Shown: in pieces, positions 1 through 64,000 of the stretch | Position numbering within the stretch: the first letter of the stretch is position 1 | Layout of the letters: each line of letters opens with the position of its first letter | Assembly: GCA_002344825.1 (NCBI GenBank) | Contig: DDUN01000003.1 | Span: 1,775 to 65,774 of the forward strand | DNA: 64,000 nt | Direction of reading: 5' to 3' | Source of the DNA: Candidatus Multiplicimicrobium inquinatum | GTDB taxonomy: Bacteria; Omnitrophota; Omnitrophia; Omnitrophales; Aquincolibacteriaceae | Translations under genes and position numbers: made by a program | Notes under the pieces: model-generated | Database searches by the model: none | What the model saw: only the letters and a program-made list of their open reading frames with translations | What the model was told of the DNA's origin: nothing

Positions 1-1
1 C

Positions 2-409
2 GATTTGGGACAAGTTCCAAGACAAAGAATGACTTGGGGCGCGGAAGTAAAGCCTTTGGCGCGCCTAGGCGAATACTTTGAAGGCTTGCGGTTTCGCCTA
101 GACGGCAGTTTTACGGGAAAACAACATCCGCAAAGTTACGAATCAACCAGCCAGGCTATGCTTAATTCCGCGGGAGGAGCGGGGCATGTGATTAAGTCGT
201 ATACGTTGTGGAATTTTTTGGCAAGCTACGCCCTTAAAAATCAGGAAATTTATTTTAAAATAAACAATCTCTTTGATAATAAGTATTATTCCCGTGCCGT
301 TGTTTCCGAGATTTTTGCTCCCGGGACTTATCCGGCGGGAGTGGATACATTTGTGAATCCCGGCGCGCCGCGAGAATATTTAGTGGGAATGAGATGGGAA
401 ATCGAATGA
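2..409 (+). CDS. TonB-dependent outer-membrane receptor, C-terminal beta-barrel portion (5' end lies outside the window)
   Basis: C-terminal barrel-like sequence (…NNLFDNKYYSR…, alternating aromatic/polar strands). It is immediately followed, with a 16-nt overlap, by a BtuF/FhuD-like binding protein and FecCD/ABC ATPase genes. Confidence 0.6.
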   Translation, partial: DLGQVPRQRMTWGAEVKPLARLGEYFEGLRFRLDGSFTGKQHPQSYESTSQAMLNSAGGAGHVIKSYTLWNFLASYALKNQEIYFKINNLFDNKYYSRAVVSEIFAPGTYPAGVDTFVNPGAPREYLVGMRWEIE

Positions 410-1260
410 GAAGACAGAACCAAGAACTAAGAACCAAGAACCAAGTTTCGTTTTTGCGGATCATTTTTTGTCTTGGTTCTTGGTTCTTAGTTCTTGGTTC
501 TTTTTCAGCGCATGGCGCGGAAAGAATTGTTTCGCTTAATGCCTGCACGGATGAATTACTGCTCCAATTAGCTTTGCCCGAGCAAGTCGCCGGAGTAACG
601 CGTTTTAATCATTCGCCTCAAAGCAGCGAAGTGCTGAATCAAAATCCGCATATCAGTAAACTGTCGTCCGATGTTGAAAGCATTATGAAGACCAACCCGT
701 CGGTTGTTTTGGCAGGCCCTTTTTCAAACCCACTGCTCATCAATCAATTGAAGCAATTGAATATTCCGATTGTTCATTTGGCTGTTCCCGGCAATTGGAG
801 CGATTTGGATAAAGCGGTGGGCCAGGTTTCTGCTTTGCTTAAACGAGTGCCCGCCGGCGAAGTGTTGCAGAAAAAAATCCGGGAACTTAGCCGTTTTGAC
901 GGGCAGACGCGCTGGCAGGGAAAGCGCGCTGTTTTTTGGAGCGCAGCTGGGCATGTTTCTGGGAAAAATACTTTTGAAAATACAGTTTTAACGACACTGG
1001 GCTTGATCAATGTTTCGGAAACGGAAGGCTATGCTTTTTTATCCGTAGAAAAATTGATTCAATTAAAGCCCGCTGTCATTATTGTGACGCAAAATCCTGA
1101 GCTCAAAAACTCATGGAGCCATGAAACTTTATTTCATCCTGCCTTGAAAAAAGCTTTGCCCAAAATTGAGTATTTACACATTCCGGAAGAAGCCGTAAGT
1201 TGTGCTTCTGAGTACACGGTTGAAGTTGTCGGGAAGCTGATTGCGGACGCGAAAGCATGA
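394..1260 (+). CDS. btuF: Periplasmic substrate-binding protein of a cobalamin/siderophore ABC importer (BtuF/FhuD family)
   Basis: N-terminal signal-peptide-like segment (RR/K n-region, hydrophobic core, AHG-AE). The mature N-terminus ERIVSLNACTDELLLQLALPEQVAGVT resembles the BtuF start. Operon context: receptor, FecCD permease and ATPase follow. Confidence 0.7.
   Translation: MGNRMRRQNQELRTKNQVSFLRIIFCLGSWFLVLGSFSAHGAERIVSLNACTDELLLQLALPEQVAGVTRFNHSPQSSEVLNQNPHISKLSSDVESIMKTNPSVVLAGPFSNPLLINQLKQLNIPIVHLAVPGNWSDLDKAVGQVSALLKRVPAGEVLQKKIRELSRFDGQTRWQGKRAVFWSAAGHVSGKNTFENTVLTTLGLINVSETEGYAFLSVEKLIQLKPAVIIVTQNPELKNSWSHETLFHPALKKALPKIEYLHIPEEAVSCASEYTVEVVGKLIADAKA
417..500. repeat. Perfect 29-bp inverted repeat (arms 417-445 and 472-500, 26-nt loop) built from tandem heptads (aagaacY x3.5)
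   Basis: Left arm gaaccaagaactaagaaccaagaaccaag; right arm cttggttcttggttcttagttcttggttc, which is the exact reverse complement. It lies at the btuB-stop/btuF-start junction and encodes the predicted BtuF signal peptide. Confidence 0.9.
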
Positions 1261-2231
1261 AAAAAATCAATTTTATTTTAGGAACTACCCTCGCGGGTTT
1301 CTTTCTGATTTCACTTCAGAACGGGGCCCTGGACGCGGGGATTGGCAAGCTTTTAACAGGAAAAATGTCTTCCGCTGAAAGCGCCGTGTTTTGGCATTTG
1401 CGCTTTCCCCGAAGTCTGCTGGCAATTCTTGTCGGAGCCGCTTTGGGGCTTTCCGGCGCGGCGATGCAAGGCCTTTTGCGCAATCCTTTGGCAGAGTCAA
1501 GCGTTTTGGGAATTTCAAGCGGCGCCGTGCTTGGCGCGATGATCGCGCTTTATTCCGGTTTAACGGTATGGGGAATTTGGATTTTACCTCTGGGAGGTTT
1601 TTTTGGCGCGCTTGCCGCGGCCGCGCTGGTTCTTGTTTTCTGCTTTCGCCATACCAGTTTGCTCGGACTTATTTTAGCCGGAACCGCGCTGAATACGCTT
1701 TTCTTTGCCCTGAGCAGTTTGCTGCTTAGCTTTTCAAAAAATCCTTATGCCGTGCTCGAAGTGATTTACTGGCAAATGGGCTCATTTGAAAATCGAACGT
1801 TAGCGCAAACAGCCGTCGTCGCGCCTTGGATCATTTTAGGTTCGTGGATGCTTTTGCGCACAGGTTCCTCACTTCAGCTTTTGACTTTGGGTGAAGACGT
1901 TGCGCGCAGCAGTGGAGTTTCTGTCTCCAAGACGATGCGGCAGGTGATTATGGGAACCGCGGTTGCTGTTGGCGCGGCAGTTTCGGTTTGCGGATTGATT
2001 GGTTTTGTCGGGTTGCTGGTGCCGCATTTAGTTCGCCCGTGGGTTGGGCATGATCCCGGCAAATTGCTTTTTCCAAGCGCGCTTGCGGGCGCGGTGTTTT
2101 TGTTGATGGCGGACACTTTTTGCCGTTTTTCGGTTTTTCCGGTTGAACTCAAAATCGGAGTTTTGACCGCGCTTCTCGGCGCGCCTTTTTTTATTTATTT
2201 GGCTTTTAAAACCAAGGCACAGCTGACATGA
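1257..2231 (+). CDS. btuC: FecCD-family ABC permease (BtuC-like)
   Basis: About 320 aa, polytopic and hydrophobic, typical FecCD length and composition. ATGA start/stop overlap with the flanking genes. Confidence 0.75.
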   Translation: MKKINFILGTTLAGFFLISLQNGALDAGIGKLLTGKMSSAESAVFWHLRFPRSLLAILVGAALGLSGAAMQGLLRNPLAESSVLGISSGAVLGAMIALYSGLTVWGIWILPLGGFFGALAAAALVLVFCFRHTSLLGLILAGTALNTLFFALSSLLLSFSKNPYAVLEVIYWQMGSFENRTLAQTAVVAPWIILGSWMLLRTGSSLQLLTLGEDVARSSGVSVSKTMRQVIMGTAVAVGAAVSVCGLIGFVGLLVPHLVRPWVGHDPGKLLFPSALAGAVFLLMADTFCRFSVFPVELKIGVLTALLGAPFFIYLAFKTKAQLT

Positions 2232-2902
2232 AATTTCTTTGCGAAAAATTAAATTGTGGCTTCAGAGAAAAGCAGGTTTTAAAAAATATTTCCGGTAAAT
2301 TCGAAGCCGGAAAAATAACAGCGATATTGGGTCCTAACGGGTGCGGCAAATCAACTTGGATCAGAGCTTTGTTGGGATTGGTCAAACTCCAATCAGGTAA
2401 GGTTATTGGGTTGCCTGAAAAAAAAGGGTATTTGCCTCAAAAAAAGGAAATTTACTGGCCGCTTACTTGTGAAGCAATTGTGGAGTTGGGTTCTCGCGCC
2501 TCGGGGCTCGGGGCTTCGTCTCTGGATCGGTTGGGGATTGGGCACTTGAAAGATAAAAGAATCGATGAAGTTTCAGGAGGCGAGCGCACCTTGGTTTTAT
2601 TGGCGCGAGCTTTGCGTGATAGACCCGACTTGATTATCGCGGACGAGCCTGTTGCTGAACTTGACCCTAAGCATCAGATGCGTGTGATGCAGGCGCTCAA
2701 AGAGGAAGCCGCTCGCGGTGCGGCGGTGATTGTTACGATGCATGACATTCAGTTGACTGCTCAATTTGCCGATTTTGTTTTCTTAATGCGTGATGGGAAT
2801 GTTGTTTTTCAAGGCGCTCCTGATGCAGTTCTTAATCCCGGGAATTTAAAAACTGTTTTTGGAGTTATTTTTGTTGAAGACAAAGGATTGTATGTCCGTT
2901 AA
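2228..2902 (+). CDS. btuD: ABC transporter ATP-binding protein (BtuD-like)
   Basis: Walker A GPNGCGKST, ABC signature VSGGERTLVLLARAL, Walker B LIIADEP. Confidence 0.85.
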   Translation: MKFLCEKLNCGFREKQVLKNISGKFEAGKITAILGPNGCGKSTWIRALLGLVKLQSGKVIGLPEKKGYLPQKKEIYWPLTCEAIVELGSRASGLGASSLDRLGIGHLKDKRIDEVSGGERTLVLLARALRDRPDLIIADEPVAELDPKHQMRVMQALKEEAARGAAVIVTMHDIQLTAQFADFVFLMRDGNVVFQGAPDAVLNPGNLKTVFGVIFVEDKGLYVR

Positions 2903-3482
2903 AAATTTGAAAACGAAAGCGCGCGATCAAGCTCCGCGGAAGCACGCTAAGCCGAAGCGCGCACCTGATAAAGGACTTATTGTCGTTTATACGGGAGATG
3001 GAAAAGGTAAGACCACCGCGGCGATGGGAACCGCGTTGCGGGCTTTGGGTTATGGTATGAAAGTGGCGGTGGTTCAATTCATTAAGGGAACCTGGCCGTC
3101 AGGGGAAGAACAAGCTCTTAAAAAAATAAAGGGATGTCAGTTTCACAAAATGGGCGAAGGCTTTACTTGGGATACAAAAGACTTTGAGCGCGACAAGTTG
3201 AAAGCGGATGAAGGTTGGAAGTTAGCTCAAAAGTATATTCAAGACTCAAAGACACAGCTTGTTATTCTGGATGAAATTAATTGCTGTTTAAAGTATGGTT
3301 TTCTTGATTTGAAAGACATGTTGCGCGCCCTGAAAAAAAAGCCTCACATGAAGCACGTGTTTTTGACCGGGCGCGGAGCGCCTAAAAAACTGATCGAATT
3401 AGCCGATCTTGTAACGGAAATGAAATGTATCAAACACCCATACGATAAAGGAATTTGGGCTCAGCGCGGCATCGACTTTTGA
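2892..3482 (+). CDS. cobO: Cob(I)yrinic acid a,c-diamide adenosyltransferase (CobO/BtuR/CobA family)
   Basis: P-loop YTGDGKGKTTAAMG, ~196 aa from the ATG at 2892. The longest ORF begins at 2859, so the start is uncertain. Confidence 0.75.
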   Translation: MSVKNLKTKARDQAPRKHAKPKRAPDKGLIVVYTGDGKGKTTAAMGTALRALGYGMKVAVVQFIKGTWPSGEEQALKKIKGCQFHKMGEGFTWDTKDFERDKLKADEGWKLAQKYIQDSKTQLVILDEINCCLKYGFLDLKDMLRALKKKPHMKHVFLTGRGAPKKLIELADLVTEMKCIKHPYDKGIWAQRGIDF

Positions 3483-3489
3483 AAATTTA

Positions 3490-3601
3490 TTGAAAATGAT
3501 TTGTCTGCTTCGTTGCATTCTTCGCTTCCTTGTGCGGCGTATTGCTGCATACGCCTCCGCAGGCGCTCAAATGCGCCTTGCATCCAAACCATTTTGAATA
3601 A
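3490..3601. repeat. REP-like large imperfect palindrome, copy 1 of 3
   Basis: Conserved core cttgtgcggcgtaT-tgctgc-Atacgcctccgcagg with self-complementary outer arms (ttgaaaatgatttg … caaaccattttgaa). Located at the 3' end of cobO. Confidence 0.75.
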
Positions 3602-3637
3602 ATTTTTGAGATTCCAAAGAGCTGGTTTTGGAATGAA

Positions 3638-3931
3638 TCAGCGAAAACTGATTTTGATTTGTGGTTTGTCCCAATAAGGGCAATGACGACAGCCTTGGTT
3701 GCAGCAAAAACCACGGTCTAAAAGATAGTATTCGGTGTGGACCGTCATCTGTGTGAATGGATCTTCGTAAGTTTTTAATTTTGCTGCGCAAGCTTTGAGA
3801 TGAGCCGCGACAGTTTCCGCAGGTAAATTTGGTTCACGGGAAGTCATATCAGAATTATACTCGTCAAAGTTCATCGGAGTAGAGCAAAGTTTCTCTGTTA
3901 TTGGAAGTATCCCCGACATAAAATAAAGCAT
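3638..3931 (-). CDS. Small cysteine-rich protein of unknown function
   Basis: ORF of 97 aa with the cluster CCNQGCRHCPYW. Its start overlaps the start of the divergent gene at 3930, so the true start may be an internal Met (MNFDEY…). Confidence 0.4.
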   Translation of the reverse strand: MLYFMSGILPITEKLCSTPMNFDEYNSDMTSREPNLPAETVAAHLKACAAKLKTYEDPFTQMTVHTEYYLLDRGFCCNQGCRHCPYWDKPQIKISFR

Positions 3932-5534
3932 GCCGCTTTTCCTCGGATTTATTAATAATCGATTCGTTTGGTTATCTTTTTTATTTTTCTCTCCGTTGGT
4001 TATCTATTTTCCTGTGTTGGGGCATGGGTTTTTGCACTTTGATGACCGCCAAATTGTGACTCAGAACTCCGAAGTACTGAAGGGGGTTACATGGGAAAGC
4101 ATAAAATGGGCTTTTCTTTCCTGGGACACGGGCAATTGGATTCCGCTGACCTGGATAAGCCATATGCTGGATGTGCATTTTTTCGGTCTTAAAGCAAGTT
4201 GTCACCACGCTGTAAGTATTCTTTTTCATTCCGTGAACGGAGTTTTGATTTTTCAGCTTTTTAATCGCATGACTCAACGGCATTTTTTGAGTTATGGTGT
4301 CGCGCTGGTTTTTGTTTTTCATCCGATGCATATTGAATCAGTCGCGTGGGTTTCAGAGAGAAAGGATGTGCTTTCAACTTTTTTTACACTGCTCTCATTT
4401 TTGTTTTATTTGTTTTACGCGCAAAAGTCCAAAAATTATTTTGCGGCATACCTGGCAAGTGTTTTGTTTTGTGCTTTTGCTTTAATGTCCAAGCCGATGG
4501 CCGTTGCTTTGCCCCTGCTCCTGCTTGTTTTTGACTATTGGCCGCTGGCCCGAATTAACGGGATGAAAAGCTTTTGGAACTGTCTGCCTGAAAAAGTCCC
4601 CATGATGCTGATGGTGTGCGGTGTTGCGGGTGCGACATGGCTTGCGCAGAGTCAAATTGGGGCTGTTTTCAGCTTGTCTGAAATGTCGATGAGTTATCGT
4701 TTTGAGATGCTCTTTGCCGCTTTGGGTAGTTACAGCTACAAGTTTTTAATACCTATTCAGCAGACTATTTTTTATCCGCCCTTTTCTGATCAAGAAATGC
4801 ATTGGAATGCTGCGTTGGGATTGCTGCTTTTTCTGATGTGGGGTGTGTTTGCGGTGCAGCGCAAAAGCGCGCGCTGGATTTTTACCGGCGGAATGATTTT
4901 TTTTGTTTCACTCTTTCCGGTTTTGGGTTTGGTGAAAGCCGGCGGTCAGTCTATTGCGGAACGTTATACTTATTTTGCCTATACAGGATTGGCGGTATTA
5001 CTTTTTTGGGGTGCCGCCGCATTGATTTCAGCCAAGCCTAAGGCGAAGCCATGGATTATTACATTTTTTATAGTTTGGAGTTTGCTGGGGCTGCTTTTAA
5101 GCGGTGTACGTGTGTATGAGTGGCGCAGTACCGAAGCACTTTTCCGGTCTGCTGTAAAAATTCACCCTCATAATCACGTCGCGCATAAAGTTTTGGCGGA
5201 TCACGCTTATGCTCAGGGTGATTTGCCGGGTGCCGCAAAGTATCTTGTTCAGGGATTAGAAAATTTACCTGCCGAAGCTGACTCCGCAAGACCTCAATAT
5301 GAGCTGAATTTAGCGATTATTTACCATCAGCTGGGGGAAATGGAACGGGCTACAAAATTTTATGAGAGAGTTTTGGTGAAAGAGCCTTTCCGCTTTGATG
5401 TGCGGGTTACTTTGGGCGATATTTATATTAAATTGAAGCAGCCCGCGCAGGCAAAAATGCACTATGAATTTTTGCTTCGCATTTTTCCTGACAACCAAGA
5501 TTTTCAAAGGCGGCTGGAAGAGTTGCGCGGTTGA
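3930..5534 (+). CDS. Polytopic membrane protein of the PMT/GT39-like (GT-C fold) family with C-terminal TPR repeats
   Basis: N-terminal multi-TM region with an HFDD motif in the first loop. C-terminal ~150 aa are TPR-like (AYAQGDLPGAAKYLVQGLE…, LGEMERATKFYERVL…). This architecture is common among bacterial DUF1736/PMT_2-TPR proteins. Confidence 0.55.
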   Translation: MPLFLGFINNRFVWLSFLFFSPLVIYFPVLGHGFLHFDDRQIVTQNSEVLKGVTWESIKWAFLSWDTGNWIPLTWISHMLDVHFFGLKASCHHAVSILFHSVNGVLIFQLFNRMTQRHFLSYGVALVFVFHPMHIESVAWVSERKDVLSTFFTLLSFLFYLFYAQKSKNYFAAYLASVLFCAFALMSKPMAVALPLLLLVFDYWPLARINGMKSFWNCLPEKVPMMLMVCGVAGATWLAQSQIGAVFSLSEMSMSYRFEMLFAALGSYSYKFLIPIQQTIFYPPFSDQEMHWNAALGLLLFLMWGVFAVQRKSARWIFTGGMIFFVSLFPVLGLVKAGGQSIAERYTYFAYTGLAVLLFWGAAALISAKPKAKPWIITFFIVWSLLGLLLSGVRVYEWRSTEALFRSAVKIHPHNHVAHKVLADHAYAQGDLPGAAKYLVQGLENLPAEADSARPQYELNLAIIYHQLGEMERATKFYERVLVKEPFRFDVRVTLGDIYIKLKQPAQAKMHYEFLLRIFPDNQDFQRRLEELRG

Positions 5535-5560
5535 TTGATCAACCGCGCAGACCAAATGGA

Positions 5561-6220
5561 TTAGGTAACAGTAACTTTTTTTGCCGCCTCTTCCTTTGTT
5601 ACTTTTGGGAGCGTAATTTCTAAAACCCCATTTTTATATTCAGCCTGAATATTGGTTTCATCTACGGGACCCGGCAGGCGCAGACTGCGGGAAAAAGAGC
5701 CGTAGCTTCTTTCTTGGGCGTAAAAGCTTCCTGATTGCTCTTGGTTAATGGTTTCACGCTGGCCCTGAATGGTTAAAATTTCACCGCGCACAGTAATATC
5801 GATTTTGTCCTTATCAAGTCCCGGCATGTCAACCTGCACGATATAGGCATTGTCTTTTTCTTCCATGTCCATTAAGGGCATAGCATCAATTCCCATATGC
5901 TGATTCATTTGACTCATCATACTTGGCAGGCTTGCCATAAAGCCGCCCATCATTTGATTCATGCTCTCCTGCATGTCATCAAACATGGACCAAGGGTCTT
6001 GATAGTGTGCCCGCGGCGATGTCTGAAAGATCGCTTTTTGCGGGAACGAGGATGCGTAAGTGTTTTGTTTCTGTAAGGTATCCAGCGTCTCTTTTGCTTG
6101 GCTCTCTTTTTTATTTAAAAAGTAAATAAATCCTGCGGTCTGGCTCACAAGTAAAACAGCAAGCAGGATGCTGATAACAACAAGCCAATTTACTTTTTTT
6201 TCTTGAGTTGTGTTTGTCAT
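5561..6220 (-). CDS. Hsp20/alpha-crystallin family protein with an N-terminal transmembrane anchor
   Basis: N-terminal TM segment (WLVVISILLAVLLVSQTAGFIYFL) and a C-terminal alpha-crystallin domain (…ERSYGSFSRSLRLPGPVDETNIQAEYKNGVLEITLPK). Confidence 0.75.
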   Translation of the reverse strand: MTNTTQEKKVNWLVVISILLAVLLVSQTAGFIYFLNKKESQAKETLDTLQKQNTYASSFPQKAIFQTSPRAHYQDPWSMFDDMQESMNQMMGGFMASLPSMMSQMNQHMGIDAMPLMDMEEKDNAYIVQVDMPGLDKDKIDITVRGEILTIQGQRETINQEQSGSFYAQERSYGSFSRSLRLPGPVDETNIQAEYKNGVLEITLPKVTKEEAAKKVTVT

Positions 6221-6277
6221 AAATCACCTCAGTGTAAGCAAAATGGAGCTCTCGGGGAGAGCTCCATTGAATTGCGC

Positions 6278-6727
6278 TTAATCGATTTTAACTTCAATTT
6301 TTTTTGATTTTTCTTTGGGAGATTTGGGCAAGACCACCTCCAGAACACCATTTTTATAACTCGCCTGTACTTGCTCCGCGTTGATTTCAACCGGCAAGGT
6401 GAAAGCGCGGGCAAAGCTTCCATAACGGCGCTCAGAATAGTGATACCCTTTCTTCTCTTCTTTTCTCTCTTCTTTGCGTTCACCGCGAAGAATGAACCGG
6501 TTGCCTTCAACGGCAATGTTGAAATCTTCACGCTTCATTCCCGGTAAGTCCGCATGAACGAGGTATTCTTGTTCTTTTTCAGTGATTTCAACTTCCGGAT
6601 CAATGCCCGTCGACCATTGCTGATTTGACGGCGGAACTGCGGCAAAAAAACGATCCAGATCAGTTTGAAAGTCTTTCAGAACCTCAAAAGGATCATAAGC
6701 TTCTTTTCTTCTTTGAATGAATGTCAT
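6278..6727 (-). CDS. Small heat-shock protein, Hsp20 family
   Basis: 149 aa with the alpha-crystallin motif …ERRYGSFARAFTLPVEINAEQVQASYKNGVLEVVLPK. Confidence 0.85.
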   Translation of the reverse strand: MTFIQRRKEAYDPFEVLKDFQTDLDRFFAAVPPSNQQWSTGIDPEVEITEKEQEYLVHADLPGMKREDFNIAVEGNRFILRGERKEERKEEKKGYHYSERRYGSFARAFTLPVEINAEQVQASYKNGVLEVVLPKSPKEKSKKIEVKID

Positions 6728-6909
6728 AAAGCACCTCCGTTTTATTTATTTTGAATAGCTCTATAAGCTTTTATTCAATCTGCATGCCAAGTTTCAAAGG
6801 GGAAGGTGGCGTCATAAAGAAGCTGGCGTGTAAAAAAATGACACAATCTGTTTCAGATTTTCACAGTTAACAGATTTCCCGTAGTCCACGCTTATGTTAG
6901 GATTATTCC

Positions 6910-7494
6910 GTGGAAATAAACGAAAGACTTTTTTTAGGGCTGCATCTAGACCCTCTTTTTAAGGAGGAAATTACGGCGCATGCAAAGAAGCTGCGGGAAC
7001 TGTATCCTAATCAAAAATGGGTGAATCTAAGGCATTTTCACTTTACGATTCATTTTTTGGGAGATTCGACTTCGGAACAAAGACAAAAAATTGCGCGAAT
7101 CGCGACCGAGATAGCTTCTCAGACAAAGCCTTTCAATGTAGCTCTGGAAGGGATGGGGGCTTTTCCAAGTTTGAACAAGCCCCGTGTTGTATGGGTTGGC
7201 GCCGCTAAGGAATGTTTGCCCGTCCTTGATAACTTTTACCAAAGGATCACAGCCCCGTTGATTGCGGAGGGTTTTCCCGTGGAGCATGAAAGCTTTACCC
7301 CGCACGCGACTCTTTTTCGTGTTCGGGCGGATAGCCTTATTCAATGGAACCCCGAAGTTTTTCAGTTTCCAAAAACTCCGCTGCGGATGGTTGATCGGCT
7401 CACTTTGTTTAAAAGCACCTTAACGGAATGGGGCGCAGAGTATGCTCCAATTGAAGAATATCCATTTCGAAATGAACCGTTTGGCTTTGATTAA
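6910..7494 (+). CDS. thpR: RNA 2',3'-cyclic phosphodiesterase / 2'-5' RNA ligase (LigT/ThpR, 2H phosphoesterase)
   Basis: Two HxT/S motifs (HFTIHF and HATLFRV), ~190 aa. Confidence 0.75.
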   Translation: MEINERLFLGLHLDPLFKEEITAHAKKLRELYPNQKWVNLRHFHFTIHFLGDSTSEQRQKIARIATEIASQTKPFNVALEGMGAFPSLNKPRVVWVGAAKECLPVLDNFYQRITAPLIAEGFPVEHESFTPHATLFRVRADSLIQWNPEVFQFPKTPLRMVDRLTLFKSTLTEWGAEYAPIEEYPFRNEPFGFD

Positions 7495-7526
7495 GATGTA
7501 TTTTAGAGCTTTGTGTCTTTTGTCAG

Positions 7527-7829
7527 TTGTCGGTGGTCTGGCCTCTGATCTATACTCTGATTATGAGTGATCCATTCAATGGTGAAGAAATCCAGTTTCC
7601 GGTGGTATGCTATTTTAAGATCATTGCCGATAATATGCCGGGCGTTCGAATGATGCTTGAAAAAAAACTGCAGGACTTGGGCGTTGTAAATCCCTTGTCA
7701 GAGGGAACTCATTCTTCGGGCAATAAGTATGTGACTTATAACCTTGAAGTCAAAGTTGCCAGCAAGGAATATATGGCCCAGCTGGATCACGCTATCCGCA
7801 CCACCAAGCATGTTCGTATGGTGCTGTAA
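7527..7829 (+). CDS. YbeD/DUF493-family small protein
   Basis: About 100 aa; FPVVCYFKIIADNMPGV… resembles the UPF0250/YbeD family. Confidence 0.5.
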   Translation: MSVVWPLIYTLIMSDPFNGEEIQFPVVCYFKIIADNMPGVRMMLEKKLQDLGVVNPLSEGTHSSGNKYVTYNLEVKVASKEYMAQLDHAIRTTKHVRMVL

Positions 7830-7949
7830 TTCGCTGAAAAAGCTTCGTCTGCGTCGTTGCATGCGCATTCGCTTGTGCGGCGTAGGTTTCACTACGCCTC
7901 CGCACTCACTTCCATGCGCCTAGCAGCCCAAGCTTTTTGATCGAATTAA
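7828..7949. repeat. REP-like large imperfect palindrome, copy 2 of 3
   Basis: Core cttgtgcggcgtaGgtttcaCtacgcctccgcac, with outer arms taattcgctgaaaaagctt … aagctttttgatcgaatta. Located at the 3' end of the YbeD-like gene. Confidence 0.75.
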
Positions 7950-8007
7950 GAAGAGAAATTAAAATTTCAAGTGGCGCGGGGACCTATTCGGTTTGTTTTT
8001 GGCTAGT

Positions 8008-8217
8008 TTATGGTCTATAGTCTAGTGCTCGGATGCGTGCCAAGGCTTCGATGACATTTTCACGAAAACCGAAAGCGTTTAAGCGAAAATAGTTTTCTCT
8101 GTGGGGGCCGAATCCCGCTCCCGGAGTTCCTGCAATGTTGGTCTTGCATCTAAGTTTTTTTAAATCAATTAAAAAGTATGATGTTTTTGCGCACCGATAA
8201 CGTTTGTGTATGGTCAA
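8008..8217 (-). pseudogene. Decayed C-terminal fragment (~65 aa) of an LL-diaminopimelate aminotransferase paralog
   Basis: Translation …[39 protein letters not shown] aligns with the C-terminus of the intact dapL at 11712-12941 (…[39 protein letters not shown]). No upstream coding continuation is present. Confidence 0.7.
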
Positions 8218-8336
8218 GAGGGCGCTCAGATTTTAAATTGCCGTTCAATTACTTAAAAATATTGTTGTTCTTGACCTGTTAGGTGGGGGCCATATGCCTA
8301 ATCAGGCTTATCACAAATAAGTTTGTTGCATCAAAG

Positions 8337-8352
8337 TGATACTATAGTATCA
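8337..8352. promoter_or_regulatory. Perfect 16-bp palindrome tgatactatagtatca, 8 nt upstream of the 8360 start codon
   Basis: Read directly from the sequence. It overlaps the expected RBS/-10 region of the small membrane-protein gene, so it is a candidate operator. Confidence 0.45.
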
Positions 8353-8359
8353 TTACAAT

Positions 8360-8590
8360 ATGTTTAAAATAAAATCTGCTACCCTTGTTATTTGCGTACT
8401 TGTTTTCTTCTTGAATTTGTCTTTGTGTGATATGGCCTTTGCGTATATTGATCCTGGAGCTGGGAGCGCTTTATTTCAGCTTATTATAGCTGGTCTTGCC
8501 GGCCTTTTATGGATAGTTAAGGTTTATTGGCAGAAAATTATAAGTTTTTTTTCTAGGAAAAAAAACGGCAAGAAAACGCCTCCCCAATAA
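8360..8590 (+). CDS. Small membrane protein (76 aa, two predicted TM helices) of unknown function
   Basis: Two hydrophobic segments and a basic C-terminal tail (RKKNGKKTPPQ). No recognisable family. Confidence 0.4.
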   Translation: MFKIKSATLVICVLVFFLNLSLCDMAFAYIDPGAGSALFQLIIAGLAGLLWIVKVYWQKIISFFSRKKNGKKTPPQ

Positions 8591-8600
8591 TCTGTTATTT

Positions 8601-9983
8601 ATGGATCAAAAAAAGATTTTGATCGCCCCGCTTTCCTCGTCTTTTCGTGATCCCGCAGGTTTTGTGTTTAAGGCTTCTCAAGGTATTCAGCGTGCCGTAA
8701 CACATTATGGCCGTGCTTATTACGATGTTCTCATGCAGTCTCCTCTTTATGAGGAGTTGGTTCAGAAAAAATGGCTTGTGGCACACCGTGAGGTTAAAAA
8801 TGAAGACGGGAATTTCTATAAGATTTTAGAGCCTAAGCAAATTCCCGTCATTACCTATCCGCATGAATGGAGTTTTTCTCAGTTTAAAGATGCGGCTCTT
8901 TTAACACTGAAGATACAGCTTCGTGCGATGGATTTGGGACTGAGTCTGCGTGACGCGACACCGTACAATATTCAGTTCGTAGGAACGGATCCCATTCATA
9001 TCGATACGCTTTCATTTGAGAAATTAATTAACCAGCCTTGGAAAGCGTATAAACAATTTTGCGAAATGTTTTTAGCTCCGCTGGCTCTCATGTCCGAAAG
9101 ATCGCTGAATTTTAATAAGTATATGGCGGTAGACTTAAATGGCATGGATTTACTTTTATCAAGCCGGCTTCTTCCGTGTCTTTCTTGGCTTAATCCGATA
9201 TATCTGATACATTTACATTTACACGCATTGAGTCAAAAAAAATATGCTGATTCATCTCATGACACCAAAAATATAAGCATGTCTCCGCAGCGTCTCAAGA
9301 TGTTAATTCACGGGTTATTTGATGGTGTTCAGTCCATAAGGCTTCGCAATCATAAGACAGAGTGGAGCCATTATTATGAGTCTCAAACTCATTACGGCGA
9401 AGATGCGCATAATTTTAAAGCCGATCAAATTAAGCGTTGGATTCTTGATATAGCGCCGAAGCAAACTTTAGATTTGGGGGGCAATGACGGCAAATTCAGC
9501 CGTATTGCTTCCGAATTGGGATCTTATACGCTGTGCGTGGATTTGGATGCGAATTGTATTGAAAGAAACTATCTCAGCTCAAAAACAAATGGAGATAGAA
9601 ATATGCTCCCTGTTTTTCTCGATTTGTCAAAACCTTCTCCACAAATTGGCTGGAGTTGCACAGAGCGGGATAGCTTTTTTAACAGGGTTGCGCCAGATTT
9701 AACCATGGCCCTTGCCTTGATCCATCACCTCAGAATCAGCTTATCCGTTCCACTTGATCTAATTGCATTGTTTTTTAGCAAAATCAAAGGTTATCTTATT
9801 ATTGAGTTTGTGCCGAAAGATGATCCCATGGTTCAAAAACTGTTACTTACACGTGAAGATATATTTTGGGATTATTCAGAAGAGAATTTTAAAAAGTGCT
9901 TTGGTCAGTATTTTCGATTTGTTGAGCAGGTCCAGATTCCTGGGACAAACCGCAATCTCTGTTTGCTTCAATCCAATTCATGA
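8601..9983 (+). CDS. Two-domain protein: N-terminal protein-kinase-like fold (LPS/Kdo-kinase or APH-like) fused to a C-terminal class I SAM-dependent methyltransferase
   Basis: Catalytic-loop-like LSLRDATPYNIQF (compare HRDxxPxNI) followed by IHIDT (DFG-like). C-terminal methyltransferase motif I LDLGGNDGKF…CVDLD. Confidence 0.45.
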   Translation: MDQKKILIAPLSSSFRDPAGFVFKASQGIQRAVTHYGRAYYDVLMQSPLYEELVQKKWLVAHREVKNEDGNFYKILEPKQIPVITYPHEWSFSQFKDAALLTLKIQLRAMDLGLSLRDATPYNIQFVGTDPIHIDTLSFEKLINQPWKAYKQFCEMFLAPLALMSERSLNFNKYMAVDLNGMDLLLSSRLLPCLSWLNPIYLIHLHLHALSQKKYADSSHDTKNISMSPQRLKMLIHGLFDGVQSIRLRNHKTEWSHYYESQTHYGEDAHNFKADQIKRWILDIAPKQTLDLGGNDGKFSRIASELGSYTLCVDLDANCIERNYLSSKTNGDRNMLPVFLDLSKPSPQIGWSCTERDSFFNRVAPDLTMALALIHHLRISLSVPLDLIALFFSKIKGYLIIEFVPKDDPMVQKLLLTREDIFWDYSEENFKKCFGQYFRFVEQVQIPGTNRNLCLLQSNS

Positions 9984-11551
9984 AGCTATCGTTTAAAGAT
10001 CATCCGGTTTTATATCCTTTTTTATTTTCAATTTACTCTCCGTTGTTCATTTTTTCAAATAATGCAAGCGTAATAAGCCTCGGTTTATTTTTTGAAATCT
10101 TAATGGTTGTTTGTGCTGGCGTTACTGTTTTGTATTTGATCCTGAAACAACTCCTAAAAGATTCTCATCGCGCCGGATTTTTTTTTATTGTGATTTTGGC
10201 TTTTTTTATGCTGTATGACAATTTATTCGATTTTGGGATCGGCTATAAAATCGGCGCTTTTCTTGTTTGGCGCCACAAGTATATCCTCCCGGCTTGGACG
10301 CTTATCTTTTTTTTATTCGCCTACTGGTTTCTGATTAAAAAAGTAAAGGTTTCACCAAATTTGACTGGAATTTTAAATGTGGTAGGTCTTGTTCTTGTTT
10401 TGTTGAGCGTATTCAACACTGTTCTTTCGCTGAATGATAAAAGCATACAGAGGAAAGAGGTGGCTGACCCTAAAATAATCCGATCAGAGAGAGGGGTTGT
10501 CGCTGAATCAAGCAATCCCGATATTTATTATATTATTTTAGATATGTATGGCGGGAATGAGGTTCTGCTAGATTATTTTAATTATGACAATACGGATTTT
10601 TATGCTCAGCTCAGAAATCGGGGTTTTTTTGTCGCGGACCGCAGTGTTAGCAATTATGACATTACGCGGCGATCGCTTCCGTCATCTCTCAATATGCGGT
10701 ATCTTGATTTGGAGAACGATTCACAAGATCAAAGTGATTATGCTGATTGGCATAGCGAACTGGTAAAGAACAGTGAGGTTTCTCGTTTTTTAAGAGCGAA
10801 AGGTTACCGATATATCAATGTTGGTTTTAAAAATGAGTATGCCGATGAAAATTATTTTGCCTCTGCGCGTGAAGCAAATGCTTTTGAAAGGTATATTTAT
10901 TACAAAAGTTTATTGGAGCGAACCTTGTTTAAGTATCCGTTTGGATTGTATAGCCCGTCTATCGGAGCAAGTTATCGGAATTCGATCAGTTATCAGTTTA
11001 ATGTTATGCGTGATATCGCCCGATTGGAAGGGCCTAATTTTGTTTACAATCATATTATTTCGCCGCATTGGCCGTATGTGTTTGATAAAAACTGTGAGCC
11101 CACATCTGTATTAAAATCTATCCGTATGGGACAGGGCAAAATGTATACGGACCAGATCCAGTGCGTGAACATTAAAACCCTTGAAGCCATCGATGCGATT
11201 CTTAAGGAGAAAAAGGGAAATGTTGTCATTCTGATTCAGGGGGATCATGGACCCGGCTTCGGATCGGCATCAGATTTTCGCCTGAATCCGGAATGGGTCA
11301 AGCAAAGACATATGATTTTAAACGCGTATTTTTTCCCGCAGGGAAAAATAAGCGAACAGCTTTATGGAGGAATCAGTCCGGTCAACTCATTTAGAGTTGT
11401 CTTTAATGAACTATTTAATCAGAACTTGGAGTTATTTCCCGATAAGGCATTTGCTTTTGAGAATAGCAGGCTTATTGATGTTACAAGCTTGATTCAAAAA
11501 CATGCTAGTAAGCAGAATCAAAGAAGTGTTAGTGATTTAAATCAACCCTAA
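9980..11551 (+). CDS. Membrane-anchored sulfatase/alkaline-phosphatase-superfamily enzyme (LtaS/EptA/OpgB-like phospho-transferase)
   Basis: Five N-terminal TM helices, then a soluble domain containing ILIQGDHGP (the Asp-His metal-ligand pair of the sulfatase family) and an IYYIILDMYGG N-terminal core motif. Confidence 0.5.
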   Translation: MKLSFKDHPVLYPFLFSIYSPLFIFSNNASVISLGLFFEILMVVCAGVTVLYLILKQLLKDSHRAGFFFIVILAFFMLYDNLFDFGIGYKIGAFLVWRHKYILPAWTLIFFLFAYWFLIKKVKVSPNLTGILNVVGLVLVLLSVFNTVLSLNDKSIQRKEVADPKIIRSERGVVAESSNPDIYYIILDMYGGNEVLLDYFNYDNTDFYAQLRNRGFFVADRSVSNYDITRRSLPSSLNMRYLDLENDSQDQSDYADWHSELVKNSEVSRFLRAKGYRYINVGFKNEYADENYFASAREANAFERYIYYKSLLERTLFKYPFGLYSPSIGASYRNSISYQFNVMRDIARLEGPNFVYNHIISPHWPYVFDKNCEPTSVLKSIRMGQGKMYTDQIQCVNIKTLEAIDAILKEKKGNVVILIQGDHGPGFGSASDFRLNPEWVKQRHMILNAYFFPQGKISEQLYGGISPVNSFRVVFNELFNQNLELFPDKAFAFENSRLIDVTSLIQKHASKQNQRSVSDLNQP

Positions 11552-11711
11552 TATTTCGAAAAATTAAATCCCTGAATCGCCACACGCATGAGATTGCGGT
11601 GACGTTCTTGAATTTTGTACATATTGGTATGTTGTGCTTAATAAGAAAGGTGAGTGGTGCGTTATTCCTTTCATGCCCACCGCAGCCTGCTACCGCATCG
11701 GTTGAGACGAG

Positions 11712-12941
11712 CTAAAACGGTAACTTTTGAACGCGGGCAATGGCCTCGATGACGTTATCTCTGAAACCAAAAGCACTTAAACGGAAATAGCCCTCTCCAC
11801 TTGGGCCAAAACCAGATCCGGGGGTTCCTACGATATTTGCTTTTTCGAGTAGTAAATCAAAAAAGTCCCAAGACTTCATATTGTTAGGTGTTTTGAGCCA
11901 AACATAAGGCGCATGTATGCCGCCGAAGGTTTCAATGCCGGCTGATTGCAAGCCCTCGAGAATAAGTTTGGCATTTTCCATATAGTAAGAAATCATTTCT
12001 TTAACTTCTTTTTTACCGGCATTACTGTAAACAGCTTCGGCACCGCGCTGAATCGGATAAGACACCCCATTAAATTTGGTGGCATGGCGGCGATTCCAAA
12101 GACTATGAACAGATACTTTTTCACCTTTTTCATTTTTTGCGAACAAATCTTTTGGAATTACCGTAAAGGCACAGCGGGTTCCGGTGAATCCGGCTGTTTT
12201 CGAGAAGCTGCGGAATTCAATTGCCACTTCGTGCGCGCCTTCAATTTCAAAGATAGAGTGTGGCAAAGAATTGTCGGAAATAAAAGCTTCATAAGCTGCA
12301 TCAAAAAGAATGATGGCATCGTTTTTCTTCGCGAAATCAACCCAGCTCTGCAGGTCCTTGCGGTCAAGTACCGTGCCTGTCGGATTGGCAGGCGAACAAA
12401 GATAAATTAAATCCACTTTTTCTTTCGGAAAAGCCGGCTTGAAATTATTTTCAGCTGTGGCGGGCATATAAACAAAGCCCTCGTACTTACCATCTTTAAA
12501 AGAGCCACTGCGTCCTGCCATGACATTTGTGTCGACATAGACGGGATAAACGGGATCAACCACGGCAATTTTTGAATCAAGGCTGAATATCTCCTGAATA
12601 TTTCCGCAATCGCACTTAGAGCCATCCGAGACAAAAATTTCATCCGCATCAACTTTTGCTCCACGAGATTGAAAGTCGGTTTTAGCGATTGCCTCTCTGA
12701 GAAAGTCGTAGCCTTGTTCCGGGCCATATCCTCGAAAAGTTTTAGCATCGCCCATTTCATCCGTTGCTTTTTTAATCGCATCACGAATCGAGGTGGGGAG
12801 CGGAAGAACGACATCACCTATACCAAGACGAATAATTTTAGCTTGTGGGTTTTTGGCGGAGAATTCTTTTACCCGACGTCCAATTTCGGGAAAAAGATAG
12901 CCAGCCTGCAGTTTTTGGTAGTGAGAGTTGATTTTTGTCAC
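11712..12941 (-). CDS. dapL: LL-diaminopimelate aminotransferase (DapL type)
   Basis: N-terminus [24 protein letters not shown] matches the DapL signature start. PLP-aminotransferase motifs [11 protein letters not shown] and [12 protein letters not shown] are present. Confidence 0.8.
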
Positions 12942-13119
12942 GAGAAGGGTCTCCTGAATTAATTAGTAATGCCGATAAAAACCGAAGTGGAATTATACTT
13001 TATTCAATATGTCTAACCACGCATATTTACAGCTGGTCACATCAAAATAATAAATTATATTGATAAAGATATCTAATTATGACAAATTATAGCTAAATAA
13101 AACAGCAATAATCAAGAAG

Positions 13120-14943
13120 ATGAAAAAATTAAAACAGTTTGTAGTCAATTTAAAGAGGCTTCGCCTTTTTCTCAAAAAGCTTGATTTAGAACCTGCGCAT
13201 CTTTTTTTTCCCTCCGTGCTTTCTTTGGGCGCAGCGCTACTTGAAGGGGGGGCGTTTGCCTTGTTGGTGCCAACCATGCGCGGGATTATCGAGGCAAATT
13301 ATCAATTTGCATATTCTGCTTCTGGTTTAGGTTGGGTGTTTCAGATATTTCCCCAGTTATTTTTAAATAACAACACGGCTATATTTATTTTCTTGGTTGC
13401 GCTTATTCTTGTTTTTATTATTATGAAAAATGTATTTGCTTACTCGGCAGCAGTGCTTATTTCCCATCGCATGTGGCGTTTTAACCACCAACTACGCTGC
13501 TTGATTTTTAATGCGTATGTTGGTTTTCGAAAAAGTTTTTTTGATAAAAACAGCGTTGGAAATTTACAAAATATTCTTACTGGTTATACCGAGCAAATTG
13601 CTGTTCAATTTAAACTATTTCAGAATGTGTTGTTCCATTTTTTTGCGCTTATTTCTTATCTAATTATTATGGTGTTTATCTCATGGCGCGTTGCGCTTTT
13701 TACCATAACGCTATTACCAATTATAATTTTTTCATTTAAAAAGTTGATTGGTCAAATTAAATTAAACTCTAATCAATTTGCGATACATTTTTCTGAGTTG
13801 GGAAAAAAAATTCTTAACTCGCTTTCGTGTATGCCGCTTATCAAGGCATCGAGTTCCGAGGAAAAAGAGAGAAAATGGTTTGAACGCACAAGCGATGAGG
13901 TGCGCAAACAGCAGATTAATATGGATGTAAGAATCTTATTAATTCCTCCCATGCAGGAAGTTTTTTTTGTTGTTTTATTATTTGTGTTAACAGGCTTTGT
14001 TGCGTATTTGTCAATCCACAGTCAGGATGGAAGTATCGCAGGGTATCTTGTGTTTTTCGTTATAGCAAGGAGGGCCATGAATAGCATTGGGCAACTTACT
14101 GTTTTTCAAGCGAATCTTGCATCAATTGCTGGGCCCTTAAGGCAAATCATGAAGATTTTTGAAGAAAGAAAAATAAATGAAGAAATTAGTGGCGGGGAGA
14201 TATTTGTTCGTTTTGACGACAGAGTGATAATTAGAAATCTTACTTTTTTTTACCATGAGCGAGACGTGCTCAGAGATGTTTCATTTGAGGTTAAGAAGAA
14301 TGAAATGATTGCCATTGTGGGAAAGACAGGCTCTGGCAAATCGACCTTAGCACAGCTTTTTATGCGTTTCTACGAACCGCCAAGAGGAACCATTTTTATA
14401 GATGGAAAAGATATTTTTGATCTGCAAATAGCATCTTGGAGAAAAAAAATTGCGTTTATTACGCAAGACAATTACCTGTTTGATGCCAGTTTTGAAGTTA
14501 ATGTGAAATACGGATGTGAGCCTGAGCCGTTAAAGGCAGAAATCTTAGATGCTTTGGAGAAAGCGCAGCTCAGTGGGCTTTTAAGCAAGCTTCCGCAGGG
14601 GCTTGCAACCGAGATTGGAGAGCGCGGTATCCAGCTTTCTGGTGGTGAAAGACAGCGCTTGTCTTTGGCGCGCGCTATTTTGAGAAAGCCAGAAATTCTT
14701 ATTTTGGATGAAGCCACAAGTGCTCTTGATTCTCAAACAGAACAATTGGTTCAGCGGGCTATTCTTGAAACTGTGAAAGGCAAAACGTCGATTGTGATAG
14801 CTCATCGACTTTCCACGATAAAGAATGCCGATAAAATCATTTTGCTGGAGGAAGGTAGGATTGTAGAGCAAGGCTCTTTTGATGAGTTGATTGCCTTGAA
14901 TGGGCGGTTTAAGTCATATTGGATGCTGCAAGAGCAGGGATAG
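13120..14943 (+). CDS. ABC exporter with fused permease and ATPase (MsbA/lipid-polysaccharide exporter-like)
   Basis: Six-TM N-terminal half; Walker A GKTGSGKST, signature LSGGERQRLSLARAIL, Walker B ILILDEATSALD. It is the first gene of the polysaccharide locus. Confidence 0.85.
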   Translation: MKKLKQFVVNLKRLRLFLKKLDLEPAHLFFPSVLSLGAALLEGGAFALLVPTMRGIIEANYQFAYSASGLGWVFQIFPQLFLNNNTAIFIFLVALILVFIIMKNVFAYSAAVLISHRMWRFNHQLRCLIFNAYVGFRKSFFDKNSVGNLQNILTGYTEQIAVQFKLFQNVLFHFFALISYLIIMVFISWRVALFTITLLPIIIFSFKKLIGQIKLNSNQFAIHFSELGKKILNSLSCMPLIKASSSEEKERKWFERTSDEVRKQQINMDVRILLIPPMQEVFFVVLLFVLTGFVAYLSIHSQDGSIAGYLVFFVIARRAMNSIGQLTVFQANLASIAGPLRQIMKIFEERKINEEISGGEIFVRFDDRVIIRNLTFFYHERDVLRDVSFEVKKNEMIAIVGKTGSGKSTLAQLFMRFYEPPRGTIFIDGKDIFDLQIASWRKKIAFITQDNYLFDASFEVNVKYGCEPEPLKAEILDALEKAQLSGLLSKLPQGLATEIGERGIQLSGGERQRLSLARAILRKPEILILDEATSALDSQTEQLVQRAILETVKGKTSIVIAHRLSTIKNADKIILLEEGRIVEQGSFDELIALNGRFKSYWMLQEQG

Positions 14944-14990
14944 GGATGGGTTTTGTGCCTCTAAAGATATTGTAAAAATACGGATGACTA

Positions 14991-15560
14991 GTGATGCCGA
15001 TTTGTAGGTTTTGGATTATGGCGGGAAATAGATTAGAGTCCTATTTTGCAACACTTATAGTGCGAGTGCGTTTTTATGGGTGTATTCATGCAAAAGGGAA
15101 GGTAGAGTTTGGCTTCGGGGTCCATTTTATTCCGTTTAATGCAAATAAGTTTTTAAGTGTTGTTTTTGATGGAGGTAATCGAATTGGAAATGGGACTGTA
15201 TTCCAAGGTACCGGTCAGATGACATGGGGAAAGAATTCTTACTGCAGAGGATATTGTGTTTTTGGCACTAATGAAAAAATTGAAATTGGCGCAAATGTTA
15301 TGATAGCTGATGCGGTTTCAATAAGAGACACAGATCATGTTTTCAGCGATATTTCCCGCCCATCTATGGTTCAGGGAATAAAAACAGCCCCCGTTATTAT
15401 TGAAGACAATGCTTGGATAGGGCATGGTGCCGTTGTGCTAAAAGGGGTTCGCATAGGTAGGGGTGCTGTTGTTGGGGCTGGTGCAGTCGTGACTAAAAAT
15501 GTCAAACCCTATGATGTCGTTGCAGGCATTCCAGCAAGAATTATTAGTAAAAGGACTTAG
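14991..15560 (+). CDS. Hexapeptide-repeat (left-handed beta-helix) sugar O-acetyltransferase
   Basis: C-terminal hexapeptide repeats IGANVMIADAVSI…IGHGAVVLKGVRIGRGAVVGAGAVVTKNV…VVAGIPARI. The true start is probably internal to the longest ORF. Confidence 0.75.
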   Translation: MMPICRFWIMAGNRLESYFATLIVRVRFYGCIHAKGKVEFGFGVHFIPFNANKFLSVVFDGGNRIGNGTVFQGTGQMTWGKNSYCRGYCVFGTNEKIEIGANVMIADAVSIRDTDHVFSDISRPSMVQGIKTAPVIIEDNAWIGHGAVVLKGVRIGRGAVVGAGAVVTKNVKPYDVVAGIPARIISKRT

Positions 15561-15569
15561 CTGATTTAA

Positions 15570-16457
15570 ATGGTGAAGCCTTCTTTTTTTGTGGTGGGCA
15601 CGCAAAAAGCCGGGACCACTACTCTTCATGAGATATTGAGACAGCACCCACAAATTTTTTTACCCAAAACTAAAGAGGCGCACTTTTTTGATTTTGACGA
15701 TACATTTACAAAAGGATTTGACTGGTGGGTAGAGACATTTTTCAAGGAATGTAATTCGGGAAAAATAGCTGGTGCAATTACACCCGAATATCTTTTTTAT
15801 CCGGAAGTGCCCTTGAGGATTAAAGAGATGTTAGGGGTAGATGTGAAAATTATTATAATTCTTCGCAATCCTGTTGATCGGGCATTTTCACACTATCTAA
15901 TGACAAAAAGACGGGGGCTTGAAGCTTTAAGTTTTGATCAGGCTGTGGCAAAAGAGGCTGAAAGGTTGAAGGCGGGAAGAGACTTTGAAAGAGTGCATTA
16001 CAGCTATTTCTCTCGTGGTTTGTATGCTAAGCAAGTAAAACGCTATCTTGATTTGTTTGGTGCGAAAAATGTATTAATTTTGAAATTCGAGGAAGATTTC
16101 TTGAAAGATAAATTAGCCACAATCGAAAAAATTTTGCGATTTCTGAATGTCTCGGTTATTCAATTAGATGTTGCAAAGAAAAGTAATTCCGCGTCGCGAC
16201 CAAGAATGCCTGCGTTGAGCAGGTTTTTGTATTCAAGGAACTGGTTTAAAGAAAAAATTAAAAGAATTATTGTGTCGAAGGGGATAAGAAAAGAAATAAA
16301 GAATGTGTTAGTGTTTTTAGATCGTTTGAACCAGACAAAGACGAGATTAGAATATTTAACGTTGTATCAGAGAAAAAAGTATCTAAAATTATTCCACGAA
16401 GACATTAAGAAGTTAAGCCTGTTGACAGCGATGTCGTTTCAAGAGTGGTATGAATAG
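15570..16457 (+). CDS. Sulfotransferase (PAPS-dependent)
   Basis: 5'-PSB motif VVGTQKAGTTTL and 3'-PB motif ILRNPVDRAFSHY. Confidence 0.8.
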   Translation: MVKPSFFVVGTQKAGTTTLHEILRQHPQIFLPKTKEAHFFDFDDTFTKGFDWWVETFFKECNSGKIAGAITPEYLFYPEVPLRIKEMLGVDVKIIIILRNPVDRAFSHYLMTKRRGLEALSFDQAVAKEAERLKAGRDFERVHYSYFSRGLYAKQVKRYLDLFGAKNVLILKFEEDFLKDKLATIEKILRFLNVSVIQLDVAKKSNSASRPRMPALSRFLYSRNWFKEKIKRIIVSKGIRKEIKNVLVFLDRLNQTKTRLEYLTLYQRKKYLKLFHEDIKKLSLLTAMSFQEWYE

Positions 16458-17442
16458 TTTGCTCAATCAAGGTTTTTTAGAGAAGCGTATTGCGATTGTT
16501 ATTCTTAATTATAATAGCGCAAAAGATTTAAAAATATTTTTAGCTCAATTAATTAGCCAAAGGGGGGCGTTTCTTTCTTTTGTGATAGTAGATAATGCAT
16601 CGCAGAAAGATTCTGTCGAAAGTTTTCAGTCTTGGCTTGCAAGCTGGCGACCCGATGCTTTTTGCGGGACACCCCGTCAGGCTGAAGAATGGATAATGCA
16701 GTACCCACAAATTGCCAGCAGAGATAAAAATATTTTTTTTATAAAAAATAGTGAAAACCGAGGTTTTTCTGCCGGAAATAATATTGGAATTCGGGTGGCA
16801 GAGAAATTAAATGTCGATGCTGTGCTAATCACCAATCCCGATATTTGTATTGAAGGCAGTGAGTGCGTGGCTGATTTGGGACGCCAGCTTTTTTCTAGCG
16901 CCGAATTTTGTGTGGCAGTACCTCGTGTTTTATATTTTGGGAAGGACCAAAATCCTCGTTGGGAGCCAACGACCTTCTGGGAGGAGTTGTTTTGGTTGTC
17001 GCCATTTCCATTTGCCAAAATAAGGCGATCTGATTTAACTGAAAACTTGAAGCCTCATGAAATTGACCAGTTTGCGGGTTGTTTCTTCATGGTAAAACTA
17101 GATTTTTTAAGGAAAATAAATTATTTAGATGAAAGGTTTTTTCTTTATCGAGAAGAAGCTATGCTGTCAGTAAGGGCCAAAACAAACGAACAAAAAATAC
17201 TGTATGTCCCTCAGGTTTGTGTCAAGCATGAAAGCATCCACTCAGATCAAAAGTCCCATCTATTTTTGCGGCAGTACCATTTGCTTCGAAGTAAAAAAAT
17301 ATTCCTAGAAAACCACACAGCATTTGGAGCGCTCGGGCGTTTCTTGATTTTGTTTTTTAATGCACTTTGGGCGTTATGGCCTATTTTTAAAAATATTTTC
17401 TTAAAAAGAACCAGAAAAAATGAGAAGCGTAGGCAAGGCTAA
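16450..17442 (+). CDS. Glycosyltransferase family 2
   Basis: IAIVILNYNSAKD…VDNASQKD N-terminal GT-A motifs; the C-terminal region contains GCFFMV. Confidence 0.75.
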   Translation: MNSLLNQGFLEKRIAIVILNYNSAKDLKIFLAQLISQRGAFLSFVIVDNASQKDSVESFQSWLASWRPDAFCGTPRQAEEWIMQYPQIASRDKNIFFIKNSENRGFSAGNNIGIRVAEKLNVDAVLITNPDICIEGSECVADLGRQLFSSAEFCVAVPRVLYFGKDQNPRWEPTTFWEELFWLSPFPFAKIRRSDLTENLKPHEIDQFAGCFFMVKLDFLRKINYLDERFFLYREEAMLSVRAKTNEQKILYVPQVCVKHESIHSDQKSHLFLRQYHLLRSKKIFLENHTAFGALGRFLILFFNALWALWPIFKNIFLKRTRKNEKRRQG

Positions 17443-17445
17443 ACG

Positions 17446-18525
17446 ATGAAAAAAAAATATATTAAAATCTTACACGTTGTTGGCGCTCGGCCTAATTTTA
17501 TGAAGGTGGCCCCTGTGATGAGAGCTGTTTCTAAATACAAGAGATTTAAACAAATCCTTGTTCATACGGGACAACATTACAGTGCAAACATGTCTGATGT
17601 TTTTTTTCAGCAGTTAGATCTCCCCAAACCTGATTACAGCCTAGGAGTGGGATCTGGCACACATACCTTTCAAACGGCGCAAGTTATGATTCGATTTGAA
17701 AAGGTGGTAGACCATGAGAAACCCAGTTTGGTAATCGTTTATGGAGATGTGAATTCAACAGTAGCTGCTGCCCTTGTTTGTGCAAAAAAGGGTATAAAAA
17801 TCGGGCATGTGGAGGCTGGGCTTAGATCTTTTGATAGAGAAATGCCCGAGGAAACTAATAGGATTTTGACAGATCACCTATGTCAGTATCTTTTTACGCC
17901 TTCGCTTGATGGTAATCAAAATTTAATCAAAGAGGGTATTTCAGCAAAGAAAATTTTTTTTGTTGGGAATGTCATGATAGATACGCTTGTTTATCTTGAG
18001 CCCAAACTAGAAAAGCCAAAGATAGAAGGGCTTTCAGAAAAATATGTGCTTGTAACGTTGCATAGGCCTTCAAATGTTGATGATTCTCAAAGACTGAAGT
18101 TTATATTTAAAGAACTTGTGCGTGTAAGTAAATTTTTTCAAATTATTTTCCCTGTTCACCCTCGAACCAAAGAGAGATTAGAAAAAATAAACCCATCACT
18201 TTTGAGAAAAAAACAAATTTTATTTACAGATCCACTTGGGTATGTGGAGTTTTTATCATTAGAGAAAAATGCGGTGGCTGTACTAACTGATTCCGGCGGT
18301 GTTCAAGAAGAAACCACCTATTTAGGAATTCCCTGCTTTACTCTCCGTGATAATACAGAGCGTCCGATCACACTAACAATCGGAACAAATCATTTGTTAG
18401 GAAGCCGCCCCAAAGAATTGTTTTTTCATTTAATGAAACATAAAAAACGTGTCGCTAAAATACCTGCGTTGTGGGACGGGAAAGCTGCGGGGCGAATAGC
18501 AAATGTGCTGAATCAAGTAATTTAA
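17446..18525 (+). CDS. wecB: UDP-N-acetylglucosamine 2-epimerase (non-hydrolysing)
   Basis: KILHVVGARPNFMKVAPV, HTGQHYS and DSGGVQEE motifs; ~360 aa. Confidence 0.85.
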   Translation: MKKKYIKILHVVGARPNFMKVAPVMRAVSKYKRFKQILVHTGQHYSANMSDVFFQQLDLPKPDYSLGVGSGTHTFQTAQVMIRFEKVVDHEKPSLVIVYGDVNSTVAAALVCAKKGIKIGHVEAGLRSFDREMPEETNRILTDHLCQYLFTPSLDGNQNLIKEGISAKKIFFVGNVMIDTLVYLEPKLEKPKIEGLSEKYVLVTLHRPSNVDDSQRLKFIFKELVRVSKFFQIIFPVHPRTKERLEKINPSLLRKKQILFTDPLGYVEFLSLEKNAVAVLTDSGGVQEETTYLGIPCFTLRDNTERPITLTIGTNHLLGSRPKELFFHLMKHKKRVAKIPALWDGKAAGRIANVLNQVI

Positions 18526-18526
18526 A

Positions 18527-19549
18527 ATGATTTATTTTCTTGTTCCTAGAAATCTTTCCAGGGCAGTTGCTGCGTCTCAGATCGTTCCAATGGCTGCGAA
18601 TATTCCCAATCAGGTAAAAACTATAGTTTTTAAATCTAATAAAAATTTTATCCAAACCGAAAACTCTTTGTTGCTGAAACAAAGTTTGGTGGTGATGCTG
18701 ATTTGCAATTTGAAGTCAGGCGATGTTGTTTATACTCGAGAATTTGATGATTTTTTAAAGAGTCTTTTTGTTAAGATTATTTTGAGAAAAAAGATCAAAA
18801 TAATCTATAACTTTAGAGGGTTGGGTAGCGAAGAAAGCTGGGGGAGGCATAGATCGAAAATTAGACGAAGCATTTTGCAGGTAATTGAAGGCTTAATATA
18901 TTATTGTGCTGATGAGGTTGTTGTGGTTTCGAATAATTTTAAAAGATACTTAAAGCATAAATATGGAAGCAGAAAAACGGATGTTATTGAGATGCACTGT
19001 TCAGTTGCGAGAAATTATTTGAAGCAATCATTTTCTCGAGGTTCTTTACGATTTCTTTACTTAGGCGGATTCAGTGTTTGGCAAAAGCCATGTGAAGTAA
19101 TCGAGATTTTTAAAAAATTGAAGAAAAAGTATCATGGCTCAAAGCTTACTATTATTAGTTATAGTCAGCCGGATGCCCGGCTTCAGAACTTAATTGAATC
19201 TAATAACGTCGAGATTATATCTCTTTCGCATGAAAATGTAGTTCAAGTGTTGCCATTATATGATTTTGGATTTATTTTGCGCGACAACATTTTAATGAAT
19301 CAGGTTTCATCACCAATTAAGTTTTCCGAGTATGTGGCCATGGGTGTTGTTCCAATTATCAGTCCTGGAGTTGGCGATTTTTATGAAGTGTCTAAGCGTA
19401 AGGCGCTGGCTGTTTGCACGAATGACCACTTTGATTTTAGTTTAGATGATTTTGAAAAAATTCTCAATGATGAGAAAATTCATGAAAGACTGTATGAGTT
19501 TTCAAAGGATTTTCTTTGGAAGAATTCCTTGAGAAAATTTCCAGTCTGA
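18527..19549 (+). CDS. Divergent GT-B fold glycosyltransferase (GT4-like)
   Basis: LYLGGFSVWQKP… and the C-terminal SPIKFSEYVAMGVVPIISPGVGD resemble the GT4 E-x7-E region. Weak overall. Confidence 0.4.
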   Translation: MIYFLVPRNLSRAVAASQIVPMAANIPNQVKTIVFKSNKNFIQTENSLLLKQSLVVMLICNLKSGDVVYTREFDDFLKSLFVKIILRKKIKIIYNFRGLGSEESWGRHRSKIRRSILQVIEGLIYYCADEVVVVSNNFKRYLKHKYGSRKTDVIEMHCSVARNYLKQSFSRGSLRFLYLGGFSVWQKPCEVIEIFKKLKKKYHGSKLTIISYSQPDARLQNLIESNNVEIISLSHENVVQVLPLYDFGFILRDNILMNQVSSPIKFSEYVAMGVVPIISPGVGDFYEVSKRKALAVCTNDHFDFSLDDFEKILNDEKIHERLYEFSKDFLWKNSLRKFPV

Positions 19550-19587
19550 TGAGTTGATTTTTAATCGAGATGGTTGGAGATATTTGA

Positions 19588-20361
19588 ATGAGACCTAAGT
19601 TAGAAGTGTTAGTTTCATGCATGTATCAAATCGATATGTCAATTGTAGAGAGAGCGAATATTTCATCAAGTGCTGTTGTTGTTAATCAATGTGATAGAGA
19701 CTTGTATGAAGAGATTGCTGTGGGCGAAAATAGAATTAGAATGTTCTCATGTTTGGATAGAGGTTTATCGAAAAGTAGAAATAAAGCGTTAAAAGAGTCC
19801 GCGGCTGACATTTGTTTGTTGTGCGATGATGATGAACATCTTGAAGATGATTATGTTTCAAAAATACAAGAAGCATATGAGAAATATCCTGATGCGGATA
19901 TTATCGCATTTAGGCTTGAGCGATCGTCTCGTTCTTATTGGACTGTCCCTAGAAGAATTAACTATCTCAACTCTTTGAAAATCTCTTCGTGTCAAATCAG
20001 CTTTAAACGAAATAGCATTATCGGACGCGGCATTTTTTTTGATGAGACATTTGGCGCTGGAACAAGGTACAGTTTTGGCGAAGAAAATATTTTTTTGTAT
20101 GAATGTTTAAAAAAGGGGCTCAAAGTATATTATCTTCCAATAAAAATAGCTTTTGTTGCTGATGAAAAATCAACATGGTTTAATGGGTTTACAACGCAAT
20201 ATTTTTTTAACCGGGGTGTAATTACTCGAAGGTATATGGGGAGATTTTTTGCAATTCTATACGCTATTTATTTTGCTGTTTTTAAGTACTCCATTTATAA
20301 ATCAGCGACTCCCTTTCGAACAGCTTTGGGAAAGATGATCGAAGGTGTTTGGAGAGATTAG
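19588..20361 (+). CDS. Glycosyltransferase family 2-like
   Basis: RGLSKSRNKALKESAADICLLCDDDEHLED matches the GT2 substrate-binding/DxD region. Confidence 0.55.
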   Translation: MRPKLEVLVSCMYQIDMSIVERANISSSAVVVNQCDRDLYEEIAVGENRIRMFSCLDRGLSKSRNKALKESAADICLLCDDDEHLEDDYVSKIQEAYEKYPDADIIAFRLERSSRSYWTVPRRINYLNSLKISSCQISFKRNSIIGRGIFFDETFGAGTRYSFGEENIFLYECLKKGLKVYYLPIKIAFVADEKSTWFNGFTTQYFFNRGVITRRYMGRFFAILYAIYFAVFKYSIYKSATPFRTALGKMIEGVWRD

Positions 20362-20519
20362 ACTTGACCGCCAAACATCAAAAGATTTGGAAGTGAGGGA
20401 GACTTTTTTGTGGAGCGGCATTACACTTTGGTTTGCAAAAACGCAGATTTTTTTTAAGTAAAGCATAGTCTGTTTTTTCGAAGAAAATAAGACAAGTTCT
20501 TTTTTGTAAGGAGCTCAAT

Positions 20520-21701
20520 GTGAAGCATAAAACAACAAGAATGTGTGAATTCCTATGGCCGCTATACTTTATGGGATTTGCTTTGTTGCGTCCAGTAGTT
20601 AAACATTATGAAGAGCATAGCACCTTGATTTTAGTGGGTTTTGCATCATTAATCTCAGTTATATTTTTCTTTAATTATTTATGGACGCGCCAATTTAAGT
20701 GGGGTAGCGTCATCAATTTTATTTTAATCGTTACAAGTTTATTTTCTGTCGACATGTTGCTTCGCGGTAATTCTTTTTCCAACAGATATTTTTATGAATT
20801 TTTATATGGCCCCTTAGTTTCTGTTTTTCTTCTATCGCAGGTGCGGGACACAAAGCATTTATTGTTTGTTTACTCTTTTTTTTCGTTGCTGTTATTTGTG
20901 CTTTTTTGTGCGGATCCTTTTCGTGGATATGCTGTTTTTGGAGACTATATGGGGTGGGGGTTTAGTGTTGCCACGCCGGCTTTTATGGGGTTGTATCTTG
21001 GAGCGCGTTTTTTAAAAATGAGATGGATGTTTATTTTTGCGGGGGTATGTTTTTTTGAAACGCTTGTTTATGCAAACCGAGGTGCTTTTTTAAGTATTGT
21101 TTTTTTTCTTCTTCTGATGGAGCTTTTTTTAAATGTTTGGAATTTCAATAAAATGATCAAGTATCTGATTTTTTCGGTTTTTGTATTGTTTTTGGCCGGA
21201 AATATAGAGTCGATTTTTTTATCTGGGTACGATTTTGTGAAAAATCTAGGATACAAAAGCTATGCTTTAGAGAAGTTTTTTGATTTTTTGTTTGGGCAGG
21301 GCGATTCTCGGTTTATGTCCGATCGTGATGTGATATGGAGGGCCGCAATTGAAATGATTGATGAAAAACTTTTCTGGGGGCATGGAATGGGGGCTTTTCA
21401 AGAAAGGTTTGATGCTTACTCCCACAATATTTTTCTTGATTTTGCAATTTTTTATGGGGTTGTAGGAGCTCTGATATTTCTTTTGATTATTTTTTTTGCT
21501 TTGATTAAAGCGTTGGCTTTTAAAGAAGCTAATAAGCTTCTTGCTTTTTTATTTCTGTGCTTATGGTTTCCCAAACTTTTTTTTAGCCTTGTCTTTGTTG
21601 CAGACACTGCTTTTTGGTGTTTTCTATCTTTTGGGTTTATGGCCAAAAACTTATTGCTATATAGAAAGAAATTGCCTAGCAACCAGGGAGCTCAAGTGTG
21701 A
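20520..21701 (+). CDS. O-antigen ligase/polymerase-family polytopic membrane protein (Wzy_C-like)
   Basis: About 10 TM segments and a large loop containing WGHGMGAF (O-antigen ligase family motif). Confidence 0.55.
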   Translation: MKHKTTRMCEFLWPLYFMGFALLRPVVKHYEEHSTLILVGFASLISVIFFFNYLWTRQFKWGSVINFILIVTSLFSVDMLLRGNSFSNRYFYEFLYGPLVSVFLLSQVRDTKHLLFVYSFFSLLLFVLFCADPFRGYAVFGDYMGWGFSVATPAFMGLYLGARFLKMRWMFIFAGVCFFETLVYANRGAFLSIVFFLLLMELFLNVWNFNKMIKYLIFSVFVLFLAGNIESIFLSGYDFVKNLGYKSYALEKFFDFLFGQGDSRFMSDRDVIWRAAIEMIDEKLFWGHGMGAFQERFDAYSHNIFLDFAIFYGVVGALIFLLIIFFALIKALAFKEANKLLAFLFLCLWFPKLFFSLVFVADTAFWCFLSFGFMAKNLLLYRKKLPSNQGAQV

Positions 21702-22426
21702 GTGTTCGGGATATGGCAAGCAAGCTTGATCACTCGCTTTCATACAAAAAGGTAAGTTTCAAAAACGCAGGGCATTTTTGCAGAAAAAAATCAATTTTAA
21801 ACCTAATCCATTCATTTAACTTGAACCCAGAGGGCACCTATTTTGATGTGGGTTGTAGCAATGGATATTTGACCCGTCTAATCACGGATGAGATTGGATT
21901 TAAAAAAGTTGTGGGATTGGATCACGCGGAAAGCCATTTAGAGAGGGCTCGGCTAGAAAACCCAGCAATAATTTTTGATTTTATTGATTTAAATTTAGTG
22001 CCACGGAGTGGGTGCCGTGAGGGTAGTGCTGATTTTGTAACCTGCTTTGAATGTTTGGAGCACGTGGGGAGTGTTAATAATGCAATTAAAAATATAGTTT
22101 CACTTTCAAAAGAGAAATCAGTAATTTTCGTTTCGGTTCCCATAGAGATTGGTTTTTGGGGAGTAATTAAGTTTCTTTGTAAGACAATTATTTTTCAGTA
22201 TCGGTTGGATGAGTTGGCAGGTAAGCCCAGATGGAGTGAATATTTTTTTGATTTGATTAAGGGTGCCCGAATTTCAAAATATCGCGAGCTGCGTCAAGGG
22301 TGGAGTACGCATTTTGGGTTTGACTATCGCGAGGTAGATGAAGAGTTTTTAAAATTGGGACTCAAATTTAAAGCGTTTAACTCATTTACGACACGATTTT
22401 ATGTGATTAAGAGGGGGCAGGGTTGA
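21698..22426 (+). CDS. Class I SAM-dependent methyltransferase
   Basis: Motif I YFDVGCSNGYLT and motif II VTCFECLEHV. Confidence 0.7.
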   Translation: MSVRDMASKLDHSLSYKKVSFKNAGHFCRKKSILNLIHSFNLNPEGTYFDVGCSNGYLTRLITDEIGFKKVVGLDHAESHLERARLENPAIIFDFIDLNLVPRSGCREGSADFVTCFECLEHVGSVNNAIKNIVSLSKEKSVIFVSVPIEIGFWGVIKFLCKTIIFQYRLDELAGKPRWSEYFFDLIKGARISKYRELRQGWSTHFGFDYREVDEEFLKLGLKFKAFNSFTTRFYVIKRGQG

Positions 22427-23457
22427 AGGTTTCCATTATTATTCCGACTTATCAAGAGATGAAGTGGATTGAAAAATGCCTGTTGAGTCTTTTGAAAAAT
22501 AACTTGAATGTGGGTGAAGCAGAAATTCTTATTGTTGATGGCATAAGTACGGATGGAACCCGAAATATTGTAAGTCAATATATTGCTAAGTACCCCGGCC
22601 TTATCCGTATGATTGACAACTCTCGGTCATTTCAAGTCTTTGGGCTCAATGAGGCTATAAGAGAAGCAAAAGGGGAAATTATTATTCGGTGTGATGCCCA
22701 CAGTCAGTATCCCGATGGCTACGTCGAAACTCTTTTTGGGTGGCATGAAAAAAATGTTGCGGATAATATCGGAGGGTGCTGGGATACTCTTCCAGGGGCG
22801 GGCACAGCCAAAGCAAAAGGGATTGCTATTGCGATGACATCTCCGGCGGGTGTGGGTTTTTCGTATCGAACAGCGCATGGCACTAATCCGCGCTATGTAG
22901 ATACTGTGCCGTTTGGTAGCTGGAAAAGAAGCTTGTTTGATGAAGTGGGTTTTTTTGATGAGCGGTTTATTCGGGCTCAAGATTTAGAGCATAATGTTCG
23001 CATGAAAAAAATGGGCAAGAAGATAATGCTTTTGCCCTGGTTAAAAATTAAATACCACGCACGTGATAGTTGGCGAAAAATTTTTGAAATGTTTTTTCAG
23101 TATGGGTATTGGAAGAATAAAATTAACAAAAAGCATAAAATTCTTACAACATGGCGACAAATTGTCCCCCCGCTTTTTCTTTTAGGGGCGATATTTTTAC
23201 TTTTGGGAAGTATTTCATTTTTATATCTTCGTGAATTGGCGGTGATTTGTTTTTTAAGCTACTTCTTAATCTTGTTCGCGGTATCTGTTAGCTTGGTTCG
23301 TAAGCAAGCCCAGCCAGCTGAGCTGTCCTTTTATGTTGCGACTTCTTTTGTGGTGATTCATCTTGCTTATGCGCTAGGGTACTGCAAAGGTCTTTGGGAT
23401 TATTTTATTTTAAATCGAGACGATGAGCCAAATCATGTTAAAAACTTAACCAGGTGA
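22423..23457 (+). CDS. Glycosyltransferase family 2 with C-terminal TM helices
   Basis: KVSIIIPTYQE, ILIVDGISTDGT and RCDAHSQYP motifs; two or three C-terminal TM segments. Confidence 0.75.
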   Translation: MKVSIIIPTYQEMKWIEKCLLSLLKNNLNVGEAEILIVDGISTDGTRNIVSQYIAKYPGLIRMIDNSRSFQVFGLNEAIREAKGEIIIRCDAHSQYPDGYVETLFGWHEKNVADNIGGCWDTLPGAGTAKAKGIAIAMTSPAGVGFSYRTAHGTNPRYVDTVPFGSWKRSLFDEVGFFDERFIRAQDLEHNVRMKKMGKKIMLLPWLKIKYHARDSWRKIFEMFFQYGYWKNKINKKHKILTTWRQIVPPLFLLGAIFLLLGSISFLYLRELAVICFLSYFLILFAVSVSLVRKQAQPAELSFYVATSFVVIHLAYALGYCKGLWDYFILNRDDEPNHVKNLTR

Positions 23458-23783
23458 GGTTGATGTTTTAACGATGGTTGCGGATACTCCTCTGATTCAA
23501 TAATGGATGCCATGACTCGATCTGGAGCAATGCCATTTGTGATTATTGGACATTGAGATAGGAAACAGTATGCACGTGATCTTAAAAAGCAATTTTTGAT
23601 CAGTTTCGCTCCAATTGTGCCGTATATATTCATGGTCACAGCGCGGGCGGTACGAGTTCCGTTTTGATAGAGGAGATTGCATTTGAAAGAAGAATTTTTG
23701 CATATGCCGTTGCTTATAACCAAATTACTACCGAATATCGCGTAGCAGCTTGAAACTAAATTATGGCAAAAAGTATTTTTGGA

Positions 23784-23850
23784 ATGATATCGACCGTAGT
23801 TTCTTTTTTAATATAAGCTCTCGGTTTTAATGGCCAGAAGGATGGGTTGG
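23784..23850 (+). pseudogene. Remnant of a GT2 glycosyltransferase 5' end, paralogous to the start of the gene at 26761
   Basis: atgatatcgaccgtagtttcttttttaatataa is ~90% identical to atgatatcgatcgtagttcctttttttaatataa at 26761-26793 (MISIVVPFFNI…). A one-T difference in the T-run shifts the frame, so the remnant reads MISTVVSFLI followed by a stop. Confidence 0.55.
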
Positions 23851-23854
23851 GTAA

Positions 23855-25126
23855 ATGAAATTGACAACTTCTTTTCTCTTATTGTCAGTTTGGATGATGT
23901 ATGTGGGGGCCGCTCGAAAATGGTTTTTGCCGAATTTTCCTGATCAGTTGTTTGTTTCCCTTATTTTTTTTGCTGTCTTGTTGTATGTCTCAATTGGGTT
24001 TAAAATTTTTTTAAAATCTCCTTGTCCGCGTTGGTTCTACTTCTATTTTTTGGCTATCTTTTTCTGGGGAGTTATAGGAACTATTTATTCCAAGGTATCC
24101 AACCCTATGGTTTTACTTTGCGGGCTCAGCAACTACTTTTCGTTTTTTCCGCTTTGTCTTGCTGCTGCCTTCGTATTCCGCGATAATGATCAGCTCATAG
24201 AGTTTTTTAAAAAGATGGCTTATTTTACCGTGCCTGTTTTGATTTTGGGTTTTTTGCAGTACAGTAGTCCGGCAGATAGTTTGATTAATAAATATGTTGA
24301 TAGTGAAAAGTTTGTTGCCACGATGGGTGGGCAATATGCCAGGGTAACAGGCACTTTCTCGTATATTGCGGGCTATTCAATTTTTTTAACGTTTGCTTTT
24401 ACGATAACTCTCGGTGCTGTCGTAATGAGAGCTAATTTGAAGGAGGTTGTTTTATTGGGCGGCTTTTTAGTAGGAGTTTTTTTGAACGCGCTTATGACTG
24501 GGTCTAGAACGGCAGTCTGGTGGTGTATTATTAATTTGTCTTTATTTTTAGGGGTCTATTGTTTTTTGAAACTAAAATCTCTTATACCAACCTTGTTTAA
24601 GCTTAGTCTGGTGTTTGCGCTTGGATTTTATTTGCTCTCTCAAAATCCTCAAGTGAATCAAATTTATAGCGCATTTTCAAGCCGAGCGCACGCATTCAGT
24701 GAAGAAATAACAAACAGACTTGACGACAACTTTACGCCGTTTAAATTCTTAAACCAAGCGGGTCTTATTGGCTATGGAATGGGGACGACTTATCCGCCAT
24801 CTTATAGATATATTAAGAATTGGCATGACATGACTCAAGATTTTGAAGAAGAGCCTGAGAGGGTTCTGTTGGAGCTCGGGCTCGTTGGTTATCTGCTCGT
24901 GTATTCGTGGCGATTTCTGATTTTTATTTACTGCTTGTCCATTTGTTTTAAGTTAAGGAGATTTCGGGAGTTTGGGTTGGTATTAAGTCTTACTATTTAT
25001 CAGGTCTCTTTTTTGCAGATGAATCATTTGCTTTTTAATGCTACTTCTTCTTTTTTATACTGGTTTGCGATAGGGTGTGTTGTGTTGATTCGTCATAACC
25101 GTTTGAAAGCAGAATTTAATAAATGA
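23855..25126 (+). CDS. Polytopic membrane protein, oligosaccharide repeat-unit polymerase (Wzy)-like
   Basis: More than 10 TM helices and no soluble catalytic domain; located inside a glycosyltransferase block. No specific motif, so the family assignment is tentative. Confidence 0.4.
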   Translation: MKLTTSFLLLSVWMMYVGAARKWFLPNFPDQLFVSLIFFAVLLYVSIGFKIFLKSPCPRWFYFYFLAIFFWGVIGTIYSKVSNPMVLLCGLSNYFSFFPLCLAAAFVFRDNDQLIEFFKKMAYFTVPVLILGFLQYSSPADSLINKYVDSEKFVATMGGQYARVTGTFSYIAGYSIFLTFAFTITLGAVVMRANLKEVVLLGGFLVGVFLNALMTGSRTAVWWCIINLSLFLGVYCFLKLKSLIPTLFKLSLVFALGFYLLSQNPQVNQIYSAFSSRAHAFSEEITNRLDDNFTPFKFLNQAGLIGYGMGTTYPPSYRYIKNWHDMTQDFEEEPERVLLELGLVGYLLVYSWRFLIFIYCLSICFKLRRFREFGLVLSLTIYQVSFLQMNHLLFNATSSFLYWFAIGCVVLIRHNRLKAEFNK

Positions 25127-26364
25127 AAAAAAATCTAAGAGTAGCTGTTTGCCACCCTTTAAAGCAGCATTCGCATCAGTTGGCATTTGGGCTGGCAAAA
25201 AGCGGCATTTTGAGTGTCTATATTTCGGGTTCACCCGTTTTAAAAAAGCATCAACAGTGGGTGTCATTTTTTTTGGGTGGAAAATCTCTTCGCACCATTA
25301 ATGGTTTTCCCGAAGAACATGTTTGGTGGGTTCCTGCCGGGGTTATTTTTTATTTTCTTGCCGGTAAAATCAGTAACAAAACAATCAAATCATTTTTTAC
25401 TTTTGCAGGCAATTGGTTTTCAGACTTTATTTATTCCCTCGTTATTCCATGGAATGAAATTGATATGGTTGTCGGCTATGAGGAAGCGTGTAGGAGTGTT
25501 TTTTTGCGGGCAAAAAAAATGGGAAAAATTACTGTGTTAGATGCTGCAAGTTTGCACTACCAAGCGCAGGATAAATATTTTACAGGCTATGCGGAGCCTG
25601 ATTTTTTACATACGATTAAGAATAAAATAAAAAAGATGGAGCTAAGCTTAACCGATCACGTTATTACTCTAACGACGCTTGCTCAAGAAGGCTATGTTGA
25701 ATCGGGCGTGCCATTTGAAAAAACATCAGTATTGCATCTTGGTGTTGATATTGAAATATTCAAACCTAAAATGCATGCTGCTAATTTTTGGTCTGAAAAA
25801 AAGACATTTGATTTTGTTTTTTGCGGCAATTTTTTTGTGAGAAAAGGTTTGGATATTCTTATTGAAAGCTTTCGAATCGTTTCCGAAGAACATCCCGAGG
25901 CGTATTTATCGGTTATTGGTGATTGCGGGGAGCTGTCAGAAGCTCTTGCTAATGGAAAGAATATCAAAATTTTAGGGAAAAAAAGCCAAAAAGAAATAGC
26001 GGCAATTTATCAAGATACGGATTGTTTTGTGCTTCCATCGCGGCATGACTCCTGTTCAATGGCAGTTTTGGAAGCTATGGCTTGTGGATTGCCTGTGATT
26101 CTTTCAGATCAGAATGGGGCAAAGGATTTTGTTGTGGATTCAAAAAATGGCTGGGTTGTTAAAGTAGCCGATGTAGATGAACTTGCGAATAGAATGCTTT
26201 GCTGTATAAAAGACAAAGGCAAGCTGCATGAAATGAGACCGCTTTGCAGGGAGACAGCAGAGAGCCACACATGGGAAAGATATTATGCGGACGCTACTAA
26301 TTTGATTTGTAGAGTTTCAAGCTTATTAGAGGTGAGAGAAAATGATAATAAAAAAAGTGCGTGA
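25123..26364 (+). CDS. Glycosyltransferase family 4 (GT-B)
   Basis: C-terminal …CFVLPSRHDSCSMAVLEAMACGLPVILSDQNGAKDFV…. Confidence 0.8.
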   Translation: MKKNLRVAVCHPLKQHSHQLAFGLAKSGILSVYISGSPVLKKHQQWVSFFLGGKSLRTINGFPEEHVWWVPAGVIFYFLAGKISNKTIKSFFTFAGNWFSDFIYSLVIPWNEIDMVVGYEEACRSVFLRAKKMGKITVLDAASLHYQAQDKYFTGYAEPDFLHTIKNKIKKMELSLTDHVITLTTLAQEGYVESGVPFEKTSVLHLGVDIEIFKPKMHAANFWSEKKTFDFVFCGNFFVRKGLDILIESFRIVSEEHPEAYLSVIGDCGELSEALANGKNIKILGKKSQKEIAAIYQDTDCFVLPSRHDSCSMAVLEAMACGLPVILSDQNGAKDFVVDSKNGWVVKVADVDELANRMLCCIKDKGKLHEMRPLCRETAESHTWERYYADATNLICRVSSLLEVRENDNKKSA

Positions 26365-26590
26365 GTTTATTTTAAAAAAAGTGGAAGCGCAAGGCGTTCA
26401 AGATATACCAGATGACGCCAAGTTGATTGAGTTGGGAATATTGGATTCATTTCTAGTTGTTGAGTTGATGACTTACATCGAAGAACAGTTTCGCATCAAG
26501 ATTGATGTTTCAGATTTGACAGAAGAAAATGTTGCTACTTTGAGACACATAGAAAAATTTGTTTTGGAAAAAATCAAGAGCGTGGAATAG
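26342..26590 (+). CDS. Acyl carrier protein-like (phosphopantetheine attachment)
   Basis: 82 aa; LGILDSFLVVELMTYIEEQF contains the conserved Asp-Ser attachment motif in helix II context. Confidence 0.65.
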   Translation: MIIKKVREFILKKVEAQGVQDIPDDAKLIELGILDSFLVVELMTYIEEQFRIKIDVSDLTEENVATLRHIEKFVLEKIKSVE

Positions 26591-26760
26591 GGTGATTGAT
26601 TTGAGGGGGCACCGGGGCATTGGGCTAGGTTGTCTTCGGCAGAGTTTCAAAGCTAGAAATCAGAACAATGACAGATCTTTTCTGGTCGATCTGCACCAAA
26701 AGATGGTTTTTTCTGTTGGCGTCCTTAAAGGGCAAAAGAATATATCGAGGGCATTTTGAG

Positions 26761-27843
26761 ATGATATCGATCGTAGTTCCTTTTTTTAATATAAACGAAC
26801 GATTTGAATTATTAGAAGGCTGCATAGAATCTATTTTGCTTCAAACTTCTAAAGACTATGAAATTGTTCTCATTGATGATGGAAGCACTGACGGTACAAG
26901 TCAAAGAGTTAGGGGTGGGCTCTGCATTGATTTAAAAAAAAAACAAGTGCCTTTTATCTATAAAAGAATTGAGTGTAATCATGGAGTTTGTACGGCCAGA
27001 AACGCAGGTGTTGAGTTCGCGCGCGGCGAGATAGTCGCATTTTTAGATTACGATGATCTTTTGTTAAGTGAGTATGTTAAAAATATTACGGAATATTTCA
27101 AGAGGCCCAATAGTAAAGTATGGGCGGTTTGTTCCGCTTTTTACTATTCTAATTTTTATGGGTATGAAAAATTGAGTGGAGCGGTTTGTGAAGTTAATTT
27201 GGATGACTTCACGGAGACGCAGTTAATAAGTTTTTTGATCGTAAACAATTTCCCATTCCCAATGGGAAGCGGAATAGCAATCAGAAGGCAGTATATGTTG
27301 GAAAACAAGGTGTTTTTTTCTGAAAAATTGAATCGAGAAACTGCAGAAGATGTCGAGTTTGGCTTCCGCTTATTGAGTAGGAATGAAATGCCGCATTTTT
27401 TTTACAAAGAATTGATTGTTTGCCGATCTTATTATTCCTTCTTATCAAGACGTCGTGGGGATCTGATAAGGACAGATCAAATGGAGCTATGTAAATATAT
27501 GTATAAGCAGTCAGTAAGGAAGTTGGCTAAGCGAGCAGAGGCTAAGATGTCTCTTGAAGAACGGGTTCTCTTCCGAAGAAAGAGATGGGAGGCCATGAAG
27601 TACTTTCGCGTGCAGAGCTTGATTTTGAGAAGAAAATATAGTCAATGGTTTAAAATATCGCCTAATTTAAGAGTAGTAAAATTAGTGTTACGCATGTTTT
27701 TTATTTTTTTAGCGAAACATAGTTTTCTGGATGTGTTGGCGATGTGGAGTTTTTTGAAAACTAAAAACGATGACTCTGCATTGTCGCGTGTAAAAGAGCA
27801 GCTCCCAGGGATCGTTTTACGGTACAGAAAAGCTCTGCATTAA
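26761..27843 (+). CDS. Glycosyltransferase family 2
   Basis: MISIVVPFFN…IVLIDDGSTDGT…ARNAGVEFARGEIVAFLDYDD. The start is taken at the internal ATG (the longest ORF begins at 26668). Confidence 0.75.
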   Translation: MISIVVPFFNINERFELLEGCIESILLQTSKDYEIVLIDDGSTDGTSQRVRGGLCIDLKKKQVPFIYKRIECNHGVCTARNAGVEFARGEIVAFLDYDDLLLSEYVKNITEYFKRPNSKVWAVCSAFYYSNFYGYEKLSGAVCEVNLDDFTETQLISFLIVNNFPFPMGSGIAIRRQYMLENKVFFSEKLNRETAEDVEFGFRLLSRNEMPHFFYKELIVCRSYYSFLSRRRGDLIRTDQMELCKYMYKQSVRKLAKRAEAKMSLEERVLFRRKRWEAMKYFRVQSLILRRKYSQWFKISPNLRVVKLVLRMFFIFLAKHSFLDVLAMWSFLKTKNDDSALSRVKEQLPGIVLRYRKALH

Positions 27844-28160
27844 AAACACAGTCTCAAAGGGGTGTGTTTTACTCCGCATCTTTTTTAATTTAAATGGGAG
27901 GTGCTATATATAGAATTTTTTTTGATTGTGCGCATGATTTAGTTTGCGTCAGCATTACTTTTGGATTATTCCAAAGGCAGAGATTTCTTTGATGCCGAAA
28001 GTAGAGCAACACGATCCGTTCACACAGATCATGGAATGATTTGATGCCTAAAATGTTTCTGAATTAGTACGAAAAGCTCAAAAAAACCGAAACTCTCTAT
28101 TTGTCAGCATCTTGATTTAGGGTGTGAGGTTAAGGAAGTCTAGATAAACAATACAATGGT

Positions 28161-29672
28161 ATGACCAATTTTTTAACGCTACATCAATTGGTTCAACATT
28201 CAGCCAAGGCTTGTCCGTCTCAGGTTGCGATTTCCGGGCCCGATGGAGAGTATACATATCATGAAGCAGATCAATGGGCCAATCGAGTTGCCCATGCTTT
28301 GATATTGAATGGAGTCAAAAAAGGTGATCGGGTTGGTGTGCACTTGGAACGCGGAGCAAAGTCTCTTATTCTTTTTCAGGGGATATTAAGGGTGGGTGCT
28401 ATTTATGTTCCGATCGATAGTAAGACTCCGATTCATGGGGTTAGTGAAATTATTTCCAATTGTTCGCCTTATGCGATTTTCACAACACAGAGCTTGTCTC
28501 AAGCGATTGTCCAGATTTGTACAAGTGAAGTTAAATATTTTACGCCGAGTCTTGGAAGCGACGACATCTTCAGTTGGGGCAATTTAAACACACAATCGTC
28601 CGAAGATGTATCAGGATTGCCTTTAATTGATGAGCATGATCCTGCTTATATCCTCTACACGTCGGGTTCTACAGGCAAGCCAAAAGGTGTCTGTCTGAGT
28701 CATAAGAATGCTCTCTCTTTTATTTATTGGGCGGCAACACTGACTCGTGCTCACCGCCGGCATGTTTTTGCCAATCACGCATCATTTAGCTTTGGTATTT
28801 CAGTTTATGATATTTATGTTCCTTTGCTGGTTTGCGCAAAAGTAGTCATAGTACCTGAGAGCATTACTTTTTTTGGGAAGAGTATGATGAATTTTATTGC
28901 AAAAGAAAATGTCACCCACTGGTATTCTGTTCCGACAGCGGTGCTTCTTATGATGGAATGCGAAAATTTCTTTGAATCAATAAAAAATCATATTGAGACG
29001 ATGATGTTTGCGGGAGAGCCTTTTGCTAAAGCTCAAGTAAACAAGTTACGTAAAAATTTACCCGGTGTACAAATTATTAATTTTTATGGAGCTACTGAAA
29101 CAAACGTGTCGTGTTACCATGAAATTAATGATGAAATCCCGGATTCGTTACCGGCCACGCCGATCGGCAAAGCCGCATGCTTGGATGAAATTTGGATTGA
29201 TAATCAGGGCGAAGACCCAGATTTAAACACCGGAGAACTTCTTATCAAGGGACCGACTGTCATGTTGGGTTATTGGGGTGGAGAATTAATAAGGGACCGT
29301 ATATACCGGTCCAAAGATATTGTTCGAAGAGATAGCGATGGTGTTTTTCATTACATCGGCAGGACCGATAGAATCGTCAAAATTAAGGGGTATCGCGTTG
29401 CTTTATCAGAAATTGAGCAAACCATTCTTAGGCATCCAAACATCCGTGAAGCCGTTGTGTCTCTGGAAGGGGATGGTCTCAATGCGAAGCTTGTTGGGTA
29501 TGCGACTCTTAAGGATCCTAATAGTATTCCCGGTTTAATGGAGTTGAAAAAGCTGTGTGCTGATTATTTGGCTCCGTATAAAATCATTCATAAAATTAAT
29601 TTTCTTCCAAGGTTTCCGCTTAATGCCAACGGTAAGGTGGATATAGCGGCTCTTATTAATCAAGGCAAGTAG
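28161..29672 (+). CDS. AMP-dependent adenylating enzyme (DltA/amino-acid-adenylation-domain-like carrier-protein ligase)
   Basis: A3 motif YTSGSTGKPKG; A5 FYGATE; A7/A8 YRSKD…GRTDRIVKIKGYRV. About 500 aa, and an ACP gene lies 1.5 kb upstream. Confidence 0.8.
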   Translation: MTNFLTLHQLVQHSAKACPSQVAISGPDGEYTYHEADQWANRVAHALILNGVKKGDRVGVHLERGAKSLILFQGILRVGAIYVPIDSKTPIHGVSEIISNCSPYAIFTTQSLSQAIVQICTSEVKYFTPSLGSDDIFSWGNLNTQSSEDVSGLPLIDEHDPAYILYTSGSTGKPKGVCLSHKNALSFIYWAATLTRAHRRHVFANHASFSFGISVYDIYVPLLVCAKVVIVPESITFFGKSMMNFIAKENVTHWYSVPTAVLLMMECENFFESIKNHIETMMFAGEPFAKAQVNKLRKNLPGVQIINFYGATETNVSCYHEINDEIPDSLPATPIGKAACLDEIWIDNQGEDPDLNTGELLIKGPTVMLGYWGGELIRDRIYRSKDIVRRDSDGVFHYIGRTDRIVKIKGYRVALSEIEQTILRHPNIREAVVSLEGDGLNAKLVGYATLKDPNSIPGLMELKKLCADYLAPYKIIHKINFLPRFPLNANGKVDIAALINQGK

Positions 29673-29683
29673 ACAGGAATTTT

Positions 29684-31165
29684 GTGACAAAATCGTTTGA
29701 TGTTCTGATATGCGGCGCGGGAATTTCAGGTCTTTATTGCGGCCAAAGAATTCTTGAAGATGCCGCTCGCAAAGGAAGAAAAATCAGGGTCGGGATTATA
29801 GAGTCGCGCAGCAGGGTGGGCGGGCGTATTTGGACCACAAGGTTTCCTGAGTTTCCGGACACGAATTTGGAACTTGGTGCATTCCGATTTATGGAAAACC
29901 ATCATTTGGTGGCTAAGCTTGTTAAAAAATATGGCCTCAAAACAGAGCTAGTTCATTCCGAAGACCAACAGCTTTATTTTTTGCGGGGCAAAAAGTACAT
30001 TAAAAATAATGTGCGAGCCATTAACTCGGCATATCATTTGCAGCCTGCAGAGGCTGGAATGACCGCCGCGCAGCTTCTGGAATTTGCGATTAAAAAAGCA
30101 ATGCCGGGGTACCGCTGGGATAGTTTTAAGGCCCCTCATGATCAAATTCAGCTAGCCTTGAAAAAGGCGGATGCATCAAATCTTGGTTTCAAGCACTTTT
30201 TATTGCAGTTTATTTCTAATGAAGCATTTTGTTTAATCCGAGACAGCTCCGGATACGACTCCAGTTTTTTTAATTGGAATTCCCGCGAAGCGCTTGCTCA
30301 TGTTGTTAACGACTTCGTGTTATCTCCGAAGTCATTTTCACTGCATGGCGGAAGTGATCAGCTAATAAAATCATTGAAAGCTGACTTTTTAGAATTGGGA
30401 GGAGAAATTTATTTAAATACAAGTTTGCAGAATTTTAACTTAGTCCGATCCGGCTCTGAACGCGTCATTCAGTGCGGTGTGTCTGACGGAAAGTCAAAAA
30501 AAACGCAACTGGTAAAAGCCAAAGAGCTAATTCTTGCCATTCCTCAAAAACCATTATTTCAATTAATGCATCGATCTCCGGCAATCCGAAGTCCCGAAGT
30601 GGATCGTTTGCTTAGTTCAGTTTATCCGCTCAATGCGGTAAAAATTTTTCTTGGCTATGATACGTCTTGGTGGAAGAAAGTCTGTCCTCAGGTGACCATG
30701 TCGATTTCAGATAGCCCGCTTCGGAAGACCTTTTATCAGTTGCCAACAAAGAAGGATGGGAAAAACAAGGGCGGTGTTTTACTTGCGGCATATTCGGATA
30801 TGGAAAATTTTTACTTTTGGGATGGACTCATGCCGCCAGCCTCCAGTGGAAACTCGAAAGACATGGCAGAGGTTAATAGTGCCGTGACGGCCATGCTGAG
30901 CCGGATGCATGGTGCTAAAGTGCCGGTTCCGGTTGCGGGAAAAATTATAAGATGGTCTACAGAACACGCCGGCGCGGCTTTTCACGCTTGGAAGCCGGGG
31001 GTGGATTGCATAAAGGTCAGAGAGAACATCAGTAAGCCCGTTGCGGATGTTCCGGTTTATATTTGTGGTGAAGCGTATTCTTCTTATCAATGCTGGATGG
31101 AAGGCGCTTTAATTTCTGCCGATTCAATGTTGAATAAGTACTTTGATAATACTAAAAAAAGGTAA
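29684..31165 (+). CDS. FAD-dependent amine oxidase family oxidoreductase
   Basis: N-terminal dinucleotide-binding motif VLICGAGISGLYCG…GIIESRSRVGGRIWT, typical of flavin amine oxidases. Confidence 0.65.
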   Translation: MTKSFDVLICGAGISGLYCGQRILEDAARKGRKIRVGIIESRSRVGGRIWTTRFPEFPDTNLELGAFRFMENHHLVAKLVKKYGLKTELVHSEDQQLYFLRGKKYIKNNVRAINSAYHLQPAEAGMTAAQLLEFAIKKAMPGYRWDSFKAPHDQIQLALKKADASNLGFKHFLLQFISNEAFCLIRDSSGYDSSFFNWNSREALAHVVNDFVLSPKSFSLHGGSDQLIKSLKADFLELGGEIYLNTSLQNFNLVRSGSERVIQCGVSDGKSKKTQLVKAKELILAIPQKPLFQLMHRSPAIRSPEVDRLLSSVYPLNAVKIFLGYDTSWWKKVCPQVTMSISDSPLRKTFYQLPTKKDGKNKGGVLLAAYSDMENFYFWDGLMPPASSGNSKDMAEVNSAVTAMLSRMHGAKVPVPVAGKIIRWSTEHAGAAFHAWKPGVDCIKVRENISKPVADVPVYICGEAYSSYQCWMEGALISADSMLNKYFDNTKKR

Positions 31166-31193
31166 ATAAGGATTTTGTTAACTCAATCTAAAC

Positions 31194-32414
31194 ATGAAAA
31201 GCTCTATGACTGATACCGATTTTGATGTGATTATTATCGGAGGGGGAGTTATCGGTTTAAGTGCGGCATATTATTCGGCCTTTTCAGGAAAACGCACTTT
31301 GCTGTTAGAAAAGAATGATTTTTTTCATGATCTGGGCAGTTCCGGCGGGAATTCACGTTTTTTCCGAGTTATGTACTCTGATCCGAAGTTGGCGAGGTTG
31401 TCTGAAACTTCATACTCTTTATGGAAGCAAGTCGAGAAGGAGACGGGGATTTCTGTTTTGAATGAGCAGCCATTGCTTTTTTATGGTAGTAGAAATGTAA
31501 AAGATACAGTCGAAGGAGACTTTAATAATTCGGATCAAGTGATGAGGAAAATGGGAATTCCCTTTAAGTTTTTGAACTCAGCAGAGATTCAGAGACATTA
31601 TAGTGTGTTTAAAAAATTGCCCGAAGAGTTTGTAGGGCTCATTCAGGAGAACTCAGCCGTTATTCAAGCCAGAAATGCCCTGCGCGCATTTCATCATCTG
31701 GCTAAAAATGCGGGTGCCAACCTCATGACGAATTCTCCAGCTTCTATTTGTGATGTCTCAGATTCCGGAAAAATCATTACGATTAAAACCCCAACCGGTC
31801 TCTATCGTACATCATCGCTGATTTTGGCTCCCGGTGTTTGGACCAATGAAATCATTGCCCCTCTTAAAGTTCAATTCGATCTGACGATTTGGCAAATGAC
31901 AGTTGGCTACTACGGAGTTGAGAACCCAAATCTTAATTACCCTTTTTGGTATGAATTTGGAGAGTCGGCTGTGGCCGGGCAAGGGTTGTATTATGGCTTT
32001 CCGGTTGGAACCGACTATGAGGGGTGTATTAAGGCTAGCTGTGATTTTACTTTTAATCAGTATGATAAAGTGCAGAGCTGTTCACGAATGGTAGATCCCA
32101 AAGCTCTTGAGATGATTTCTACCCATTTGGTTAGAAGATTTCATGGAATTAACCCTTCACCAATGCACTCATCAACGTGCATGTACACAATGAGTAAAGA
32201 CTATCGGATGATTTTAGGGTTGTTGCCGGGGTATAAAAATATTGCAATATTGACAGGGGAGTCGGGTAGAGCATTTAAATACGCCCCGATTTTTGGACGT
32301 ATATTCAACAGCTTAGTAAGCGATGGTGACCCCATGTATGACATCGATTGTATTTCAATTAATAGACCCAATATATTCAATAGTTTTAAACAGGATGTAA
32401 AGCAATATGAGTGA
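31194..32414 (+). CDS. FAD-dependent oxidoreductase (DAO family; sarcosine/glycine/D-amino-acid oxidase-like)
   Basis: DVIIIGGGVIGLSAAYY…LLLEKN and ~400 aa length match the DAO family. Confidence 0.65.
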   Translation: MKSSMTDTDFDVIIIGGGVIGLSAAYYSAFSGKRTLLLEKNDFFHDLGSSGGNSRFFRVMYSDPKLARLSETSYSLWKQVEKETGISVLNEQPLLFYGSRNVKDTVEGDFNNSDQVMRKMGIPFKFLNSAEIQRHYSVFKKLPEEFVGLIQENSAVIQARNALRAFHHLAKNAGANLMTNSPASICDVSDSGKIITIKTPTGLYRTSSLILAPGVWTNEIIAPLKVQFDLTIWQMTVGYYGVENPNLNYPFWYEFGESAVAGQGLYYGFPVGTDYEGCIKASCDFTFNQYDKVQSCSRMVDPKALEMISTHLVRRFHGINPSPMHSSTCMYTMSKDYRMILGLLPGYKNIAILTGESGRAFKYAPIFGRIFNSLVSDGDPMYDIDCISINRPNIFNSFKQDVKQYE

Positions 32415-33585
32415 GCGATCAATAAAAAACTTCATGATTGGCGCACTTATTGTCTCTGTCCCACTCTTGATTTGCGGCGGGGCCCAAGTGAATAAGTATT
32501 TTAAATGGGAAGGAGCGCTCTCTTATTTTTTATTAGGGCAGGTTGTTTTTTTTGCGTTTATTTTAGTGTTTGAGCGGCTGGTAGGCAGAATTTCAGAAGA
32601 GCAGGCCTTGTACTATGTTATCGCTTCGATTGCTTTTTTAGGTATTGTTTTTTACTTCGTCTATCCTATTGCTAATTCAGGGGTGGTTGGAGGCGGAAGC
32701 GATAATGATGACGCGTATAATCTGGCGGCCAGAGCTCTGCTCAAGGGAGTATACCCATACCGGGAGCATACGTACCTCGGTGGAGGAATTGCATATTTTC
32801 CTGGAGCAATTTTCTTGTCATTGCCGGCTGTCATTTTAGGTAACGCGGCGCTTCAGACCTTTGTGTGGTTAATACCTTTTTGTTTTTTTCTAAAATATTT
32901 TTTAGAATCGTGGAAAGGTGTTTTATTTATTATTTCAGCGCTCATCATTTTTTGCCCCACATTTATTCAAACGGTTGTTGTCGGCTCTGATTTGATTGCA
33001 AGCGGTTGTTATATTTTCTTGTCTCTCTTTATGTTCATTGGCGCGGTGCGGCAGAATAAGCCTATGGCTGTTCGCATGGGGGCTATTGTTTTTCTTGGTA
33101 TGGCGCTTTCTTCGAGAACAAACTATTTGTTTTTTTTACCTTTGTTAGGCGGGCTTCTTTTGAGAGAGAGGGGTTTTAAAGTAACTTGCGCTTATGTTGC
33201 GGCAATAATTCTAGTTTATTGTCTGGTTACATTGCCATTCTTTTTTTACTCCCCGAAGGAATTTTCTCCATTGATCGTTCAGGCTGGAAAACTATCTGAG
33301 TTTGACTATCTTCTCCCGAATGCGTCCAAAATCATACTGACAATAATTGCTTTTTTTACGTTGATATTCACGTTTCACAAAAAAGTAAACACTAAAACGG
33401 GTTTTCTGATACTCGGTTCAATTTTGCAAGCGATACCGCTTGTTTTTATTGCTGTGTTGGCCTCGATAAAAGACGGTAGCTTGAATCTTGGGATGGCGTG
33501 GTATTTTTTTCACTTTCTATTTTTTTCGATGAGCGCTGGGTGGCTTCTGCTTTGCCAAGATGGTTCAAAGTTGAGAGAAAAGTAA
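32407..33585 (+). CDS. Polytopic membrane protein, possibly a GT-C-type (DUF2029/GT87-like) glycosyltransferase
   Basis: About 10 TM helices; an acidic loop GGGSDNDDAYNLAARALLKGVYPY after the third TM resembles GT-C catalytic loops. The function is uncertain. Confidence 0.35.
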   Translation: MSERSIKNFMIGALIVSVPLLICGGAQVNKYFKWEGALSYFLLGQVVFFAFILVFERLVGRISEEQALYYVIASIAFLGIVFYFVYPIANSGVVGGGSDNDDAYNLAARALLKGVYPYREHTYLGGGIAYFPGAIFLSLPAVILGNAALQTFVWLIPFCFFLKYFLESWKGVLFIISALIIFCPTFIQTVVVGSDLIASGCYIFLSLFMFIGAVRQNKPMAVRMGAIVFLGMALSSRTNYLFFLPLLGGLLLRERGFKVTCAYVAAIILVYCLVTLPFFFYSPKEFSPLIVQAGKLSEFDYLLPNASKIILTIIAFFTLIFTFHKKVNTKTGFLILGSILQAIPLVFIAVLASIKDGSLNLGMAWYFFHFLFFSMSAGWLLLCQDGSKLREK

Positions 33586-34007
33586 TGAGTGCAATCAATG
33601 TTAGCAATGAGAGAAGCGTTGTCAGAGTATAAATGGTCTTTAATTTGAAATAATATGACCAGTCCTTTTTTATGTCGGTTTGTTGTATTGATATTATAGA
33701 AAATGCCAGAAAAAAGATTGCGCCAAATATATGGGTAAGAGAAAGAGTGGTTCGTTAAAACTTCATGCACAAGACCAGATATGCTTAAAAATCTTATAAT
33801 CTTGGTAAGCTAGAAAGCCCCATGTTTAGTGGGGTTAGAATGATAGGGAAAAGTAAATTGCAGAGGATTGGTTTGAAGCTGAGCGACCATGGATTGATTA
33901 TTATTTGGAAACAAAAAAGCCGAGCACAGTGATTACGCAGGCATGGCATTATGGGTTTTATGCTATTGGCGTGATTTTAATGTGCTTGTGGCTTAAATAG
34001 TAAACAA

Positions 34008-34877
34008 GTGTATATGAAGATTTATATGAAAGAAATTAAAAGCAATCTAGTTAAAAATGGATTTTCAAGGTGTTGTCGTTTTTTGAGGAATCTTTGTGCG
34101 TTGCACCGGCGAAAGAATTTTAATCTTCTGGTGCTAAATTATTTAGTTGTAAAAATCACTGGAAGAGGAGCGCTGGCAAAAGAAGAAATAAAATGGAAAG
34201 AAATACTTTTTTCGTATTCGTTTCCGGCTGATGATTATCTCATTATTGAGGAAGCTTATAATGCTTGGGGAAATTTGATGTCCTTCGAATTGTTTTTTCT
34301 TCGACTGGTTCGGAATAAGCTGAATTGGGAGTTGATAGCACCGAAAAGCGATATTCGGCATGAAGTGCTCGGAAACAAGCAAGGCTTAAATATCGGCGCG
34401 CCTGTCATTTATGTTATGTGGCATCACGGCGCCTATTTCATATGCAAATTGCTTCTCAAAATAATGCCGCATGCGACGCTTCATTATAATGATAAATTGT
34501 TCCCTGCGCAAAATGTGGCAATTATCATTCAATCTATTAAGACAGGGCATTCGATTCTTCACTTTATAGACGGAAAAGATGGTAAGCGCAATGTGATGGT
34601 TCCTTTTTTAAGCAAAACGCTCTTTATTCCATCTTCAATTATTAAAATTGCTAGAATGATGAAAGTTCCAATTATGCCAATAACTGCTTATTTTTATGAG
34701 CATGACGACATGAATCAGATTTATATCGGAGATCCTTTGTTTACACAGGATGAACTTGAGGCGATGACTGATCAAGCAGCCATATTAACTATTTGGAACT
34801 ATTTTATGAAGGATTTGAAAGAAAAAGCACCGTGGTCAACTAATCCTTGGGTTATCAGTTTGTTATCAAAAAAATAA
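34008..34877 (+). CDS. Lipid A biosynthesis (LpxL/HtrB)-family or lysophospholipid-type acyltransferase
   Basis: 289 aa, similar in length and organisation to LpxL-like acyltransferases (…PVIYVMWHHGAYF…HFIDGKDGKR…). Confidence 0.45.
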   Translation: MYMKIYMKEIKSNLVKNGFSRCCRFLRNLCALHRRKNFNLLVLNYLVVKITGRGALAKEEIKWKEILFSYSFPADDYLIIEEAYNAWGNLMSFELFFLRLVRNKLNWELIAPKSDIRHEVLGNKQGLNIGAPVIYVMWHHGAYFICKLLLKIMPHATLHYNDKLFPAQNVAIIIQSIKTGHSILHFIDGKDGKRNVMVPFLSKTLFIPSSIIKIARMMKVPIMPITAYFYEHDDMNQIYIGDPLFTQDELEAMTDQAAILTIWNYFMKDLKEKAPWSTNPWVISLLSKK

Positions 34878-34879
34878 AA

Positions 34880-35740
34880 ATGAAATTTAAATATTTCATC
34901 AATTCATTGATTAAAAGGATCCAGCGTAAAGAGCTATATTGCCCATCCTGCGGATGCACGAACTCTATTTCAGTTGACCGAAAATTTTGGGTAACGACTC
35001 TGCAGCGCTGTGCAGGTTGTAGCCTTTTATTTCGTCAACCTTTTAGTACGAACATTGAAAATAAATCTTATTATCAGACTGAGTATCGAGAGGGTTTTAC
35101 AACATCAATGCCTTCGGTTCTCGAGCTTGAAAACCTTAAATCTGTTTTTTTCCAAAACACTCCCAAAGATTTTAAGTTCGTCATTAGTATTTTTAAGGCG
35201 CTTGGCTTTAAAAGCAACCAGAAAATATGTGATTTCGGGTGTTCGTGGGGCTACGGTAGTTGGCAGTTTTCGCAGGCTGGGTTCGATGTAGTGGCATTTG
35301 AAGTTTCAGAGCCGCGAGCGGCTTACGCCAAAGAAAAACTTAATGTATTGGTTACTTCCCGTGCTGTTGACATTAGAAAAGATAATGACATTTTTTTTTC
35401 GTCTCATGTGTTAGAACACTTGCCGAAATTAGAGCCTGTTCTCAATGAGGCTATTAATAGCATTGTTGTTGGCGGAGTTTTCATTGCTTTAACCCCCAAC
35501 GGATCTTTTTCAAGGAGAAAAAAAGAACCTTATTGGTGGAGTAAGGCATGGGGCTTGAAGCATCCTAATTTTCTTGATGAAATTTTTTATAAAAATAGAT
35601 TTAAGGCCTATCCCTACTTTATCGTAAGCTCTCCGTATAATCTAGATATGATAATGAACTGGGCCTCTTTCCCTAGTCAATTTATTGGGAATCTCGACGG
35701 AGAAGAGCTGTTAATAATTGTTAAAAAAGTACCATTTTAA
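34880..35740 (+). CDS. Class I SAM-dependent methyltransferase with an N-terminal Cys4 zinc ribbon
   Basis: CPSCGC…CAGC ribbon; motif I KICDFGCSWGYGS; post-I DVVAFEVS. Start taken at the ATG at 34880, directly after the upstream stop. Confidence 0.65.
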   Translation: MKFKYFINSLIKRIQRKELYCPSCGCTNSISVDRKFWVTTLQRCAGCSLLFRQPFSTNIENKSYYQTEYREGFTTSMPSVLELENLKSVFFQNTPKDFKFVISIFKALGFKSNQKICDFGCSWGYGSWQFSQAGFDVVAFEVSEPRAAYAKEKLNVLVTSRAVDIRKDNDIFFSSHVLEHLPKLEPVLNEAINSIVVGGVFIALTPNGSFSRRKKEPYWWSKAWGLKHPNFLDEIFYKNRFKAYPYFIVSSPYNLDMIMNWASFPSQFIGNLDGEELLIIVKKVPF

Positions 35741-35874
35741 AGCGGTTGTGGGGTCTAGCAGTTTGTAATGACTAAAAACACGGAGTGGTTTCAATATGGA
35801 TTCATCTCCTTTTGACCTAAATTATTGGTGAGTATCCTTTAAAGCCCTTTTGTCTATTTTTAATTTTATGAAAG

Positions 35875-36309
35875 ATGGTTCGCTAAAATTGAATTGGGAA
35901 AACTATTCAAAAGAGGCGACTATCATCAAATTTTGTTTTATAGGGCTTAAAAGTCAGGAAGTGGTGAAACTTGGTTTTGTTGCCGCAGACTTATTTTGTT
36001 CCTCTTGGTCGTTATGAGACCCGGGGGCTTGTGCTTAATAAAGCTCTCACAAATGGATTACCACGTGTTGTTTTCGATATGACAGGGTGCCGTACTAGTG
36101 ATTTGATCGAAAAAGATGAAACAGGATTCATTTTGGGGCCTGAGGATGTGGATTTATTAGTGCAGTGTTTGCTTGACGTCATGAGACTGATTTCTGACAA
36201 AAATGTGATTGAAAACCGCCCGAACAAGTCAGCGCAATACTCTATTTTTAACGCCGCAAAGGGCATTGCTTTAACCCGCCGAGGCGTAATTGATAAACAT
36301 GATTCATAA
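35875..36309 (+). pseudogene. Remnant of the C-terminal half of a GT4 glycosyltransferase
   Basis: Translation …LLPQTYFVPLGRYETRGLVLNKALTNGLPRVVFDMTGCRTSDLIEKDETGFILGPEDVDLLVQCLLDV… is a degraded GT4 C-terminal consensus (the EGFGLV-LEAMA-G-PV region). There is no N-terminal domain, and it overlaps the start of the next intact GT4 gene. Confidence 0.5.
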
Positions 36310-37429
36310 TCGACATCAAATTCATATTTGGGTGCCGGAGTTGAATCAAACGGGGGGCATTCAGGCATTTTCTAGGTTTTTGATTAAGGCGATGCGAAAG
36401 TCTTTTGACGGAGAGGTTCATGTTTTTTCAAAGAAAGATAAAACCAGTCCAGTTATTGCTGAATTACAAGGTTGCTCATGGAGTGCATTCGGAGAAACAC
36501 CCAGCACTTTTCAGACAATAATTTTTTCATTTAATATTCTTTTCGCGGCATTTTTAAGACATCCTCAGTTGATTATTGTTACGCATGCCCATTTTGCGGT
36601 AATAGCATTGATTTTAAAAAAAATACTAAAGCAAAAATATCTTGTGATTGCCCACGGTGTCGAAGTTTGGAATATAAATAACTGGCTATTAAAAAAAGCA
36701 ATCAGGAATGCTGACAAGGTGCTTGCTGTAAGTAATTTTACAAAGCAAAGGCTTATTAGTCAGAATCTTGCGTTCGATGGTGGAATAACCATTTTTCCTA
36801 ATACATTTGATGAGACTCGTTTTTGCATCGGAATGAGCGAAAAGAAAATTTTTGAAAAGTATGGGATTAGAAATCAAGATCAAATTCTTTTAACGGTTTG
36901 TAGACTTGTCCAATCGGAATTTAAAAAAGGATATGATTTGGTTTTAAGGGCCATGGTTGAATTGTCAAAACAACTTCCCGATCTTAAGTATGTGATTATT
37001 GGTGATGGAGAGGATCGTTGTCATCTCGATAGGACAATCAAGAATTTGCATTTGTCCGAACGAGTTATCTTGGCAGGGAGGGTTTCAGATGAAGAATTGC
37101 CAAAGTATTATAAGAGCGCGAATATTTTTGTTATGCCAAGCGAAAGGGAGGGATTTGGAATTGTCTATTTAGAAGCTTTAGCATGTGGCTTGCCAGTGAT
37201 AGCGGCTCGCTGTGCCGGTGCTGTAGATGCATTAATGGGAGGAGAATTAGGAGATTTGATTGAGCCCGGCGATGTGATCGGTTTGACTAGAAAAATTTAT
37301 GAAAGGCTGATGATGCCCTATTCCTTTGATATGAAAACAAAGTTAAATCAAAAAGCAAGTTACTATTTTGGTCAGAAAAAATTCAACCAGAGACTGTCCT
37401 CGATTCTAAATCAAGTGCTAAATGATTAA
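36290..37429 (+). CDS. Glycosyltransferase family 4
   Basis: …IFVMPSEREGFGIVYLEALACGLPVIAARCAGAVDAL…. Confidence 0.8.
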   Translation: MINMIHNRHQIHIWVPELNQTGGIQAFSRFLIKAMRKSFDGEVHVFSKKDKTSPVIAELQGCSWSAFGETPSTFQTIIFSFNILFAAFLRHPQLIIVTHAHFAVIALILKKILKQKYLVIAHGVEVWNINNWLLKKAIRNADKVLAVSNFTKQRLISQNLAFDGGITIFPNTFDETRFCIGMSEKKIFEKYGIRNQDQILLTVCRLVQSEFKKGYDLVLRAMVELSKQLPDLKYVIIGDGEDRCHLDRTIKNLHLSERVILAGRVSDEELPKYYKSANIFVMPSEREGFGIVYLEALACGLPVIAARCAGAVDALMGGELGDLIEPGDVIGLTRKIYERLMMPYSFDMKTKLNQKASYYFGQKKFNQRLSSILNQVLND

Positions 37430-38597
37430 AAACATTAAAAGTTTGCAAATTTTAGGTTGCTTGGATCCAAGGTCTGGTGGGCCAACTTATTCTATAAAAA
37501 AACTCGCGGAACATTTGAGCGCAGCATCTGTTCAAGCCGACATTTGGACATTCAATTATCCTTTCCGAGATAAAAAAATTATTTTAGAAAACAATGCCAA
37601 GCACTTTATTGCTCCTGATTTTTTTCTATCAAGGAGATTGGCATCTTGGAGTCCGTGGGTTCAGAGCAGCCTTGAGGCGATAGCGAATCGGTATGATTTA
37701 ATTCATAATCACGGACATTGGTTATTTGGAAACTATTGTGCGCGTCTTGTGGCTAGTAAGTTTAGAAAGCCTTTAATGATTTCACCCCGCGGCATGCTTG
37801 ATCCGTGGTCTTTTGATTTAAAGGCAATGAAGAAAAAAGTTGCTTGGGGTCTTTATGAGAGAAAAAACCTTGAGGCTGCTACAATTTTTCATGCCACATC
37901 TCACATGGAAGCGGAATCTATAAGACGTCTTGGGCTGAAACAGCCTATAGCAGTGCTTCCAAACGGTGTTGACTGTAACAGTCCATTTGCAAGTTCGGAA
38001 TACGTCAAACAAAAAAAGAAAGTGCTCCTCTTTTTATCACGAATAGATCCTAAAAAAGGATTGGAGCGGCTTTTTTCCATATGGCAACGACAAGAAGCAA
38101 AATTTGCTGATTGGGAGCTGGTAATTGCCGGAGATGGCGAGGATAAATATCTAAGAAAGCTAAAAGCGAGTGCCAGAAAGAAAGGTATCGGGGCGCGGAT
38201 CCGCTGGGTTGGATTTGTGGAGCAAGACGCTAAAAAAAAATTATATCGAAATGCATCGTTATTCGTTTTGCCTACTTTTTCAGAAAATTTTGGAAATGCA
38301 ATCGGGGAAGCGCTTTCATTTAATATTCCAATTATTACTACAAGTGGCACTCCTTGGGATGATGTTCAAAAGGAGCGCTGTGGCTGGTATGTCGAAAATA
38401 ATGAGGAGGCAATTGAAGCGGCGCTGATTGAGGCTCTGCAAACTTCGGTAGTGAATCTGACGGAGATGGGGAAGCGTGGAAGACAACTTATTGAAAGAAA
38501 ATATTCCTGGTTCAAGGTTGCTGATGAAATGGCTCAAACCTATCTATGGATTTTAAAAATGAGAGATACGCCTCCGAAGTGTATACGGTTTGATTAA
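37422..38597 (+). CDS. Glycosyltransferase family 4
   Basis: …LFVLPTFSENFGNAIGEALSFNIPIITTSGTPWDDV…. Confidence 0.75.
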   Translation: MIKNIKSLQILGCLDPRSGGPTYSIKKLAEHLSAASVQADIWTFNYPFRDKKIILENNAKHFIAPDFFLSRRLASWSPWVQSSLEAIANRYDLIHNHGHWLFGNYCARLVASKFRKPLMISPRGMLDPWSFDLKAMKKKVAWGLYERKNLEAATIFHATSHMEAESIRRLGLKQPIAVLPNGVDCNSPFASSEYVKQKKKVLLFLSRIDPKKGLERLFSIWQRQEAKFADWELVIAGDGEDKYLRKLKASARKKGIGARIRWVGFVEQDAKKKLYRNASLFVLPTFSENFGNAIGEALSFNIPIITTSGTPWDDVQKERCGWYVENNEEAIEAALIEALQTSVVNLTEMGKRGRQLIERKYSWFKVADEMAQTYLWILKMRDTPPKCIRFD

Positions 38598-38650
38598 TAA
38601 AAAGATGAGTTTCACTGAACAAATTTTTCAAAACTGGAAAGACCTCTGAT

Positions 38651-40525
38651 ATGTGTGGTATTTGCGGAATTGTTGGGAAAGCTGATGAGCGTGTTATTGC
38701 GACAATGACAGAAGCTCTCGCTCGCCGCGGTCCTGATGACCGCGGGATTGCGGTGTTTCCCGAACAGGATGTTTATTTAGGGCACAGACGGCTGAGCGTT
38801 TTGGATCTTAGTACGAATGGACGGCAGCCGATGCGTTCTTCAAATGGTAGGGCAACAATTGTATTTAACGGAGAAATTTATAATTTTCGGGAACTTAAAG
38901 AAGAGCTGAATCAGAAAGGGCATATTTTTTCCACCAAAACAGATACAGAAGTTATTCTCGCGGGATACATAGAGTATGGAGTTGAAATTGTTAAAAAACT
39001 AAGGGGAATGTTCGCTTTTTGTATTTATGACCAGAAAGAAGAGAAGCTATTTTTATTTCGGGACGCAATAGGCATTAAGCCCCTTTACTACTTCCATAAA
39101 GGGGAAAGTTTTATTTTTGCTTCAGAAATCAAATCAATTTTAGCTTCAGGTTTACATCGGCCTCAGGCGAATTGGCAGGCTATATATGATTACTTTACTT
39201 ACTTATACGTCCCCTGTCCTGAAACGGCATTTGCCGATATTTCTCAGCTTCCCCCGGGAAGTTTTCTTGTTTTTGATTTGCGGACGCATCAAATTAATAT
39301 TTCGCAGTATTGGGCAATGTATGAAGACATTGGGCTTGTATCGGACGGAGAAATTTCCAGACAGATTCGAACTTGTCTTACAAACAGCGTGAAGCGGCAG
39401 ATGATAAGCGACGTGCCGCTGGGTGTTATGCTGAGCGGAGGAATTGACTCGCAGATATTGACGGGGCTCATGGCACAGAACTCATCTCAAAGAGTGAATA
39501 CTTTTACGCTGATGTTTGAAGACAGCCGCGTGAGCTCTTATGATGAGCGTTTTGCCGCACAGGAAATTGCCTCACGATTTAATACAAAACACCATGAAAT
39601 TCCATTCGCTTTTAATGAGCCGGAGCAGATTTTTGAACTAATGGATTTTTTTGATCAACCTTTTGGTAATCCCACCGCGCTCTTGATGTATTTGATTTCA
39701 AAGTCGATAAAGCCTTTTGTTACTGTTGCACTTTGCGGCGCGGGCGGCGATGAATTGTTTGCAGGGTATCCTCGCTATCATCTTCCGCAGTTAAGACGAA
39801 TTGATTCGTGGCTTCCTCGATTCATGAGGAAATCGGCTGAATTTATATTTTCAACGACTCGTGATGATTTCAGCTCCAACCGGCTAAGGCGCATCAAAAA
39901 ATATTTTGACGGGAAGGACCCTGATTTTGTAAATGAGTTTCTAAATACGGTTTATTTTTTTTCGGAGAAAAACAAACAGCAGTTATTTAATTTAAAATAC
40001 TTTAACCAGACATTTTTGAATTCAAACAGAATTTTAAAAAATAATTTTCTCAGTGGCGATAGCTCTGATTTTGGAAATAAAATGCTCGGTATGGATGTCC
40101 GTACTTTTCTTCTAAATAATATTTTAGAGTATACGGATAAGATGAGCATGGCGGTTGGGCTGGAAGTCCGGGTGCCTTACTTAGATGAAGATTTTGTCAG
40201 GCTGAGCTTAAACAGGGTGCCTTTTGACCGGAAAATTAATCTTTTTGACTCCAAGATTATTCTAAAAAAAACATTCGCTGATTTGCTGACGAAGAAAAAA
40301 TATCCAAAGAAAGGGTTTAATTTGCCGATAGCTGTTTGGATGAGAGATGGTTTAGGGAGGGATTTTGTGGGTCGGGCGGGTAAGGGTACCGAGTTGGCGG
40401 AGATATTTGATTGGAAGTATATAAAATTTATTTATTCCCAGCACATGCAGGGAGTACGAGATAACTCTTATGAGTTGTTCTCCGTCATGGTTTTTGAACG
40501 ATGGTATAGAAAGCATATTTTGTAA
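38651..40525 (+). CDS. asnB: Asparagine synthase (glutamine-hydrolysing)-family amidotransferase, possibly a sugar/uronate amidotransferase (WbpS-like)
   Basis: N-terminal nucleophile MCGICGIV and PP-loop SGGIDS; ~620 aa. It is embedded in a polysaccharide locus. Confidence 0.8.
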   Translation: MCGICGIVGKADERVIATMTEALARRGPDDRGIAVFPEQDVYLGHRRLSVLDLSTNGRQPMRSSNGRATIVFNGEIYNFRELKEELNQKGHIFSTKTDTEVILAGYIEYGVEIVKKLRGMFAFCIYDQKEEKLFLFRDAIGIKPLYYFHKGESFIFASEIKSILASGLHRPQANWQAIYDYFTYLYVPCPETAFADISQLPPGSFLVFDLRTHQINISQYWAMYEDIGLVSDGEISRQIRTCLTNSVKRQMISDVPLGVMLSGGIDSQILTGLMAQNSSQRVNTFTLMFEDSRVSSYDERFAAQEIASRFNTKHHEIPFAFNEPEQIFELMDFFDQPFGNPTALLMYLISKSIKPFVTVALCGAGGDELFAGYPRYHLPQLRRIDSWLPRFMRKSAEFIFSTTRDDFSSNRLRRIKKYFDGKDPDFVNEFLNTVYFFSEKNKQQLFNLKYFNQTFLNSNRILKNNFLSGDSSDFGNKMLGMDVRTFLLNNILEYTDKMSMAVGLEVRVPYLDEDFVRLSLNRVPFDRKINLFDSKIILKKTFADLLTKKKYPKKGFNLPIAVWMRDGLGRDFVGRAGKGTELAEIFDWKYIKFIYSQHMQGVRDNSYELFSVMVFERWYRKHIL

Positions 40526-40541
40526 TTTAAAGTGAGGCATT

Positions 40542-41606
40542 ATGAAAAAGGTTAAGGCAGTCATTGTGGGAACTGGACTGATTTCCAAGAAAAAACATAT
40601 TCCCGCCTTTTTGAACAATAAAAAAGCAGATTTAGTGGCTATATGCGATCTTAATGCCGCCGCCGCTGAGGCGACCGCAAAAAAATTTGGAATAGCAAAA
40701 TTTTATTCAAATATTCAAGAAATGCTTGATCGGGAAAAGCCGGATTTGGTTGATATTTGCACGCCGCCAGCGTCGCATGCTGGTGTTGCTCTAACAGCAA
40801 TTGATGCCGGCTGCCATGTTCTTATTGAAAAGCCGATGGCTCTCACCGAGGAAGAATGTGATGAGGTTATAAGGGCTGCGGATAAAAAAAACCTAAAAAT
40901 ATGTGTCGGACATTCAGATTTGTTTTACCCGCCTTTTATTGAGGCGCGCAAAATAGTCAGACAGGGTGGGATCGGAGAGTTTTCAGGCATGCATATCTTT
41001 CTATCCACCCCGACTGATTATATGACGGCAAAGCCCGACCACTGGGCAAATAAGCTGCCCGGAGGGGTGATTGGTGAATCTGGGCCACACGTTGTTTATA
41101 TGACGCTTGCCTTTATTAATCCGATTAAATATGTAAAAGCAGATGTTTTAAAACAAACGCCATATGCATGGTCGCCTTATGATGATTACAGAATATCGCT
41201 TGTAGGGGAAAAAGCTATAAGCACCATTACCAGTGTTTACACAACTAATCAATGGGCAGCCAAAGTGGATATCTGGGGCACAGATGCGATGCTGCGTCTA
41301 GATCTGCAGACCATGACTTTAGTCCGGTACAAACGGACAAGTTTAAATAAAGTTCATGTTGCTTGGAGCGGCATCAGACAGGGGGTTCAAGAGATTGGCG
41401 CAGTTTTGAAAGCTGGGGCGCAGGTTGTTGCAGGCCAATATAAGCGGACGCATGATATTTTTATCGGAGAGTTTATCGAGAGTATTTTATATGATAGACC
41501 GTCGCCTGTTCCCGCAGATGAAGGGAAAGAAGCGGTAAGAATTATGAATTTAATTGTCCAAAAAATTAATCAAGCAAAAATAACCGAATCAGTAAATTCA
41601 AAATAA
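40542..41606 (+). CDS. Gfo/Idh/MocA-family NAD(P)-dependent oxidoreductase (sugar dehydrogenase)
   Basis: N-terminal Rossmann VKAVIVGTGLISKKKHIPAF and EKPMALT motif. Confidence 0.75.
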   Translation: MKKVKAVIVGTGLISKKKHIPAFLNNKKADLVAICDLNAAAAEATAKKFGIAKFYSNIQEMLDREKPDLVDICTPPASHAGVALTAIDAGCHVLIEKPMALTEEECDEVIRAADKKNLKICVGHSDLFYPPFIEARKIVRQGGIGEFSGMHIFLSTPTDYMTAKPDHWANKLPGGVIGESGPHVVYMTLAFINPIKYVKADVLKQTPYAWSPYDDYRISLVGEKAISTITSVYTTNQWAAKVDIWGTDAMLRLDLQTMTLVRYKRTSLNKVHVAWSGIRQGVQEIGAVLKAGAQVVAGQYKRTHDIFIGEFIESILYDRPSPVPADEGKEAVRIMNLIVQKINQAKITESVNSK

Positions 41607-41629
41607 ATGAAAACCTTTTTGTTTTAAGC

Positions 41630-43381
41630 ATGAATATTATTGGGATAAATGCGTATCATGGAGACTCATCAGCTTGTCTTGTTATTGATGGAAAGCTAAT
41701 TGCTGCTGCGGAAGAGGAGCGCTTTACTCGTGTCAAGCATTGGGCGGGGTTTCCATCGGAAGCTATTCTGTATTGTCTTCGCGAAGGAGGGCTTACCTTA
41801 GGTCAAATAGATGTGATTGCAATCAACAGTGATCCTTGTGCAAGCTTGGGGCGTAAAATAGAGTATGTTTTTTTTAATCAGCCGAGACTTCCATTGCTAA
41901 TTGATCGACTAAAGAACTTGTGGAAGCGTATATGGGTACATAAAGCGTCAAAGAAAATATCAGTGATAGAAGGATTTAAGGGGGAAGTGGTTCGCGTTGA
42001 GCATCATCGGGCGCATCTTGCTTCAGCTTTTTTGCTTTCACCTTTTTCTCAGGCCGTGACTGTTTCAGTGGATGGCTTCGGGGATTTTGCCAGCACAAGC
42101 TGGGGTGTAGGCAATGGAACAAAAATCAAAATTGATGGGCGTGTTTACTTTCCGCATTCCCTGGGTGTTTTTTATCAGGCGCTGACTCAATATCTCGGGT
42201 TTTTGAATTACGGTGATGAGTATAAGGTGATGGGGCTTGCTCCGTATGGTGAGCCCAAATATTTGGATGAAATGCGCAAAATTGTTCTGCTGCAAGCGGA
42301 CGGGACATTCAAATTAAACTTGGATTACTTTTGTCACCATCGCGAGGGTGTGGATTACCGTTGGGAAGGCGGCGTCCCGCATGTTGGTTTGTTGTTTTCA
42401 GGTGCTTTAGAGCAGCTGCTTGGTCAAGCGCGTCAGCCTCAAGATGAGATTAGCCAAAAGCACAAAGACCTCGCGCGTTCGATTCAAGCCATGTATGAAG
42501 AAGCCTTCTTTCACTTGCTGAATTCTTTACATAAACGATATCAGTTGGATTGCCTGGCTCTCGCGGGCGGATGCGCTATGAACTCGGTTGCGAACGGTAA
42601 AATCAGCCTTAAAACCCCCTTTAAGCAGGTTTATATTCAAGCCGCGGCCGGAGATGCCGGCGGCGCGATAGGAGCCGCATTTTCTTTTTGGCATCAAATG
42701 AATCCAAGTGCGGGGCGCTTTGAGGTTAAAAACGGTTCTTGGGGCGAGTCTTTTTCAGATGTCGCGATTGAGCATTGTATTGAGGCTTCAAGAGGTGAAT
42801 TGGAAGATCAGGGTTGTGAGATCAGTTTTATTTCGGATGATCAGAAGCTTTGTCAGAAGACCGCTTCAGCGATTGAGCAAGGGAAAGTGATTGGATGGTT
42901 TCAGGGACGAATGGAATGGGGTGCCCGAGCATTGGGCAACCGTTCGATTTTAGGAGATCCCCGGCGAACCGATATGAAAGATATTTTGAATCTCAAAATT
43001 AAACGCCGAGAATCATTTCGGCCTTTTGCGCCGTCTATTTTAAGAGAAAAATCAAAAGATTGGTTTGAGAGAGACGACGAGGTTCCATTTATGGAGAAAG
43101 TTTTTCAGATTCGTCCCGAGAAAAGATCTTTGATTCCCGCCGTAACGCATGTGGATGGATCCGGGCGCCTTCAGACCGTAACGGAGGAAGCGAACCCGAT
43201 CTACCATAAGTTGATTCAGAGTTTCGAAACTTTAACGGGTGTGCCGATTCTGCTCAACACATCATTTAATGAAAATGAGCCGATTGTCTGCAAGCCGAAA
43301 GAAGCTTTGAATTGTTTTTTGAGAACAAAGATGGATGTGTTGGTGTTGGGACATTTTATTATTGAGCGTAAAAGTAGTTAA
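41630..43381 (+). CDS. Carbamoyltransferase, NodU/CmcH family
   Basis: N-terminus MNIIGINAYHGDSSACLV…AAAEEERFTRVKH (Kae1/YgjD-like domain) and C-terminal carbamoyltransferase domain; ~580 aa. Confidence 0.75.
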   Translation: MNIIGINAYHGDSSACLVIDGKLIAAAEEERFTRVKHWAGFPSEAILYCLREGGLTLGQIDVIAINSDPCASLGRKIEYVFFNQPRLPLLIDRLKNLWKRIWVHKASKKISVIEGFKGEVVRVEHHRAHLASAFLLSPFSQAVTVSVDGFGDFASTSWGVGNGTKIKIDGRVYFPHSLGVFYQALTQYLGFLNYGDEYKVMGLAPYGEPKYLDEMRKIVLLQADGTFKLNLDYFCHHREGVDYRWEGGVPHVGLLFSGALEQLLGQARQPQDEISQKHKDLARSIQAMYEEAFFHLLNSLHKRYQLDCLALAGGCAMNSVANGKISLKTPFKQVYIQAAAGDAGGAIGAAFSFWHQMNPSAGRFEVKNGSWGESFSDVAIEHCIEASRGELEDQGCEISFISDDQKLCQKTASAIEQGKVIGWFQGRMEWGARALGNRSILGDPRRTDMKDILNLKIKRRESFRPFAPSILREKSKDWFERDDEVPFMEKVFQIRPEKRSLIPAVTHVDGSGRLQTVTEEANPIYHKLIQSFETLTGVPILLNTSFNENEPIVCKPKEALNCFLRTKMDVLVLGHFIIERKSS

Positions 43382-43398
43382 AATACTGTGAGGTTTTT

Positions 43399-44391
43399 GT
43401 GTCAAACAATCTAGTTGTTGTTGCTGGTGGCGGTGGTTTTATTGGGGGGCATTTAGTTGCGGAGCTTGCCAGAAGAGGTTGCAAGAATATTCGCGTAATT
43501 GATAAGAAACCTATTTCAGATTGGTGGCAGGTGTTTCCGGAATTAGATAATCGTCAGCTTGATTTACAGTTAAAAGATGCTTGTGAGCAAGCCGTGGAGG
43601 GCGCTTCGGAGGTTTTTAACCTTGCTGCGGATATGGGGGGAATGGGATTTATTGAGAACAACAAAGCGCTTTGCATGCTTTCGGTTTTGATTAATACCAA
43701 TCTTCTTTTAGCGGTGCAAAAATATAAAGTTAAAAAATATTTTTATGCTTCATCAGCATGTGTTTATGCGGCGGATAAGCAGGTTTCGGAGGATGTAACT
43801 GCACTTAAAGAAGAGGATGCTTATCCAGCCATGCCGGAAGACGGCTACGGCTGGGAAAAGCTTTTTAGCGAGAGGATGTGTCGACATTTTAGAGACGATT
43901 TTGGAATTTATACTCGTGTTGCACGTTTTCATAATGTCTATGGTCCGCAAGGGACATGGGATGGTGGGCGTGAAAAGGCGCCTGCAGCGATTTGTCGCAA
44001 GGTGATTCAGGCTAAGCTTTCAGGCAAACACGAAATTGAAATTTGGGGTAACGGACATCAAACCCGCAGCTTTATGTATATTGATGATTGCCTTAAAGGG
44101 ATTGATCTGATTATGAATAGTCAAATTTTAGAGCCAATTAACTTGGGTAGCGATGAGCAGGTTTCCATTAATCAATTGGTGGATATTGTGGAAGAAATCG
44201 CAGGAGTCAAGTTGAAGCGTTCATATAATTTGAAGGCACCCAAGGGTGTGAATGGACGTAATAGCGATAACACCTTGATTAAGCAATATTTGAGTTGGGC
44301 ACCGTCAGTCAGACTTAAAGATGGTTTGGAAAAAACCTATGCTTGGATTTACGACCAAATCAAAAACAATCGCAAATCACCCATTTATTGA
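43399..44391 (+). CDS. NAD-dependent nucleotide-sugar epimerase/dehydratase (extended SDR)
   Basis: GTG start; VVAGGGGFIGGHL Rossmann motif and catalytic YASSACVY…K region. Confidence 0.75.
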   Translation: MSNNLVVVAGGGGFIGGHLVAELARRGCKNIRVIDKKPISDWWQVFPELDNRQLDLQLKDACEQAVEGASEVFNLAADMGGMGFIENNKALCMLSVLINTNLLLAVQKYKVKKYFYASSACVYAADKQVSEDVTALKEEDAYPAMPEDGYGWEKLFSERMCRHFRDDFGIYTRVARFHNVYGPQGTWDGGREKAPAAICRKVIQAKLSGKHEIEIWGNGHQTRSFMYIDDCLKGIDLIMNSQILEPINLGSDEQVSINQLVDIVEEIAGVKLKRSYNLKAPKGVNGRNSDNTLIKQYLSWAPSVRLKDGLEKTYAWIYDQIKNNRKSPIY

Positions 44392-44393
44392 TT

Positions 44394-45611
44394 TTGAAGC
44401 CGAAGCTCTTAGTTCTTTATCATTTTTATTTTCCCGATGATGTTGTCAGTGCCCGTCACTATGAGGATCTTTGTGAGGGGCTAGCATTGCTTGGCTGGGA
44501 TGTTGAAGTTTGGCCTGCCAATCGTAAATATAACGGTTCTTCGGAAAAACTAAAATCCAAAGATTCTTGGCATGATGTTGCGATTTGGCGAGTTTGGCGG
44601 CCTGTTTTAAAGCAATCGGGAGCATTGGGACGAATTGTTAATTCCGCTTGGATGCTTACTGCCTGGGCTGTTCGGTGGGTTTTTTTTATGAAATCGCGGC
44701 CACAAGTCGTTTTGATTGGAACTGATCCCATTCTGTCTTTGGTGGAGGCGATTGTAATGAGGTGGACGAGCCCTGCTGTTAAAATTGTGCATTGGTGTTT
44801 TGATCTTTATCCTGAGGCTGCCGTTGCAGATCGTAAAATTATAAAAGACGGGATGCTACATAAGTTTTTGAAATGGCTTATGGCAAAGGCTTATTGCGCT
44901 TGTGATTCGGTTGTCGACTTGGGAATATGCATGAAAAATTTGCTACAGCACTATCTGCCAGATACTAAAAATCCTGCCACACTAACACCTTGGGCCTTTT
45001 ATGAGCCGGACTGTGTGAATCAGTCTAATTTGCTCGAGCGCGAAAAACTGTTTGGCTCAGCGCAATTAGGTATTCTTTATTCCGGTAATTTTGGATTAGC
45101 CCATTCAGCTGATTTGTCATTTCGTCTTGCTAAGAAACTTAAAGGGACAATGGTGCAGTTTTGTTTTTCCATTCGTGGGCCTAGGGTGGGGGATCTTAAG
45201 TGGCAGTCTGAGGAGCAAAGCATACCTGTTCATTTTGCTGATTTTGTTTCGGAAAATTATTTGAATATGCGGCTGGAGGCGGCGGATATTCATTTGGTAA
45301 GTTTAAAACCGGAATGGACGGGAATGGTTGTGCCGTCCAAGTTTTTTGGAGCCATTGCGGCGGGGAGGCCGGTCCTTTTTGAAGGTTCACCGGAGTCGTC
45401 GATTGCAAAATGGATTACCCAGTTTGGGTTAGGTTGGGTTCTTACTGAAGAAAGCTATGCGAAGGTTGCAGATGAGTTAGTTCAAATCTCTCAAAATCCA
45501 AACGAGCTGAAAAGGCTGAAACAGCATTGTCTCGATACTTACCAAGCTCACTTCTCACGTTACAAGATTATTTCGGCTTGGAATGAGCTTTTGACCCACC
45601 TGATCGCGTAA
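44394..45611 (+). CDS. Glycosyltransferase family 4, WcaI/WbuB-like
   Basis: N-terminal LVLYHFYFPDDVVSARHYEDLCEGLALLGWDV. Start taken at the TTG after the upstream stop; the longest ORF begins at 44343. Confidence 0.6.
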   Translation: MKPKLLVLYHFYFPDDVVSARHYEDLCEGLALLGWDVEVWPANRKYNGSSEKLKSKDSWHDVAIWRVWRPVLKQSGALGRIVNSAWMLTAWAVRWVFFMKSRPQVVLIGTDPILSLVEAIVMRWTSPAVKIVHWCFDLYPEAAVADRKIIKDGMLHKFLKWLMAKAYCACDSVVDLGICMKNLLQHYLPDTKNPATLTPWAFYEPDCVNQSNLLEREKLFGSAQLGILYSGNFGLAHSADLSFRLAKKLKGTMVQFCFSIRGPRVGDLKWQSEEQSIPVHFADFVSENYLNMRLEAADIHLVSLKPEWTGMVVPSKFFGAIAAGRPVLFEGSPESSIAKWITQFGLGWVLTEESYAKVADELVQISQNPNELKRLKQHCLDTYQAHFSRYKIISAWNELLTHLIA

Positions 45612-45674
45612 GCTGTATATACATTGCTTATTTAGTTGTCTTTGATTTTTGCCGTTAATACTTGATAATGACTA

Positions 45675-47897
45675 GTGTTTTTTCATTCAAGGCTATTTTG
45701 TTTTACCAAGAGATGTTTTTTGCTATTTTTAAAGTTTAATTTATTTTTGGGCTTAGCTAAAAAAAAATTAAATCGGGTGTTCCTGTGCCTGATTTTTGTT
45801 TTTTTTCTCTTTATGTTGAGCGGATTGAATGCGTGGGCAGAGCCCTCAGCAAGACAGCCAGCAGAAGATGCTCTAGATGCGGATGCTTCTTTGTCTGCTG
45901 ATTTAAATAAATCGGAAGATTCAGGCAATTGGGATAATTGGGATGATGAAAAGCAAGTAACAATTGAGAAGCAAGATGGGGTGGGTTCTCAGCTGTCCGC
46001 GGTTCCTGTGGTGGATTCATCGGGTATCGATAAGGCCATGGAAGAAGCTTTACGCGAAACAATGATTGTTCAGGCCAAGTCTTACTACCCGATGATTCGT
46101 TCAATGAGTTTAGAGTCAAGTGATTCGAGCGTTTTGTTTGAAATTGCTTATGACGCGGCGTCCGAAAAAGATTTGGTCTCAATAAAACATGAAGTCAATA
46201 AAGAGCAGATGACAGTTCAAATTCAAATTCTTTCCCCGCTTTTGCAGAAGACGGAAGACCTGAGCATGGGGGGTGATGCGCAGTTGATAGAGTCCATTCA
46301 ACTTGCTGTGAATGCCGGATTAACTTCAACATTAGGATTGGATGCGAAGATTGCTTTTATTCAAAGAATAAACATGAAGTTGATTCGGCCTGTACAACTT
46401 CATGTTAAGCAGTATCCCGGATTAATTCGGGTTGAGCTTCGCCCTTATCAGGCTGGAGCTGAGGAAGACAAAAAAGAGTCTGATGAGATTGAGCGCGATG
46501 TTCTTTTTCAGCCCTCCGAGCCTCCTCCTCTTTTGACTACAAACCAGGTTTTTGGGCAAAGTTTTCAGCAAGAGCGGGATTATGAAAATGAAGTTAATTT
46601 TGGAGGAGAGAGAACTTTGATCGATCAATTAGAGTCGCGGCCTGGATTGATTTCAAGATATTCATATACGGACTATAGTCGTGGTGCCTCTAGTGAGGCG
46701 GTTAAACAAGACTCGGATTATCGTTATCCGGCTTTCGGCAGCCTGGATTATTGGAAAAAGCATTTAAGCGGTGTTTTTGTGAATACCACGAAACTGCTTA
46801 AGCAGCGCCGGGGTCAGCATTTTTTTATGAATGAAGAACCTGCTTTCGCGGTTGTTTATGACCGTAAAGGGCCTGCGCATATTCGGTTGGGATATAATTT
46901 TCAAAGGCAGTTTCCTTTCTTTTATCAGAAGTTGGGGCGCCTTGCACCCGCGGATGGAGCAATTCGGCATGATATTCGCGGCGGTATTGTTTATACCACG
47001 CAAAGCCCTTGGACGTTTTCATTTCAGAACCGGCTTGGGATTTTTTCAAGTGAAAATTTAGGTGCTTCTTCTAAGTTTGGAGATCGCTTAAATCAGTATC
47101 GTTATGAAGCGGGACAAGCGGTTCGCTATAATTTGAAGCGTGGATTTGTGCAGTTAGGAAGCGGCGTGAAAATAGAGGCACAAGAGATTTTTATTCGTGA
47201 TCGTAATATTGAGGGGTATTTGTCGCTTTTATGGTTTAGGCAATTATCTCAAAAATGGGCCGCCCGATCGGAGTACAATTACGAGCATAAGTTTTTTCGT
47301 GAGGAAATTCCTGCGATTGATATGAATGTGCATCGAATTCGCATGGGGCTTGAGTATAAGCCTTCTAAGAATGGGTTGTTTAAACCGAATTTGGGACTAG
47401 CTTTTTATGATGGCGAAGCATTTTCCGGTTTAATAGGGGGCTTGGAATATTCTCATCAGCTGGGGCGTCGCGACCGAGTGCGGTTTTCCTATGATACCGA
47501 TTTTATTCGGGACGAAGTTTCCCCTTTTGGCAGAGCGTCGCTGAATAATAGACGGTTGACAACTGAGCAAACGGGCAGAATGATTCGTTATCATATTGTT
47601 CGCGCGGCTTATCAGCGTAAACTTTCTAAAAAACTAAATTTTATTTTAGAGGGTTCGTATCGCAGGGAAGATCAGCTTGCGGTTGAGCCCAAAGATAAAT
47701 ATGGGGAATACCGTTTTTCGACCGCTTTACGACGCAGCGCCCCTAAAAAGTGGGTTATCGAGCTCCGCTATATTTTATCTTATCTGGATGCTTATCGCGT
47801 TAGTACGAACGCGAGCGGAGTAACCAACAAGCTGGATCAGGGAAATACCAATCATCAAGCTTATATCCGGTTGTACCGATACTTTGGTGATGCGTAA
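45675..47897 (+). CDS. Large secreted/outer-membrane protein of unknown function associated with polysaccharide export (possibly GfcD/YjbH-like)
   Basis: Signal-peptide-like KKKLNRVFLCLIFVFFLFMLSGLNAWA-EP. The C-terminal half is rich in alternating aromatic residues (beta-barrel-like). It lies directly upstream of wza. The start codon is uncertain. Confidence 0.4.
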   Translation: MFFHSRLFCFTKRCFLLFLKFNLFLGLAKKKLNRVFLCLIFVFFLFMLSGLNAWAEPSARQPAEDALDADASLSADLNKSEDSGNWDNWDDEKQVTIEKQDGVGSQLSAVPVVDSSGIDKAMEEALRETMIVQAKSYYPMIRSMSLESSDSSVLFEIAYDAASEKDLVSIKHEVNKEQMTVQIQILSPLLQKTEDLSMGGDAQLIESIQLAVNAGLTSTLGLDAKIAFIQRINMKLIRPVQLHVKQYPGLIRVELRPYQAGAEEDKKESDEIERDVLFQPSEPPPLLTTNQVFGQSFQQERDYENEVNFGGERTLIDQLESRPGLISRYSYTDYSRGASSEAVKQDSDYRYPAFGSLDYWKKHLSGVFVNTTKLLKQRRGQHFFMNEEPAFAVVYDRKGPAHIRLGYNFQRQFPFFYQKLGRLAPADGAIRHDIRGGIVYTTQSPWTFSFQNRLGIFSSENLGASSKFGDRLNQYRYEAGQAVRYNLKRGFVQLGSGVKIEAQEIFIRDRNIEGYLSLLWFRQLSQKWAARSEYNYEHKFFREEIPAIDMNVHRIRMGLEYKPSKNGLFKPNLGLAFYDGEAFSGLIGGLEYSHQLGRRDRVRFSYDTDFIRDEVSPFGRASLNNRRLTTEQTGRMIRYHIVRAAYQRKLSKKLNFILEGSYRREDQLAVEPKDKYGEYRFSTALRRSAPKKWVIELRYILSYLDAYRVSTNASGVTNKLDQGNTNHQAYIRLYRYFGDA

Positions 47898-47918
47898 TAA
47901 TAAAAAAGGAGATGAGTT

Positions 47919-48527
47919 ATGTTTAAAAAAAGTTTGATTTGGATGCTCTTTGCTTTTGTATTTATGACGCCCGGATGGTGCGCTGAGACAGACCTGACCG
48001 CGCCGCCCTCAGCGTCTACGAACAGTCCAACGGCTCAAAGGATGTTGCGTAGCGGAGATGTATTAAATATCACCGTTTGGCAGCATAAAGACTTGACCAC
48101 GACGGTAATTGTGGATGAAGAAAGCAATGTAGAGTACTTATTTCTGGGAGTTATTTCAGTTAAAAATAAAACCGTGCATGACCTAAAGGAGATTCTTCGC
48201 AAGGGGATCTCGGAGAATTACATTGTTGATCCTAAGATTGATATTACGGTTGATCGCAAGTCGCTTACTTTTTTTATTGCGGGCGAAATTGCAAAGCCCG
48301 GAACCTATGAGTTTCGTCCTGGAATCACAGTGTTAGAGGCGGTTGCTATGGCGGGTGGATTTACGGACTATGCTTCACGCAAGGTGAAAATTGTGCGCAG
48401 GGGTGATGATGGCGCTGAGAGAGAAATCAAAATTAACACCAAGAAGCTGCTCCGCGCGACAGATCAGCGTGAAGACTCTAGAATTTATGTAGATGATATT
48501 CTTGTTGCCGACCGAGCGTGGCTATAA
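47919..48527 (+). CDS. wza: Polysaccharide export protein, Wza/Poly_export family (short form)
   Basis: Signal peptide; Poly_export motif SGDVLNITVWQHKDL; SLBB-like FIAGEIAKPGTYEF…TVLEAVAMAGGFTDYA. Confidence 0.8.
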   Translation: MFKKSLIWMLFAFVFMTPGWCAETDLTAPPSASTNSPTAQRMLRSGDVLNITVWQHKDLTTTVIVDEESNVEYLFLGVISVKNKTVHDLKEILRKGISENYIVDPKIDITVDRKSLTFFIAGEIAKPGTYEFRPGITVLEAVAMAGGFTDYASRKVKIVRRGDDGAEREIKINTKKLLRATDQREDSRIYVDDILVADRAWL

Positions 48528-48549
48528 TTTTTTTAAAAGCATTGTCTGA

Positions 48550-50511
48550 TTGATGAATAAACTAATTTTGAAACATCTTAAGATTTGGGTTTTTCCTCTT
48601 TTTTTTATTACAGCGATCCTTGTGACTTTTGTTCTGTGGGGAGAGAAAAAAATGCGGGCGCCGGCTGGTTTTCACGACATCCGGTTTTTAGAGCAGACTT
48701 TTTCATCCGCTCAAAAAATGGGGGATTTATTTTTTTTATCCAACTATTTTATTCATCGAACCGCGGAGATTTTGGCGCTTTCCAACCGTGATCCGGAAGC
48801 TTTGCTTCTTTATGAGTATATTAACCATGTTTTGAGAACGTCCGATCCTGCGCGGGATATTTCTGATTTGAAGTATGCCGTGGCGGTTTACAAGAAGCAG
48901 CTCCTCATTTCAACTTCACCGTATCTCAAAATCTACATTTCAATTTCTGAGCAGCTTAATTTATTCAAGTCTTTTAACTTGGGGAGAGAACTTCTAACCG
49001 GCTCGGACTTGAGAGTGGAGTTATTAAGAGAGTTGAAAAATGAAGGTCTAATTGAGGAGAGTATGACTCGCCAGCAAAAACTTTTATCGCGGACGGAGTT
49101 TTTTAAGGTTCGATCACTGGTTATGATGAATCTTGCTTTTATGGCCTATGAAGTCAATCCGGCCGAAGCAGCTAAGTGGATTGAACAGGCTAAAAAATCG
49201 GATCCGCCTACGAGTGTTCAATTTGCGCTGACTTACTTAGAGGGAAGAATTCAAAAGAAAAAGAGCGTTTCTTCTCAGTCAGATTTTAAAAATGAGTTTG
49301 AAGAGCGATTGCTTAAGTCACTAAGACTCGGACTTTTTAACGCGGTAAAAGAAGAATTAAAAAATGAACAAGGGCAAGCTTTCGGGTCTGCCCGTGTCCG
49401 GGAGACTGAAAGCTGGCTGGATATGGATTGGAAATCCGCGGAAAAAGAAAAGCCGCCCTTTTTTTCTGTTTATTTCAAAACCTTGCATGAATTTGGTGAT
49501 AATCCGGTTGAAGCGGCGGATAAGCTGGCGGCTATGGCGGCGGATCGGGATTGGTCTCTTTATAGTTCTTTTTTACGGTATCAGGCTTGGGGAGTGGCCT
49601 TTTTTGACGCGAAAGATTTTAGCCGCGCGGTATTGTTTAAAGATTTTTTAAAAACGTATGACCCTTTTAGCTTGTTCAGCCAGCTGGAGTCCATGGGCGG
49701 AACTTTTAAATTTGCGTTCAAAGAGTTTAAAGGGGAAGAATTGGCCCGGGTGTGGGAGCATATGCCGCAACTATTTGATAAACAGCGCAGTGAGGAATGG
49801 GAGGGCTTTAAAAGCCGCAAAAAGCGTGTTGCCCAGACGATTGTTTATGAGGGGCAAGTTTATGTGGTGAATTACGATGTTTCGGGATTGGCTCAAAAAG
49901 TGCTTTTGGTGGGCATGAACCAAGTGGCTTCTGAGAGGAAGCCGGTTGTTTCCGAAAAATTAGAATCGGAGAAACTCAGTCTTGTTGATAAGTTTTTTTA
50001 TGAATATATGATTCAGTTTATTCCGGAAGGAGTCAATGCGTTCAAAGATCAAATTGCAAAATTATCGGAGCGCCTAAAAGAGCCTGTTTTTACGCGTTTT
50101 TATACCGAGTTTGAGTTTCAAGAGTACATTGTTAGACATATGGAAAAGAGGTTGGGTGGGGTTGCCAAGGGGATTCAGGCCAAGATAGATGAGCAGGGGT
50201 TCGCGCTTTACGCGATTTTCGACTTAAAGCTTTTAACAGCACCTGTGTCCGGCGTTGGAAAGTTAATTACGGAAGATGAGAGCGGGCGATTGATCTTGAA
50301 GTTAGATCATGTTAAAGTCAACGGTATTTATTTGCCCGACTGGATATTGCGGCGAGTGGAAAAAAACTTTAGTTTGACTGCAAATTTGGATTATACAAAT
50401 AGCGCAAGCGGGATTGAGATTTTAAATATGGAATATCAGCCTGGCGGCGTTCAAATTAAGTGTCGCAAGTCCTCAATTAACCTTTATGGAAATGCTGCCA
50501 TGGCAGCTTAA
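48550..50511 (+). CDS. Hypothetical protein of 653 aa with one N-terminal TM helix; unknown function
   Basis: N-terminal TM segment (IWVFPLFFITAILVTFVLW), then a large, mostly helical soluble domain. No recognisable catalytic motif. It occupies the position between wza and wzc. Confidence 0.4.
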   Translation: MMNKLILKHLKIWVFPLFFITAILVTFVLWGEKKMRAPAGFHDIRFLEQTFSSAQKMGDLFFLSNYFIHRTAEILALSNRDPEALLLYEYINHVLRTSDPARDISDLKYAVAVYKKQLLISTSPYLKIYISISEQLNLFKSFNLGRELLTGSDLRVELLRELKNEGLIEESMTRQQKLLSRTEFFKVRSLVMMNLAFMAYEVNPAEAAKWIEQAKKSDPPTSVQFALTYLEGRIQKKKSVSSQSDFKNEFEERLLKSLRLGLFNAVKEELKNEQGQAFGSARVRETESWLDMDWKSAEKEKPPFFSVYFKTLHEFGDNPVEAADKLAAMAADRDWSLYSSFLRYQAWGVAFFDAKDFSRAVLFKDFLKTYDPFSLFSQLESMGGTFKFAFKEFKGEELARVWEHMPQLFDKQRSEEWEGFKSRKKRVAQTIVYEGQVYVVNYDVSGLAQKVLLVGMNQVASERKPVVSEKLESEKLSLVDKFFYEYMIQFIPEGVNAFKDQIAKLSERLKEPVFTRFYTEFEFQEYIVRHMEKRLGGVAKGIQAKIDEQGFALYAIFDLKLLTAPVSGVGKLITEDESGRLILKLDHVKVNGIYLPDWILRRVEKNFSLTANLDYTNSASGIEILNMEYQPGGVQIKCRKSSINLYGNAAMAA

Positions 50512-50514
50512 AAG

Positions 50515-52560
50515 ATGGTAGCTCAAAGTGAAGAAAATCTGGTAGATCCCCAGCTTGAGGGGGATGATTTAGGGCCGGTTTGGAAGAGGTTTAAAAAACT
50601 TCTTTTACGCTTCTATCCTTTTGTCTTGATTTATGTTTTTTTTGTTGTGGTTGTGACCGTTGTTTGGGCCGAATTTCAAACCCCTCTTTATCAGTCTACC
50701 GCGACAATTCTCGTTGATCCGACCCGCGTAACCAATAACGCTGAAAAGCAAAGTTTAGAAAACTTGGCTTTACAGGCCACCTTAATATCAAGTCCGGGCA
50801 TTTTGAATAAAGTCATCGAAAATTACAACCTTGCCTCAATTTTTCCGTTTAATAAGTCGGCTAGTCCGATGGCTTTGTTGCAAAGCCAAATGACGGTAAA
50901 ACCCAACATCAAGAGCAAAACCTTGGATGTGAATTACCTTTTTTTAAGCAGTGAAGAATCCGCCAAAATTGCGAATGCTATCGCGGAAACGTATGTTTTT
51001 TCAAGTGAAGAAAAGAGCCAAGGGACAACGCAAGATTCTTTAGCTTCTCTGCAGTTGAATTTGCTTCAGGAGATGGAAAAACAGGAGAAGGTAAAAAACA
51101 AAATCGAAGATTTCAGAAAAAAGTATCCTGAAATCGAAGATGAGATAACCGTGAACAAACAGATTGATTACTTTAACGCGGAGTTGACTAAATCGGATGC
51201 GGCCACAATTGAGCTGCGCACTAAGATTCTCGAAATTGAGCAATATAGTAAAGATACGGGAAATATTTTTGATCACCCCTATATTACGGAAAATGAGATC
51301 GTTAAAAGACAGTTGGAACGGATTAGAATCGCTGAAGGGACGTTGGAAGAATTAAAGCATCAGTTTCGAGATATGCATCCGGATGTGGTTGCCGCGCAGG
51401 CACGCGTCGACAGCTTGAAGAAATCAATGGAGCTGGACCAGGAGAGAATATTTGGACAGCTGAAACTTGAATTGAAAACTTTGGAATCAACTCGCGACAG
51501 ATTGAAGGAGCAGTTGGACGCTTTACGGAGAAAGGTGAAAGAGCTTGCCCCTCAAAAAATTCAATTGAGCAACCTTGATTCAGAGGAGAAATCGATTTCA
51601 AACACGATCCGTTTGATTCAGGAGCGGATGGCAATGGCGTCGGTTGAGGGCGGACTGAAGCGTCCCGGTGTTGAAATTTTGAATTATGCGAAGCCTAGCG
51701 TTGCCCCCGCGTGGCCCAATAAGCCCAAACTGCTTGTTGCCGCAATGGCGATTGGCTTTATTTCAAGTCTAGGGCTGATTTTTCTTTATTGCTACTTTGA
51801 TCGATCAATGCGGACGCATGATGATGTTGAAAATGTGGCCGGAAAGCTTTTTCTCGGAGATCTCACTTATGCGAAGGTGAAGCCAGGCGAGCTTTATCCC
51901 GAGTTTCCGAATGACAAATCATTTATCTTATTTACGCATGGCTTGCGCTTGATTGCCACCAATATTGAATTTGTGCTTTCAGACCGGCATGAAAAGTCAG
52001 TGCTTTTTACCAGCGCGATTCCGGGCGAAGGAAAAAGCTTTGTCGCTTTTCATGTGGCTCAGTCGATGGCCCGCCAGGGGAAAAAAGTTATTCTGATCGA
52101 TGCTGATTTTTGCCAATCATCTCTTCGTGACAAAGTTCCCAAAACCGAGTGTGAAAAGCATTTGTATGAATATCTTTCCGGCACCGCGGAAATGGCGGAG
52201 ATTATTGAGAAGACAGACAATGAATTGATTGATTTTATTCGGTCGGGTGGGCGGTCTTCTTTTAGCGCGCCGCATGCTTTGAAGTCAAACCGAATGCGTG
52301 ATCTGCTGGTGGAGCTGAAGCATGTGTATGATTATGTTTTGATCGATACTCCTCCTGTCTTGCCAGTGAATGATACAATGGCAGTAAGTCAACATGTGGA
52401 TATGCGTGTGATTGTGGTGCGGTGGGCAAGCACGAACCGTGATTTGGTGAAAAAGGCTGTAATGAAAATTGCTCCCGGACAGCTTCTGCTTTCCGGAATT
52501 GTTCTCAACCAGGTAAAAGAGATGGCGGATAAAGGTTATCACGTTTATCGGCCTAATTAA
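50515..52560 (+). CDS. wzc: Polysaccharide co-polymerase / tyrosine-kinase-like protein (Wzc/PCP-2a family)
   Basis: Wzz-type N-terminus with TM and long coiled-coil periplasmic region. C-terminal P-loop SAIPGEGKSF (Walker A), VILIDADF (A') and VLIDTPPVLPVNDT (Walker B). Confidence 0.75.
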   Translation: MVAQSEENLVDPQLEGDDLGPVWKRFKKLLLRFYPFVLIYVFFVVVVTVVWAEFQTPLYQSTATILVDPTRVTNNAEKQSLENLALQATLISSPGILNKVIENYNLASIFPFNKSASPMALLQSQMTVKPNIKSKTLDVNYLFLSSEESAKIANAIAETYVFSSEEKSQGTTQDSLASLQLNLLQEMEKQEKVKNKIEDFRKKYPEIEDEITVNKQIDYFNAELTKSDAATIELRTKILEIEQYSKDTGNIFDHPYITENEIVKRQLERIRIAEGTLEELKHQFRDMHPDVVAAQARVDSLKKSMELDQERIFGQLKLELKTLESTRDRLKEQLDALRRKVKELAPQKIQLSNLDSEEKSISNTIRLIQERMAMASVEGGLKRPGVEILNYAKPSVAPAWPNKPKLLVAAMAIGFISSLGLIFLYCYFDRSMRTHDDVENVAGKLFLGDLTYAKVKPGELYPEFPNDKSFILFTHGLRLIATNIEFVLSDRHEKSVLFTSAIPGEGKSFVAFHVAQSMARQGKKVILIDADFCQSSLRDKVPKTECEKHLYEYLSGTAEMAEIIEKTDNELIDFIRSGGRSSFSAPHALKSNRMRDLLVELKHVYDYVLIDTPPVLPVNDTMAVSQHVDMRVIVVRWASTNRDLVKKAVMKIAPGQLLLSGIVLNQVKEMADKGYHVYRPN

Positions 52561-52610
52561 TCAAACTTGCTTACCTTGATCTTTGTTTTTGCAAAAAAGA
52601 GCCGTATTGA

Positions 52611-53945
52611 ATGAAGGGTATTTCAAGACGAAGTTTGTTTTTGCTGGTTTCCGACTCTATTTTTTTGTTTGTTTGTTTTCATTTGGCGGCTTATTGGTCT
52701 TATGGAACTTCTCTTAATTTGATTGTCGCGCGCGAAAATCTCTTTTTTATTTTCTTTGTTTACCTGCTTTGTTTTTATATTTTTGATCTTTATTTTCCGT
52801 TCAAACTGTATAAGCCTGCCCAAACTTTGATTGATGTCGGTTTGGCTTGCGCATGCGCCGCAATTTTTATTTCAGCCGCTTGGTTTTTGAATCGCAGCGG
52901 AGTTGTTTCGCGCCCCTGGTTTTTGATTTTTAATTTGCTCGCGATTCCGAGCGCGGTCATTGTGCGTCTGGTTTACGATGTTTTCTTTCAATCGCGGATT
53001 GCGGATAAAAAAACACTGGTTCTGGGCACAGATATTATGGCGCAGTCAATTGTACGTGTGATTCGTGAGACCCCGCATTCAGGAATTAACTTAGTCGGAG
53101 TTGTTTCGGAAGAGAAAACATTTGAAAAAGATTTGGAGGGAATCCCGGTTCTTGGCTCCGCATCTCAGCTTCTTTCTCTGATTGACTGGCATCATATTCA
53201 GCTGGTTGTTTTAGCCGTAAATGCGCAGTCCCGCATGTCCGAGCCTGATCTCATGATGGCGCTGATGCGGCAAAATGTTCAGGTGACCAGTGCGGTGCAT
53301 TTATTTGAAAAAATGGATGAGGCCATTCCTTTTGATGCCGTGAACGAGCATTTTATTTTATCTTTGATGTCTGAGGCCCGCGGTTTGCGCTACCTGCATA
53401 CCAAAAGAATTTTGGATTTAGTGATTGTGAGCGTTCTTTTACTTTTATTTTCTCCCGTGATGCTGCTGGCGTGGCTATTCCTTTTTTTTCAGGGACCAAA
53501 GAATATTTTCTTTTTTCAGGATCGAATCGGCGTGGGCGGAAGAAAATTTCGATTAATTAAATTTAGAACTATGACTAAGCCGGATGCTTCCGGACGTCAA
53601 AAGGTTACGGGGGTAGGACGGTTATTAAGAAAGTTTAGGGTGGATGAAACTCCCCAGCTTATCAATGTTCTCAAAGGCGATATGAGTTTAATCGGGCCGC
53701 GTCCTGAAATAGAGTACTTTGTTGAACGGTGTCGGAAAAGCATTCCTTATTATGATGCGGTTTTTACCGTGCGTCCGGGAATTACAGGATGGGCGCAGGT
53801 TAAGTTTCTGCATACAACTGAAATGAAGGATTATCCGCGCAAGTTTTGCTATAACCTGTTTTACTTAAAAAACCTGTCTTTTTCTCTCGATTTTTTGATT
53901 GTTCTTAAAACGATCAGGGTTGTTCTTTTGGGGCGCGGCAAGTAA
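52611..53945 (+). CDS. wbaP: Undecaprenyl-phosphate sugar-1-phosphate transferase (WbaP/bacterial sugar transferase family), the initiating enzyme
   Basis: Four N-terminal TMs and a C-terminal Bac_transf domain (KRILDLVIVSVLLLLFSPVMLLAW…DMSLIGPRPEIEYF…RPGITGWAQV). Confidence 0.85.
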   Translation: MKGISRRSLFLLVSDSIFLFVCFHLAAYWSYGTSLNLIVARENLFFIFFVYLLCFYIFDLYFPFKLYKPAQTLIDVGLACACAAIFISAAWFLNRSGVVSRPWFLIFNLLAIPSAVIVRLVYDVFFQSRIADKKTLVLGTDIMAQSIVRVIRETPHSGINLVGVVSEEKTFEKDLEGIPVLGSASQLLSLIDWHHIQLVVLAVNAQSRMSEPDLMMALMRQNVQVTSAVHLFEKMDEAIPFDAVNEHFILSLMSEARGLRYLHTKRILDLVIVSVLLLLFSPVMLLAWLFLFFQGPKNIFFFQDRIGVGGRKFRLIKFRTMTKPDASGRQKVTGVGRLLRKFRVDETPQLINVLKGDMSLIGPRPEIEYFVERCRKSIPYYDAVFTVRPGITGWAQVKFLHTTEMKDYPRKFCYNLFYLKNLSFSLDFLIVLKTIRVVLLGRGK

Positions 53946-53960
53946 CGTCGCAGAGGCGCG

Positions 53961-54626
53961 TTAGTCGACCGATTGGTAAGTTTCGCGGGCTTTCACCTGA
54001 ATAATTTTTTTTTCCGGAAAAATGACTGCCGACAATTCTTTTCCATAAACGCAGCCACTGTCGAGACCGATGGAGTTTTCTTTAATACAAAGGCCTTGTC
54101 TGGCCCAATGTCCGTAAATAGCGGGCTTTTTACCTGAGTATTTTTCATACCAGGGCGTTCCATCCTCAAGGTTACGCAAATTACAAATTATTTCCGCTGT
54201 TTGTTTTTCGAGAGAGATATCAGGTTGAATTCCGCCGTGCACCACCAGGCATTCTGGCAAATCTAAGTACAGCGGCCAGGTACTGACCCACTTCATAGAG
54301 GATTCAAATGCATCGCCAAATTCTTTCAGGGCACGTTTCTGATAGTCTTTGGATAGGCTCTTAAGGTCGCCTGCTTTCCAAGCTTTTAAAAAATGGAGTT
54401 CATGGTTGCCAAGGACACATTTCAAATTGGGCAGTGATCGGGCAAATTCAATTGTTTTAAATGACTTTGGCCCTTTGCAAATTAAGTCGCCAACGGAAAT
54501 AAGCAAATCATCGGGGGAAGGATTGATTTTTTTAATTAAATCTTGCCATTCGTCGAGGCATCCGTGAATATCACCAAAAATAATTGTTTTGCTCATGAGG
54601 GGGCTTTCGAAATCGCTTTGTTTCAA
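53961..54626 (-). CDS. Calcineurin-like metallophosphoesterase (PPP/ApaH-like Ser/Thr phosphatase or diadenosine tetraphosphatase)
   Basis: Motifs GDIHGC, GDLICKGP, GNHE and VVHGG. Confidence 0.75.
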   Translation of the reverse strand: MKQSDFESPLMSKTIIFGDIHGCLDEWQDLIKKINPSPDDLLISVGDLICKGPKSFKTIEFARSLPNLKCVLGNHELHFLKAWKAGDLKSLSKDYQKRALKEFGDAFESSMKWVSTWPLYLDLPECLVVHGGIQPDISLEKQTAEIICNLRNLEDGTPWYEKYSGKKPAIYGHWARQGLCIKENSIGLDSGCVYGKELSAVIFPEKKIIQVKARETYQSVD

Positions 54627-54667
54627 TAGGGGTTCATTCTAAAATACATCTTCAATTTTTTCATTGA

Positions 54668-57010
54668 TTGATTTCTAATTATTTTAAGAGTACTCATACG
54701 ATTATGTTAACCGCGATAGGTTCTGTTTTTTTGCTGGCGGCTTTTGCCCCGCGGCTTTGCCGTGTCTTGGGTTCCTTTTCGGGATGGGTCTTTGCTCTCT
54801 TACCGCTGGGATTAACACTTTTCTTCTTTAACTCACTGTCTTCGGTTTGTGCCGGAGAGTTCCCGGCGCAATCTTTTGCCTGGGTTCAAGGGTTGGGTAT
54901 TCAGGTTGGGTTTCGTTTGGACGGTCTCAGCTTGCTTTTCTCTTTGCTCATTTGCGGAATCGGGACGCTGATTACGCTTTATGCTTCCGGCTATCTTAAA
55001 GGAAATGCGCAAATAGGCCGATTTTATCTTTTCTTTTTTATGTTCATGGCTTCCATGCTGGGCGTTGTGCTTTCCGATAATCTCATTCTGCTTTTTATTT
55101 TTTGGGAATTAACCAGTCTCAGCTCTTACTTTTTGATCGGCTTTTATCATCAAGATGAGCAAAGTCGGAAAAGCGCGCTTCAGGCTTTGCTTGTGACGGG
55201 AATGGGCGGGTTGGCGATGTTGGCGGGCTTTTTGATGCTGGGGCAAATGGGCGGAAACATGAGTCTTTCGGAATTGGTTGCAGGACGCGAAGGATTTCAA
55301 TCCCATCTCTTATTTGAATCAGCGCTGATTTTGATTTTGTGCGGCGCTTTTACCAAATCGGCGCAGTTTCCGTTTCACTTTTGGCTGCCGAACGCGATGG
55401 CCGCACCCGCGCCGGTAAGCGCTTACCTTCATTCGTCGACGATGGTCAAAGCCGGAGTTTATTTGATCGCGCGGTGTCACCCGATTTTTAGTCAGTCTTC
55501 ATTGTGGCTTGACTCACTAACTTGGTTCGGCGCGGCCACTGTTTTAACGGGGGCTTGGCTTGCTTTGCAGCAGTGTGATTTAAAGAAATATTTGGCCTAC
55601 ATGACGGTCAGCGCTTTGGGTGTGATGGTGATGCTGCTTGGTTCAGGAACGTCGTTTGGAATTCAAGCCGCCATGCTTTTTCTTTTGGCACATGCTCTTT
55701 ATAAAGGATGCCTTTTTATGGTGGCGGGAATCGTGGACCATGCGACGCATTGCCGCAATCCGGAGGAGCTGGGCGGACTCATGCGAAAAATGCCCTGGAC
55801 GGCTGCGTCGGCTTTCTTAGCCGCGCTTTCGATGGCCGGATTTTTTCCGTTTTTGGGTTTTATCGGCAAGGAATGGATGCTTGAAACGGTTCTGCATTCT
55901 GAAAATCGTGTACTGTTGATGCTTGGCGTGTTTGCCGGGGCTATTTACGCGGCGATTGCGATTTGGGCCGCGGTAAAACCCTTTGTGGGAAAACTTTCAT
56001 CCGCAGCAGCTCATGCGCACGAAGCACCGCCATCGATGCTTTTCGGAGCGGGCGTCTTGGCTTGTCTGGGATTAATTTTTGGTATTTTCCCAGGTCTTTG
56101 TAAGCCTTTGGTGAGTGCCGCCGCGAGCGCCGTTATGGCTGAAACTTCTTACCCGATGAAATTAGTTTTATGGCATGGGTTTAATTTTGTTTTTTTCTTA
56201 AGCCTTTCTGCGATTGGTTTGGGCGGAGTGGTTTATTTTAAGCGTGGGCTTGTTCAAAAAGCGATTGGCCAACTTGGTTTTTTAAAAATCTGGGGGCCGG
56301 AAAAAGGCTATTTTCAATTATTGGAAGGTTTGCTTTCTTTTTCGGCATTTCAAACCAAGCTATTGCAGGGCGGCCGTCTCCGAATTTATTTTCGAATCAT
56401 TGTTATCGCTACGGCTGCTTTAACAGGAGTCACTTTATTTTTGAAGAACGGATTTGTTTCAAGTGCGCTTCGTCCGGTACATGGCTTGGACGCATTGTGC
56501 GTGGGAATTATTTTCGTCGCCACATTCGCCGCCATTTTCGCGCGAACCCGGCTCATTGCGATTATGGCTATGGGGGTGATTGGGCTCGTGATCTCGCTGG
56601 TTTTTGTCCGGTTCGGCGCGCCTGACTTGGCAATGACCCAATTTGCCGTGGAAACTTTGACGGTGATTTTATTAGCTTTTGTTTTGTATCGTATGCCCGT
56701 TTTAAGCATGAAATCACCTCAAAGATCAAAGTGGATTGATGCGGTTATTTCATTAGCGGTCGGAGCGCTGATGGCTGCGCTTGCTTTTTTCGGAGCCGTT
56801 GCAACACCGGGATTACCCGAAGTTGCAAGGTATTACGCGGAGCATAGTTTGCTGTTGGCCCAGGGCAGCAATATTGTGAATGTCATTATCGTTGATTTTC
56901 GCGCATTGGATACTTTGGGTGAAATTACTGTGGTGGCAGTGGCGGGGATCGGTGTTTTTTCTTTGCTGAAACTTATTTTGGTTTCCAAAAAAGAAGAGGC
57001 GCAGTCATGA
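54668..57010 (+). CDS. mrpA: Na+/H+ antiporter subunit A (MrpA/MnhA), NuoL-like
   Basis: 780 aa polytopic protein; it heads the conserved ABCDEFG gene order with overlapping stops and starts. Confidence 0.85.
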
Positions 57011-57420
57011 ATTCAGTTATTTTGAGAGTTGCTGCGCAAATTTTAAAACCAGTCTTTCTCATTTTTTCCGTTTTTCTTTTACTGCGCGGGCATAATGCCC
57101 CCGGCGGGGGCTTTGTCGGCGGCTTGGTTGCTGCTTCCGCTTTTGTATTACAAATGATTGCTTTTGATTCGGCGGAAGCCCGCCGGCATCTGCGTTTTGA
57201 ACCGCACGCTTTTTTAGGCCTAGGTCTTTTGTGCGCCTTATCCAGCGGGATTTGGGCTTTTTTCCAAGCGAAACCTTTTTTGACGGGATTGTGGATCAAG
57301 TTGCAAATCCCCGTTTTCGGTCTTCTCAAGTTGGGAACTCCCGCGTTATTTGATTTGGGCGTTTATTTTGTTGTTTTAGGCGGAGTCATGTTCATTTTTT
57401 TACCTTTAAAGGATGAGTAA
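57007..57420 (+). CDS. mrpB: Na+/H+ antiporter subunit B (MrpB/MnhB)
   Basis: 137 aa membrane protein at the expected position in the operon. Confidence 0.75.
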
Positions 57421-57768
57421 ATGGAATTGATGTTTGCTCTTACGGTGGGCTTGCTTTATGCGGCCGGTTTTTTTCTGGTGATGCGGCATAGTTTGATGAA
57501 GCTTGTTTTGGGCCTTATCTTTTTAAGCCATGGCGCTAATCTTCTTATTTTTTCTGCCGGAGGGTTGGAGTCGCGCGGTTTGCCGATTATCGCGGAGGGA
57601 TCTAAGATTCCGCAATATCCGATGCCTGATCCTTTGCCGCAGGCTTTAATTTTGACCGCGATCGTGATTAGTTTCGGGATTTTAGCGTTTGCTCTGGTGT
57701 TAGTTTATCGTTCATTTCGTTTGACCGGCTCGGATGATTCCGACCAATTGGACTCGACGGAAAAATGA
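57421..57768 (+). CDS. mrpC: Na+/H+ antiporter subunit C (MrpC/MnhC), NuoK-like
   Basis: 115 aa with three TMs, at the expected position in the operon. Confidence 0.8.
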
Positions 57769-59255
57769 AATATTTAATTGTTTTACCCATCATCATTCCT
57801 TTGGTTGCCGCGTCATTTTGTTTGTTGGCATGGCCCTGGCGTCAAGTTCAGCGCTGGATCGGTGTTTTGGGCTCCGCCGCGCTTTTGGCCGCGTCCATCG
57901 CTTTGTTTTGCCAGGTGAATACGTCGGGAATTCAGGTGATGAGTATGGGCAATTGGCCGATCCCTTTCGGGATTGTTTTTGCCGCGGATCTTTTTGGTTC
58001 CATTATGTTGGTTTTGGGCGCGATCATGGGATTTGCCGTTTCAATTTATTCATTGGCCGCCATGGATCAAAAAAGAGAGGCTTTTGGCTATTACCCTTTG
58101 TTTCAGATTTTAATGATGGGGGTTTCAGGAGCTTTTCTTACCGGCGATATTTTTAATCTGTATGTTTGGTTTGAAGTTTTATTGATGGCGTCTTTTGTGC
58201 TTTTATCTTTGGGCGGGGAACGCGGCCAAATTGAAGGCGCGATTAAATATGTCGCGCTTAACCTGGTTTCCTCCGCGATTTTTCTCGCTGCGGTGGGGAT
58301 TTTATACGGCACCGTGGGAACTTTAAACTTTGCGGATTTAGCGGTGGTGCTTCAGCATTATCCTAACCAAGGATTGATTACCACTCTGGCGATGCTTTTT
58401 ATTGTAGCTTTCGGTATTAAAGCCGCCAGCTTCCCATTTTTCTTTTGGCTGCCGGCCTCTTATCACACTCCGCCTGTGCCGGTATCGGCAATTTTTGCGG
58501 GCTTGCTGACTAAGGTCGGGGTTTACGCGTTGATTCGTGTTTTTACTTTACTCTTTAGAGGCGATACAGGATATACGCATGAAATTATTTTGGTTATGTC
58601 TGGGTTGACCATGCTCACGGGTATTTTTGGTGCGGTGACGCAAAATGACATGAGACGCATTCTTTCCTTTCACATTGTCAGCCAAATTGGCTACATGCTG
58701 ATGGGGTTAGGACTTTTTACTAAACTGGCTCTGGCGGGATCCATTTTTTATATCATTCACCACATTGTGGTTAAAACCAATTTATTTTTGGTGTCGGGTG
58801 TGGTGGAGAAGATTTTTGGCACGACCGAGTTAAAAAAACTGGGGGGACTCTATCATTCGCGTCCTTGGCTTTCCGTTTTCTTTTTGATTTCAGCCCTGTC
58901 GTTGGCGGGGATTCCGCCGCTTTCAGGGTTCTTTGCCAAGTTAGTATTGATTCAAAGCGGTTTAGAAATAGAGCGTTATGGAATTGTCGCGATCGCCTTG
59001 ATTGTTGGGCTTCTTACTTTGTTTTCGATGACTAAAATTTGGAATGAAGTTTTTTGGAAAAATCCGCCCGAGCCGGTTTTGCCGGCACCGTCTTTTTCAC
59101 CGGTGGGGTGGATGTTGCCCGTGACTGCTTTAGCGGTCATTACGGTTTGCGTTGGTGTTTTGGCGGGCCCTATCTTTGAGTTAACCATAAGAACTTCGGA
59201 GCAATTGATGAATCAAGAAATTTATATTTCCGCGGTGTTGGGAGCGCGGCCATGA
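57765..59255 (+). CDS. mrpD: Na+/H+ antiporter subunit D (MrpD/MnhD), NuoM/N-like
   Basis: 496 aa polytopic protein, at the expected position in the operon. Confidence 0.85.
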
Positions 59256-59587
59256 AGCTTTTTGTAAAGCTGATCAAATTAATCCGTCTGGGAGTTTATT
59301 TTCTTTGGCAGCTTTTGCTTTCCAATATCAAAATTGCGCAATGCGTTCTGGGGCCGGAAAGACTTATGCAGTCCGGAATCATTGCGATTCCGCTGACGGT
59401 TAAAACGGACTTAGAAATATTTTTGCTCGCGAATGCGATTACTTTGACTCCTGGAAGTTTAACCGTGGATGTTTCTGCGGATCATCAGTTTTTATATGTT
59501 CACGGTATGCAGATCGGAGATGCCGAGGCTTACCGCCGTGATATCAAAGAAGGGTTTGAACGTATGATTTTGGAGGTCTTTCAATGA
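59252..59587 (+). CDS. mrpE: Na+/H+ antiporter subunit E (MrpE/MnhE)
   Basis: 111 aa, at the expected position in the operon. Confidence 0.7.
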
Positions 59588-59874
59588 GTTTTCAAGAAAT
59601 CAATCCATTGCCGTTTGCCTTTGCTTTTTCAATGGTTGTTTTGGGGGTTAGCTTGGTTTTGGGATTCATCCGTCTTTTAAAAGGTCCGAGTTTATGCGAT
59701 CGTGTTGTGGCTTTTGATCTGATTACCACACTGGGGGTCAGCATCATTGCGGTTTATGTCATGATGTTTAAAAAATACGCGGAGCTTGATATTGCTATGG
59801 TGGTGGGATTGGTTGCCTTTCTCGGAACGGTGGCTTTGGCTTATTATACCGAAAAGAAAAAAGGTGAACTATGA
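59584..59874 (+). CDS. mrpF: Na+/H+ antiporter subunit F (MrpF/MnhF)
   Basis: 96 aa with three TMs, at the expected position in the operon. Confidence 0.7.
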   Translation: MSFQEINPLPFAFAFSMVVLGVSLVLGFIRLLKGPSLCDRVVAFDLITTLGVSIIAVYVMMFKKYAELDIAMVVGLVAFLGTVALAYYTEKKKGEL

Positions 59875-60218
59875 ATTGGCTGACGTCTTTTTTATTGGTT
59901 GCGGGAGCGCTTTTTTCACTTTTAGCAGCGGTTGGAATTCTAAAAATGCCGGACCTTTTTAACCGCATGCACACTTCCACCAAATCAGGGACAATGGGGG
60001 TGGGGTGCTTTTTAATCGCGGCCGCGGTTTATTCCCGCGACTTTGGAACGGCTTTGACCGCGGTGTTAATTTTTGTATTTTTTCTTTTGACCGCGCCCGT
60101 TGCCGCGCATATGATTGCGCGTGCTGCTTATTTCACCGGCGTTCCGCTTTGGAAAAAGTCGGTGATGGATGATTTGAGCGCGCAGAAAAAAGATCATCCG
60201 CTTGACTCTGAAAAATGA
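59871..60218 (+). CDS. mrpG: Na+/H+ antiporter subunit G (MrpG/MnhG)
   Basis: 115 aa with three TMs; last gene of the operon. Confidence 0.7.
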   Translation: MNWLTSFLLVAGALFSLLAAVGILKMPDLFNRMHTSTKSGTMGVGCFLIAAAVYSRDFGTALTAVLIFVFFLLTAPVAAHMIARAAYFTGVPLWKKSVMDDLSAQKKDHPLDSEK

Positions 60219-60267
60219 TTGGTTCGCTAAAATAAACAAAAATAAGAATAAATAATAAGGTGATTTA

Positions 60268-60939
60268 ATGAAATATTCTATTCTTGGGCTCGGCTTATTT
60301 TTGATTGTTTTAACCGGCTGTGCTTCTTCGCAAAGTAATTCCGCGGCAGCAACCGGTTGTTCATCTTGTCAGGTATCCACGCAGTCTCAGGGTGTCGTTG
60401 CTTCTTCCGTATCCGCGGTAAAAGCTGTGCCTGCCGAGACTGTTCAAACAACTTCCGTAACACAGAAAGACGAGGGAATTGTGAAAGTTAAAATTGAAAC
60501 CAATATGGGTGTGATCGAAGCTAGCTTGTTCGCGAATGAAGCTCCCAAAACCGTAGAGAACTTTGTTAAGCTCGCTGAAAAAGGTTTTTACGACGGAATT
60601 ATTTTTCACCGTGTTATTCCTGATTTTATGGTTCAGACGGGTGATCCTACCGGAACAGGCCGCGGCGGTCCGGGCTACCAGTTTGAAGATGAATTTTCTC
60701 CGAAGTTAAAACACAATAAGCCCGGTATTTTTTCAATGGCGAATTCCGGACCGGGAACGAACGGCAGCCAGTTTTTTATTACGGTTGCGGCGACACCCTG
60801 GCTTGATAATCGCCATTCTATTTTTGGAGAGGTTACGGCAGGAATGGATGTTGTTACCAAGATTTCACTTGCGAGTCGTGACCGTCAGGACAAGCCTGTT
60901 AGTGAAATTAAAATGCTTAAAGTTAGTGTTGAGAAGTGA
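60268..60939 (+). CDS. ppiA: Cyclophilin-type peptidyl-prolyl cis-trans isomerase, lipoprotein
   Basis: Lipobox LIVLTGCAS; cyclophilin motifs [26 protein letters not shown] and [17 protein letters not shown]. Confidence 0.85.
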
Positions 60940-61021
60940 TCTTTTTATAGCATCAGCTCATTTTTTGATAATTGTTTTGTTTTCATTTTTAATTTCAAAA
61001 GACATAGGGTAGAATTCAGGC

Positions 61022-61441
61022 ATGCCTTTTAAGAAGCCCGAGAACCGACGTAAACATGCTCGTGTTGCCTTGTGCCGGCTCGTAAAAATTCAGACTGAAA
61101 AGAGCACCGGACCTTCTGAGATTTCTCAAACGTATGACCTTTCCGAAGCCGGAATGCGTTTTCACGTAACAGATATTTCAAGTACCGGTTTTAAATTCAG
61201 TCTGCCGGCCATTGAGGGCGATTTACCGTTTGCCAGCTTAAAAAAGGGCGACAAGCTTCATTTCCGCATTAATTTGGATCCGGATCACCCCGAGGTTGCT
61301 TTGCTTGGAAAAGTCGCCTGGGTGTCTCGTGAGGCCGTTTCCGGCGGCATGATCCGGGTTAGATCAGGCGTTGAGTTTGTCAACGTCTCCGACGCTGATC
61401 GGAAACTGATACAAGTCTACGTTTCTGCTTTTCAAAAATAG
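61022..61441 (+). CDS. PilZ-domain protein (c-di-GMP receptor)
   Basis: RxxxR motif NRRKHARV and D/NxSxxG motif YDLSEAGMRF. Confidence 0.65.
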   Translation: MPFKKPENRRKHARVALCRLVKIQTEKSTGPSEISQTYDLSEAGMRFHVTDISSTGFKFSLPAIEGDLPFASLKKGDKLHFRINLDPDHPEVALLGKVAWVSREAVSGGMIRVRSGVEFVNVSDADRKLIQVYVSAFQK

Positions 61442-61548
61442 TTTTTCCCGCATAACAATTACGTATTTTTTTCCCTCTTATTCACCCACAAAATTGTCTT
61501 AATCGAATCTTCTTTGGCCTATCATAAGGACATTTTTTTTATTCAAAA

Positions 61549-61565
61549 TTGGCATTTTTATTGCA
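61549..61565 (+). promoter_or_regulatory. Sigma-54 (RpoN) -24/-12 promoter, ttGGcatttttatTGCaa
   Basis: GG and GC are separated by exactly 10 nt and match TGGCAC-N5-TTGCW. The element lies ~90 nt upstream of the amtB start. Confidence 0.6.
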
Positions 61566-61656
61566 ATGATGTAGCATCTCGCCGAAAGAATCGTCGTGGG
61601 GATGATCTTTTTATTTAGGCTTTAAAGAATTCGAATCTAATCACAGGGGGAAACTT

Positions 61657-62982
61657 ATGTTTCGTCAAAAATGGAAGACAGGGGTGTTTTTTGCTCTGTC
61701 TTTGTTCGCTTCTCGTTTTGCTTTCGCGGAGGAAATTCAGATTGATACCGGAACAACAGCTTGGATGCTTACTTCCACCGCACTTGTCTTGTTGATGGTG
61801 CCGGGCTTAGCGCTTTTTTATGCCGGACTGGTGCGCACAAAGAATGTGTTAGCCACCATGATGCATAGTTTTGCCGCTATGGCGATTGTCGGAGTGCTTT
61901 GGGTTGTATGCGGTTATGCGTTAGCATTCGGCCCGAATGTTCTTGGCGGATGGATCGGCTGGAACCCGCAACTGCTTTTTTTAAAGGGGATTGATGAAAC
62001 CATTATGAGCGCGGGTGTCCCCGAATATGTATTTGCCATGTTTCAGGGAAAGTTTGCGATTATCACTCCGGCGCTGATCGCGGGCGCTTTTGCCGAGCGC
62101 GTTAAATTTAAGGGTTATTGCATTTACATTACCCTTTGGATTCTTTTGATTTATTGCCCCGTATGTCATTGGGTTTGGGCGTCAGATGGGTATTTATTTA
62201 ATTTGGGGGCAAAAGGTGCGATTGACTTCGCGGGCGGAACTGTGGTGCATATCACCGCGGGTGTTTCAGCTCTTGTGGCCGCGCTTTATTTAGGCGCACG
62301 TAAAGGTTACCCGCTCACGGCCATGCATCCGAACAATTTGGTTATGACGATGCTTGGTGCCGGATTACTTTGGGTGGGCTGGTTTGGATTTAACGCCGGC
62401 AGCTCGATTGCCAGCAACTTGGATACGGCGCGCGCTTTGACGGTCACGCAAGCCGCCGCCGCGGCCGGAGCTCTTTCCTGGATGCTAATTGAAGGTGTGA
62501 AGCATGGCAAAGCAACCAGTCTTGGTTTTTCGAGCGGTATTTTGGCCGGTCTTGTTGCGATTACGCCTGCGGCCGGAGTGGTGACTCCGATGGGCGCGAT
62601 CATCCTTGGTTTTCTGGCTTCCTTTGTTTGCTATATCTCAATCGGAATCAAAACAAAATTGGGGTATGACGATAGTTTAGACGTATTCGGCATTCATGGG
62701 ATGGCGGGTATTTTTGGCGCGATTGGCTTGGTTTTTTTCATTCGACCATCGTGGATGGCGGACGCGGCTTCAATTAAAGAGGGTTGGAATATGATGAGTC
62801 AGCTGTTGGTTCAACTTCAGGCTGTGGGCATTACCATCTTGTATGCCGGTGTTGCTTCTTTCATTTTAGTTGTGTTCGTTGATAAGGTTTTTGGTTTTCG
62901 TGCGAATCGCCGTGAGGAAATGGCGGGTCTTGATGAAACGATGCACGGTGAACAAGGCTATGGCCTTATTAACCTGAATTAA
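61657..62982 (+). CDS. amtB: Ammonium transporter (Amt family)
   Basis: Signal peptide plus 11 TMs; conserved …DFAGGTVVHITAG… and GFNAGS motifs. Confidence 0.9.
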   Translation: MFRQKWKTGVFFALSLFASRFAFAEEIQIDTGTTAWMLTSTALVLLMVPGLALFYAGLVRTKNVLATMMHSFAAMAIVGVLWVVCGYALAFGPNVLGGWIGWNPQLLFLKGIDETIMSAGVPEYVFAMFQGKFAIITPALIAGAFAERVKFKGYCIYITLWILLIYCPVCHWVWASDGYLFNLGAKGAIDFAGGTVVHITAGVSALVAALYLGARKGYPLTAMHPNNLVMTMLGAGLLWVGWFGFNAGSSIASNLDTARALTVTQAAAAAGALSWMLIEGVKHGKATSLGFSSGILAGLVAITPAAGVVTPMGAIILGFLASFVCYISIGIKTKLGYDDSLDVFGIHGMAGIFGAIGLVFFIRPSWMADAASIKEGWNMMSQLLVQLQAVGITILYAGVASFILVVFVDKVFGFRANRREEMAGLDETMHGEQGYGLINLN

Positions 62983-62999
62983 TCGGGAGGAAAAATATT

Positions 63000-63341
63000 A
63001 TGAAATTGATTACAGCTATTATTCAGCCCGATAAATTGGATGAAGTCCGTGAAGCCTTGCATGCCGCGGAGATTACGCGCGTGACCGTGAGCCGCTGCAC
63101 CGGCCGCGGCCATCAGGCGGGTGAAGAGCTTTATCGCGGACAATCCGTGGTGCCGACTTTGATTCCTAAGGTGCGCATTGATATTGCGTGCAATGAGGAA
63201 TATGTCGATGCCGCGATTAACGCGATTTTAAAATCAGCGCGTCATGGTGACGGCAAAATCGGTGACGGTAAGATTTTTGTGACCGCGCTGGAGCGTTGCA
63301 TTCGTATCCGCACCGGCGAATCCGGCGGTGTTGCGATCTAA
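63000..63341 (+). CDS. glnK: Nitrogen regulatory protein P-II (GlnK type, linked to amtB)
   Basis: MKLITAIIQPDKLDEVREAL…TGRGHQAGEELYRGQ (T-loop Tyr) …GDGKIFVT. Confidence 0.9.
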   Translation: MKLITAIIQPDKLDEVREALHAAEITRVTVSRCTGRGHQAGEELYRGQSVVPTLIPKVRIDIACNEEYVDAAINAILKSARHGDGKIGDGKIFVTALERCIRIRTGESGGVAI

Positions 63342-63461
63342 AACGGCTGAAATGGTCTTATCGCGGCGTTGCAAGCTTCGCGACATTTGTGCGGCGTAGG
63401 TTTCACTACGCCTCCGCAGTCGCTTACTTGCGCCTTGCGATAAGACCATTTGAACCGTTTT
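63340..63461. repeat. REP-like large imperfect palindrome, copy 3 of 3
   Basis: Core tttgtgcggcgtaGgtttcaCtacgcctccgcag with long outer arms aaaacggctgaaatggtcttatcgc … gcgataagaccatttgaaccgtttt. Located at the 3' end of glnK. Confidence 0.8.
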
Positions 63462-63630
63462 GGTGAACAATCCCAACTCCTGCTTTTTCTTCTATAACTT
63501 GTAGCCGCTCTCTTTCTTTGATCGATTGTAAACTCTCGGTTGGTTTGAGTCGATAATCTGACATCATTTATTCACTGTCGAATTGTTTAATACCTTTTGA
63601 AAGAAGATTTGTATGAGCTTAAAAAAAATA

Positions 63631-64000
63631 TTAGTGACGGGCGGAGCGGGATATATCGGTTCGCACACGGTTGTTGAACTGGTTCGTTCCGGCTATGTTC
63701 CTGTGATTCTCGATAATTTTTCCAACTCGGAAAAATTTATTCTCGCGCGAATCAATAAGATTGCAGGGCGTAAAATTTCTGCTTATGCGGGAGATTGCGC
63801 GCAGACCTCTGATGTGGCGAAAGTCTTTAAAAAAGAAGGCCGATTTCACGGAATCATTCACTTCGCGGCGCTGAAAGCCGTGGAAGAATCAGTAGCTGAG
63901 CCGCTCCGATATTACCGTAATAACTTGGGGAGCATGCTCACGATGCTCGAATCAGTTGGGCATTATCAAGTTCCTCATTTTGTTTTTTCTTCTTCCTGCA
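63631..64000 (+). CDS. galE: UDP-glucose 4-epimerase (GalE), 5' part; continues beyond the window
   Basis: ILVTGGAGYIGSHTVVEL Rossmann motif; the reading frame is open to the window end. Confidence 0.8.

Follow-up and report, generated by a model that had tools for sequence, protein, structure and literature searches.

At the boundary between the genes of a TonB-dependent receptor and a periplasmic substrate-binding protein lies a perfect inverted repeat built of tandem heptads, and the question it raises is how one sequence can be both a long stem and a piece of protein, and what such a stem might do. We studied it in the window (the whole stretch of DNA analyzed, 64 kb) and in a comparison set of 19 orthologous junctions from Omnitrophota MAGs and metagenomes. 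Table 1 gives the coordinates.

Table 1. Features of the receptor/binding-protein junction and its operon (positions in the window).
Feature	Position	Strand	Details
TonB-dependent receptor gene, 3' end	5..409	+	C-terminus ...GAPREYLVGMRWEIE; stop TGA 407-409
Binding-protein start region	394..409	+	In-frame ATG 394 (MGNR...) and ATG 406; overlaps receptor end
Periplasmic substrate-binding protein gene	406..1260	+	Pfam Peripla_BP_2; signal peptide ~406-516; mature start AERIVSLNAC
Lower imperfect stem extension	410..415	+	410-414 GAAGA pairs with 502-506 UUUUC in MFE structure
Left arm	416..445	+	4.3 heptads AGAACCA/AGAACTA; codes n-region Q4-Q13 QNQELRTKNQ, polar and basic
Loop, 26 nt	446..471	+	Internal small hairpin 447-451 / 456-460; codes VSFLRIIFC
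Right arm	472..501	+	Heptads CTTGGTT/CTTAGTT, exact reverse complement of left arm; codes h-region LGSWFLVLGS
HP2 small hairpin	503..523	+	TTTCAGCGC-ATG-GCGCGGAAA; one A.G mismatch in window copy
FecCD-type permease	1257-2231	+	Operon member, stop/start overlap
ABC ATPase	2228-2902	+	Operon member, stop/start overlap
CobA/BtuR corrinoid adenosyltransferase	2859-3482	+	Operon member (rest of operon 1257..3482), stop/start overlap

A repeat search confirmed that the inverted repeat is real, with arms (416-445 and 472-501) 1 bp longer than the 417-445 and 472-500 first claimed: each arm has 30 nt, all complementary (30/30), and the two are 26 nt apart. Each holds ~4.5 heptads (consensus AGAACYA / TCTTRGT), and Tandem Repeats Finder reported a period of 7 with 4.3 copies of AGAACCA for the left arm (416-445) and 4.6 copies of TCTTGGT for the right arm (471-502). 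The lone variant heptad, AGAACTA, is mirrored exactly in the opposite arm. We found an RNA fold of -62.3 kcal/mol for 380-530, in line with the stem below -40 kcal/mol that the earlier note had predicted, compared with -35.2 ± 3.7 kcal/mol in dinucleotide shuffles (z = -7.4; 0/200 equally stable). The DNA fold of 405-512 reached -33.7 kcal/mol (z = -11.3), and the antisense RNA of the junction folds at -50.9 kcal/mol. Its 30 consecutive Watson-Crick pairs exceed the ~20 bp or more of uninterrupted dsRNA that RNase III substrates have, which makes the stem a candidate substrate.

This palindrome is the longest inverted repeat of the 64-kb window. Its 29-mer is present solely in the two arms (chance expectation 0), and neither further copies with up to 3 mismatches nor the heptad pattern was found elsewhere in those 64 kb, so the earlier idea of an element dispersed through the genome was not borne out within the window. 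Near-identical copies of the element occur at the orthologous site only (L035/L038). Since independent public assemblies (NCBI, JGI, Logan, ENA; 3 contigs) hold the same protein, an assembly artefact is unlikely.

The receptor C-terminus is shared with full-length genes (Plug and TonB_dep_Rec_b-barrel) at orthologous loci. ATG 406-408 overlaps the receptor stop as ATGA, and the open reading frame 394/406..1260 translates as MGNRMRRQNQELRTKNQVSFLRIIFCLGSWFLVLGSFSAHGAERIV...; public records differ on its start, ATG 394 versus ATG 406, with the NCBI protein P0001 beginning at 406. Orthologues start at ATGA or GTGA overlaps, or at the upstream ATG alone where the receptor stop is TAA/TAG. All other junctions of the operon overlap too; hence, translational coupling is the norm for this operon.

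The btuB and btuF labels given at first are provisional. The binding protein matches Pfam Peripla_BP_2 alone (33 bits), with no NCBIfam match for BtuF, and the receptor scores 115.6 bits against NCBIfam TonB-B12, below the 599.7 equivalog cut-off, so that neither protein reaches its NCBIfam cut-off. The downstream CobA/BtuR gene (253.8 bits, above the NCBIfam cut-off of 185) does point to corrinoid salvage. Control by a cobalamin riboswitch was rejected, as Rfam gave no such match ahead of the receptor gene in the 11 clade loci scanned. In the window no Rfam family matches at gathering score, and a scan with a relaxed E-value gave solely sub-threshold matches to generic long hairpins (miRNA precursors).

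We found that the receptor stop and the mature N-terminus are 86 to 131 nt apart, in 7 distinct lengths that are always 2 mod 3 (18/18 anchored loci), that the frame between these points is open in 19/19 loci, and that four loci (L033, L036, L040 and L014) have no in-frame ATG, GTG or TTG downstream of the left arm. These results uphold the proposal of the earlier note that the signal peptide is read through the stem. The alternative it named, orthologues without the palindrome that start farther downstream, was checked in the orthologues and did not apply, because the spacing is fixed modulo 3, the frame is open and later starts are missing in those four loci. The loop does carry an in-frame TTG at 454, preceded by no Shine-Dalgarno-like sequence; a start there (MRIIFCLGSW...) was rejected on the mod-3 spacing and on the several orthologues that lack starts past the left arm. 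Since the hairpin abuts the receptor stop, we also considered recoding: a -1 frameshift fusing receptor and binding protein was rejected, the GGGAAAT heptamer lying in the wrong frame for ribosomes translating the receptor, as was selenocysteine insertion or readthrough at TGA, the stop being TAA/TAG in 6 loci.

On inspection, the translated product has the layout of a Sec-type signal peptide (MRRQNQELRTKNQVSFLR / IIFCLGSWFLVLGSF / SAHG|AE), with a basic n-region, a hydrophobic h-region and small residues at -3/-1, and this layout is kept in 22 homologues. We infer a signal-peptidase site at G37|A38, and read from the sequence the hairpin is translated as the export signal of the binding protein. 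Such coding by both arms is feasible because complementary codons tend toward opposite hydropathy. Heptads that are hydrophobic on one strand and stop-free and polar with K/R on the other number 43/2340, and the commonest units observed (CTTGGTT, CTTTGGT and CTTTGTT) belong to these 43. An exhaustive HMMER search for the signal-peptide module on other proteins gave 3 matches, 2 of them repeat-derived ORFs.

Among the 19 clade loci, 14 have a significant hairpin at the same position (above the 99th percentile of background inverted-repeat scores), compared with 1/20 distant homologues above the same threshold. The stem begins 0-10 nt after the receptor stop in 13/15 hairpin loci and 16 nt after it in the remaining two. 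Heptads occur in at least 14 orthologous junctions, and their units differ by locus (AGAACCA, GAACCAG, CAGACTA, CGACTAT, CCACGGA, AGACCAA, CCGCATA and GTACAWC); a binding site for a sequence-specific protein was rejected, the unit sequence being wholly different between orthologues. Hence, across relatives the predicted structure is kept and the sequence is changed. L003, L004, L044 and L014 have no hairpin or a degenerate one, so it is dispensable. The perfect stem is unique to the window copy; the other copies have periodic mismatches, one per heptad, and therefore each arm homogenizes separately.

Non-Watson-Crick stem positions are G:T in 16 cases and A:C in 18, with no bias to the sense strand, and the sense-strand fold is more stable than the antisense fold in 11/18 loci. 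Hence, nothing here specifically points to RNA over DNA, and wobble asymmetry was set aside as uninformative on that choice. A count based on MFE structures (82 G:U) was discarded, since the folding algorithm biases it.

These comparisons bear on whether the junction is selected as a signal peptide only and its complementarity is accidental. Some complementarity is predicted from complementary codons of opposite hydropathy, and the allowed heptads are few. But the perfect 30/30 match lies at z -7 to -11 relative to shuffles, the variant unit recurs in both arms, and 19/20 distant homologues with ordinary signal peptides have background inverted-repeat scores. We rejected such a coincidence on these statistics as barely credible.

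A second, non-repetitive hairpin, HP2, follows the stem and spans the codons S-A-H-G-A-E-R around the signal-peptidase site. It was found in 14/19 orthologues, and its compensatory synonymous changes give three pairs at one position: TCA/GCT, TCC/GCG (L033) and TCG/GCC (L037). Its covariation score is 0.25 compared with 0.14 in shuffles (0/500).

The window and L014 have flanks 83-100% identical and junctions 46% identical; similarly, L036 and L044 share 76-100% in the flanks and 35-50% in the junction, and P0026 has a mature part at least 90% identical with an unrelated signal peptide. The reverse holds for L035 and L038, whose junctions are 95% identical over 119 nt (substitutions only, no copy-number difference) with 71% in the receptor C-terminus, 56% in the mature binding protein and a return to ~90% in the permease gene. 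Between two groups of loci, receptor C-termini are 92-99% identical and binding proteins merely 58-60%, and identity profiles fall or jump exactly at the junction. By alignment, then, the junction module is hypervariable and mosaic.

Heptads of this kind also occur elsewhere. L007, an Omnitrophota-like contig, has two heptad palindromes within 2 kb in ordinary intergenic spacers, one directly past the btuR stop at the end of the btu operon and one past the folD stop, and some ORFs made of repeated KNQEPR...LGSWFLVLG units consist of these palindromic heptads in arrays. When 334 kb of retrieved sequence was scanned for period 7, the flanks of the close clade revealed no other heptad palindrome.

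The mosaic pattern is what would be expected of a DNA-level recombination hotspot, an exchangeable cassette that swaps signal-peptide modules and receptor/transporter halves. The palindrome would extrude or stall replication, and the resulting breaks would be repaired from a homologous donor through conserved flanks, the receptor end ...GATGGGAAAT... and HP2, so that crossovers would fall preferentially at the junction. The shared L035/L038 junction between diverged flanks, the unequal identities of the two groups and the abrupt profiles all favor this explanation. However, mosaicism is found elsewhere in the operon as well (L035/L038 in the permease), and recombination is therefore general and not necessarily caused by the palindrome; exchange would also be as much a consequence as a function, compatible with other explanations. 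As the primary account we consider it quite unlikely.

The earlier note had raised a possible slipped-strand switch: mispairing that adds or removes a 7-nt unit would shift the frame of the binding protein and turn the importer on or off as a contingency locus. The length of the unit is not divisible by 3, the repeats are within the 5' coding region, repeat content varies between relatives, and heptamer repeats drive phase variation in hmw of H. influenzae (PMC12721329). But all 19/19 alleles are in frame with length differences that are multiples of 3, each arm has only ~4 imperfect units, and the nearest junctions (L035/L038) have no copy-number variants. The product is moreover periplasmic rather than surface-exposed, and the exposed upstream receptor would be unaffected. 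The switch was not borne out, and we regard it as highly improbable.

A broader alternative is that the palindrome is a selfish or mutational by-product with no regulatory role, made, spread and renewed by slippage (to which heptanucleotide repeats are inherently liable), template switching and recombination, with quasi-palindromes 'corrected' toward perfection by intramolecular template switching. It would merely be tolerated because signal peptides accept nearly any polar-then-hydrophobic sequence. Hypervariability between near-identical backgrounds (window/L014, L036/L044 and P0026) agrees with this, as do the perfection limited to the window copy, the separate homogenization of arms, the G:T count not above A:C, the loss of the hairpin in some lineages and the KNQEPR...LGSWFLVLG repeat ORFs; further, among long simple repeats, those of heptanucleotides are reported to be the most abundant class in the majority of prokaryotic genomes, which is attributed to polymerase slippage (Mrazek 2007, in the account given in PMC4679880). 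The same view is strained by a significant inverted repeat that 14/19 lineages keep at one position despite their diverse units, versus 1/20 distant homologues, by its start no more than 16 nt past the stop codon (13/15 within 10 nt), and by the 5-6/7 complementarity of independently homogenized arms, which needs selection or very frequent inter-arm copying. HP2 also counts against it: in this non-repetitive sequence, synonymous changes give one position three different Watson-Crick pairs, which template switching could also yield. A pure by-product is a serious rival, though in our judgment less likely than not.

The reading we prefer, with a probability of roughly 0.4, is that this STRR-like heptanucleotide-repeat palindrome works as a hairpin of the mRNA between two cistrons and has been recruited to code for a signal peptide; we infer that its function is at the RNA level. 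Because the receptor and binding-protein genes overlap (ATGA), there is no spacer and the hairpin is part of the second coding sequence, in which the A/C-rich left arm supplies the polar, basic n-region and the T/G-rich right arm the hydrophobic h-region. In the polycistronic mRNA, a 30-35-bp stem would form right behind the receptor stop and act in cis. It may block 3'-to-5' decay and/or partly terminate transcription, and the receptor segment would therefore outlast the transporter segment. The stem may, in addition, keep free ribosomes from the overlapping start; binding protein would then come mainly from ribosomes fresh from translating the receptor, which are able to unwind it. The arms would evolve by slippage-driven concerted evolution of heptads together with short-patch recombination, and hence structure and position would be kept as the sequence turns over fast.

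At loci with the stop TAA/TAG, the sole start is 13 nt upstream of it and the stem begins ~16-25 nt after that start, outside the 30S footprint; occluded initiation therefore cannot be universal. In addition, ribosomes that keep unwinding a hairpin leave it a poor barrier to exonucleases, except where the downstream gene is seldom translated, which speaks against the preferred reading.

With regard to termination, the window has TTTTT at 501-505 after the stem, with a loop of 26 nt, and a T-run (at least 4 T) follows the stem in ~4/16 hairpin-bearing orthologues. A simple terminator scan of 1-1500 found none. A putative terminator or attenuator that sets receptor versus transporter expression is plausible.

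A further step, which we advance as a tentative and doubtful one, is that translated heptad palindromes may form an undescribed class, in which one regulatory mRNA hairpin also codes a complete Sec signal peptide, conserved by RNA-structure selection across the Omnitrophota clade and at least one distant lineage (L005), with its sequence replaced as a hypervariable recombining cassette. If so, signal peptides can arise from, and stay coupled to, intercistronic hairpins.

If the element is functional, one sequence would carry two codes, one for a stem in RNA (or DNA) and one for a working export signal, which can share bases because complementary codons have opposite hydropathy, and there would be a simple route from intercistronic hairpin to signal peptide once genes overlap. 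STRR-like heptanucleotide hairpins would extend to an uncultivated phylum, where the many alleles make function testable, and a hypervariable recombination point would be flagged inside a nutrient-uptake operon. In practice, start-codon annotation is affected, and assembly and PCR are liable to go wrong at loci of this kind.

Several known systems share parts of this design. In the opa genes of Neisseria, CTCTT repeats lie in signal peptides and undergo frequent frame-shifting copy-number changes. As there, a non-triplet tandem repeat here codes the hydrophobic core of a signal peptide; unlike there, the repeat has an inverted partner and the Omnitrophota alleles are all in frame (19/19), with no frame-shifting copy-number changes among these relatives. 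Rickettsia palindromic elements (RPE), mobile repeats of 100-150 bp that exist in many near-identical copies, are inserted in protein-coding genes without breaking the frame. The Omnitrophota element is likewise a palindromic repeat that is translated within a protein, at a site permissive enough to tolerate it, whereas RPEs have no heptad substructure and add surface loops rather than a functional signal peptide. Intercistronic stabilizing hairpins and REP elements (the malE-malF REP, the Rhodobacter puf operon) and intrinsic terminators are found in spacers that are not translated; REPs are, moreover, dispersed with a conserved sequence, and terminators combine a short loop with a U-tract. 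The Omnitrophota element conserves none of these traits. REP, MITE and RPE families have multiple near-identical copies at unrelated sites (MITEs with terminal inverted repeats and target-site duplication), whereas the Omnitrophota element is unique in the window and has no evident target-site duplication.

TAACTGA heptamers form direct repeats in marine Beggiatoaceae, Cyanobacteria and Bacteroidetes (PMC4679880). Like the present element, they are short arrays (2-6 copies) near gene starts or ends, sometimes within the beginning of an ORF, with a suspected post-transcriptional role. They are, however, one fixed heptamer, nearly always direct (one indirect repeat in 170 sets) with forward stops in all frames, whereas the Omnitrophota units are diverse, always paired in inverted orientation and, in the frame that is translated, free of stops.

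The 5'-UTR hairpin of hmw in H. influenzae contains the heptamer repeat (ATCTTTC)n; RNase III processes it, and it controls expression post-transcriptionally (PMC12721329). Both elements place a heptamer repeat in a long hairpin arm, and RNase III naturally acts on long duplexes without interruptions. In hmw, at least 10 repeats on one arm pair to a G-rich region in the 5'-UTR and their variable copy number tunes expression; the Omnitrophota element has ~4 units on both arms, is coding, lies at a cistron boundary and has no copy-number switching seen.

Cyanobacterial 7-bp STRR (short tandemly repeated repetitive) sequences form hairpins between the co-transcribed hupS and hupL, where they are proposed to raise transcript stability or give translational coupling (PMC2670836). 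STRRs belong to filamentous cyanobacteria and are intergenic and non-coding with many dispersed copies, unlike the Omnitrophota element, which is single-copy in 64 kb, lies inside the coding sequence in a translated signal-peptide region and has mirrored heptads in both arms. In common with STRRs, it has tandem 7-nt units of variable sequence that form a hairpin between co-transcribed genes, here at the receptor/binding-protein boundary, and we would assign it the same roles that were proposed for them.

We found that the inverted repeat at the receptor/binding-protein junction, described in the earlier note as a perfect 29-bp element, is real and one pair longer, with 30-nt arms that are 100% complementary and lie 26 nt apart. 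Both arms are period-7 tandem arrays (left, AGAACCA x4.3; right, TCTTGGT x4.6), the sole variant unit (AGAACTA) has an exact mirror in the opposite arm, and the hairpin is the longest inverted repeat within the 64 kb, with no other copies of the arm sequence elsewhere in the 64-kb window. RNA of positions 380-530 folds at -62.3 kcal/mol (shuffles -35.2 ± 3.7; z = -7.4), the DNA hairpin at -33.7 kcal/mol (z = -11.3) and its antisense RNA at -50.9 kcal/mol. Since the protein encoded across the hairpin is also found in independent assemblies, an assembly artefact is unlikely.

Features of the junction, its operon and the dispersed element (window positions)
Feature	Position	Remarks
TonB-dependent receptor gene	stop TGA 407-409	3' part only (window begins inside gene); C-terminus ...GMRWEIE
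Peripla_BP_2 substrate-binding protein gene	394/406-1260	
Heptad hairpin	416-445 / 472-501	
HP2	503-523	second hairpin, directly 3' of heptad hairpin; non-repetitive
FecCD permease gene		downstream of binding-protein gene
ABC ATPase gene		downstream of FecCD permease gene
CobA/BtuR corrinoid adenosyltransferase gene		last of four genes 3' of receptor
~125-nt dispersed element	3482-3606, 7827-7948, 63340-63461	weaker copy 61091-61204

The four genes 3' of the receptor have stop/start overlaps at every junction. The labels btuB and btuF are provisional, with receptor and binding protein both below the NCBIfam equivalog cut-offs. For receptor and ATPase alike, the best-scoring models are of heme/siderophore type; hence, the importer substrate is uncertain. 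Searches for a cobalamin riboswitch in the window, and upstream of the receptor at 11 orthologous loci (L001, L002, L004, L035, L037-L042 and L044), gave no hit; this clade lacks a detectable one although a corrinoid adenosyltransferase gene closes its operon, and the riboswitch is present at more distant homologous loci. The receptor C-terminus (window 394-409) is ...RWEIE in all orthologous loci, not a terminal aromatic residue.

We gathered 19 orthologous junctions, using the conserved C-terminal end of the receptor and the conserved mature N-terminus AERIVSLNAC as anchors. The distance from receptor stop to mature N-terminus (18 anchored loci) takes seven distinct lengths from 86 to 131 nt, all 2 mod 3, and the binding-protein frame is open across the junction in 19/19 loci. 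Its start codon overlaps the receptor stop (as ATGA or GTGA) or, where that stop is TAA/TAG, is an ATG 13 nt upstream; no in-frame start codon lies 3' of the left arm in four loci (L033, L036, L040 and L014). Hence, the hairpin lies inside coding sequence and the signal peptide is translated through the stem, as the earlier note had proposed. The note's reading holds up in part: another of its proposals, a slipped-strand switch (phase variation) in the heptad repeats, is very improbable because 19/19 alleles are in frame. Since conserved DNA (AGATGGGAAAT) codes twice, for RWEI in the receptor frame and MGN in the binding-protein frame, the 'MGNR' N-terminus of many database proteins may merely reflect receptor conservation.

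In the signal peptide, left-arm codons supply a polar, basic n-region and right-arm codons a hydrophobic h-region. Of 2340 possible heptads, just 43 combine a hydrophobic translation of one strand with a polar translation of the other that contains K/R and no stop. CTTGGTT (LGSWFLV / NQEPRTK), CTTTGGT and CTTTGTT belong to these 43, which accounts for a few unit types recurring. Complementarity as a pure coding coincidence was rejected on statistics.

Inverted-repeat scores exceed the 99th percentile of background in 14/19 loci vs 1/20 distant homologues. Among 15 hairpin loci, the stem begins 0-10 nt 3' of the receptor stop in 13 and at 16 nt in the remaining two. Nearly all junction stems are built of heptads, and the unit varies among loci (AGAACCA, GAACCAG, CAGACTA, CGACTAT, CCACGGA, AGACCAA, CCGCATA, GTACAWC). 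It is structure, not sequence, that is conserved. The hairpin is missing in L003, L004 and L044 and degenerate in L014. Several stems have one mismatch per heptad, their arms still 5-6/7 complementary; hence, each arm homogenises internally by concerted evolution. The stem is perfect in the window copy only, and this palindrome must be young. A palindrome that renews itself through slippage or template switching, tolerated without function, is a serious rival account, somewhat less probable than the one favored below.

Between the window and L014 the junction is 46% identical and the flanks 83-100%; the values are 35-50% and 76-100% for L036 vs L044, and 25-50% and mostly 76-95% for L035 vs L036. 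Database protein P0026 has a signal peptide unrelated to that of the window protein and a mature part at least 90% identical. Conversely, L035 and L038 share 95% identity over 119 nt of junction, with identity falling to 71% in the receptor C-termini and 56% in the mature proteins. Two groups with binding proteins 58-60% identical have receptor C-termini 92-99% identical. Hence, the junction is a rapidly evolving, recombining module that turns over as a cassette. That the palindrome serves as a recombination hotspot is improbable as a function, and such recombination may be a consequence. Separately, L035 and L038 have permease genes ~90% identical (~1050-1450 nt 3' of the receptor stop) and intervening binding-protein genes ~50% identical; hence, further breakpoints lie inside the operon.

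HP2 (consensus TTTCAGCGC-AAG-GCGCTGAAA; codons S-A-Q-G-A-E-R) was found in 14/19 loci. One pair is A-U, C-G or G-C across loci, with synonymous changes on both sides, and the covariation score is 0.25 vs 0.14 in shuffles (0/500 as high).

For the heptad hairpin we tentatively favor, at roughly 40% probability and from sequence, a cis-acting intercistronic mRNA hairpin. It could protect the receptor message or partly terminate it, and could throttle or couple binding-protein translation from the overlapping start; it would sit in the one coding stretch tolerant enough to hold it. Stem mismatches (16 G:T vs 18 A:C) gave no RNA-over-DNA signal, nor did sense folds, more stable than antisense in only 11/18 loci. 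A T-tract 3' of the stem is not conserved among orthologues.

Heptad palindromes also occur in ordinary intergenic spacers. The Omnitrophota-like contig L007 has two that resemble each other (8478-8547 and 10290-10366), one directly after the btuR stop at the btu operon end and one directly after the folD stop, ahead of panB; L019, likewise Omnitrophota-like, has one at the orthologous folD-panB spacer (9690-9760) with different heptads (units in these spacers: GTAACGG.. / CGTTCCC.. and GTACGGC.. / GTACTCC..). In L005, a btu-like, riboswitch-controlled locus, a (CGCAACG)n / (CGTTGCG)n palindrome (4727-4800) spans the signal-peptide region of a distant (31% identical) binding-protein gene; a second array (TACGGAG, 1883-1945) lies ~260 nt 3' of the cobalamin riboswitch, inside the receptor ORF start. 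Two database ORFs of repeated KNQEPR...LGSWFLVLG units (P0028, P0029) probably represent palindrome arrays, (AACCAAG)n/(CTTGGTT)n, translated spuriously; their metagenomic contigs are 6.8 and 34 kb long. The ~125-nt dispersed element has a conserved core (..GTCTGC.TCGTTGCA..CTTGTGCGGCGTAGGTTTCACTACGCCTCCGCAG..ATGCGCCTTGCA..) with an inner hairpin, and 25-nt outer arms unlike between copies and complementary within each. Two copies start at a stop codon (btuR, 3482; ORF 7527-7829), and Rfam gave no match; a terminator/REP-like element and a structured RNA are both possible identities.

The junction hairpin is a variety of heptanucleotide-repeat hairpin, a known but poorly understood kind. Cyanobacterial STRR, mostly 7-bp repeats, form hairpins, e.g. 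in the hupS/hupL spacer, with transcript stabilisation or translational coupling as proposed roles (PMC2670836); the H. influenzae (ATCTTTC)n repeat gives a long 5'-UTR hairpin cleaved by RNase III (PMC12721329); and TAACTGA heptamer arrays are known from Beggiatoaceae, Cyanobacteria and Bacteroidetes, in a source that also cites heptanucleotides as the commonest long simple repeats and gives polymerase slippage as the cause (PMC4679880). The junction element shares their heptanucleotide repeats; unlike them, it is translated, locally single-copy and built of mirrored heptads on both arms, and it belongs to another phylum, coming from a Candidatus Omnitrophota MAG. What is unusual, and well documented here, is that the hairpin codes for a signal peptide while turning over as a cassette.

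Follow-up and report, generated by a model that had tools for sequence, protein, structure and literature searches.

Three long hairpins that begin directly at gene ends in the 64,000-nt stretch of DNA analysed here (the window) belong to a dispersed family of palindromic repeats with relatives in more than ten phyla. We put the chances at about even (a probability of roughly 0.5) that the element is an ERIC/REP-like dispersed palindrome that is co-transcribed with its upstream gene and acts in cis on the mRNA of that gene. New here are the cross-phylum extent of the family, a structure backed by covariation, a tight register with stop codons, selection at orthologous sites and a paradox concerning which strand folds.

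The pattern TGTGCGGCGTA-N8-TACGCCTCCGCA has exactly three matches in the window, all on the + strand, with none expected (100 shuffles); with an N9 spacer it has no match in the window. All three copies share this exact 31-nt core, in which the N8 spacer consists of one covarying base pair and a 6-nt loop. The arms are 25–27 nt long, 85–92% complementary and separated by 70–72 nt; as in other window-type copies, the 5′ arm carries an A-run and the 3′ arm a T-run (Table 1). A covariance model run over the whole window with filters off recovered only these three copies, scoring 108–122 bits on the + strand and 18–25 bits on the − strand. Exact core matches, hairpins and covariance model matches therefore confirm the three copies reported by the first-pass annotation, which placed them correctly but drew their extents slightly too narrowly and, although right about a shared core, miscounted the spacer as N7. 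A possible fourth copy at 61091–61204 is a chance inverted repeat within a coding region and was not recovered by the covariance model. Elsewhere in the window, a perfect 30-nt inverted repeat at 404–506 (AGAACCAAGAACTAAGAACCAAGAACCAAG and its complement, 26 nt apart) lies in the first ~35 codons of a periplasmic binding-protein gene (394–1260). The left arm corresponds to the charged N-region of an apparent signal peptide and the right arm to its hydrophobic core; the element model score of the repeat, 23.6 bits, is that of a generic hairpin only.

The Pfam matches of the CobO, DUF493 and P-II proteins extend to their natural C termini, and the corresponding stop codons (3480–3482, 7827–7829 and 63339–63341, respectively) adjoin or overlap the first paired bases of the hairpins, as expected from the annotated position of the copies directly after the cobO, YbeD-like and glnK stops. 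In copy 1 the last base of the stop codon is the first paired base of the hairpin, in copy 2 the TAA of the DUF493 gene lies within the basal stem, and in copy 3 the glnK TAA is itself paired in the basal stem.

Table 1. The three hairpin copies in the window, their apical cores and the genes that precede them
Feature	Position	Strand	Description
Copy 1	3482..3606	+	Imperfect hairpin of ~125 nt; inverted repeat arms 3482-3508 / 3580-3606; covariance model match 3480-3610, 121.7 bits; RNA fold z-score -4.5
Copy 1 apical core	3531..3561	+	TGTGCGGCGTA-TTGCTGCA-TACGCCTCCGCA; closing pair T-A; exact pattern match
Copy 2	7827..7948	+	Hairpin; inverted repeat arms 7827-7852 / 7923-7948; covariance model match 7824-7953, 115.5 bits; RNA fold z-score -4.0
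Copy 2 apical core	7874..7904	+	Closing pair G-C; exact pattern match
Copy 3	63339..63463	+	Hairpin; inverted repeat arms 63340-63364 / 63437-63461; covariance model match 63336-63467, 108 bits; RNA fold z-score -9.0
Copy 3 apical core	63388..63418	+	Closing pair G-C; exact pattern match
cobO (ATP:corrinoid adenosyltransferase)	2859..3482	+	PF02572, E 2.7e-68, profile 2-172 of 172, match reaches last residue; upstream of copy 1
DUF493 (YbeD-like) gene	7527..7829	+	PF04359, E 4.5e-10, profile 2-84 of 84; upstream of copy 2
glnK (P-II)	63000..63341	+	PF00543; upstream of copy 3
amtB	61657..62982		PF00909; precedes glnK

Pairing in the family is strongly maintained. In a covariation test on 38 window-type copies, using a 42-pair rod, 500 shuffles and slid partners, 87.5% of cells were paired, compared with 69% after shuffling and 31–49% with slid partners, and there were 305 double-change cells, compared with 98 after shuffling (0 of 500 shuffles reached the observed value) and 70–119 with slid partners. 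Compensatory changes were found at 32 of the 42 pairs, and all four Watson–Crick pair types occur at each position of the basal stem. An independent set of copies, anchored on the arms, yielded 730 double-change cells against 211 after shuffling (0 of 500). The proposal that these are copies of a REP/MITE-like dispersed palindromic family whose pairing is under selection is thus borne out by covariation in two independently gathered sets. The difference in the core between T…A in copy 1 and G…C in copies 2 and 3, on which that proposal had leaned, is a genuine family-wide covarying pair (GC 19, UA 9 and CG 9 in 38 relatives). A conserved small ORF on either strand is incompatible with all four Watson–Crick pair types at stem positions.

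The element also has a defined size. Pairing frequency drops steeply beyond −50 and +46 from the core, hairpin boundaries cluster at −48 to −50 and +44 to +47, and all covariance model matches are full length (129–135 nt), so that size and fold fall within the range of ERIC-like elements (100–200 bp, non-coding, long stem-loop). Arms are alike within lineages, for example among the Binatia copies and in several metagenomic sub-families. Direct repeats at the hairpin boundaries were no commoner than in shuffled pairings, which gives no sign of a target-site duplication, and TA was seen on the 5′ side only, because of the stop codons, with none at the 3′ end; old copies could have lost a short duplication. 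Given the fixed boundaries, full-length matches, lineage-shared arms and lack of a target-site duplication, we regard the outer arms as diverged, compensated parts of a fixed-length element, and abandon the earlier suggestion that they arose through insertion or co-option of local sequence. Nested insertions occur in some copies: one of ~120 nt lies near the tip in locus L023 (3927–4179), and an ~18-nt GCCTGCCCTCGAAGGAGG insertion recurs just 5′ of the core in loci L037 (153–300 and 451–597) and L047 (695–839).

Sub-families differ in both their apical and their basal modules. Geobacter-type copies (type B) have the inner stem and core of the window type, with the A-run and T-run exchanged between the arms. 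A metagenome scan anchored on the arm motif ATCTGC-NN-CGTTGC ... GCGCCTTGCATC returned at least 121 copies, and the exact core occurs in none of those listed; an ultra-conserved core across phyla is therefore rejected as an artefact of core-based search design. Arm-anchored copies carry covarying apical stems (GCGACGTAC..GTACGTCTC, GCAGCGTAC..GTACGCTTC and GCGGCGCAC..GTGCGCCTC), some have quite different tips and still match the model end to end, and the genome loci also hold model matches with diverged cores. Several irregular motifs are conserved, namely tandem UC/UC loops (GA/GA on the complement), CGUUGC opposite GCGCCUUG, a U.G pair and, on the 3′ side, ACGCCUC with a bulge.

A scan for the core pattern with one genome per species found at least 112 loci with at least 117 copies, which together with the at least 121 metagenomic copies define the known extent of the family. 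Taxa among the core matches listed are Geobacter, Trichlorobacter and other Desulfuromonadales, Omnitrophota, Planctomycetia, Auribacterota, Binatia, Bdellovibrionota, Gemmatimonadota, Nitrospirae, Acidobacteriota, Myxococcota and Balneolaceae; the element has no match among viral contigs or plasmids. Searches against Rfam 15 returned nothing at the elements in the window at the gathering score, nothing around copies 1 and 2 at E values of up to 10, and nothing in 18 related loci spanning all sub-types. A literature search by sequence string produced matches to sequencing adaptors only.

Part of the family has been recorded before. The G. metallireducens genome paper lists Gmet_R1001–R1024 as ‘predicted short RNA elements’ (Aklujkar et al. 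2009, Additional file 4; PMC2700814), an intergenic repeat of ~110 nt with a central palindrome GRCGTAGCGCTGCTACGCC flanked by CTTTTCCGCAATCTC...GCCTTGAYCTTGCGAAAAA. That list holds 24 copies from one genus and a few relatives, which are said to lie 5′ of downstream genes, and the account gives no structure, function, relationship to stop codons or wider distribution (PMC2700814); our literature search found the Gmet_R10xx loci mentioned in no other paper. Judged by sequence, the window copies and the Gmet_R10xx elements are the same family: the window cores (GGCGTA-N8-TACGCC) agree with the published central palindrome, the supplement alignment rows for Gmet_R1004 and R1005 match type B copies, and a covariance model built from window-type copies scores Geobacter copies at 40–78 bits. 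Both occur in intergenic regions and inside operons, as in dapAB-[element]-dapL, whereas the window copies represent another arm sub-type (GAAAAAGG...CATCTGC...) in what is probably an Omnitrophota relative. The first-pass annotation had held that novelty would be low if the family were already described or if covariation failed to support it; the earlier listing in G. metallireducens (PMC2700814) does lower the novelty, yet the covariation is very strong.

Placement relative to genes is unusually precise. A same-strand ORF of at least 80 codons has its stop ending 40–59 nt before the core in 80 of the 120 matches listed, and in 55 of these the distance is 45–49 nt; the reverse-orientation control gave 11 of 120 among the matches listed, without a peak. 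The corresponding figures for the arm-anchored set are 42 of 104 against 11 of 108 in reverse, again among the matches listed. About two thirds of the copies listed thus lie within a few bases of the stop of a co-oriented gene, often inside operons. In model coordinates the stop mostly starts at position 1–2 and the basal stem at position 5, and sub-families have a stop codon of their own within the 5′ consensus (TGAYGGYTTCG..., TAGCAGGCTG... and TAGGAAACGG...). Next to Geobacter-type copies TAG makes up 57% of stops, compared with 23% in a crude background, and TGA is depleted (P = 4e-7). Stop read-through or recoding of the SECIS/PYLIS kind was rejected, as all three stop codons occur and the frames through the window copies differ (by eye), and a sigma-54 promoter in the 3′ arm was rejected because the spacing is wrong (by eye).

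The genes upstream are diverse housekeeping genes (GroES five times, NifH four times, ThiC and PurH three times each; 124 Pfam families among the matches listed), and many copies occur per genome, after unrelated genes. At least 47 of the 120 matches listed lie between co-directional genes, for example groES and groEL, and the next start codon is often 40–100 nt past the core. A convergent gene pair at locus L054 is followed by two elements, one after each gene and each co-oriented with its gene. One Binatia locus (L096) has a copy beside a non-protein gene: the element at 531–660 (−) runs opposite to an RNase P RNA gene at 662–1018 (+; RF00010, 292 bits) and abuts its 5′ end, and another copy is found at a distance of 180 nt.

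Orthologous sites reveal turnover. Behind cobO, the element is present in the window, in L113 (CobO 83% identical to that of the window), where the basal stem is different and fully compensated, and in L112 from Planctomycetia (CobO ~62–72% identical). It is degraded in L116 (72%), in which only the left arm persists, broken by other repeats, and L114 (74%) and L118–L120 (77–80%) have unrelated hairpins or other palindromic repeats instead. At the DUF493 site of L116 the element is absent, its position being taken by a short GC hairpin between T and A runs. Filled and empty orthologous sites, a criterion for MITEs, are therefore found at both the cobO and the DUF493 sites. Judged by CobO homologues and shared gene order, the window organism is probably close to Omnitrophota represented by metagenome-assembled genomes. 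The post-cobO spacer of Omnitrophota relatives is a hotspot for hairpin repeats, and other widespread palindromic families (GTCATTCCCGCGAAGGCGGGAATCCAG, GTCATTGCGAGCCGAAGGCG and CCTGCCTGCCGGCAGGCAGG) occur in it in L114 (2570–2610) and L116 (2655–2780). In L120 an unrelated hairpin of ~100 nt (1568–1672; arms TCAGAGATCAAA and TTTGATCTCTGA) begins right after the cobO stop and ends in TTTTTGAG, which suggests a common niche taken up by different hairpin families. All relatives have a small conserved DUF5522 gene, of ~69 aa, that converges on cobO (L118, 1713–1922; L119, 1656–1865; L120, 1690–1899); in the window this gene lies at 3638–3931 (−), so that the variable hairpin region is the interval between the cobO and DUF5522 stop codons.

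Constraint is evident at groES-[element]-groEL. Across five Geobacteraceae, whose loci had been selected for an intact core, this copy is 85% identical and its arms alone 82%, whereas four-fold degenerate sites in the same genomes are 50% identical in groES and 59% in groEL. Because this conservation is far above that of synonymous sites, we conclude that the groES-groEL copy is under purifying selection at the level of the host. The spacer between the element and groEL (48–50 nt) is poorly conserved except for the ribosome-binding site, and no conserved antisense promoter was found in it. Three Geobacteraceae have a second, diverged element in much the same place, several hundred nucleotides past groEL (L036, 5454–5580; L056, 7562–7686; L080, 7819–7944); the core of the L036 copy has compensated changes (GCGACATAC...GTATGTCTC). 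Taken together, the tight stop register and the groES-groEL conservation are evidence that the element probably does something.

Which strand folds is less straightforward. Where the element sits and how it is oriented link it to the sense strand, but in 198 of 213 copies it is the complementary strand that has the better fold, by 8–10 kcal/mol on average with RNA parameters and by ~4 kcal/mol with DNA parameters, which makes it doubtful that the sense RNA is the folded molecule. The groES-groEL copies reach about −40 kcal/mol in the sense orientation (z −2.6) and about −67 kcal/mol as the complement (z −8.1), where many G.U pairs form; the three window copies show little asymmetry. At mostly Watson–Crick positions, A.C outnumbers G.U among the sense-strand exceptions (65/28, 270/106 and 178/63 in three alignments), and pyrimidine–pyrimidine outnumbers purine–purine; a helix of sense-strand RNA would predict the reverse spectrum. 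This mismatch bias is weaker in per-column sign tests, and inherited motifs, among them the tandem UC/UC loops, contribute part of the signal. The sense strand of the element is pyrimidine-rich, with C exceeding G in 97% of copies. The + strand of the window has more G than C overall (skew +0.15) and carries 44 of the 48 long ORFs; this skew and the extreme gene-strand bias suggest that the window is part of a single replichore with + as the leading strand. GC content across 1–64000 is 41.6%, and T exceeds A.

If the element is a cis-acting palindrome, as we propose, it would form the 3′ UTR or intercistronic spacer of the upstream gene, co-transcription being expected because copies start on the stop of a co-oriented gene or at most a few bases from it. 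It may then govern the fate of the upstream mRNA through protection of the 3′ end, processing, or attenuation between cistrons. This action may further be coupled to translation, since a ribosome terminating at the stop would have to melt the basal 10–15 nt of the stem and so free the 3′ arm; the putative ribosome-coupled step is modelled on B-oriented, stop-adjacent ERICs (PMC2229807) and on REPs that supply stop codons (PMC3733652). The family probably spread as non-autonomous mobile DNA, with individual copies subsequently kept by host-level selection. Better folding of the complement and the excess of A.C over G.U exceptions on the sense strand speak against a cis-acting RNA, and the surplus of TAG and deficit of TGA beside Geobacter-type copies have no explanation in the model. 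As for a mobilising enzyme, clustering of all ORFs in the at least 112 loci gave no protein family that recurs in the flanks, only orthologous loci such as groES-groEL, and tblastn searches of 1.6 Mb of flanks for Y1/RAYT proteins, using approximate IS200 TnpA and E. coli RayT queries, gave a best E value of 0.18.

The strand paradox leaves room for other readings. It is possible, if unlikely, that the family is essentially selfish REPIN-like mobile DNA, in which selection acts on a hairpin that the complementary (template) strand forms as single-stranded DNA and that a structure-specific HUH/Y1-type or recombinase-type enzyme recognizes; stop adjacency and orientation would then mark only the insertions that hosts tolerate, with the weakly folding, pyrimidine-rich strand ending up in mRNA. 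Better folding of the complement, on which mismatches are of the wobble type, is what this predicts, and sub-families with arms shared inside lineages, presence and absence at orthologous sites and a patchy, phylum-crossing distribution fit as well; REPINs are themselves long hairpins that persist vertically (bioRxiv 10.1101/2021.07.10.451892). Set against this are the missing target-site duplication, the lack of matches in viral contigs or plasmids and the failure of the approximate tblastn queries to find a transposase or RAYT in the flanks of copies. An enzyme that acts on DNA cannot sense phasing to in-frame stop codons, the groES-groEL conservation argues for a host-level function and, where genes run in the direction of replication as in the window, the complement would be the leading-strand template and presumably rarely single-stranded. 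We are more doubtful that the element represents a new class of gene-end element altogether, distinct from both REP-like stabilisers and ordinary mobile DNA: a structure of fixed length, folded on the mRNA-complementary strand, with its anchor at gene ends across more than ten phyla and a stop register that would reflect an undescribed link to translation termination. This could take the form of an attC-like dispersed site for structure-specific recombination or mobilisation, or of an antisense-strand RNA module.

It seems distinctly unlikely that the element is a new cis-regulatory class of structured RNA, perhaps read from the antisense strand, in which a fixed-length rod with conserved non-Watson–Crick motifs is recognized, or measured as by a ruler, by a dedicated RNA-binding protein or RNase. 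The constant length despite free sequence variation, the conserved irregular motifs (tandem UC/UC, CGUUGC opposite GCGCCUUG, U.G and the bulged ACGCCUC) and purifying selection on arm sequence beyond pairing alone are all consistent with such recognition, but the partner protein is hypothetical, apical and basal modules each vary by sub-family, the spacer before groEL has no conserved antisense promoter and many copies per genome follow unrelated genes. A family of intrinsic, possibly bidirectional, transcription terminators, a role also raised by the first-pass annotation, is highly improbable. The A-run and T-run of window-type arms, the hairpin with T and A runs at the DUF493 site of L116 and the copies that lie between convergent genes would suit a terminator; however, the T-run is itself paired and followed by another stem, a terminator scan calls none at the window copies, type B copies have the runs reversed with the T-run in the 5′ arm, and the copies between co-directional genes counted above include groES-groEL. 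Hardly credible is an origin as integron attC sites or gene-cassette remnants: although these too are imperfect palindromes of a similar size range that start at the stop of the upstream ORF and fold better as the complement, the element has no RYYYAAC or GTTRRRY boxes at its ends, its end sequences vary, its conservation is apical and central rather than terminal, and its copies are dispersed after core housekeeping genes without forming arrays.

The family is abundant in bacteria of sediment, groundwater and sludge, including the model organisms Geobacter sulfurreducens and G. metallireducens, and sits inside central operons such as groESL, nifH, dapAB-dapL and nuo, yet is missing from Rfam. 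Should its action be coupled to translation, the gating of mRNA structure by terminating ribosomes could be tested on a natural system with many copies in many phyla; should the complement be the active strand, it would point to a DNA-level or antisense mechanism so far undescribed in repeats of this kind. Modelling of the family, for example as an Rfam entry, would prevent mis-annotation of copies as short ORFs in metagenome-assembled genomes and avoid confusion in operon and terminator prediction.

Several known repeats resemble the element in part. Integron attC sites are structure-defined imperfect palindromes that extend from the stop of a cassette ORF, and their bottom strand is the active folded strand; the present element differs in having no R″/R′ core sites, array or integrase context, and in following housekeeping genes. 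Correia (NEMIS) elements of Neisseria are palindromic MITEs of ~100–155 bp that are likewise co-transcribed, and their hairpins are processed by RNase III (PMC2229807); their conserved 24-bp terminal inverted repeats, TA duplication, and IHF and promoter motifs were not seen here. REP and BIME sequences are also extragenic palindromes at gene 3′ ends, REPINs are also hairpins of ~100 nt with maintained pairing, and by eye the apical hairpin is similar to the stem of the E. coli REP (GCGGCGT...ACGCC). REP ends can provide the stop codon of a neighbouring gene (PMC3733652). The present unit differs in being a single 125-nt hairpin with one central core, not a 20–40-nt palindrome or doublet, and in that approximate queries found no RAYT in the flanks searched. 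The signal for a GTAG tag is weak and varies: TAG has a G before it in 17 of 41 cases of set 1 and 2 of 11 of set 2, and many copies follow TAA or TGA.

The 127-bp ERIC (IRU) and the YPAL sequences are, like the element, non-coding imperfect palindromes of ~125–170 bp that are co-transcribed with flanking genes and can form long RNA hairpins. ERIC copies beside or overlapping stop codons reportedly have a preferred orientation, a finding of De Gregorio from 2005. The action proposed for ERIC is a ribosome-dependent unfolding that exposes an RNase E site (PMC2229807). The present element has no sequence similarity to ERIC and neither a TA target duplication nor a 3′ TA; its stop-codon placement is much tighter, its distribution crosses phyla and its complement is the better folder. 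As a dispersed bacterial palindromic repeat it belongs to a kind of element that is already known, with a placement that is unusually precise.

Follow-up and report, generated by a model that had tools for sequence, protein, structure and literature searches.

A dapL 3'-end remnant beside an envelope-modification cassette: a probable recombination scar at a surface-polysaccharide locus of Omnitrophota

In O-antigen and capsule loci, gene cassettes are replaced through recombination in the conserved genes that flank them. Another kind of exchange has been described for rhs and T6SS effector-immunity loci, in which the displacement of C-terminal regions (the 3' ends of the genes) was attributed to homology-facilitated illegitimate recombination, or HFIR (Kirchberger et al., 2017; PMC5361080). 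In the model put forward there, the foreign DNA recombines by homology within the conserved 5' or middle part of a gene and introduces a new 3' end along with new downstream genes; the old 3' end is shifted further downstream and persists as an orphan piece of unchanged orientation. The same paper cites Jackson et al. (2009; PMC2935791), de Vries and Wackernagel (2002; PMC122324) and Prudhomme et al. (2002; PMC122325).

The locus that we describe here lies in a stretch of 64,000 nucleotides (the window) from Candidatus Multiplicimicrobium inquinatum, a member of the Omnitrophota. Its features follow each other in the order two Hsp20 genes, LigT, DUF493, a palindromic element, a dapL fragment, a cassette of three genes, an intact dapL, an ABC exporter gene and a surface-polysaccharide cluster (Table 1). 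As in the displacement known from rhs and T6SS loci, an intact gene, acquired DNA and an orphan 3' tail in the same orientation are found together, the tail on the ancestral flank. Unlike in those loci, the gene is a housekeeping gene of amino-acid biosynthesis, in the lysine pathway, and no polymorphic toxin, the orphan tail is single and not part of an array, no immunity-like gene is linked to it, and the payload is an envelope-modification cassette. The comparison with O-antigen and capsule loci is similarly double-edged. Shared features are a slot that varies among close relatives between conserved anchors (DUF493 and dapL), the proximity of glycan genes of lower GC and the mosaic identity of the anchors; but here the variable region includes an essential biosynthetic gene that is mosaic too, and the slot, with its 0-3 genes, is small and found on the side of dapL that faces away from the main cluster. 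Our best reading is that recombination at a glycan-locus hotspot has left an ordinary scar; events of this kind are known and ask for no new mechanism. The fragment is probably the 3' remnant of a dapL that once stood directly against DUF493, and marks a displacement event.

Table 1. Features of the dapL region of the window and of the corresponding or similar regions in other genomes (positions refer to the window unless another sequence is named).
Feature	Positions	Strand	Remarks
DUF493/YbeD-like gene, conserved left anchor of the variable slot	7527..7829	+	Pfam PF04359, E 4.5e-10
Palindromic REP-like repeat, 122 nt	7827..7948	+	follows the DUF493 stop immediately; belongs to the ancestral DUF493-dapL spacer
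dapL 3'-terminal pseudogene fragment	8008..8229	-	corresponds to DapL residues ~336-409; BLASTP and tblastn
AT-rich non-coding stretch, 130 nt	8230..8359	+	GC 0.32; holds the junction; no DapL homology in any frame
Cassette gene 1, 76-aa small hydrophobic protein	8360..8590	+	ORF
Cassette gene 2, 460-aa SAM-dependent methyltransferase-like protein	8601..9983	+	weak Methyltransf_23
Cassette gene 3, 523-aa membrane protein with sulfatase-family (alkaline-phosphatase superfamily) domain	9980..11551	+	PF00884, E 4.5e-8
Spacer downstream of intact dapL	11552..11711	.	160 nt
Intact dapL (LL-diaminopimelate aminotransferase)	11712..12941	-	TIGR03542, 614 bits
Three-gene module	window 8360-11551; L169 7789-11030; L170 8001-10974; L171 1304-4297		
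DUF493-dapL slot, L172			empty; DUF493 and dapL convergent; spacer 261 bp
DUF493-dapL slot, L173			empty; DUF493 and dapL convergent; spacer 49 bp
DUF493-dapL slot, L174			empty; DUF493 and dapL convergent; spacer 40 bp
DUF493-dapL slot, L175			empty; DUF493 and dapL convergent; spacer 206 bp
DUF493-dapL slot, L001			228-aa methyltransferase-like gene
DUF493-dapL slot, sister population S (L176, L177, L179-L181)			229-aa homologue of the L001 gene, 38% aa identity
DUF493-dapL slot, L002			polysaccharide pyruvyl-transferase-like gene, looks split
DUF493-dapL slot, window			three-gene cassette plus dapL fragment; unique among the genomes compared

The intact gene scores far above the TIGR03542 cut-off of 364.7 bits, and its product is a true LL-diaminopimelate aminotransferase. 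A first-pass annotation of this DNA had proposed that the fragment aligns with the C-terminus of this enzyme, and this is borne out: the 69-codon open reading frame at 8008-8217 (minus) matches residues 342-409 of the 409-aa intact DapL with 38/70 identities (54%; BLASTP E 2e-20), a value at which we reject chance similarity. With four DapLs of the Omnitrophota clade as tblastn queries, homology reaches ~8229 (residue ~336), and upstream of this point the same four queries find no further DapL homology in any frame. The stop codon of the fragment (8008-8010) is almost at its native position; ~17% of dapL is left, and the first ~335 residues of the enzyme are missing. The nucleotide identity of ~70% between the copies that had been given earlier holds for a 105-nt core (70%, 8035-8139 against 11733-11837), but over the whole codon-anchored alignment the value is ~60%. 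An assembly artefact was considered and rejected, because 7800-8400 is 100% identical in five assemblies of the same population, obtained from several samples and sources. The earlier statement that 7950-8360 is otherwise free of reading frames also holds, for ORFs of at least 40 aa. Homologous to DapL of the host clade (the four clade proteins are its four best matches among 160 DapL C-termini), deprived of essential parts and substituted at conserved positions, the fragment is a dead, truncated and non-functional dapL remnant, and annotation should label it as a pseudogene remnant and not as a small ORF.

The surroundings of dapL in related genomes place this remnant in context. DUF493, whose 88-aa core starts at 7563 in the window, is 85-95% identical in amino acids among relatives. 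Whether dapL stands next to this gene elsewhere had been named as an informative comparison, and in L172, L173, L174 and L175 it directly adjoins it; the empty slot is the simplest ancestral state. Since the contents of the slot differ among related genomes, the space between DUF493 and dapL is a recombination hotspot that borders the surface-polysaccharide cluster. When window 7780-8240 is aligned with L172, the end of DUF493, the palindromic repeat (L172 has a homologue of it in the same location) and the fragment prove collinear with the end of DUF493, the repeat and the 3' end of the intact dapL of that genome. The fragment therefore occupies the ancestral position of dapL, and is still contiguous with its ancestral downstream neighbourhood. 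The spacer downstream of the intact copy holds no REP copy and does not resemble the one that follows the fragment; past the stop codons, the alignment of the two dapL copies loses similarity. In the slot of L002, the pyruvyl-transferase homologue (11244-12069, minus) is present as two ORFs of 212 aa and 75 aa, where a pseudogene and a sequencing frameshift are both possible. A scan of metagenomes for dapL gave a single extra relative, L089, whose synteny is unrelated (toxin-antitoxin and CRISPR genes) and uninformative about the slot.

That this is the scar of a replacement or insertion next to dapL, as the first-pass annotation had read it, is supported by the empty slot of L172-L175 and by the lack of a two-copy relative. 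The same annotation had held that two full dapL copies in related genomes would make the fragment a simple decayed tandem duplicate. No relative has two, and neither a second dapL nor a dapL fragment is present in any slot relative examined (L001, L002, L172-L175 and S). A tandem duplication of dapL in place, after which the DUF493-proximal copy lost its 5' 83% and degenerated and the cassette was inserted between the two, would fit their direct orientation at a distance of 3.7 kb. It is nonetheless unlikely: seven independent slot states include no two-copy relative, the downstream flanks of the copies share no similarity, and the scheme needs a duplication, a deletion and an insertion against one displacement.

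The allele type of the fragment bears on the same question. Its motif GFGP-H-x-E-N-Y, with His encoded by CAC and Asn by AAC, finds its counterpart in the dapL of S (a sister population from the same samples) and of L172, both of which read PHGENY (His CAC or CAT, Asn AAC). The window's intact dapL reads PSGEGY, with AGT and GGC at the positions of the fragment's His and Asn, and the remaining clade members also read PSGEGY, with AGT plus GGC or GGT at those two codons. PH.EN is found in 0/161 other DapLs, and only the fragment, S and L172 carry it; almost all of these 161 C-termini have GEGY or a near variant where the fragment has RENY. Because PH.EN is present in the fragment and absent from the intact copy, the two have different histories; a neutral derivative of the present intact copy would not converge on a motif whose two codons lie five nucleotide differences away from AGT/GGC, and the fragment therefore represents the allele type of the nearest relatives. 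Within the clade, its last 38 codons are closest to L172 (82% of amino acids, and 87% at both codon positions 1 and 2), and this core is 82% identical in amino acids to the L172 allele versus 68% to the intact copy, so that the two copies of the window are not each other's closest relatives, as a tandem duplicate would have them. The fragment thus descends from the dapL allele type of the nearest relatives, and the 3' part of the intact copy does not. On account of the collinearity with L172 and of the missing PH.EN in the intact copy, we prefer to call the fragment the displaced 3' terminus of a different or earlier dapL allele that stayed at the ancestral position, and not a paralogue born of duplication.

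The earlier label of old paralogue remnant is right, then, as to age and not as to paralogy. Third codon positions of the fragment are saturated against every allele compared (17/38 against the S allele), and exact matches of the fragment to the 3' end of the intact copy reach 8 nt at most, which is why we regard the fragment as old or divergent and agree with the previous claim that it is no fresh target-site duplication.

Between the copies, the three plus-strand genes reported earlier are confirmed at the positions listed in Table 1. The first has no Pfam or NCBIfam match. The second has a Methyltransf_23 match that is below the Pfam cut-off (E 1.1e-3) and no NCBIfam match; it has 7969 scored homologues in many phyla, the nearest of which outside the population is 55% identical. 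A methyltransferase homologue followed by a gene with a Sulfatase domain occurs in L169 and L170, within glycosylation and polysaccharide clusters; an ORF of 62-76 aa precedes the homologue in L169 and L171 and is not called in L170, and in L171 the third gene is truncated by the end of the contig and has no recorded domain. The module that recurs in this way consists of a hydrophobic ORF of ~60-76 aa, a methyltransferase-like gene of ~460 aa and a sulfatase-family membrane protein gene of ~530 aa. None of these three unrelated contigs has a dapL near the module. Because it is found in glycan clusters of unrelated genomes that lack a neighbouring dapL, the trio is a self-contained and portable envelope-modification module: a widespread and uncharacterised set of genes (small membrane protein, 460-aa methyltransferase, sulfatase-family membrane protein) that moves as a unit. 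The AT-rich stretch ahead of the cassette is presumed to be its promoter region; scans for promoters and terminators returned nothing usefully above the shuffled expectation. The composition of the cassette, which the first-pass annotation had proposed to compare with the flanking genes, is not diagnostic: its GC of 0.38-0.40 is roughly within one standard deviation of the window mean (0.415 +/- 0.037) and resembles that of the neighbouring polysaccharide cluster.

The topology of a restored gene, an insert and an orphan 3' fragment in the same orientation is also that of islands that integrases insert at the 3' ends of genes. One could accordingly imagine an island that entered at the 3' end of dapL carrying a surrogate tail, whose integrase was later lost and whose far att site is the native tail. 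This is very unlikely. Pfam finds no integrase, recombinase or transposase domain in the three ORFs of the cassette, the flanking non-coding DNA has no other ORF of at least 40 aa, and among the Pfam domains listed for the neighbours of the module in L169-L171, where the trio lies within glycan clusters, there is no mobility gene. The longest exact match of 8 nt between the copies, within an identity of 70% over 105 nt, leaves no att-like core repeat, and the divergent stretch of the intact gene (~1000 nt) is far above the size of a surrogate tail.

That stretch becomes visible when the window is compared with S. Over 2186-7822 the two are mostly 96-100% identical, with patches of 78-92%; in the comparison with L179 and L176, blocks of 100% identity, several hundred bp each, alternate with these patches. 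From ~6950, within LigT, identity is lowered to 83-96% up to 7822, and it collapses at the stop of DUF493. On the far side of the slot, the first ~73 codons of dapL and the intergenic region between dapL and the ABC exporter gene (~12720-13080) are again 96-99% identical to S, whereas the other ~1000 nt of the intact dapL are at 70-85% (sliding identity against L176). Identity thus changes in a step inside the intact dapL, at ~12720-12740; the step is seen against S, but short near-identical blocks recur elsewhere in the flank, and the near-identical 350-bp block at the 5' end of dapL could be an unrelated short recombination tract. A mosaic test of the intact dapL against L001, L002, L089 and L172 made no breakpoint visible, third positions being near saturation. 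The ABC exporter gene is 60-72% identical to that of S.

Closeness in dapL and in LigT also disagree. Over the whole dapL gene, S is 83% identical to L172 and 81% to the window, whereas in LigT the window and S share 90% and L172 only 62%. It follows that dapL is itself subject to recombination, and that one or both of the alleles of the window and of S are not vertically inherited. More generally, the alternation of blocks suggests frequent recombination of short tracts between co-occurring Omnitrophota populations, which would mean that populations of one bioreactor exchange short pieces of DNA with each other. Beyond dapL, at ~13120-28000, runs a long plus-strand surface-polysaccharide cluster with a GC content of 0.34-0.41, against 0.43-0.51 in the housekeeping flank; it comprises genes for an ABC exporter, an acetyltransferase, a sulfotransferase, GT2 proteins, an epimerase, a Wzy-like protein and a methyltransferase. 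As far as L176 reaches (~5 kb past dapL), its content is unlike that of S, with the ABC exporter as the sole shared gene.

As the identity to S breaks at ~12720-12740, the DNA that was replaced probably comprised not just the 3.3-kb cassette but most of the intact dapL too. From this arrangement we infer an order of events, a donor and an illegitimate join, as follows. The incoming block would have consisted of most of a foreign dapL allele (from ~codon 73 to the stop), the spacer downstream of it and the envelope-modification cassette. At one end, the block would have entered through a homologous crossover in the 5' or middle part of dapL, and at the other through an illegitimate join at ~codon 336 of the resident dapL, so that the resident 3' tail would have been pushed 3.7 kb away from the now hybrid, functional gene. 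Such an event would be of the HFIR type, the C-terminal displacement known from rhs and T6SS loci. Several findings stand against this explanation. The 350-bp block at the 5' end of dapL could be an unrelated tract, as noted above. The cassette donor was not found: an exact-protein look-up returns the same population only (an Omnitrophota MAG from bioreactor sludge, GCA_035436425.1), and the nearest homologue is the 55% identical one. Moreover, the fragment has decayed unevenly, a pattern not expected from one neutral history of decay.

Finally, with 17/38 at third codon positions against the S allele, a recent displacement of an S-like allele is excluded and extra events are needed. The scar is old: either it predates the split of the window and S, whose slot was later replaced, or it was imported already formed, within a larger block. 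The second possibility is a variant of the displacement explanation with another place and time for the displacement. The scar would have been made in another lineage, and the whole segment from ~6950 in LigT to ~12730 in dapL would then have entered the window's lineage en bloc by ordinary homologous recombination. We hold this to be possible, although not probable. The lowered identity to S of 83-96% from ~6950 to 7822, the sharp step inside dapL and the age of the fragment relative to the near-identical clonal frame would all follow from it; but LigT and DUF493 differ from S by ~9-12% and dapL by ~22%, against L172 LigT diverges faster than dapL, and the donor is absent from the genomes sampled. 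The disproportion of the divergences between LigT/DUF493 and dapL means that more than one layer of exchange is needed, and import en bloc still requires it.

Read in this way, the scar is a clean and datable trace of cassette exchange in a little-studied and uncultured phylum: a housekeeping gene, dapL, lies inside a hypervariable cell-envelope locus and recombines along with it.

The uneven decay deserves attention. A well-kept core of 38 codons (8008-8139) is followed by a heavily decayed part (8140-8229), whose 31 codons nearer the junction are 35-39% identical in amino acids, versus 82% in the core (Fisher p 2e-4 to 4e-4), and which has a 5-codon deletion and a 2-codon insertion, both in frame. 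EALARIRA and P.GENY of the core also occur in real DapLs. Compensated frameshifts were tried as a cause and do not explain the pattern, because alternative frames match DapL no better. It is possible that a later homologous tract from the DUF493 side overwrote the core, or that the part near the junction was remodelled into AT-rich DNA upstream of the cassette (GC 0.38 versus 0.485).

One might also read in this pattern a retained function, the 69-codon frame or its DNA serving as a micro-protein, as a homology anchor for the exchange of cassettes or as a regulatory region. The frame is open, its indels keep the frame, and its last 38 codons are far better preserved (p 2e-4). Yet its start codon is TTG, and the 30 nt before it hold nothing like a Shine-Dalgarno sequence; it lacks the first ~335 residues of the enzyme and has changed the near-universal GEGY to RENY, no relative keeps such a fragment, and a limited word-indexed protein search with the fragment as query gave nothing beyond two short pieces from the C-termini of real DapLs, with neither a conserved small ORF homologous to it nor a near-identical source allele. 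We consider a function of this kind most improbable. Nor would we put much weight on the idea that the 38 core codons, the REP-like element and DUF493 are renewed again and again by homologous recombination with empty-slot alleles of the population, which we deem very doubtful; if it were true, the orphan tail would be a standing homology anchor, a landing pad for swapping envelope-modification cassettes, and the Omnitrophota would maintain a recombination device beside an essential gene where we see a passive scar.

The palindromic element that separates DUF493 from the fragment has a predicted folding energy of -47.1 kcal/mol (z -2.4), and its 31-nt core recurs at 63389-63419. It belongs to a family of ~125-nt palindromes, with copies at 7827-7948, 63338-63470 and 3478-3610 of the window, at 4308-4445 of L172 and at 1292-1425 of L179, which directly follow the stop codons of unrelated genes (DUF493, a P-II/GlnB-like gene and CobO) and share an invariant inner hairpin, TTGTGCGGCGTA..TACGCCTCCGCA. 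Rfam gave no match in 7400-13200, a range that covers the first copy only. In an alignment of the five copies, RNAalifold predicts 47 pairs, of which 23 show compensatory changes, and these palindromes may represent REP/BIME-like elements or an Omnitrophota terminator family.

Follow-up and report, generated by a model that had tools for sequence, protein, structure and literature searches.

The window, a 64,000-nucleotide stretch of DNA from an uncultured Omnitrophota bacterium from bioreactor sludge, carries a cassette of three consecutive genes encoding a 76-amino-acid (aa) membrane peptide, a 460-aa kinase-like/methyltransferase fusion, and a 523-aa membrane enzyme (Table 1). These are real genes, all on the forward strand, and the start of the third overlaps the stop of the second by 4 nt. 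The cassette lies between a fragment of dapL and an intact dapL gene, as the preliminary description had claimed. The fragment matches the last ~70 residues of the intact copy at 54% protein identity (tblastn, E = 7e-18), and its DNA is 70% identical to the intact gene over 105 nt. Because DNA identity is only 70%, we reject a recent tandem duplication of dapL. G+C content is 36 to 41% over positions 8000 to 11500, compared with 41 to 51% upstream and 43 to 44% in dapL; the cassette of this window looks like a separate acquisition adjoining a dapL remnant. A scan for promoters and terminators gave no signal above the shuffled expectation, so that the boundaries of the transcription unit are not definable in this way. 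An anti-phage defense island was also considered and was dropped because a PADLOC scan gave no meaningful system match. In itself, the window copy has nothing unusual about it.

Table 1. Coordinates of the cassette genes, their domains, and flanking features in the window
Feature	Position	Strand	Remarks
dapL (LL-diaminopimelate aminotransferase) 3'-end remnant	8008..8217	-	Second, diverged copy; left border; context only
Small membrane peptide gene, 76 aa	8360..8590	+	Homologous to Lani_1193 and to the unnamed 71-aa ORF that separates nodL from noeA
Mature N-terminal octapeptide, residues 29-36	8444..8467	+	YIDPGAGS
NoeA-type fusion gene, 460 aa	8601..9983	+	
NoeA-type fusion, protein-kinase-like domain, residues 1-250	8601..9350	+	
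NoeA-type fusion, class I SAM-dependent methyltransferase domain, residues ~265-460	9393..9983	+	
NoeB-type membrane enzyme, 523 aa	9980..11551	+	PF00884, family alignment, hhalign to Ensifer NoeB
Intact dapL	11712..12941	-	Abuts right border of cassette
Glycan locus	13120..27843		Next to cassette

The N-terminal half of the 460-aa protein was modeled on its own (residues 1 to 250), because fold searches with the full-length protein were dominated by methyltransferase matches. The resulting model has a protein-kinase-like fold with a catalytic D-x4-N and a downstream Asp, in agreement with the kinase-like core that had been proposed. This resemblance is seen by fold comparison only: residues 1 to 260 had no Pfam or NCBIfam match even at E values up to 1, including the expected Kdo/WaaP and APH families as well as Pkinase and Choline_kinase, and neither the single sequence of the domain nor its profile matched a sequence in the PDB. 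The motifs quoted in the preliminary description are where it had placed them (LRDATPYNIQF at 116 to 126, IHIDT at 132 to 136, and LDLGGNDG at 290 to 297 of the fusion and GDHG at 421 to 424 of the 523-aa protein). The predicted catalytic loop reads L-R-D118-A-T-P-Y-N123-I-Q125 and the DFG-like Asp would be D135 (IHIDTLSF), such that equivalents of PKA D166, N171, and D184 are conserved; all three residues are invariant in an alignment of 42 diverse sequences, which argues for catalysis. SFRDPAG (residues 14 to 20) stands in place of the Gly-rich loop. Since R31 occupies the position of the ATP-binding beta3 Lys and no ion-pair Glu is evident in the alignment, the domain may be inactive or may catalyze a different reaction.

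The C-terminal half is a class I methyltransferase, as had been claimed, according to a domain search, structural matches, and motif I (D291-L-G-G-N-D-G297), with acidic residues D314 and D316 and a post-beta4 motif, D341-L-S-K-P-S-P. Among its very best structural matches is the methyltransferase domain of WbdD, of which only that domain aligns, at 16 to 17% identity. The full-length model is a rigid two-domain arrangement (pTM 0.92), and the protein contains no transmembrane (TM) or other hydrophobic segment. At least 7,969 database relatives align over the full length at 42 to 55% identity, all of them uncharacterized MAG proteins. The kinase domain alone matches between 1,436 and 4,919 clusters of 50% identity, according to the E-value cutoff, and these span many bacterial phyla and some archaea.

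The 523-aa protein, which has ~3,500 database relatives, matches PF00884 (E = 4.5e-8; 33.2 bits against a cutoff of 25) and is predicted to comprise five N-terminal TM helices (~residues 9 to 153) followed by an extracytoplasmic alkaline-phosphatase-superfamily domain. A topology with the N terminus inside and the catalytic domain outside is supported by hydropathy, with four strong segments and one weaker one, and by the charge of the basic loops at 57 to 67 and 118 to 124. Conserved residues include D188 (PDIYYIILD), T229-R-R-S232-L-P, H358, H363-x-P365, and Q420-G-D422-H-G424; D188, H358, H363, and D422 are invariant in the family alignment, and T229 is present in at least 90% of sequences. 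T229 is thus a putative nucleophile and the Asp/His residues are putative metal ligands. A regex search found no C/S-x-P-x-R formylglycine motif, Thr being at the nucleophile position, and for lack of this motif we rejected a true sulfatase. The weak PDB matches of the protein (E = 0.003 and weaker) are true sulfatases. Altogether, these features indicate a Thr-nucleophile transferase.

The architectural assignment to the LtaS/EptA type, made before any searches, stands: the EptA/MCR-1/LtaS/GacH-type transferases (PF00884) share with the NoeB type the five N-terminal TM helices, the extracytoplasmic catalytic domain, the Thr-x-x-Ser-(L/V)-Pro nucleophile motif, the Asp/His metal ligands, and the lack of a formylglycine motif. 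However, neither the sequence nor its profile significantly matched any solved EptA, MCR, or LtaS chain, and obligatory pairing with a kinase-methyltransferase and a small peptide is a property of the NoeB type and not of those systems. A lipid A/LOS phosphoethanolamine operon of the eptA type was likewise considered and rejected; the enzyme lacks the EptA/MCR/LtaS match, and no lipid A or two-component genes are neighbors.

The 76-aa peptide has no Pfam or PADLOC match, and a literature search for YLDPGTGS and its variants returned unrelated sequences only. A Sec-type signal peptide (residues 1 to 28, ending in AFA) precedes a mature peptide of ~50 residues and 5 kDa, with a single TM helix at ~residues 37 to 53 containing a conserved Gln40, a juxtamembrane K54-V-Y-W57-Q-K-I, and a basic tail. 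Across homologues from Bacteria to Archaea, the mature N terminus is an almost invariant Y-[LI]-D-P-G-[ST]-G-S, which always lies exactly at the predicted signal peptidase site, where Ala at -3 and -1 is typical of signal peptidase I, or at the N terminus itself. Counts in 80 mature sequences are 78 for Y, 76 for D, 74 for P, 79 for G, 80 for S, 78 for Q12, and 70 for W29. No Ser, Thr, or Tyr is conserved in the cytoplasmic tail, where position 28 is Y, F, or S. By predicted topology, no component of the module other than the peptide reaches both sides of the membrane. Two database proteins, P0280 (...KVYWNKLK-SSFRDPSG...) and P0257, are in-frame fusions of the small peptide to NoeA, which place the C terminus of the peptide on the kinase side. 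Either fusion may be an artifact of assembly or gene calling. The new element here is this description of the small peptide: its signal peptidase site, its conserved N terminus, its single TM helix, and the rare proteins in which it is naturally fused to NoeA. Comparative work thereby defines an overlooked third component, which is predicted to cross the membrane once, to be processed by signal peptidase, and to expose an invariant octapeptide on the outer face.

The preliminary description did not recognize the domain fusion as a characterized system. Judged from sequence comparisons, the cassette belongs to a system already known, the NoeA family with its NoeB partner and a small peptide, and its three genes follow the order seen around noeA and noeB in Sinorhizobium meliloti and S. 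medicae. A BLASTp alignment of the fusion with Ensifer canadensis NoeA covers residues 2 to 453 (32% identity over 98% of the length, E = 1e-69), and tblastn matched the fusion to 57 Sinorhizobium pSym plasmids. The NoeB-type family of the window aligned with Ensifer NoeB over 273 columns (hhalign probability 96%, E = 4.9e-9). In Ensifer, the operon order is nodL, an unnamed 71-aa ORF, noeA, and noeB, and that ORF carries AHA/YLDPGTGS...Q...W. NoeA and NoeB have been host-range genes by name since 1995, when Ardourel et al. reportedly named them on genetic grounds within a nodL-noeA-noeB host-range operon with nod box n5; the abstract of that work is said to describe noeA and noeB mutants without detectable change in Nod factor structure. 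Identity between the rhizobial and window proteins is low (32% for NoeA and 21% for NoeB), the known copies are from plant symbionts and Legionella whereas this one is from Omnitrophota, and the window cassette lacks both the nod box and an adjacent nodL. A hexapeptide acetyltransferase resembling NodL is encoded 3.4 kb from the cassette.

A keyword literature search for a kinase/methyltransferase/sulfatase gene cluster returned nothing. The same family was described in a 2022 survey of kinases by Krysinska et al. as the novel "Lani_1194" kinase-methyltransferase family with conserved neighbors, 94% of its homologues being fused to a methyltransferase (PMC9758233). The Lani_1193-1194-1195 cluster of Legionella anisa is the equivalent of both the rhizobial small ORF-noeA-noeB and the window cassette, and the Lani_1194 family shares with the window fusion the Arg in place of Lys, the conserved D/N/D, and the kinase-then-methyltransferase architecture (PMC9758233). 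The same-strand neighbors typical of the family, a small protein upstream and a NoeB-like gene downstream, are both present in the window. HHpred tied Lani_1195 to EptA (5FGN, E = 3e-27) in that study, whose authors also guessed at a phospho/methyl envelope substituent (PMC9758233). The preliminary description had put forward the same guess, an envelope glycan or lipid bearing a (methyl-)phospho substituent, which is a plausible candidate.

We sampled 80 genome loci carrying the kinase/methyltransferase gene. By tblastn, a small-peptide homologue adjoins that gene in 69 of them, making the peptide its most faithfully coinherited partner. A NoeB-like gene was found within 5 kb in 57 loci, and in 41 it follows immediately downstream in the same orientation; among the 51 loci with sufficient flanking sequence it was present in 39, leaving about a quarter with no NoeB nearby. 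Published neighbor frequencies are 65% for the small peptide and 38% for the NoeB-like gene in 816 neighborhoods (PMC9758233). Gene order is conserved over many bacterial phyla and some archaea, and CPR bacteria also carry the module. The cassette is an Omnitrophota representative of this three-gene module, which is horizontally mobile and belongs among the more widespread uncharacterized gene trios associated with the envelope. Glycan genes stand beside many loci, including this one (GT2, epimerases, Wzm/Wzt-type ABC transporters, and heptose-nucleotide genes). A Pfam census of 144 neighboring genes at 26 loci revealed no conserved fourth partner, the neighbors being heterogeneous. Wzt-like ATPases adjoin the module in a few of the 80 loci, not in most, and since the crude "Wzt" neighbor cluster is a mixture of ABC ATPases, we built no argument on it.

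We think it somewhat probable that the NoeA/NoeB/small-peptide module uses membrane-tethered chemistry to decorate an envelope or secreted glycoconjugate with phospho-/methyl groups. The single-pass peptide, with its basic, Trp-containing juxtamembrane tail facing the cytoplasm, would keep the soluble, cytoplasmic NoeA on the inner side of the membrane. There, like WbdD, NoeA would add a phosphate from ATP and then a methyl group from SAM to a substrate associated with the membrane. On the outer face, the active site of NoeB, with its Thr nucleophile and metal center, would attach a phospho-substituent to the product of the NoeA pathway or strip one from it, and the outward-facing YLDPGSGS octapeptide might serve as an acceptor or a point of contact. 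The net outcome would be a phospho-/methyl-decorated envelope or secreted glycoconjugate. The absence of a TM segment from NoeA and the peptide-NoeA fusions support tethering, and the glycan genes beside many loci support the link to the envelope. Conversely, presence of the module in archaea and CPR bacteria, with their very different envelopes, argues against any single glycan substrate, and the heterogeneous neighbors and the loci without NoeB count against this mechanism, as does the Nod factor structure that is reportedly unchanged in the mutants.

Alternatively, the small peptide may be a substrate or covalent carrier and not merely an anchor, a reading we consider possible though unlikely. 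NoeB would then place a phospho-head-group on the octapeptide (Tyr1, Thr/Ser6, or Ser8), and NoeA might instead, or in addition, phosphorylate or methylate the cytoplasmic tail, giving a modified membrane-bound or released peptide. PptA and EptC offer a precedent in that they modify pilin and FlgG with a phospho-head-group. The coinheritance of the peptide, the near invariance of the octapeptide at the cleavage site or N terminus, its exposure on both faces, the self-contained nature of the module in very diverse genomic and envelope contexts, and the reported absence of Nod factor changes all agree with a substrate. However, the tail offers no conserved acceptor residue, the intramembrane Gln and juxtamembrane Trp would better suit contacts with lipids or other proteins, fusion to an enzyme is more typical of anchors than of substrates, and NoeB is missing near about a quarter of the well-flanked loci. 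It is more doubtful that the mature peptide is the real product of the module, modified by NoeB at its outer N terminus and by NoeA on its cytoplasmic side, or that it carries a phospho-/methyl group from one side of the membrane to the other, as DltX does with D-alanine. If true, this would represent a new class of peptide-based envelope or signaling molecule extending from Archaea to rhizobia and would explain how noeA and noeB affect host range with reportedly no visible change in Nod factors.

Like the NoeA type, WbdD of E. coli O9a (PDB 4azs and 4ax8) combines a eukaryotic-like kinase fold and a class I methyltransferase in one polypeptide. It performs kinase-then-methyltransferase chemistry at the membrane, placing a methyl-phosphate on a lipid-linked glycan and terminating O-antigen chains (PMC3482155). 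The cytoplasmic side of the membrane is where WbdD works, and the NoeA fusion is proposed to work there too. It is conceivable, if improbable, that NoeA is such a terminator for the neighboring ABC-transporter-dependent glycan, with a methyl-phosphate cap as the export signal and NoeB decorating after export. Yet WbdD runs methyltransferase, kinase, coiled coil, while the fusion has the reverse domain order and no coiled-coil ruler, and we therefore did not class it as a WbdD-type chain terminator; WbdD, Lcin_0519, and Lani_1194 were also treated as distinct kinase-methyltransferase families in the 2022 study (PMC9758233). Furthermore, the ABC protein of the window is a fused MsbA-type half transporter rather than Wzm/Wzt and lies beyond the oppositely oriented dapL, and most loci have no ABC transporter nearby, several sitting among housekeeping genes such as topA. 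We give little credence to production of a soluble head-group precursor, in which an ethanolamine/choline-type kinase and a phosphoethanolamine N-methyltransferase would make phosphocholine or a related phospho-base that ends on the envelope. Just as improbable is a regulatory role for the kinase-like domain, as a protein kinase or pseudokinase, with the gene cluster reflecting coregulation and not a shared chemical pathway. The pseudokinases IRAK3 and NFR5 are among the best structural neighbors of the domain and the canonical Lys/Glu pair is missing, but D118, N123, and D135 are invariant, the methyltransferase fusion is obligatory in 94% of homologues (PMC9758233), and the rigid two-domain model and translational coupling point to one pathway.

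The 460-aa protein of the cassette, with its N-terminal kinase-like domain and C-terminal class I methyltransferase, matches NoeA of Sinorhizobium/Ensifer symbiotic plasmids, both in tblastn searches of annotated plasmids and by blastp (32% identity over 98% of length, E 1e-69). In the Ensifer canadensis operon, the order is nodL, a 71-aa "hypothetical protein," noeA, and noeB ("sulfatase-like hydrolase/transferase"). The 71-aa ORF encodes the same peptide as the small protein of the window (…VPAHA|YLDPGTGSMLVQ…W…). With hhalign, Ensifer NoeB aligns to the NoeB family of the window at 96% probability, and the two share the T-x-x-S-V-P, H-x-x-x-P-H-x-P, and GDHG motifs. In the literature, noeA and noeB figure as genes for host-specific nodulation, hypothesized to modify Nod factor, and failure to nodulate some Medicago genotypes has been correlated with a naturally occurring truncation of noeA. 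A 1995 paper on noeA and noeB reportedly detected no Nod-factor change in mutants of either gene.

The fusion, which the preliminary description had taken for an unrecognized system, had also been named Lani_1194, a novel kinase-like family, by Krysinska et al. (Sci Rep 2022, PMC9758233); the module is thus already named and described bioinformatically, and is known from sequence rather than biochemistry. In Lani_1194, R38 replaces K72 of PKA, the equivalents of D166, N171, and D184 are kept, no ion-pair Glu was found, and 94% of ~2,000 homologues also carry the methyltransferase domain (PMC9758233). Among 816 neighborhoods, homologues of Lani_1193 and of Lani_1195/NoeB (the Legionella anisa counterparts of the small peptide and NoeB) occurred in 65% and 38%, respectively; HHpred tied Lani_1195 to EptA, and Lani_1193 was tabulated only as a hypothetical protein without meaningful hits (PMC9758233). 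These findings agree with ours, to which we add descriptions of the small peptide and the NoeB catalytic motif that point to simple, decisive experiments. Within the C-lobe of the kinase-like domain, one Cys and several His residues are also invariant (C154, H204, H208, and H62; FC...HxHLHA); the published family description does not mention them, and they could form a metal site or substrate-binding feature.

In the window, the three ORFs are all present and co-directional, and every motif quoted in the preliminary description lies at its implied position. Its domain interpretation, a kinase-like/methyltransferase fusion followed by a five-TM sulfatase-family enzyme, proved right, with support from folds, conserved residues, PF00884, and hydropathy. 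The 10-nt gap between the first two ORFs and 4-nt overlap between the last two are the usual signature of translational coupling. Genes upstream of the cassette appear unrelated to it.

Features of the cassette and its surroundings in the window
Feature	Position	Strand	Remarks
Upstream genes	5561-7829		Two tandem HSP20 small heat-shock genes on -; LigT-type 2'-5' RNA ligase/cyclic phosphodiesterase; DUF493
dapL 3' remnant, diverged	8008-8217	-	54% protein, 70% DNA identity to end of intact dapL; left cassette edge
Small protein, 76 aa	8360-8590	+	ORF call
Kinase-like/methyltransferase fusion, 460 aa	8601-9983	+	ORF call
Sulfatase-family (NoeB-type) protein, 523 aa	9980-11551	+	ORF call; PF00884
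Intact dapL	11712-12941	-	Right cassette edge
Long co-directional surface-glycan locus	13120-27843	+	Starts beyond intact dapL

The small protein matched no family, yet no other gene accompanies the fusion gene as faithfully. In 80 genomes that span many bacterial phyla and include one MAG each of Nitrosopumilaceae and Methanobacteriota, tblastn located it next to the fusion gene in 69 loci, almost always immediately upstream and in the same orientation. Its motif-aligned consensus is (A-x-A)|Y-[LI]-D-P-G-[ST]-G-S, with Ala dominant at -3 and -1 as in signal peptidase I sites, then a 17-residue hydrophobic helix with a near-invariant Gln at position 12, [KR]-x-[YF]-W-x-[KR]-I-K-x-F-F, and a tail that is basic first and acidic after. 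Conservation is high (Y in 78/80, D in 76, P in 74, the second G in 79, S in 80/80, Q in 78, and W in 70). Some Chloroflexota peptides have no signal peptide and start M(A)YLDPGSGS. By the positive-inside rule, the octapeptide would face outward and the tail the cytoplasm. In two database proteins, P0280 (...KVYWNKLK-SSFRDPSG...) and P0257, the YLDPGTGS peptide continues in-frame into the kinase domain of the NoeA homologue, which puts the tail on the side of the soluble enzyme and suggests that the peptide may anchor it. These fusions are a possible Rosetta-stone sign of physical association, or may be assembly or gene-calling artefacts.

The 523-aa protein scores above the Pfam cut-off for PF00884 and has ~3,500 relatives at 30 to 36% identity. 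The family alignment shows an invariant D188 (PDIYYIILD), along with a T229-x-x-S232-L-P motif, H358, H363-x-P, and Q-G-D422-H-G; a C/S-x-P-x-R formylglycine motif is absent from the protein. In EptA and MCR-1, a Thr-x-x-Ser-(L/V)-Pro arrangement surrounds the Thr nucleophile. Hydropathy, together with the placement of basic loops, supports five TM helices and an N terminus on the inside, a topology that puts the catalytic domain on the outer side of the membrane. Given this layout, these motifs, and PDB sequence matches that were marginal and all to true sulfatases, the protein represents a distinct subfamily with EptA/LtaS architecture. The NCBI gene model (482 aa) starts 41 codons later, differing at window positions 9980-10102. 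Since homologues have a conserved TM segment at their N terminus (consensus HPFLF...N) to which the 41 extra residues align, and the longer ORF begins 4 nt within the end of the fusion gene, the 523-aa start is probably correct.

A NoeB-like gene lay within 5 kb in 57 of the 80 loci; among the 51 loci with flanks of 2.5 kb or more on each side, 39 had one. In 41 loci it came immediately downstream in the same orientation. Loci lacking it had ordinary housekeeping neighbors, such as topA. A Pfam census of 144 neighboring genes returned no conserved fourth partner; recurrent glycan-related neighbors were GT2, sugar epimerases/dehydratases, Wzm/Wzt-type transporters, cytidylyltransferases, and a GDP-heptose gene set. 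In 4 of the first 26 loci, including L012, L014, and L017 (CPR/Patescibacteria), the glucosamine-6-phosphate synthase gene glmS lay within a few kilobases of the module, far above expectation for a single-copy gene; shared synteny within CPR may be the simple reason.

The analysis shows the folds, the conservation of catalytic residues, the predicted topology, the linkage of the genes, and the homology to NoeA/NoeB; the mechanism considered most likely is an inference. The small peptide would hold NoeA at the cytoplasmic membrane face, where it would carry out ATP-dependent phosphorylation and SAM-dependent methylation of a membrane-associated substrate, a step with mechanistic precedent in WbdD, the kinase-methyltransferase that terminates E. 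coli O9a O-antigen chains. On the outer face, NoeB would act in the same pathway as a Thr-nucleophile phosphotransferase or phosphodiesterase. The earlier proposal of a phospho or methyl-phospho substituent on an envelope glycan or lipid is a reasonable guess. The leading alternative would make the peptide itself the substrate or carrier. It is favored by the invariant, exactly processed, outward-facing N terminus and by a module that is self-contained across organisms with very different envelopes; however, the tail of the peptide has no conserved phospho-acceptor, and the peptide-enzyme fusions look anchor-like.

The surface-glycan locus beyond intact dapL encodes an MsbA-type ABC exporter, a hexapeptide acetyltransferase (41% identity to NodL over the C-terminal 104 residues), a sulfotransferase, several GT2/GT4/GT1 enzymes, a UDP-GlcNAc 2-epimerase, a separate methyltransferase, and two Wzy_C (O-antigen ligase/polymerase-like) proteins. 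Its acetyltransferase and sulfotransferase pair recalls the NodL/NodH-type decorations encoded near rhizobial noeA and noeB. We consider a WbdD-like terminator dedicated to this adjacent locus less likely than the membrane-anchored NoeA/NoeB pathway or the reading with the peptide as substrate, and the same holds for a soluble phospho-base pathway and for a purely regulatory kinase.

The position of the cassette between a dapL remnant and intact dapL fits acquisition by insertion or replacement. Recent duplication of dapL is disfavored by the divergence of the remnant. Together with a drop in G+C across the cassette (36 to 41%, AT-richer than the housekeeping flanks), these edges suggest that most of an older dapL was displaced when incoming DNA delivered the cassette, perhaps along with a new dapL. 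Database comparison found an identical 460-aa protein on contigs of a bioreactor-sludge Candidatus Omnitrophota MAG (GCA_035436425.1). Among PLSDB matches, noeA-like and noeB-like pairs occur on small and large plasmids of Planctomycetota, Gemmatimonadota, and a deltaproteobacterium, and such carriage fits a horizontally mobile module. On Singulisphaera acidiphila plasmid pSINAC01 (locus L087), the pair adjoins an IS4 transposase.
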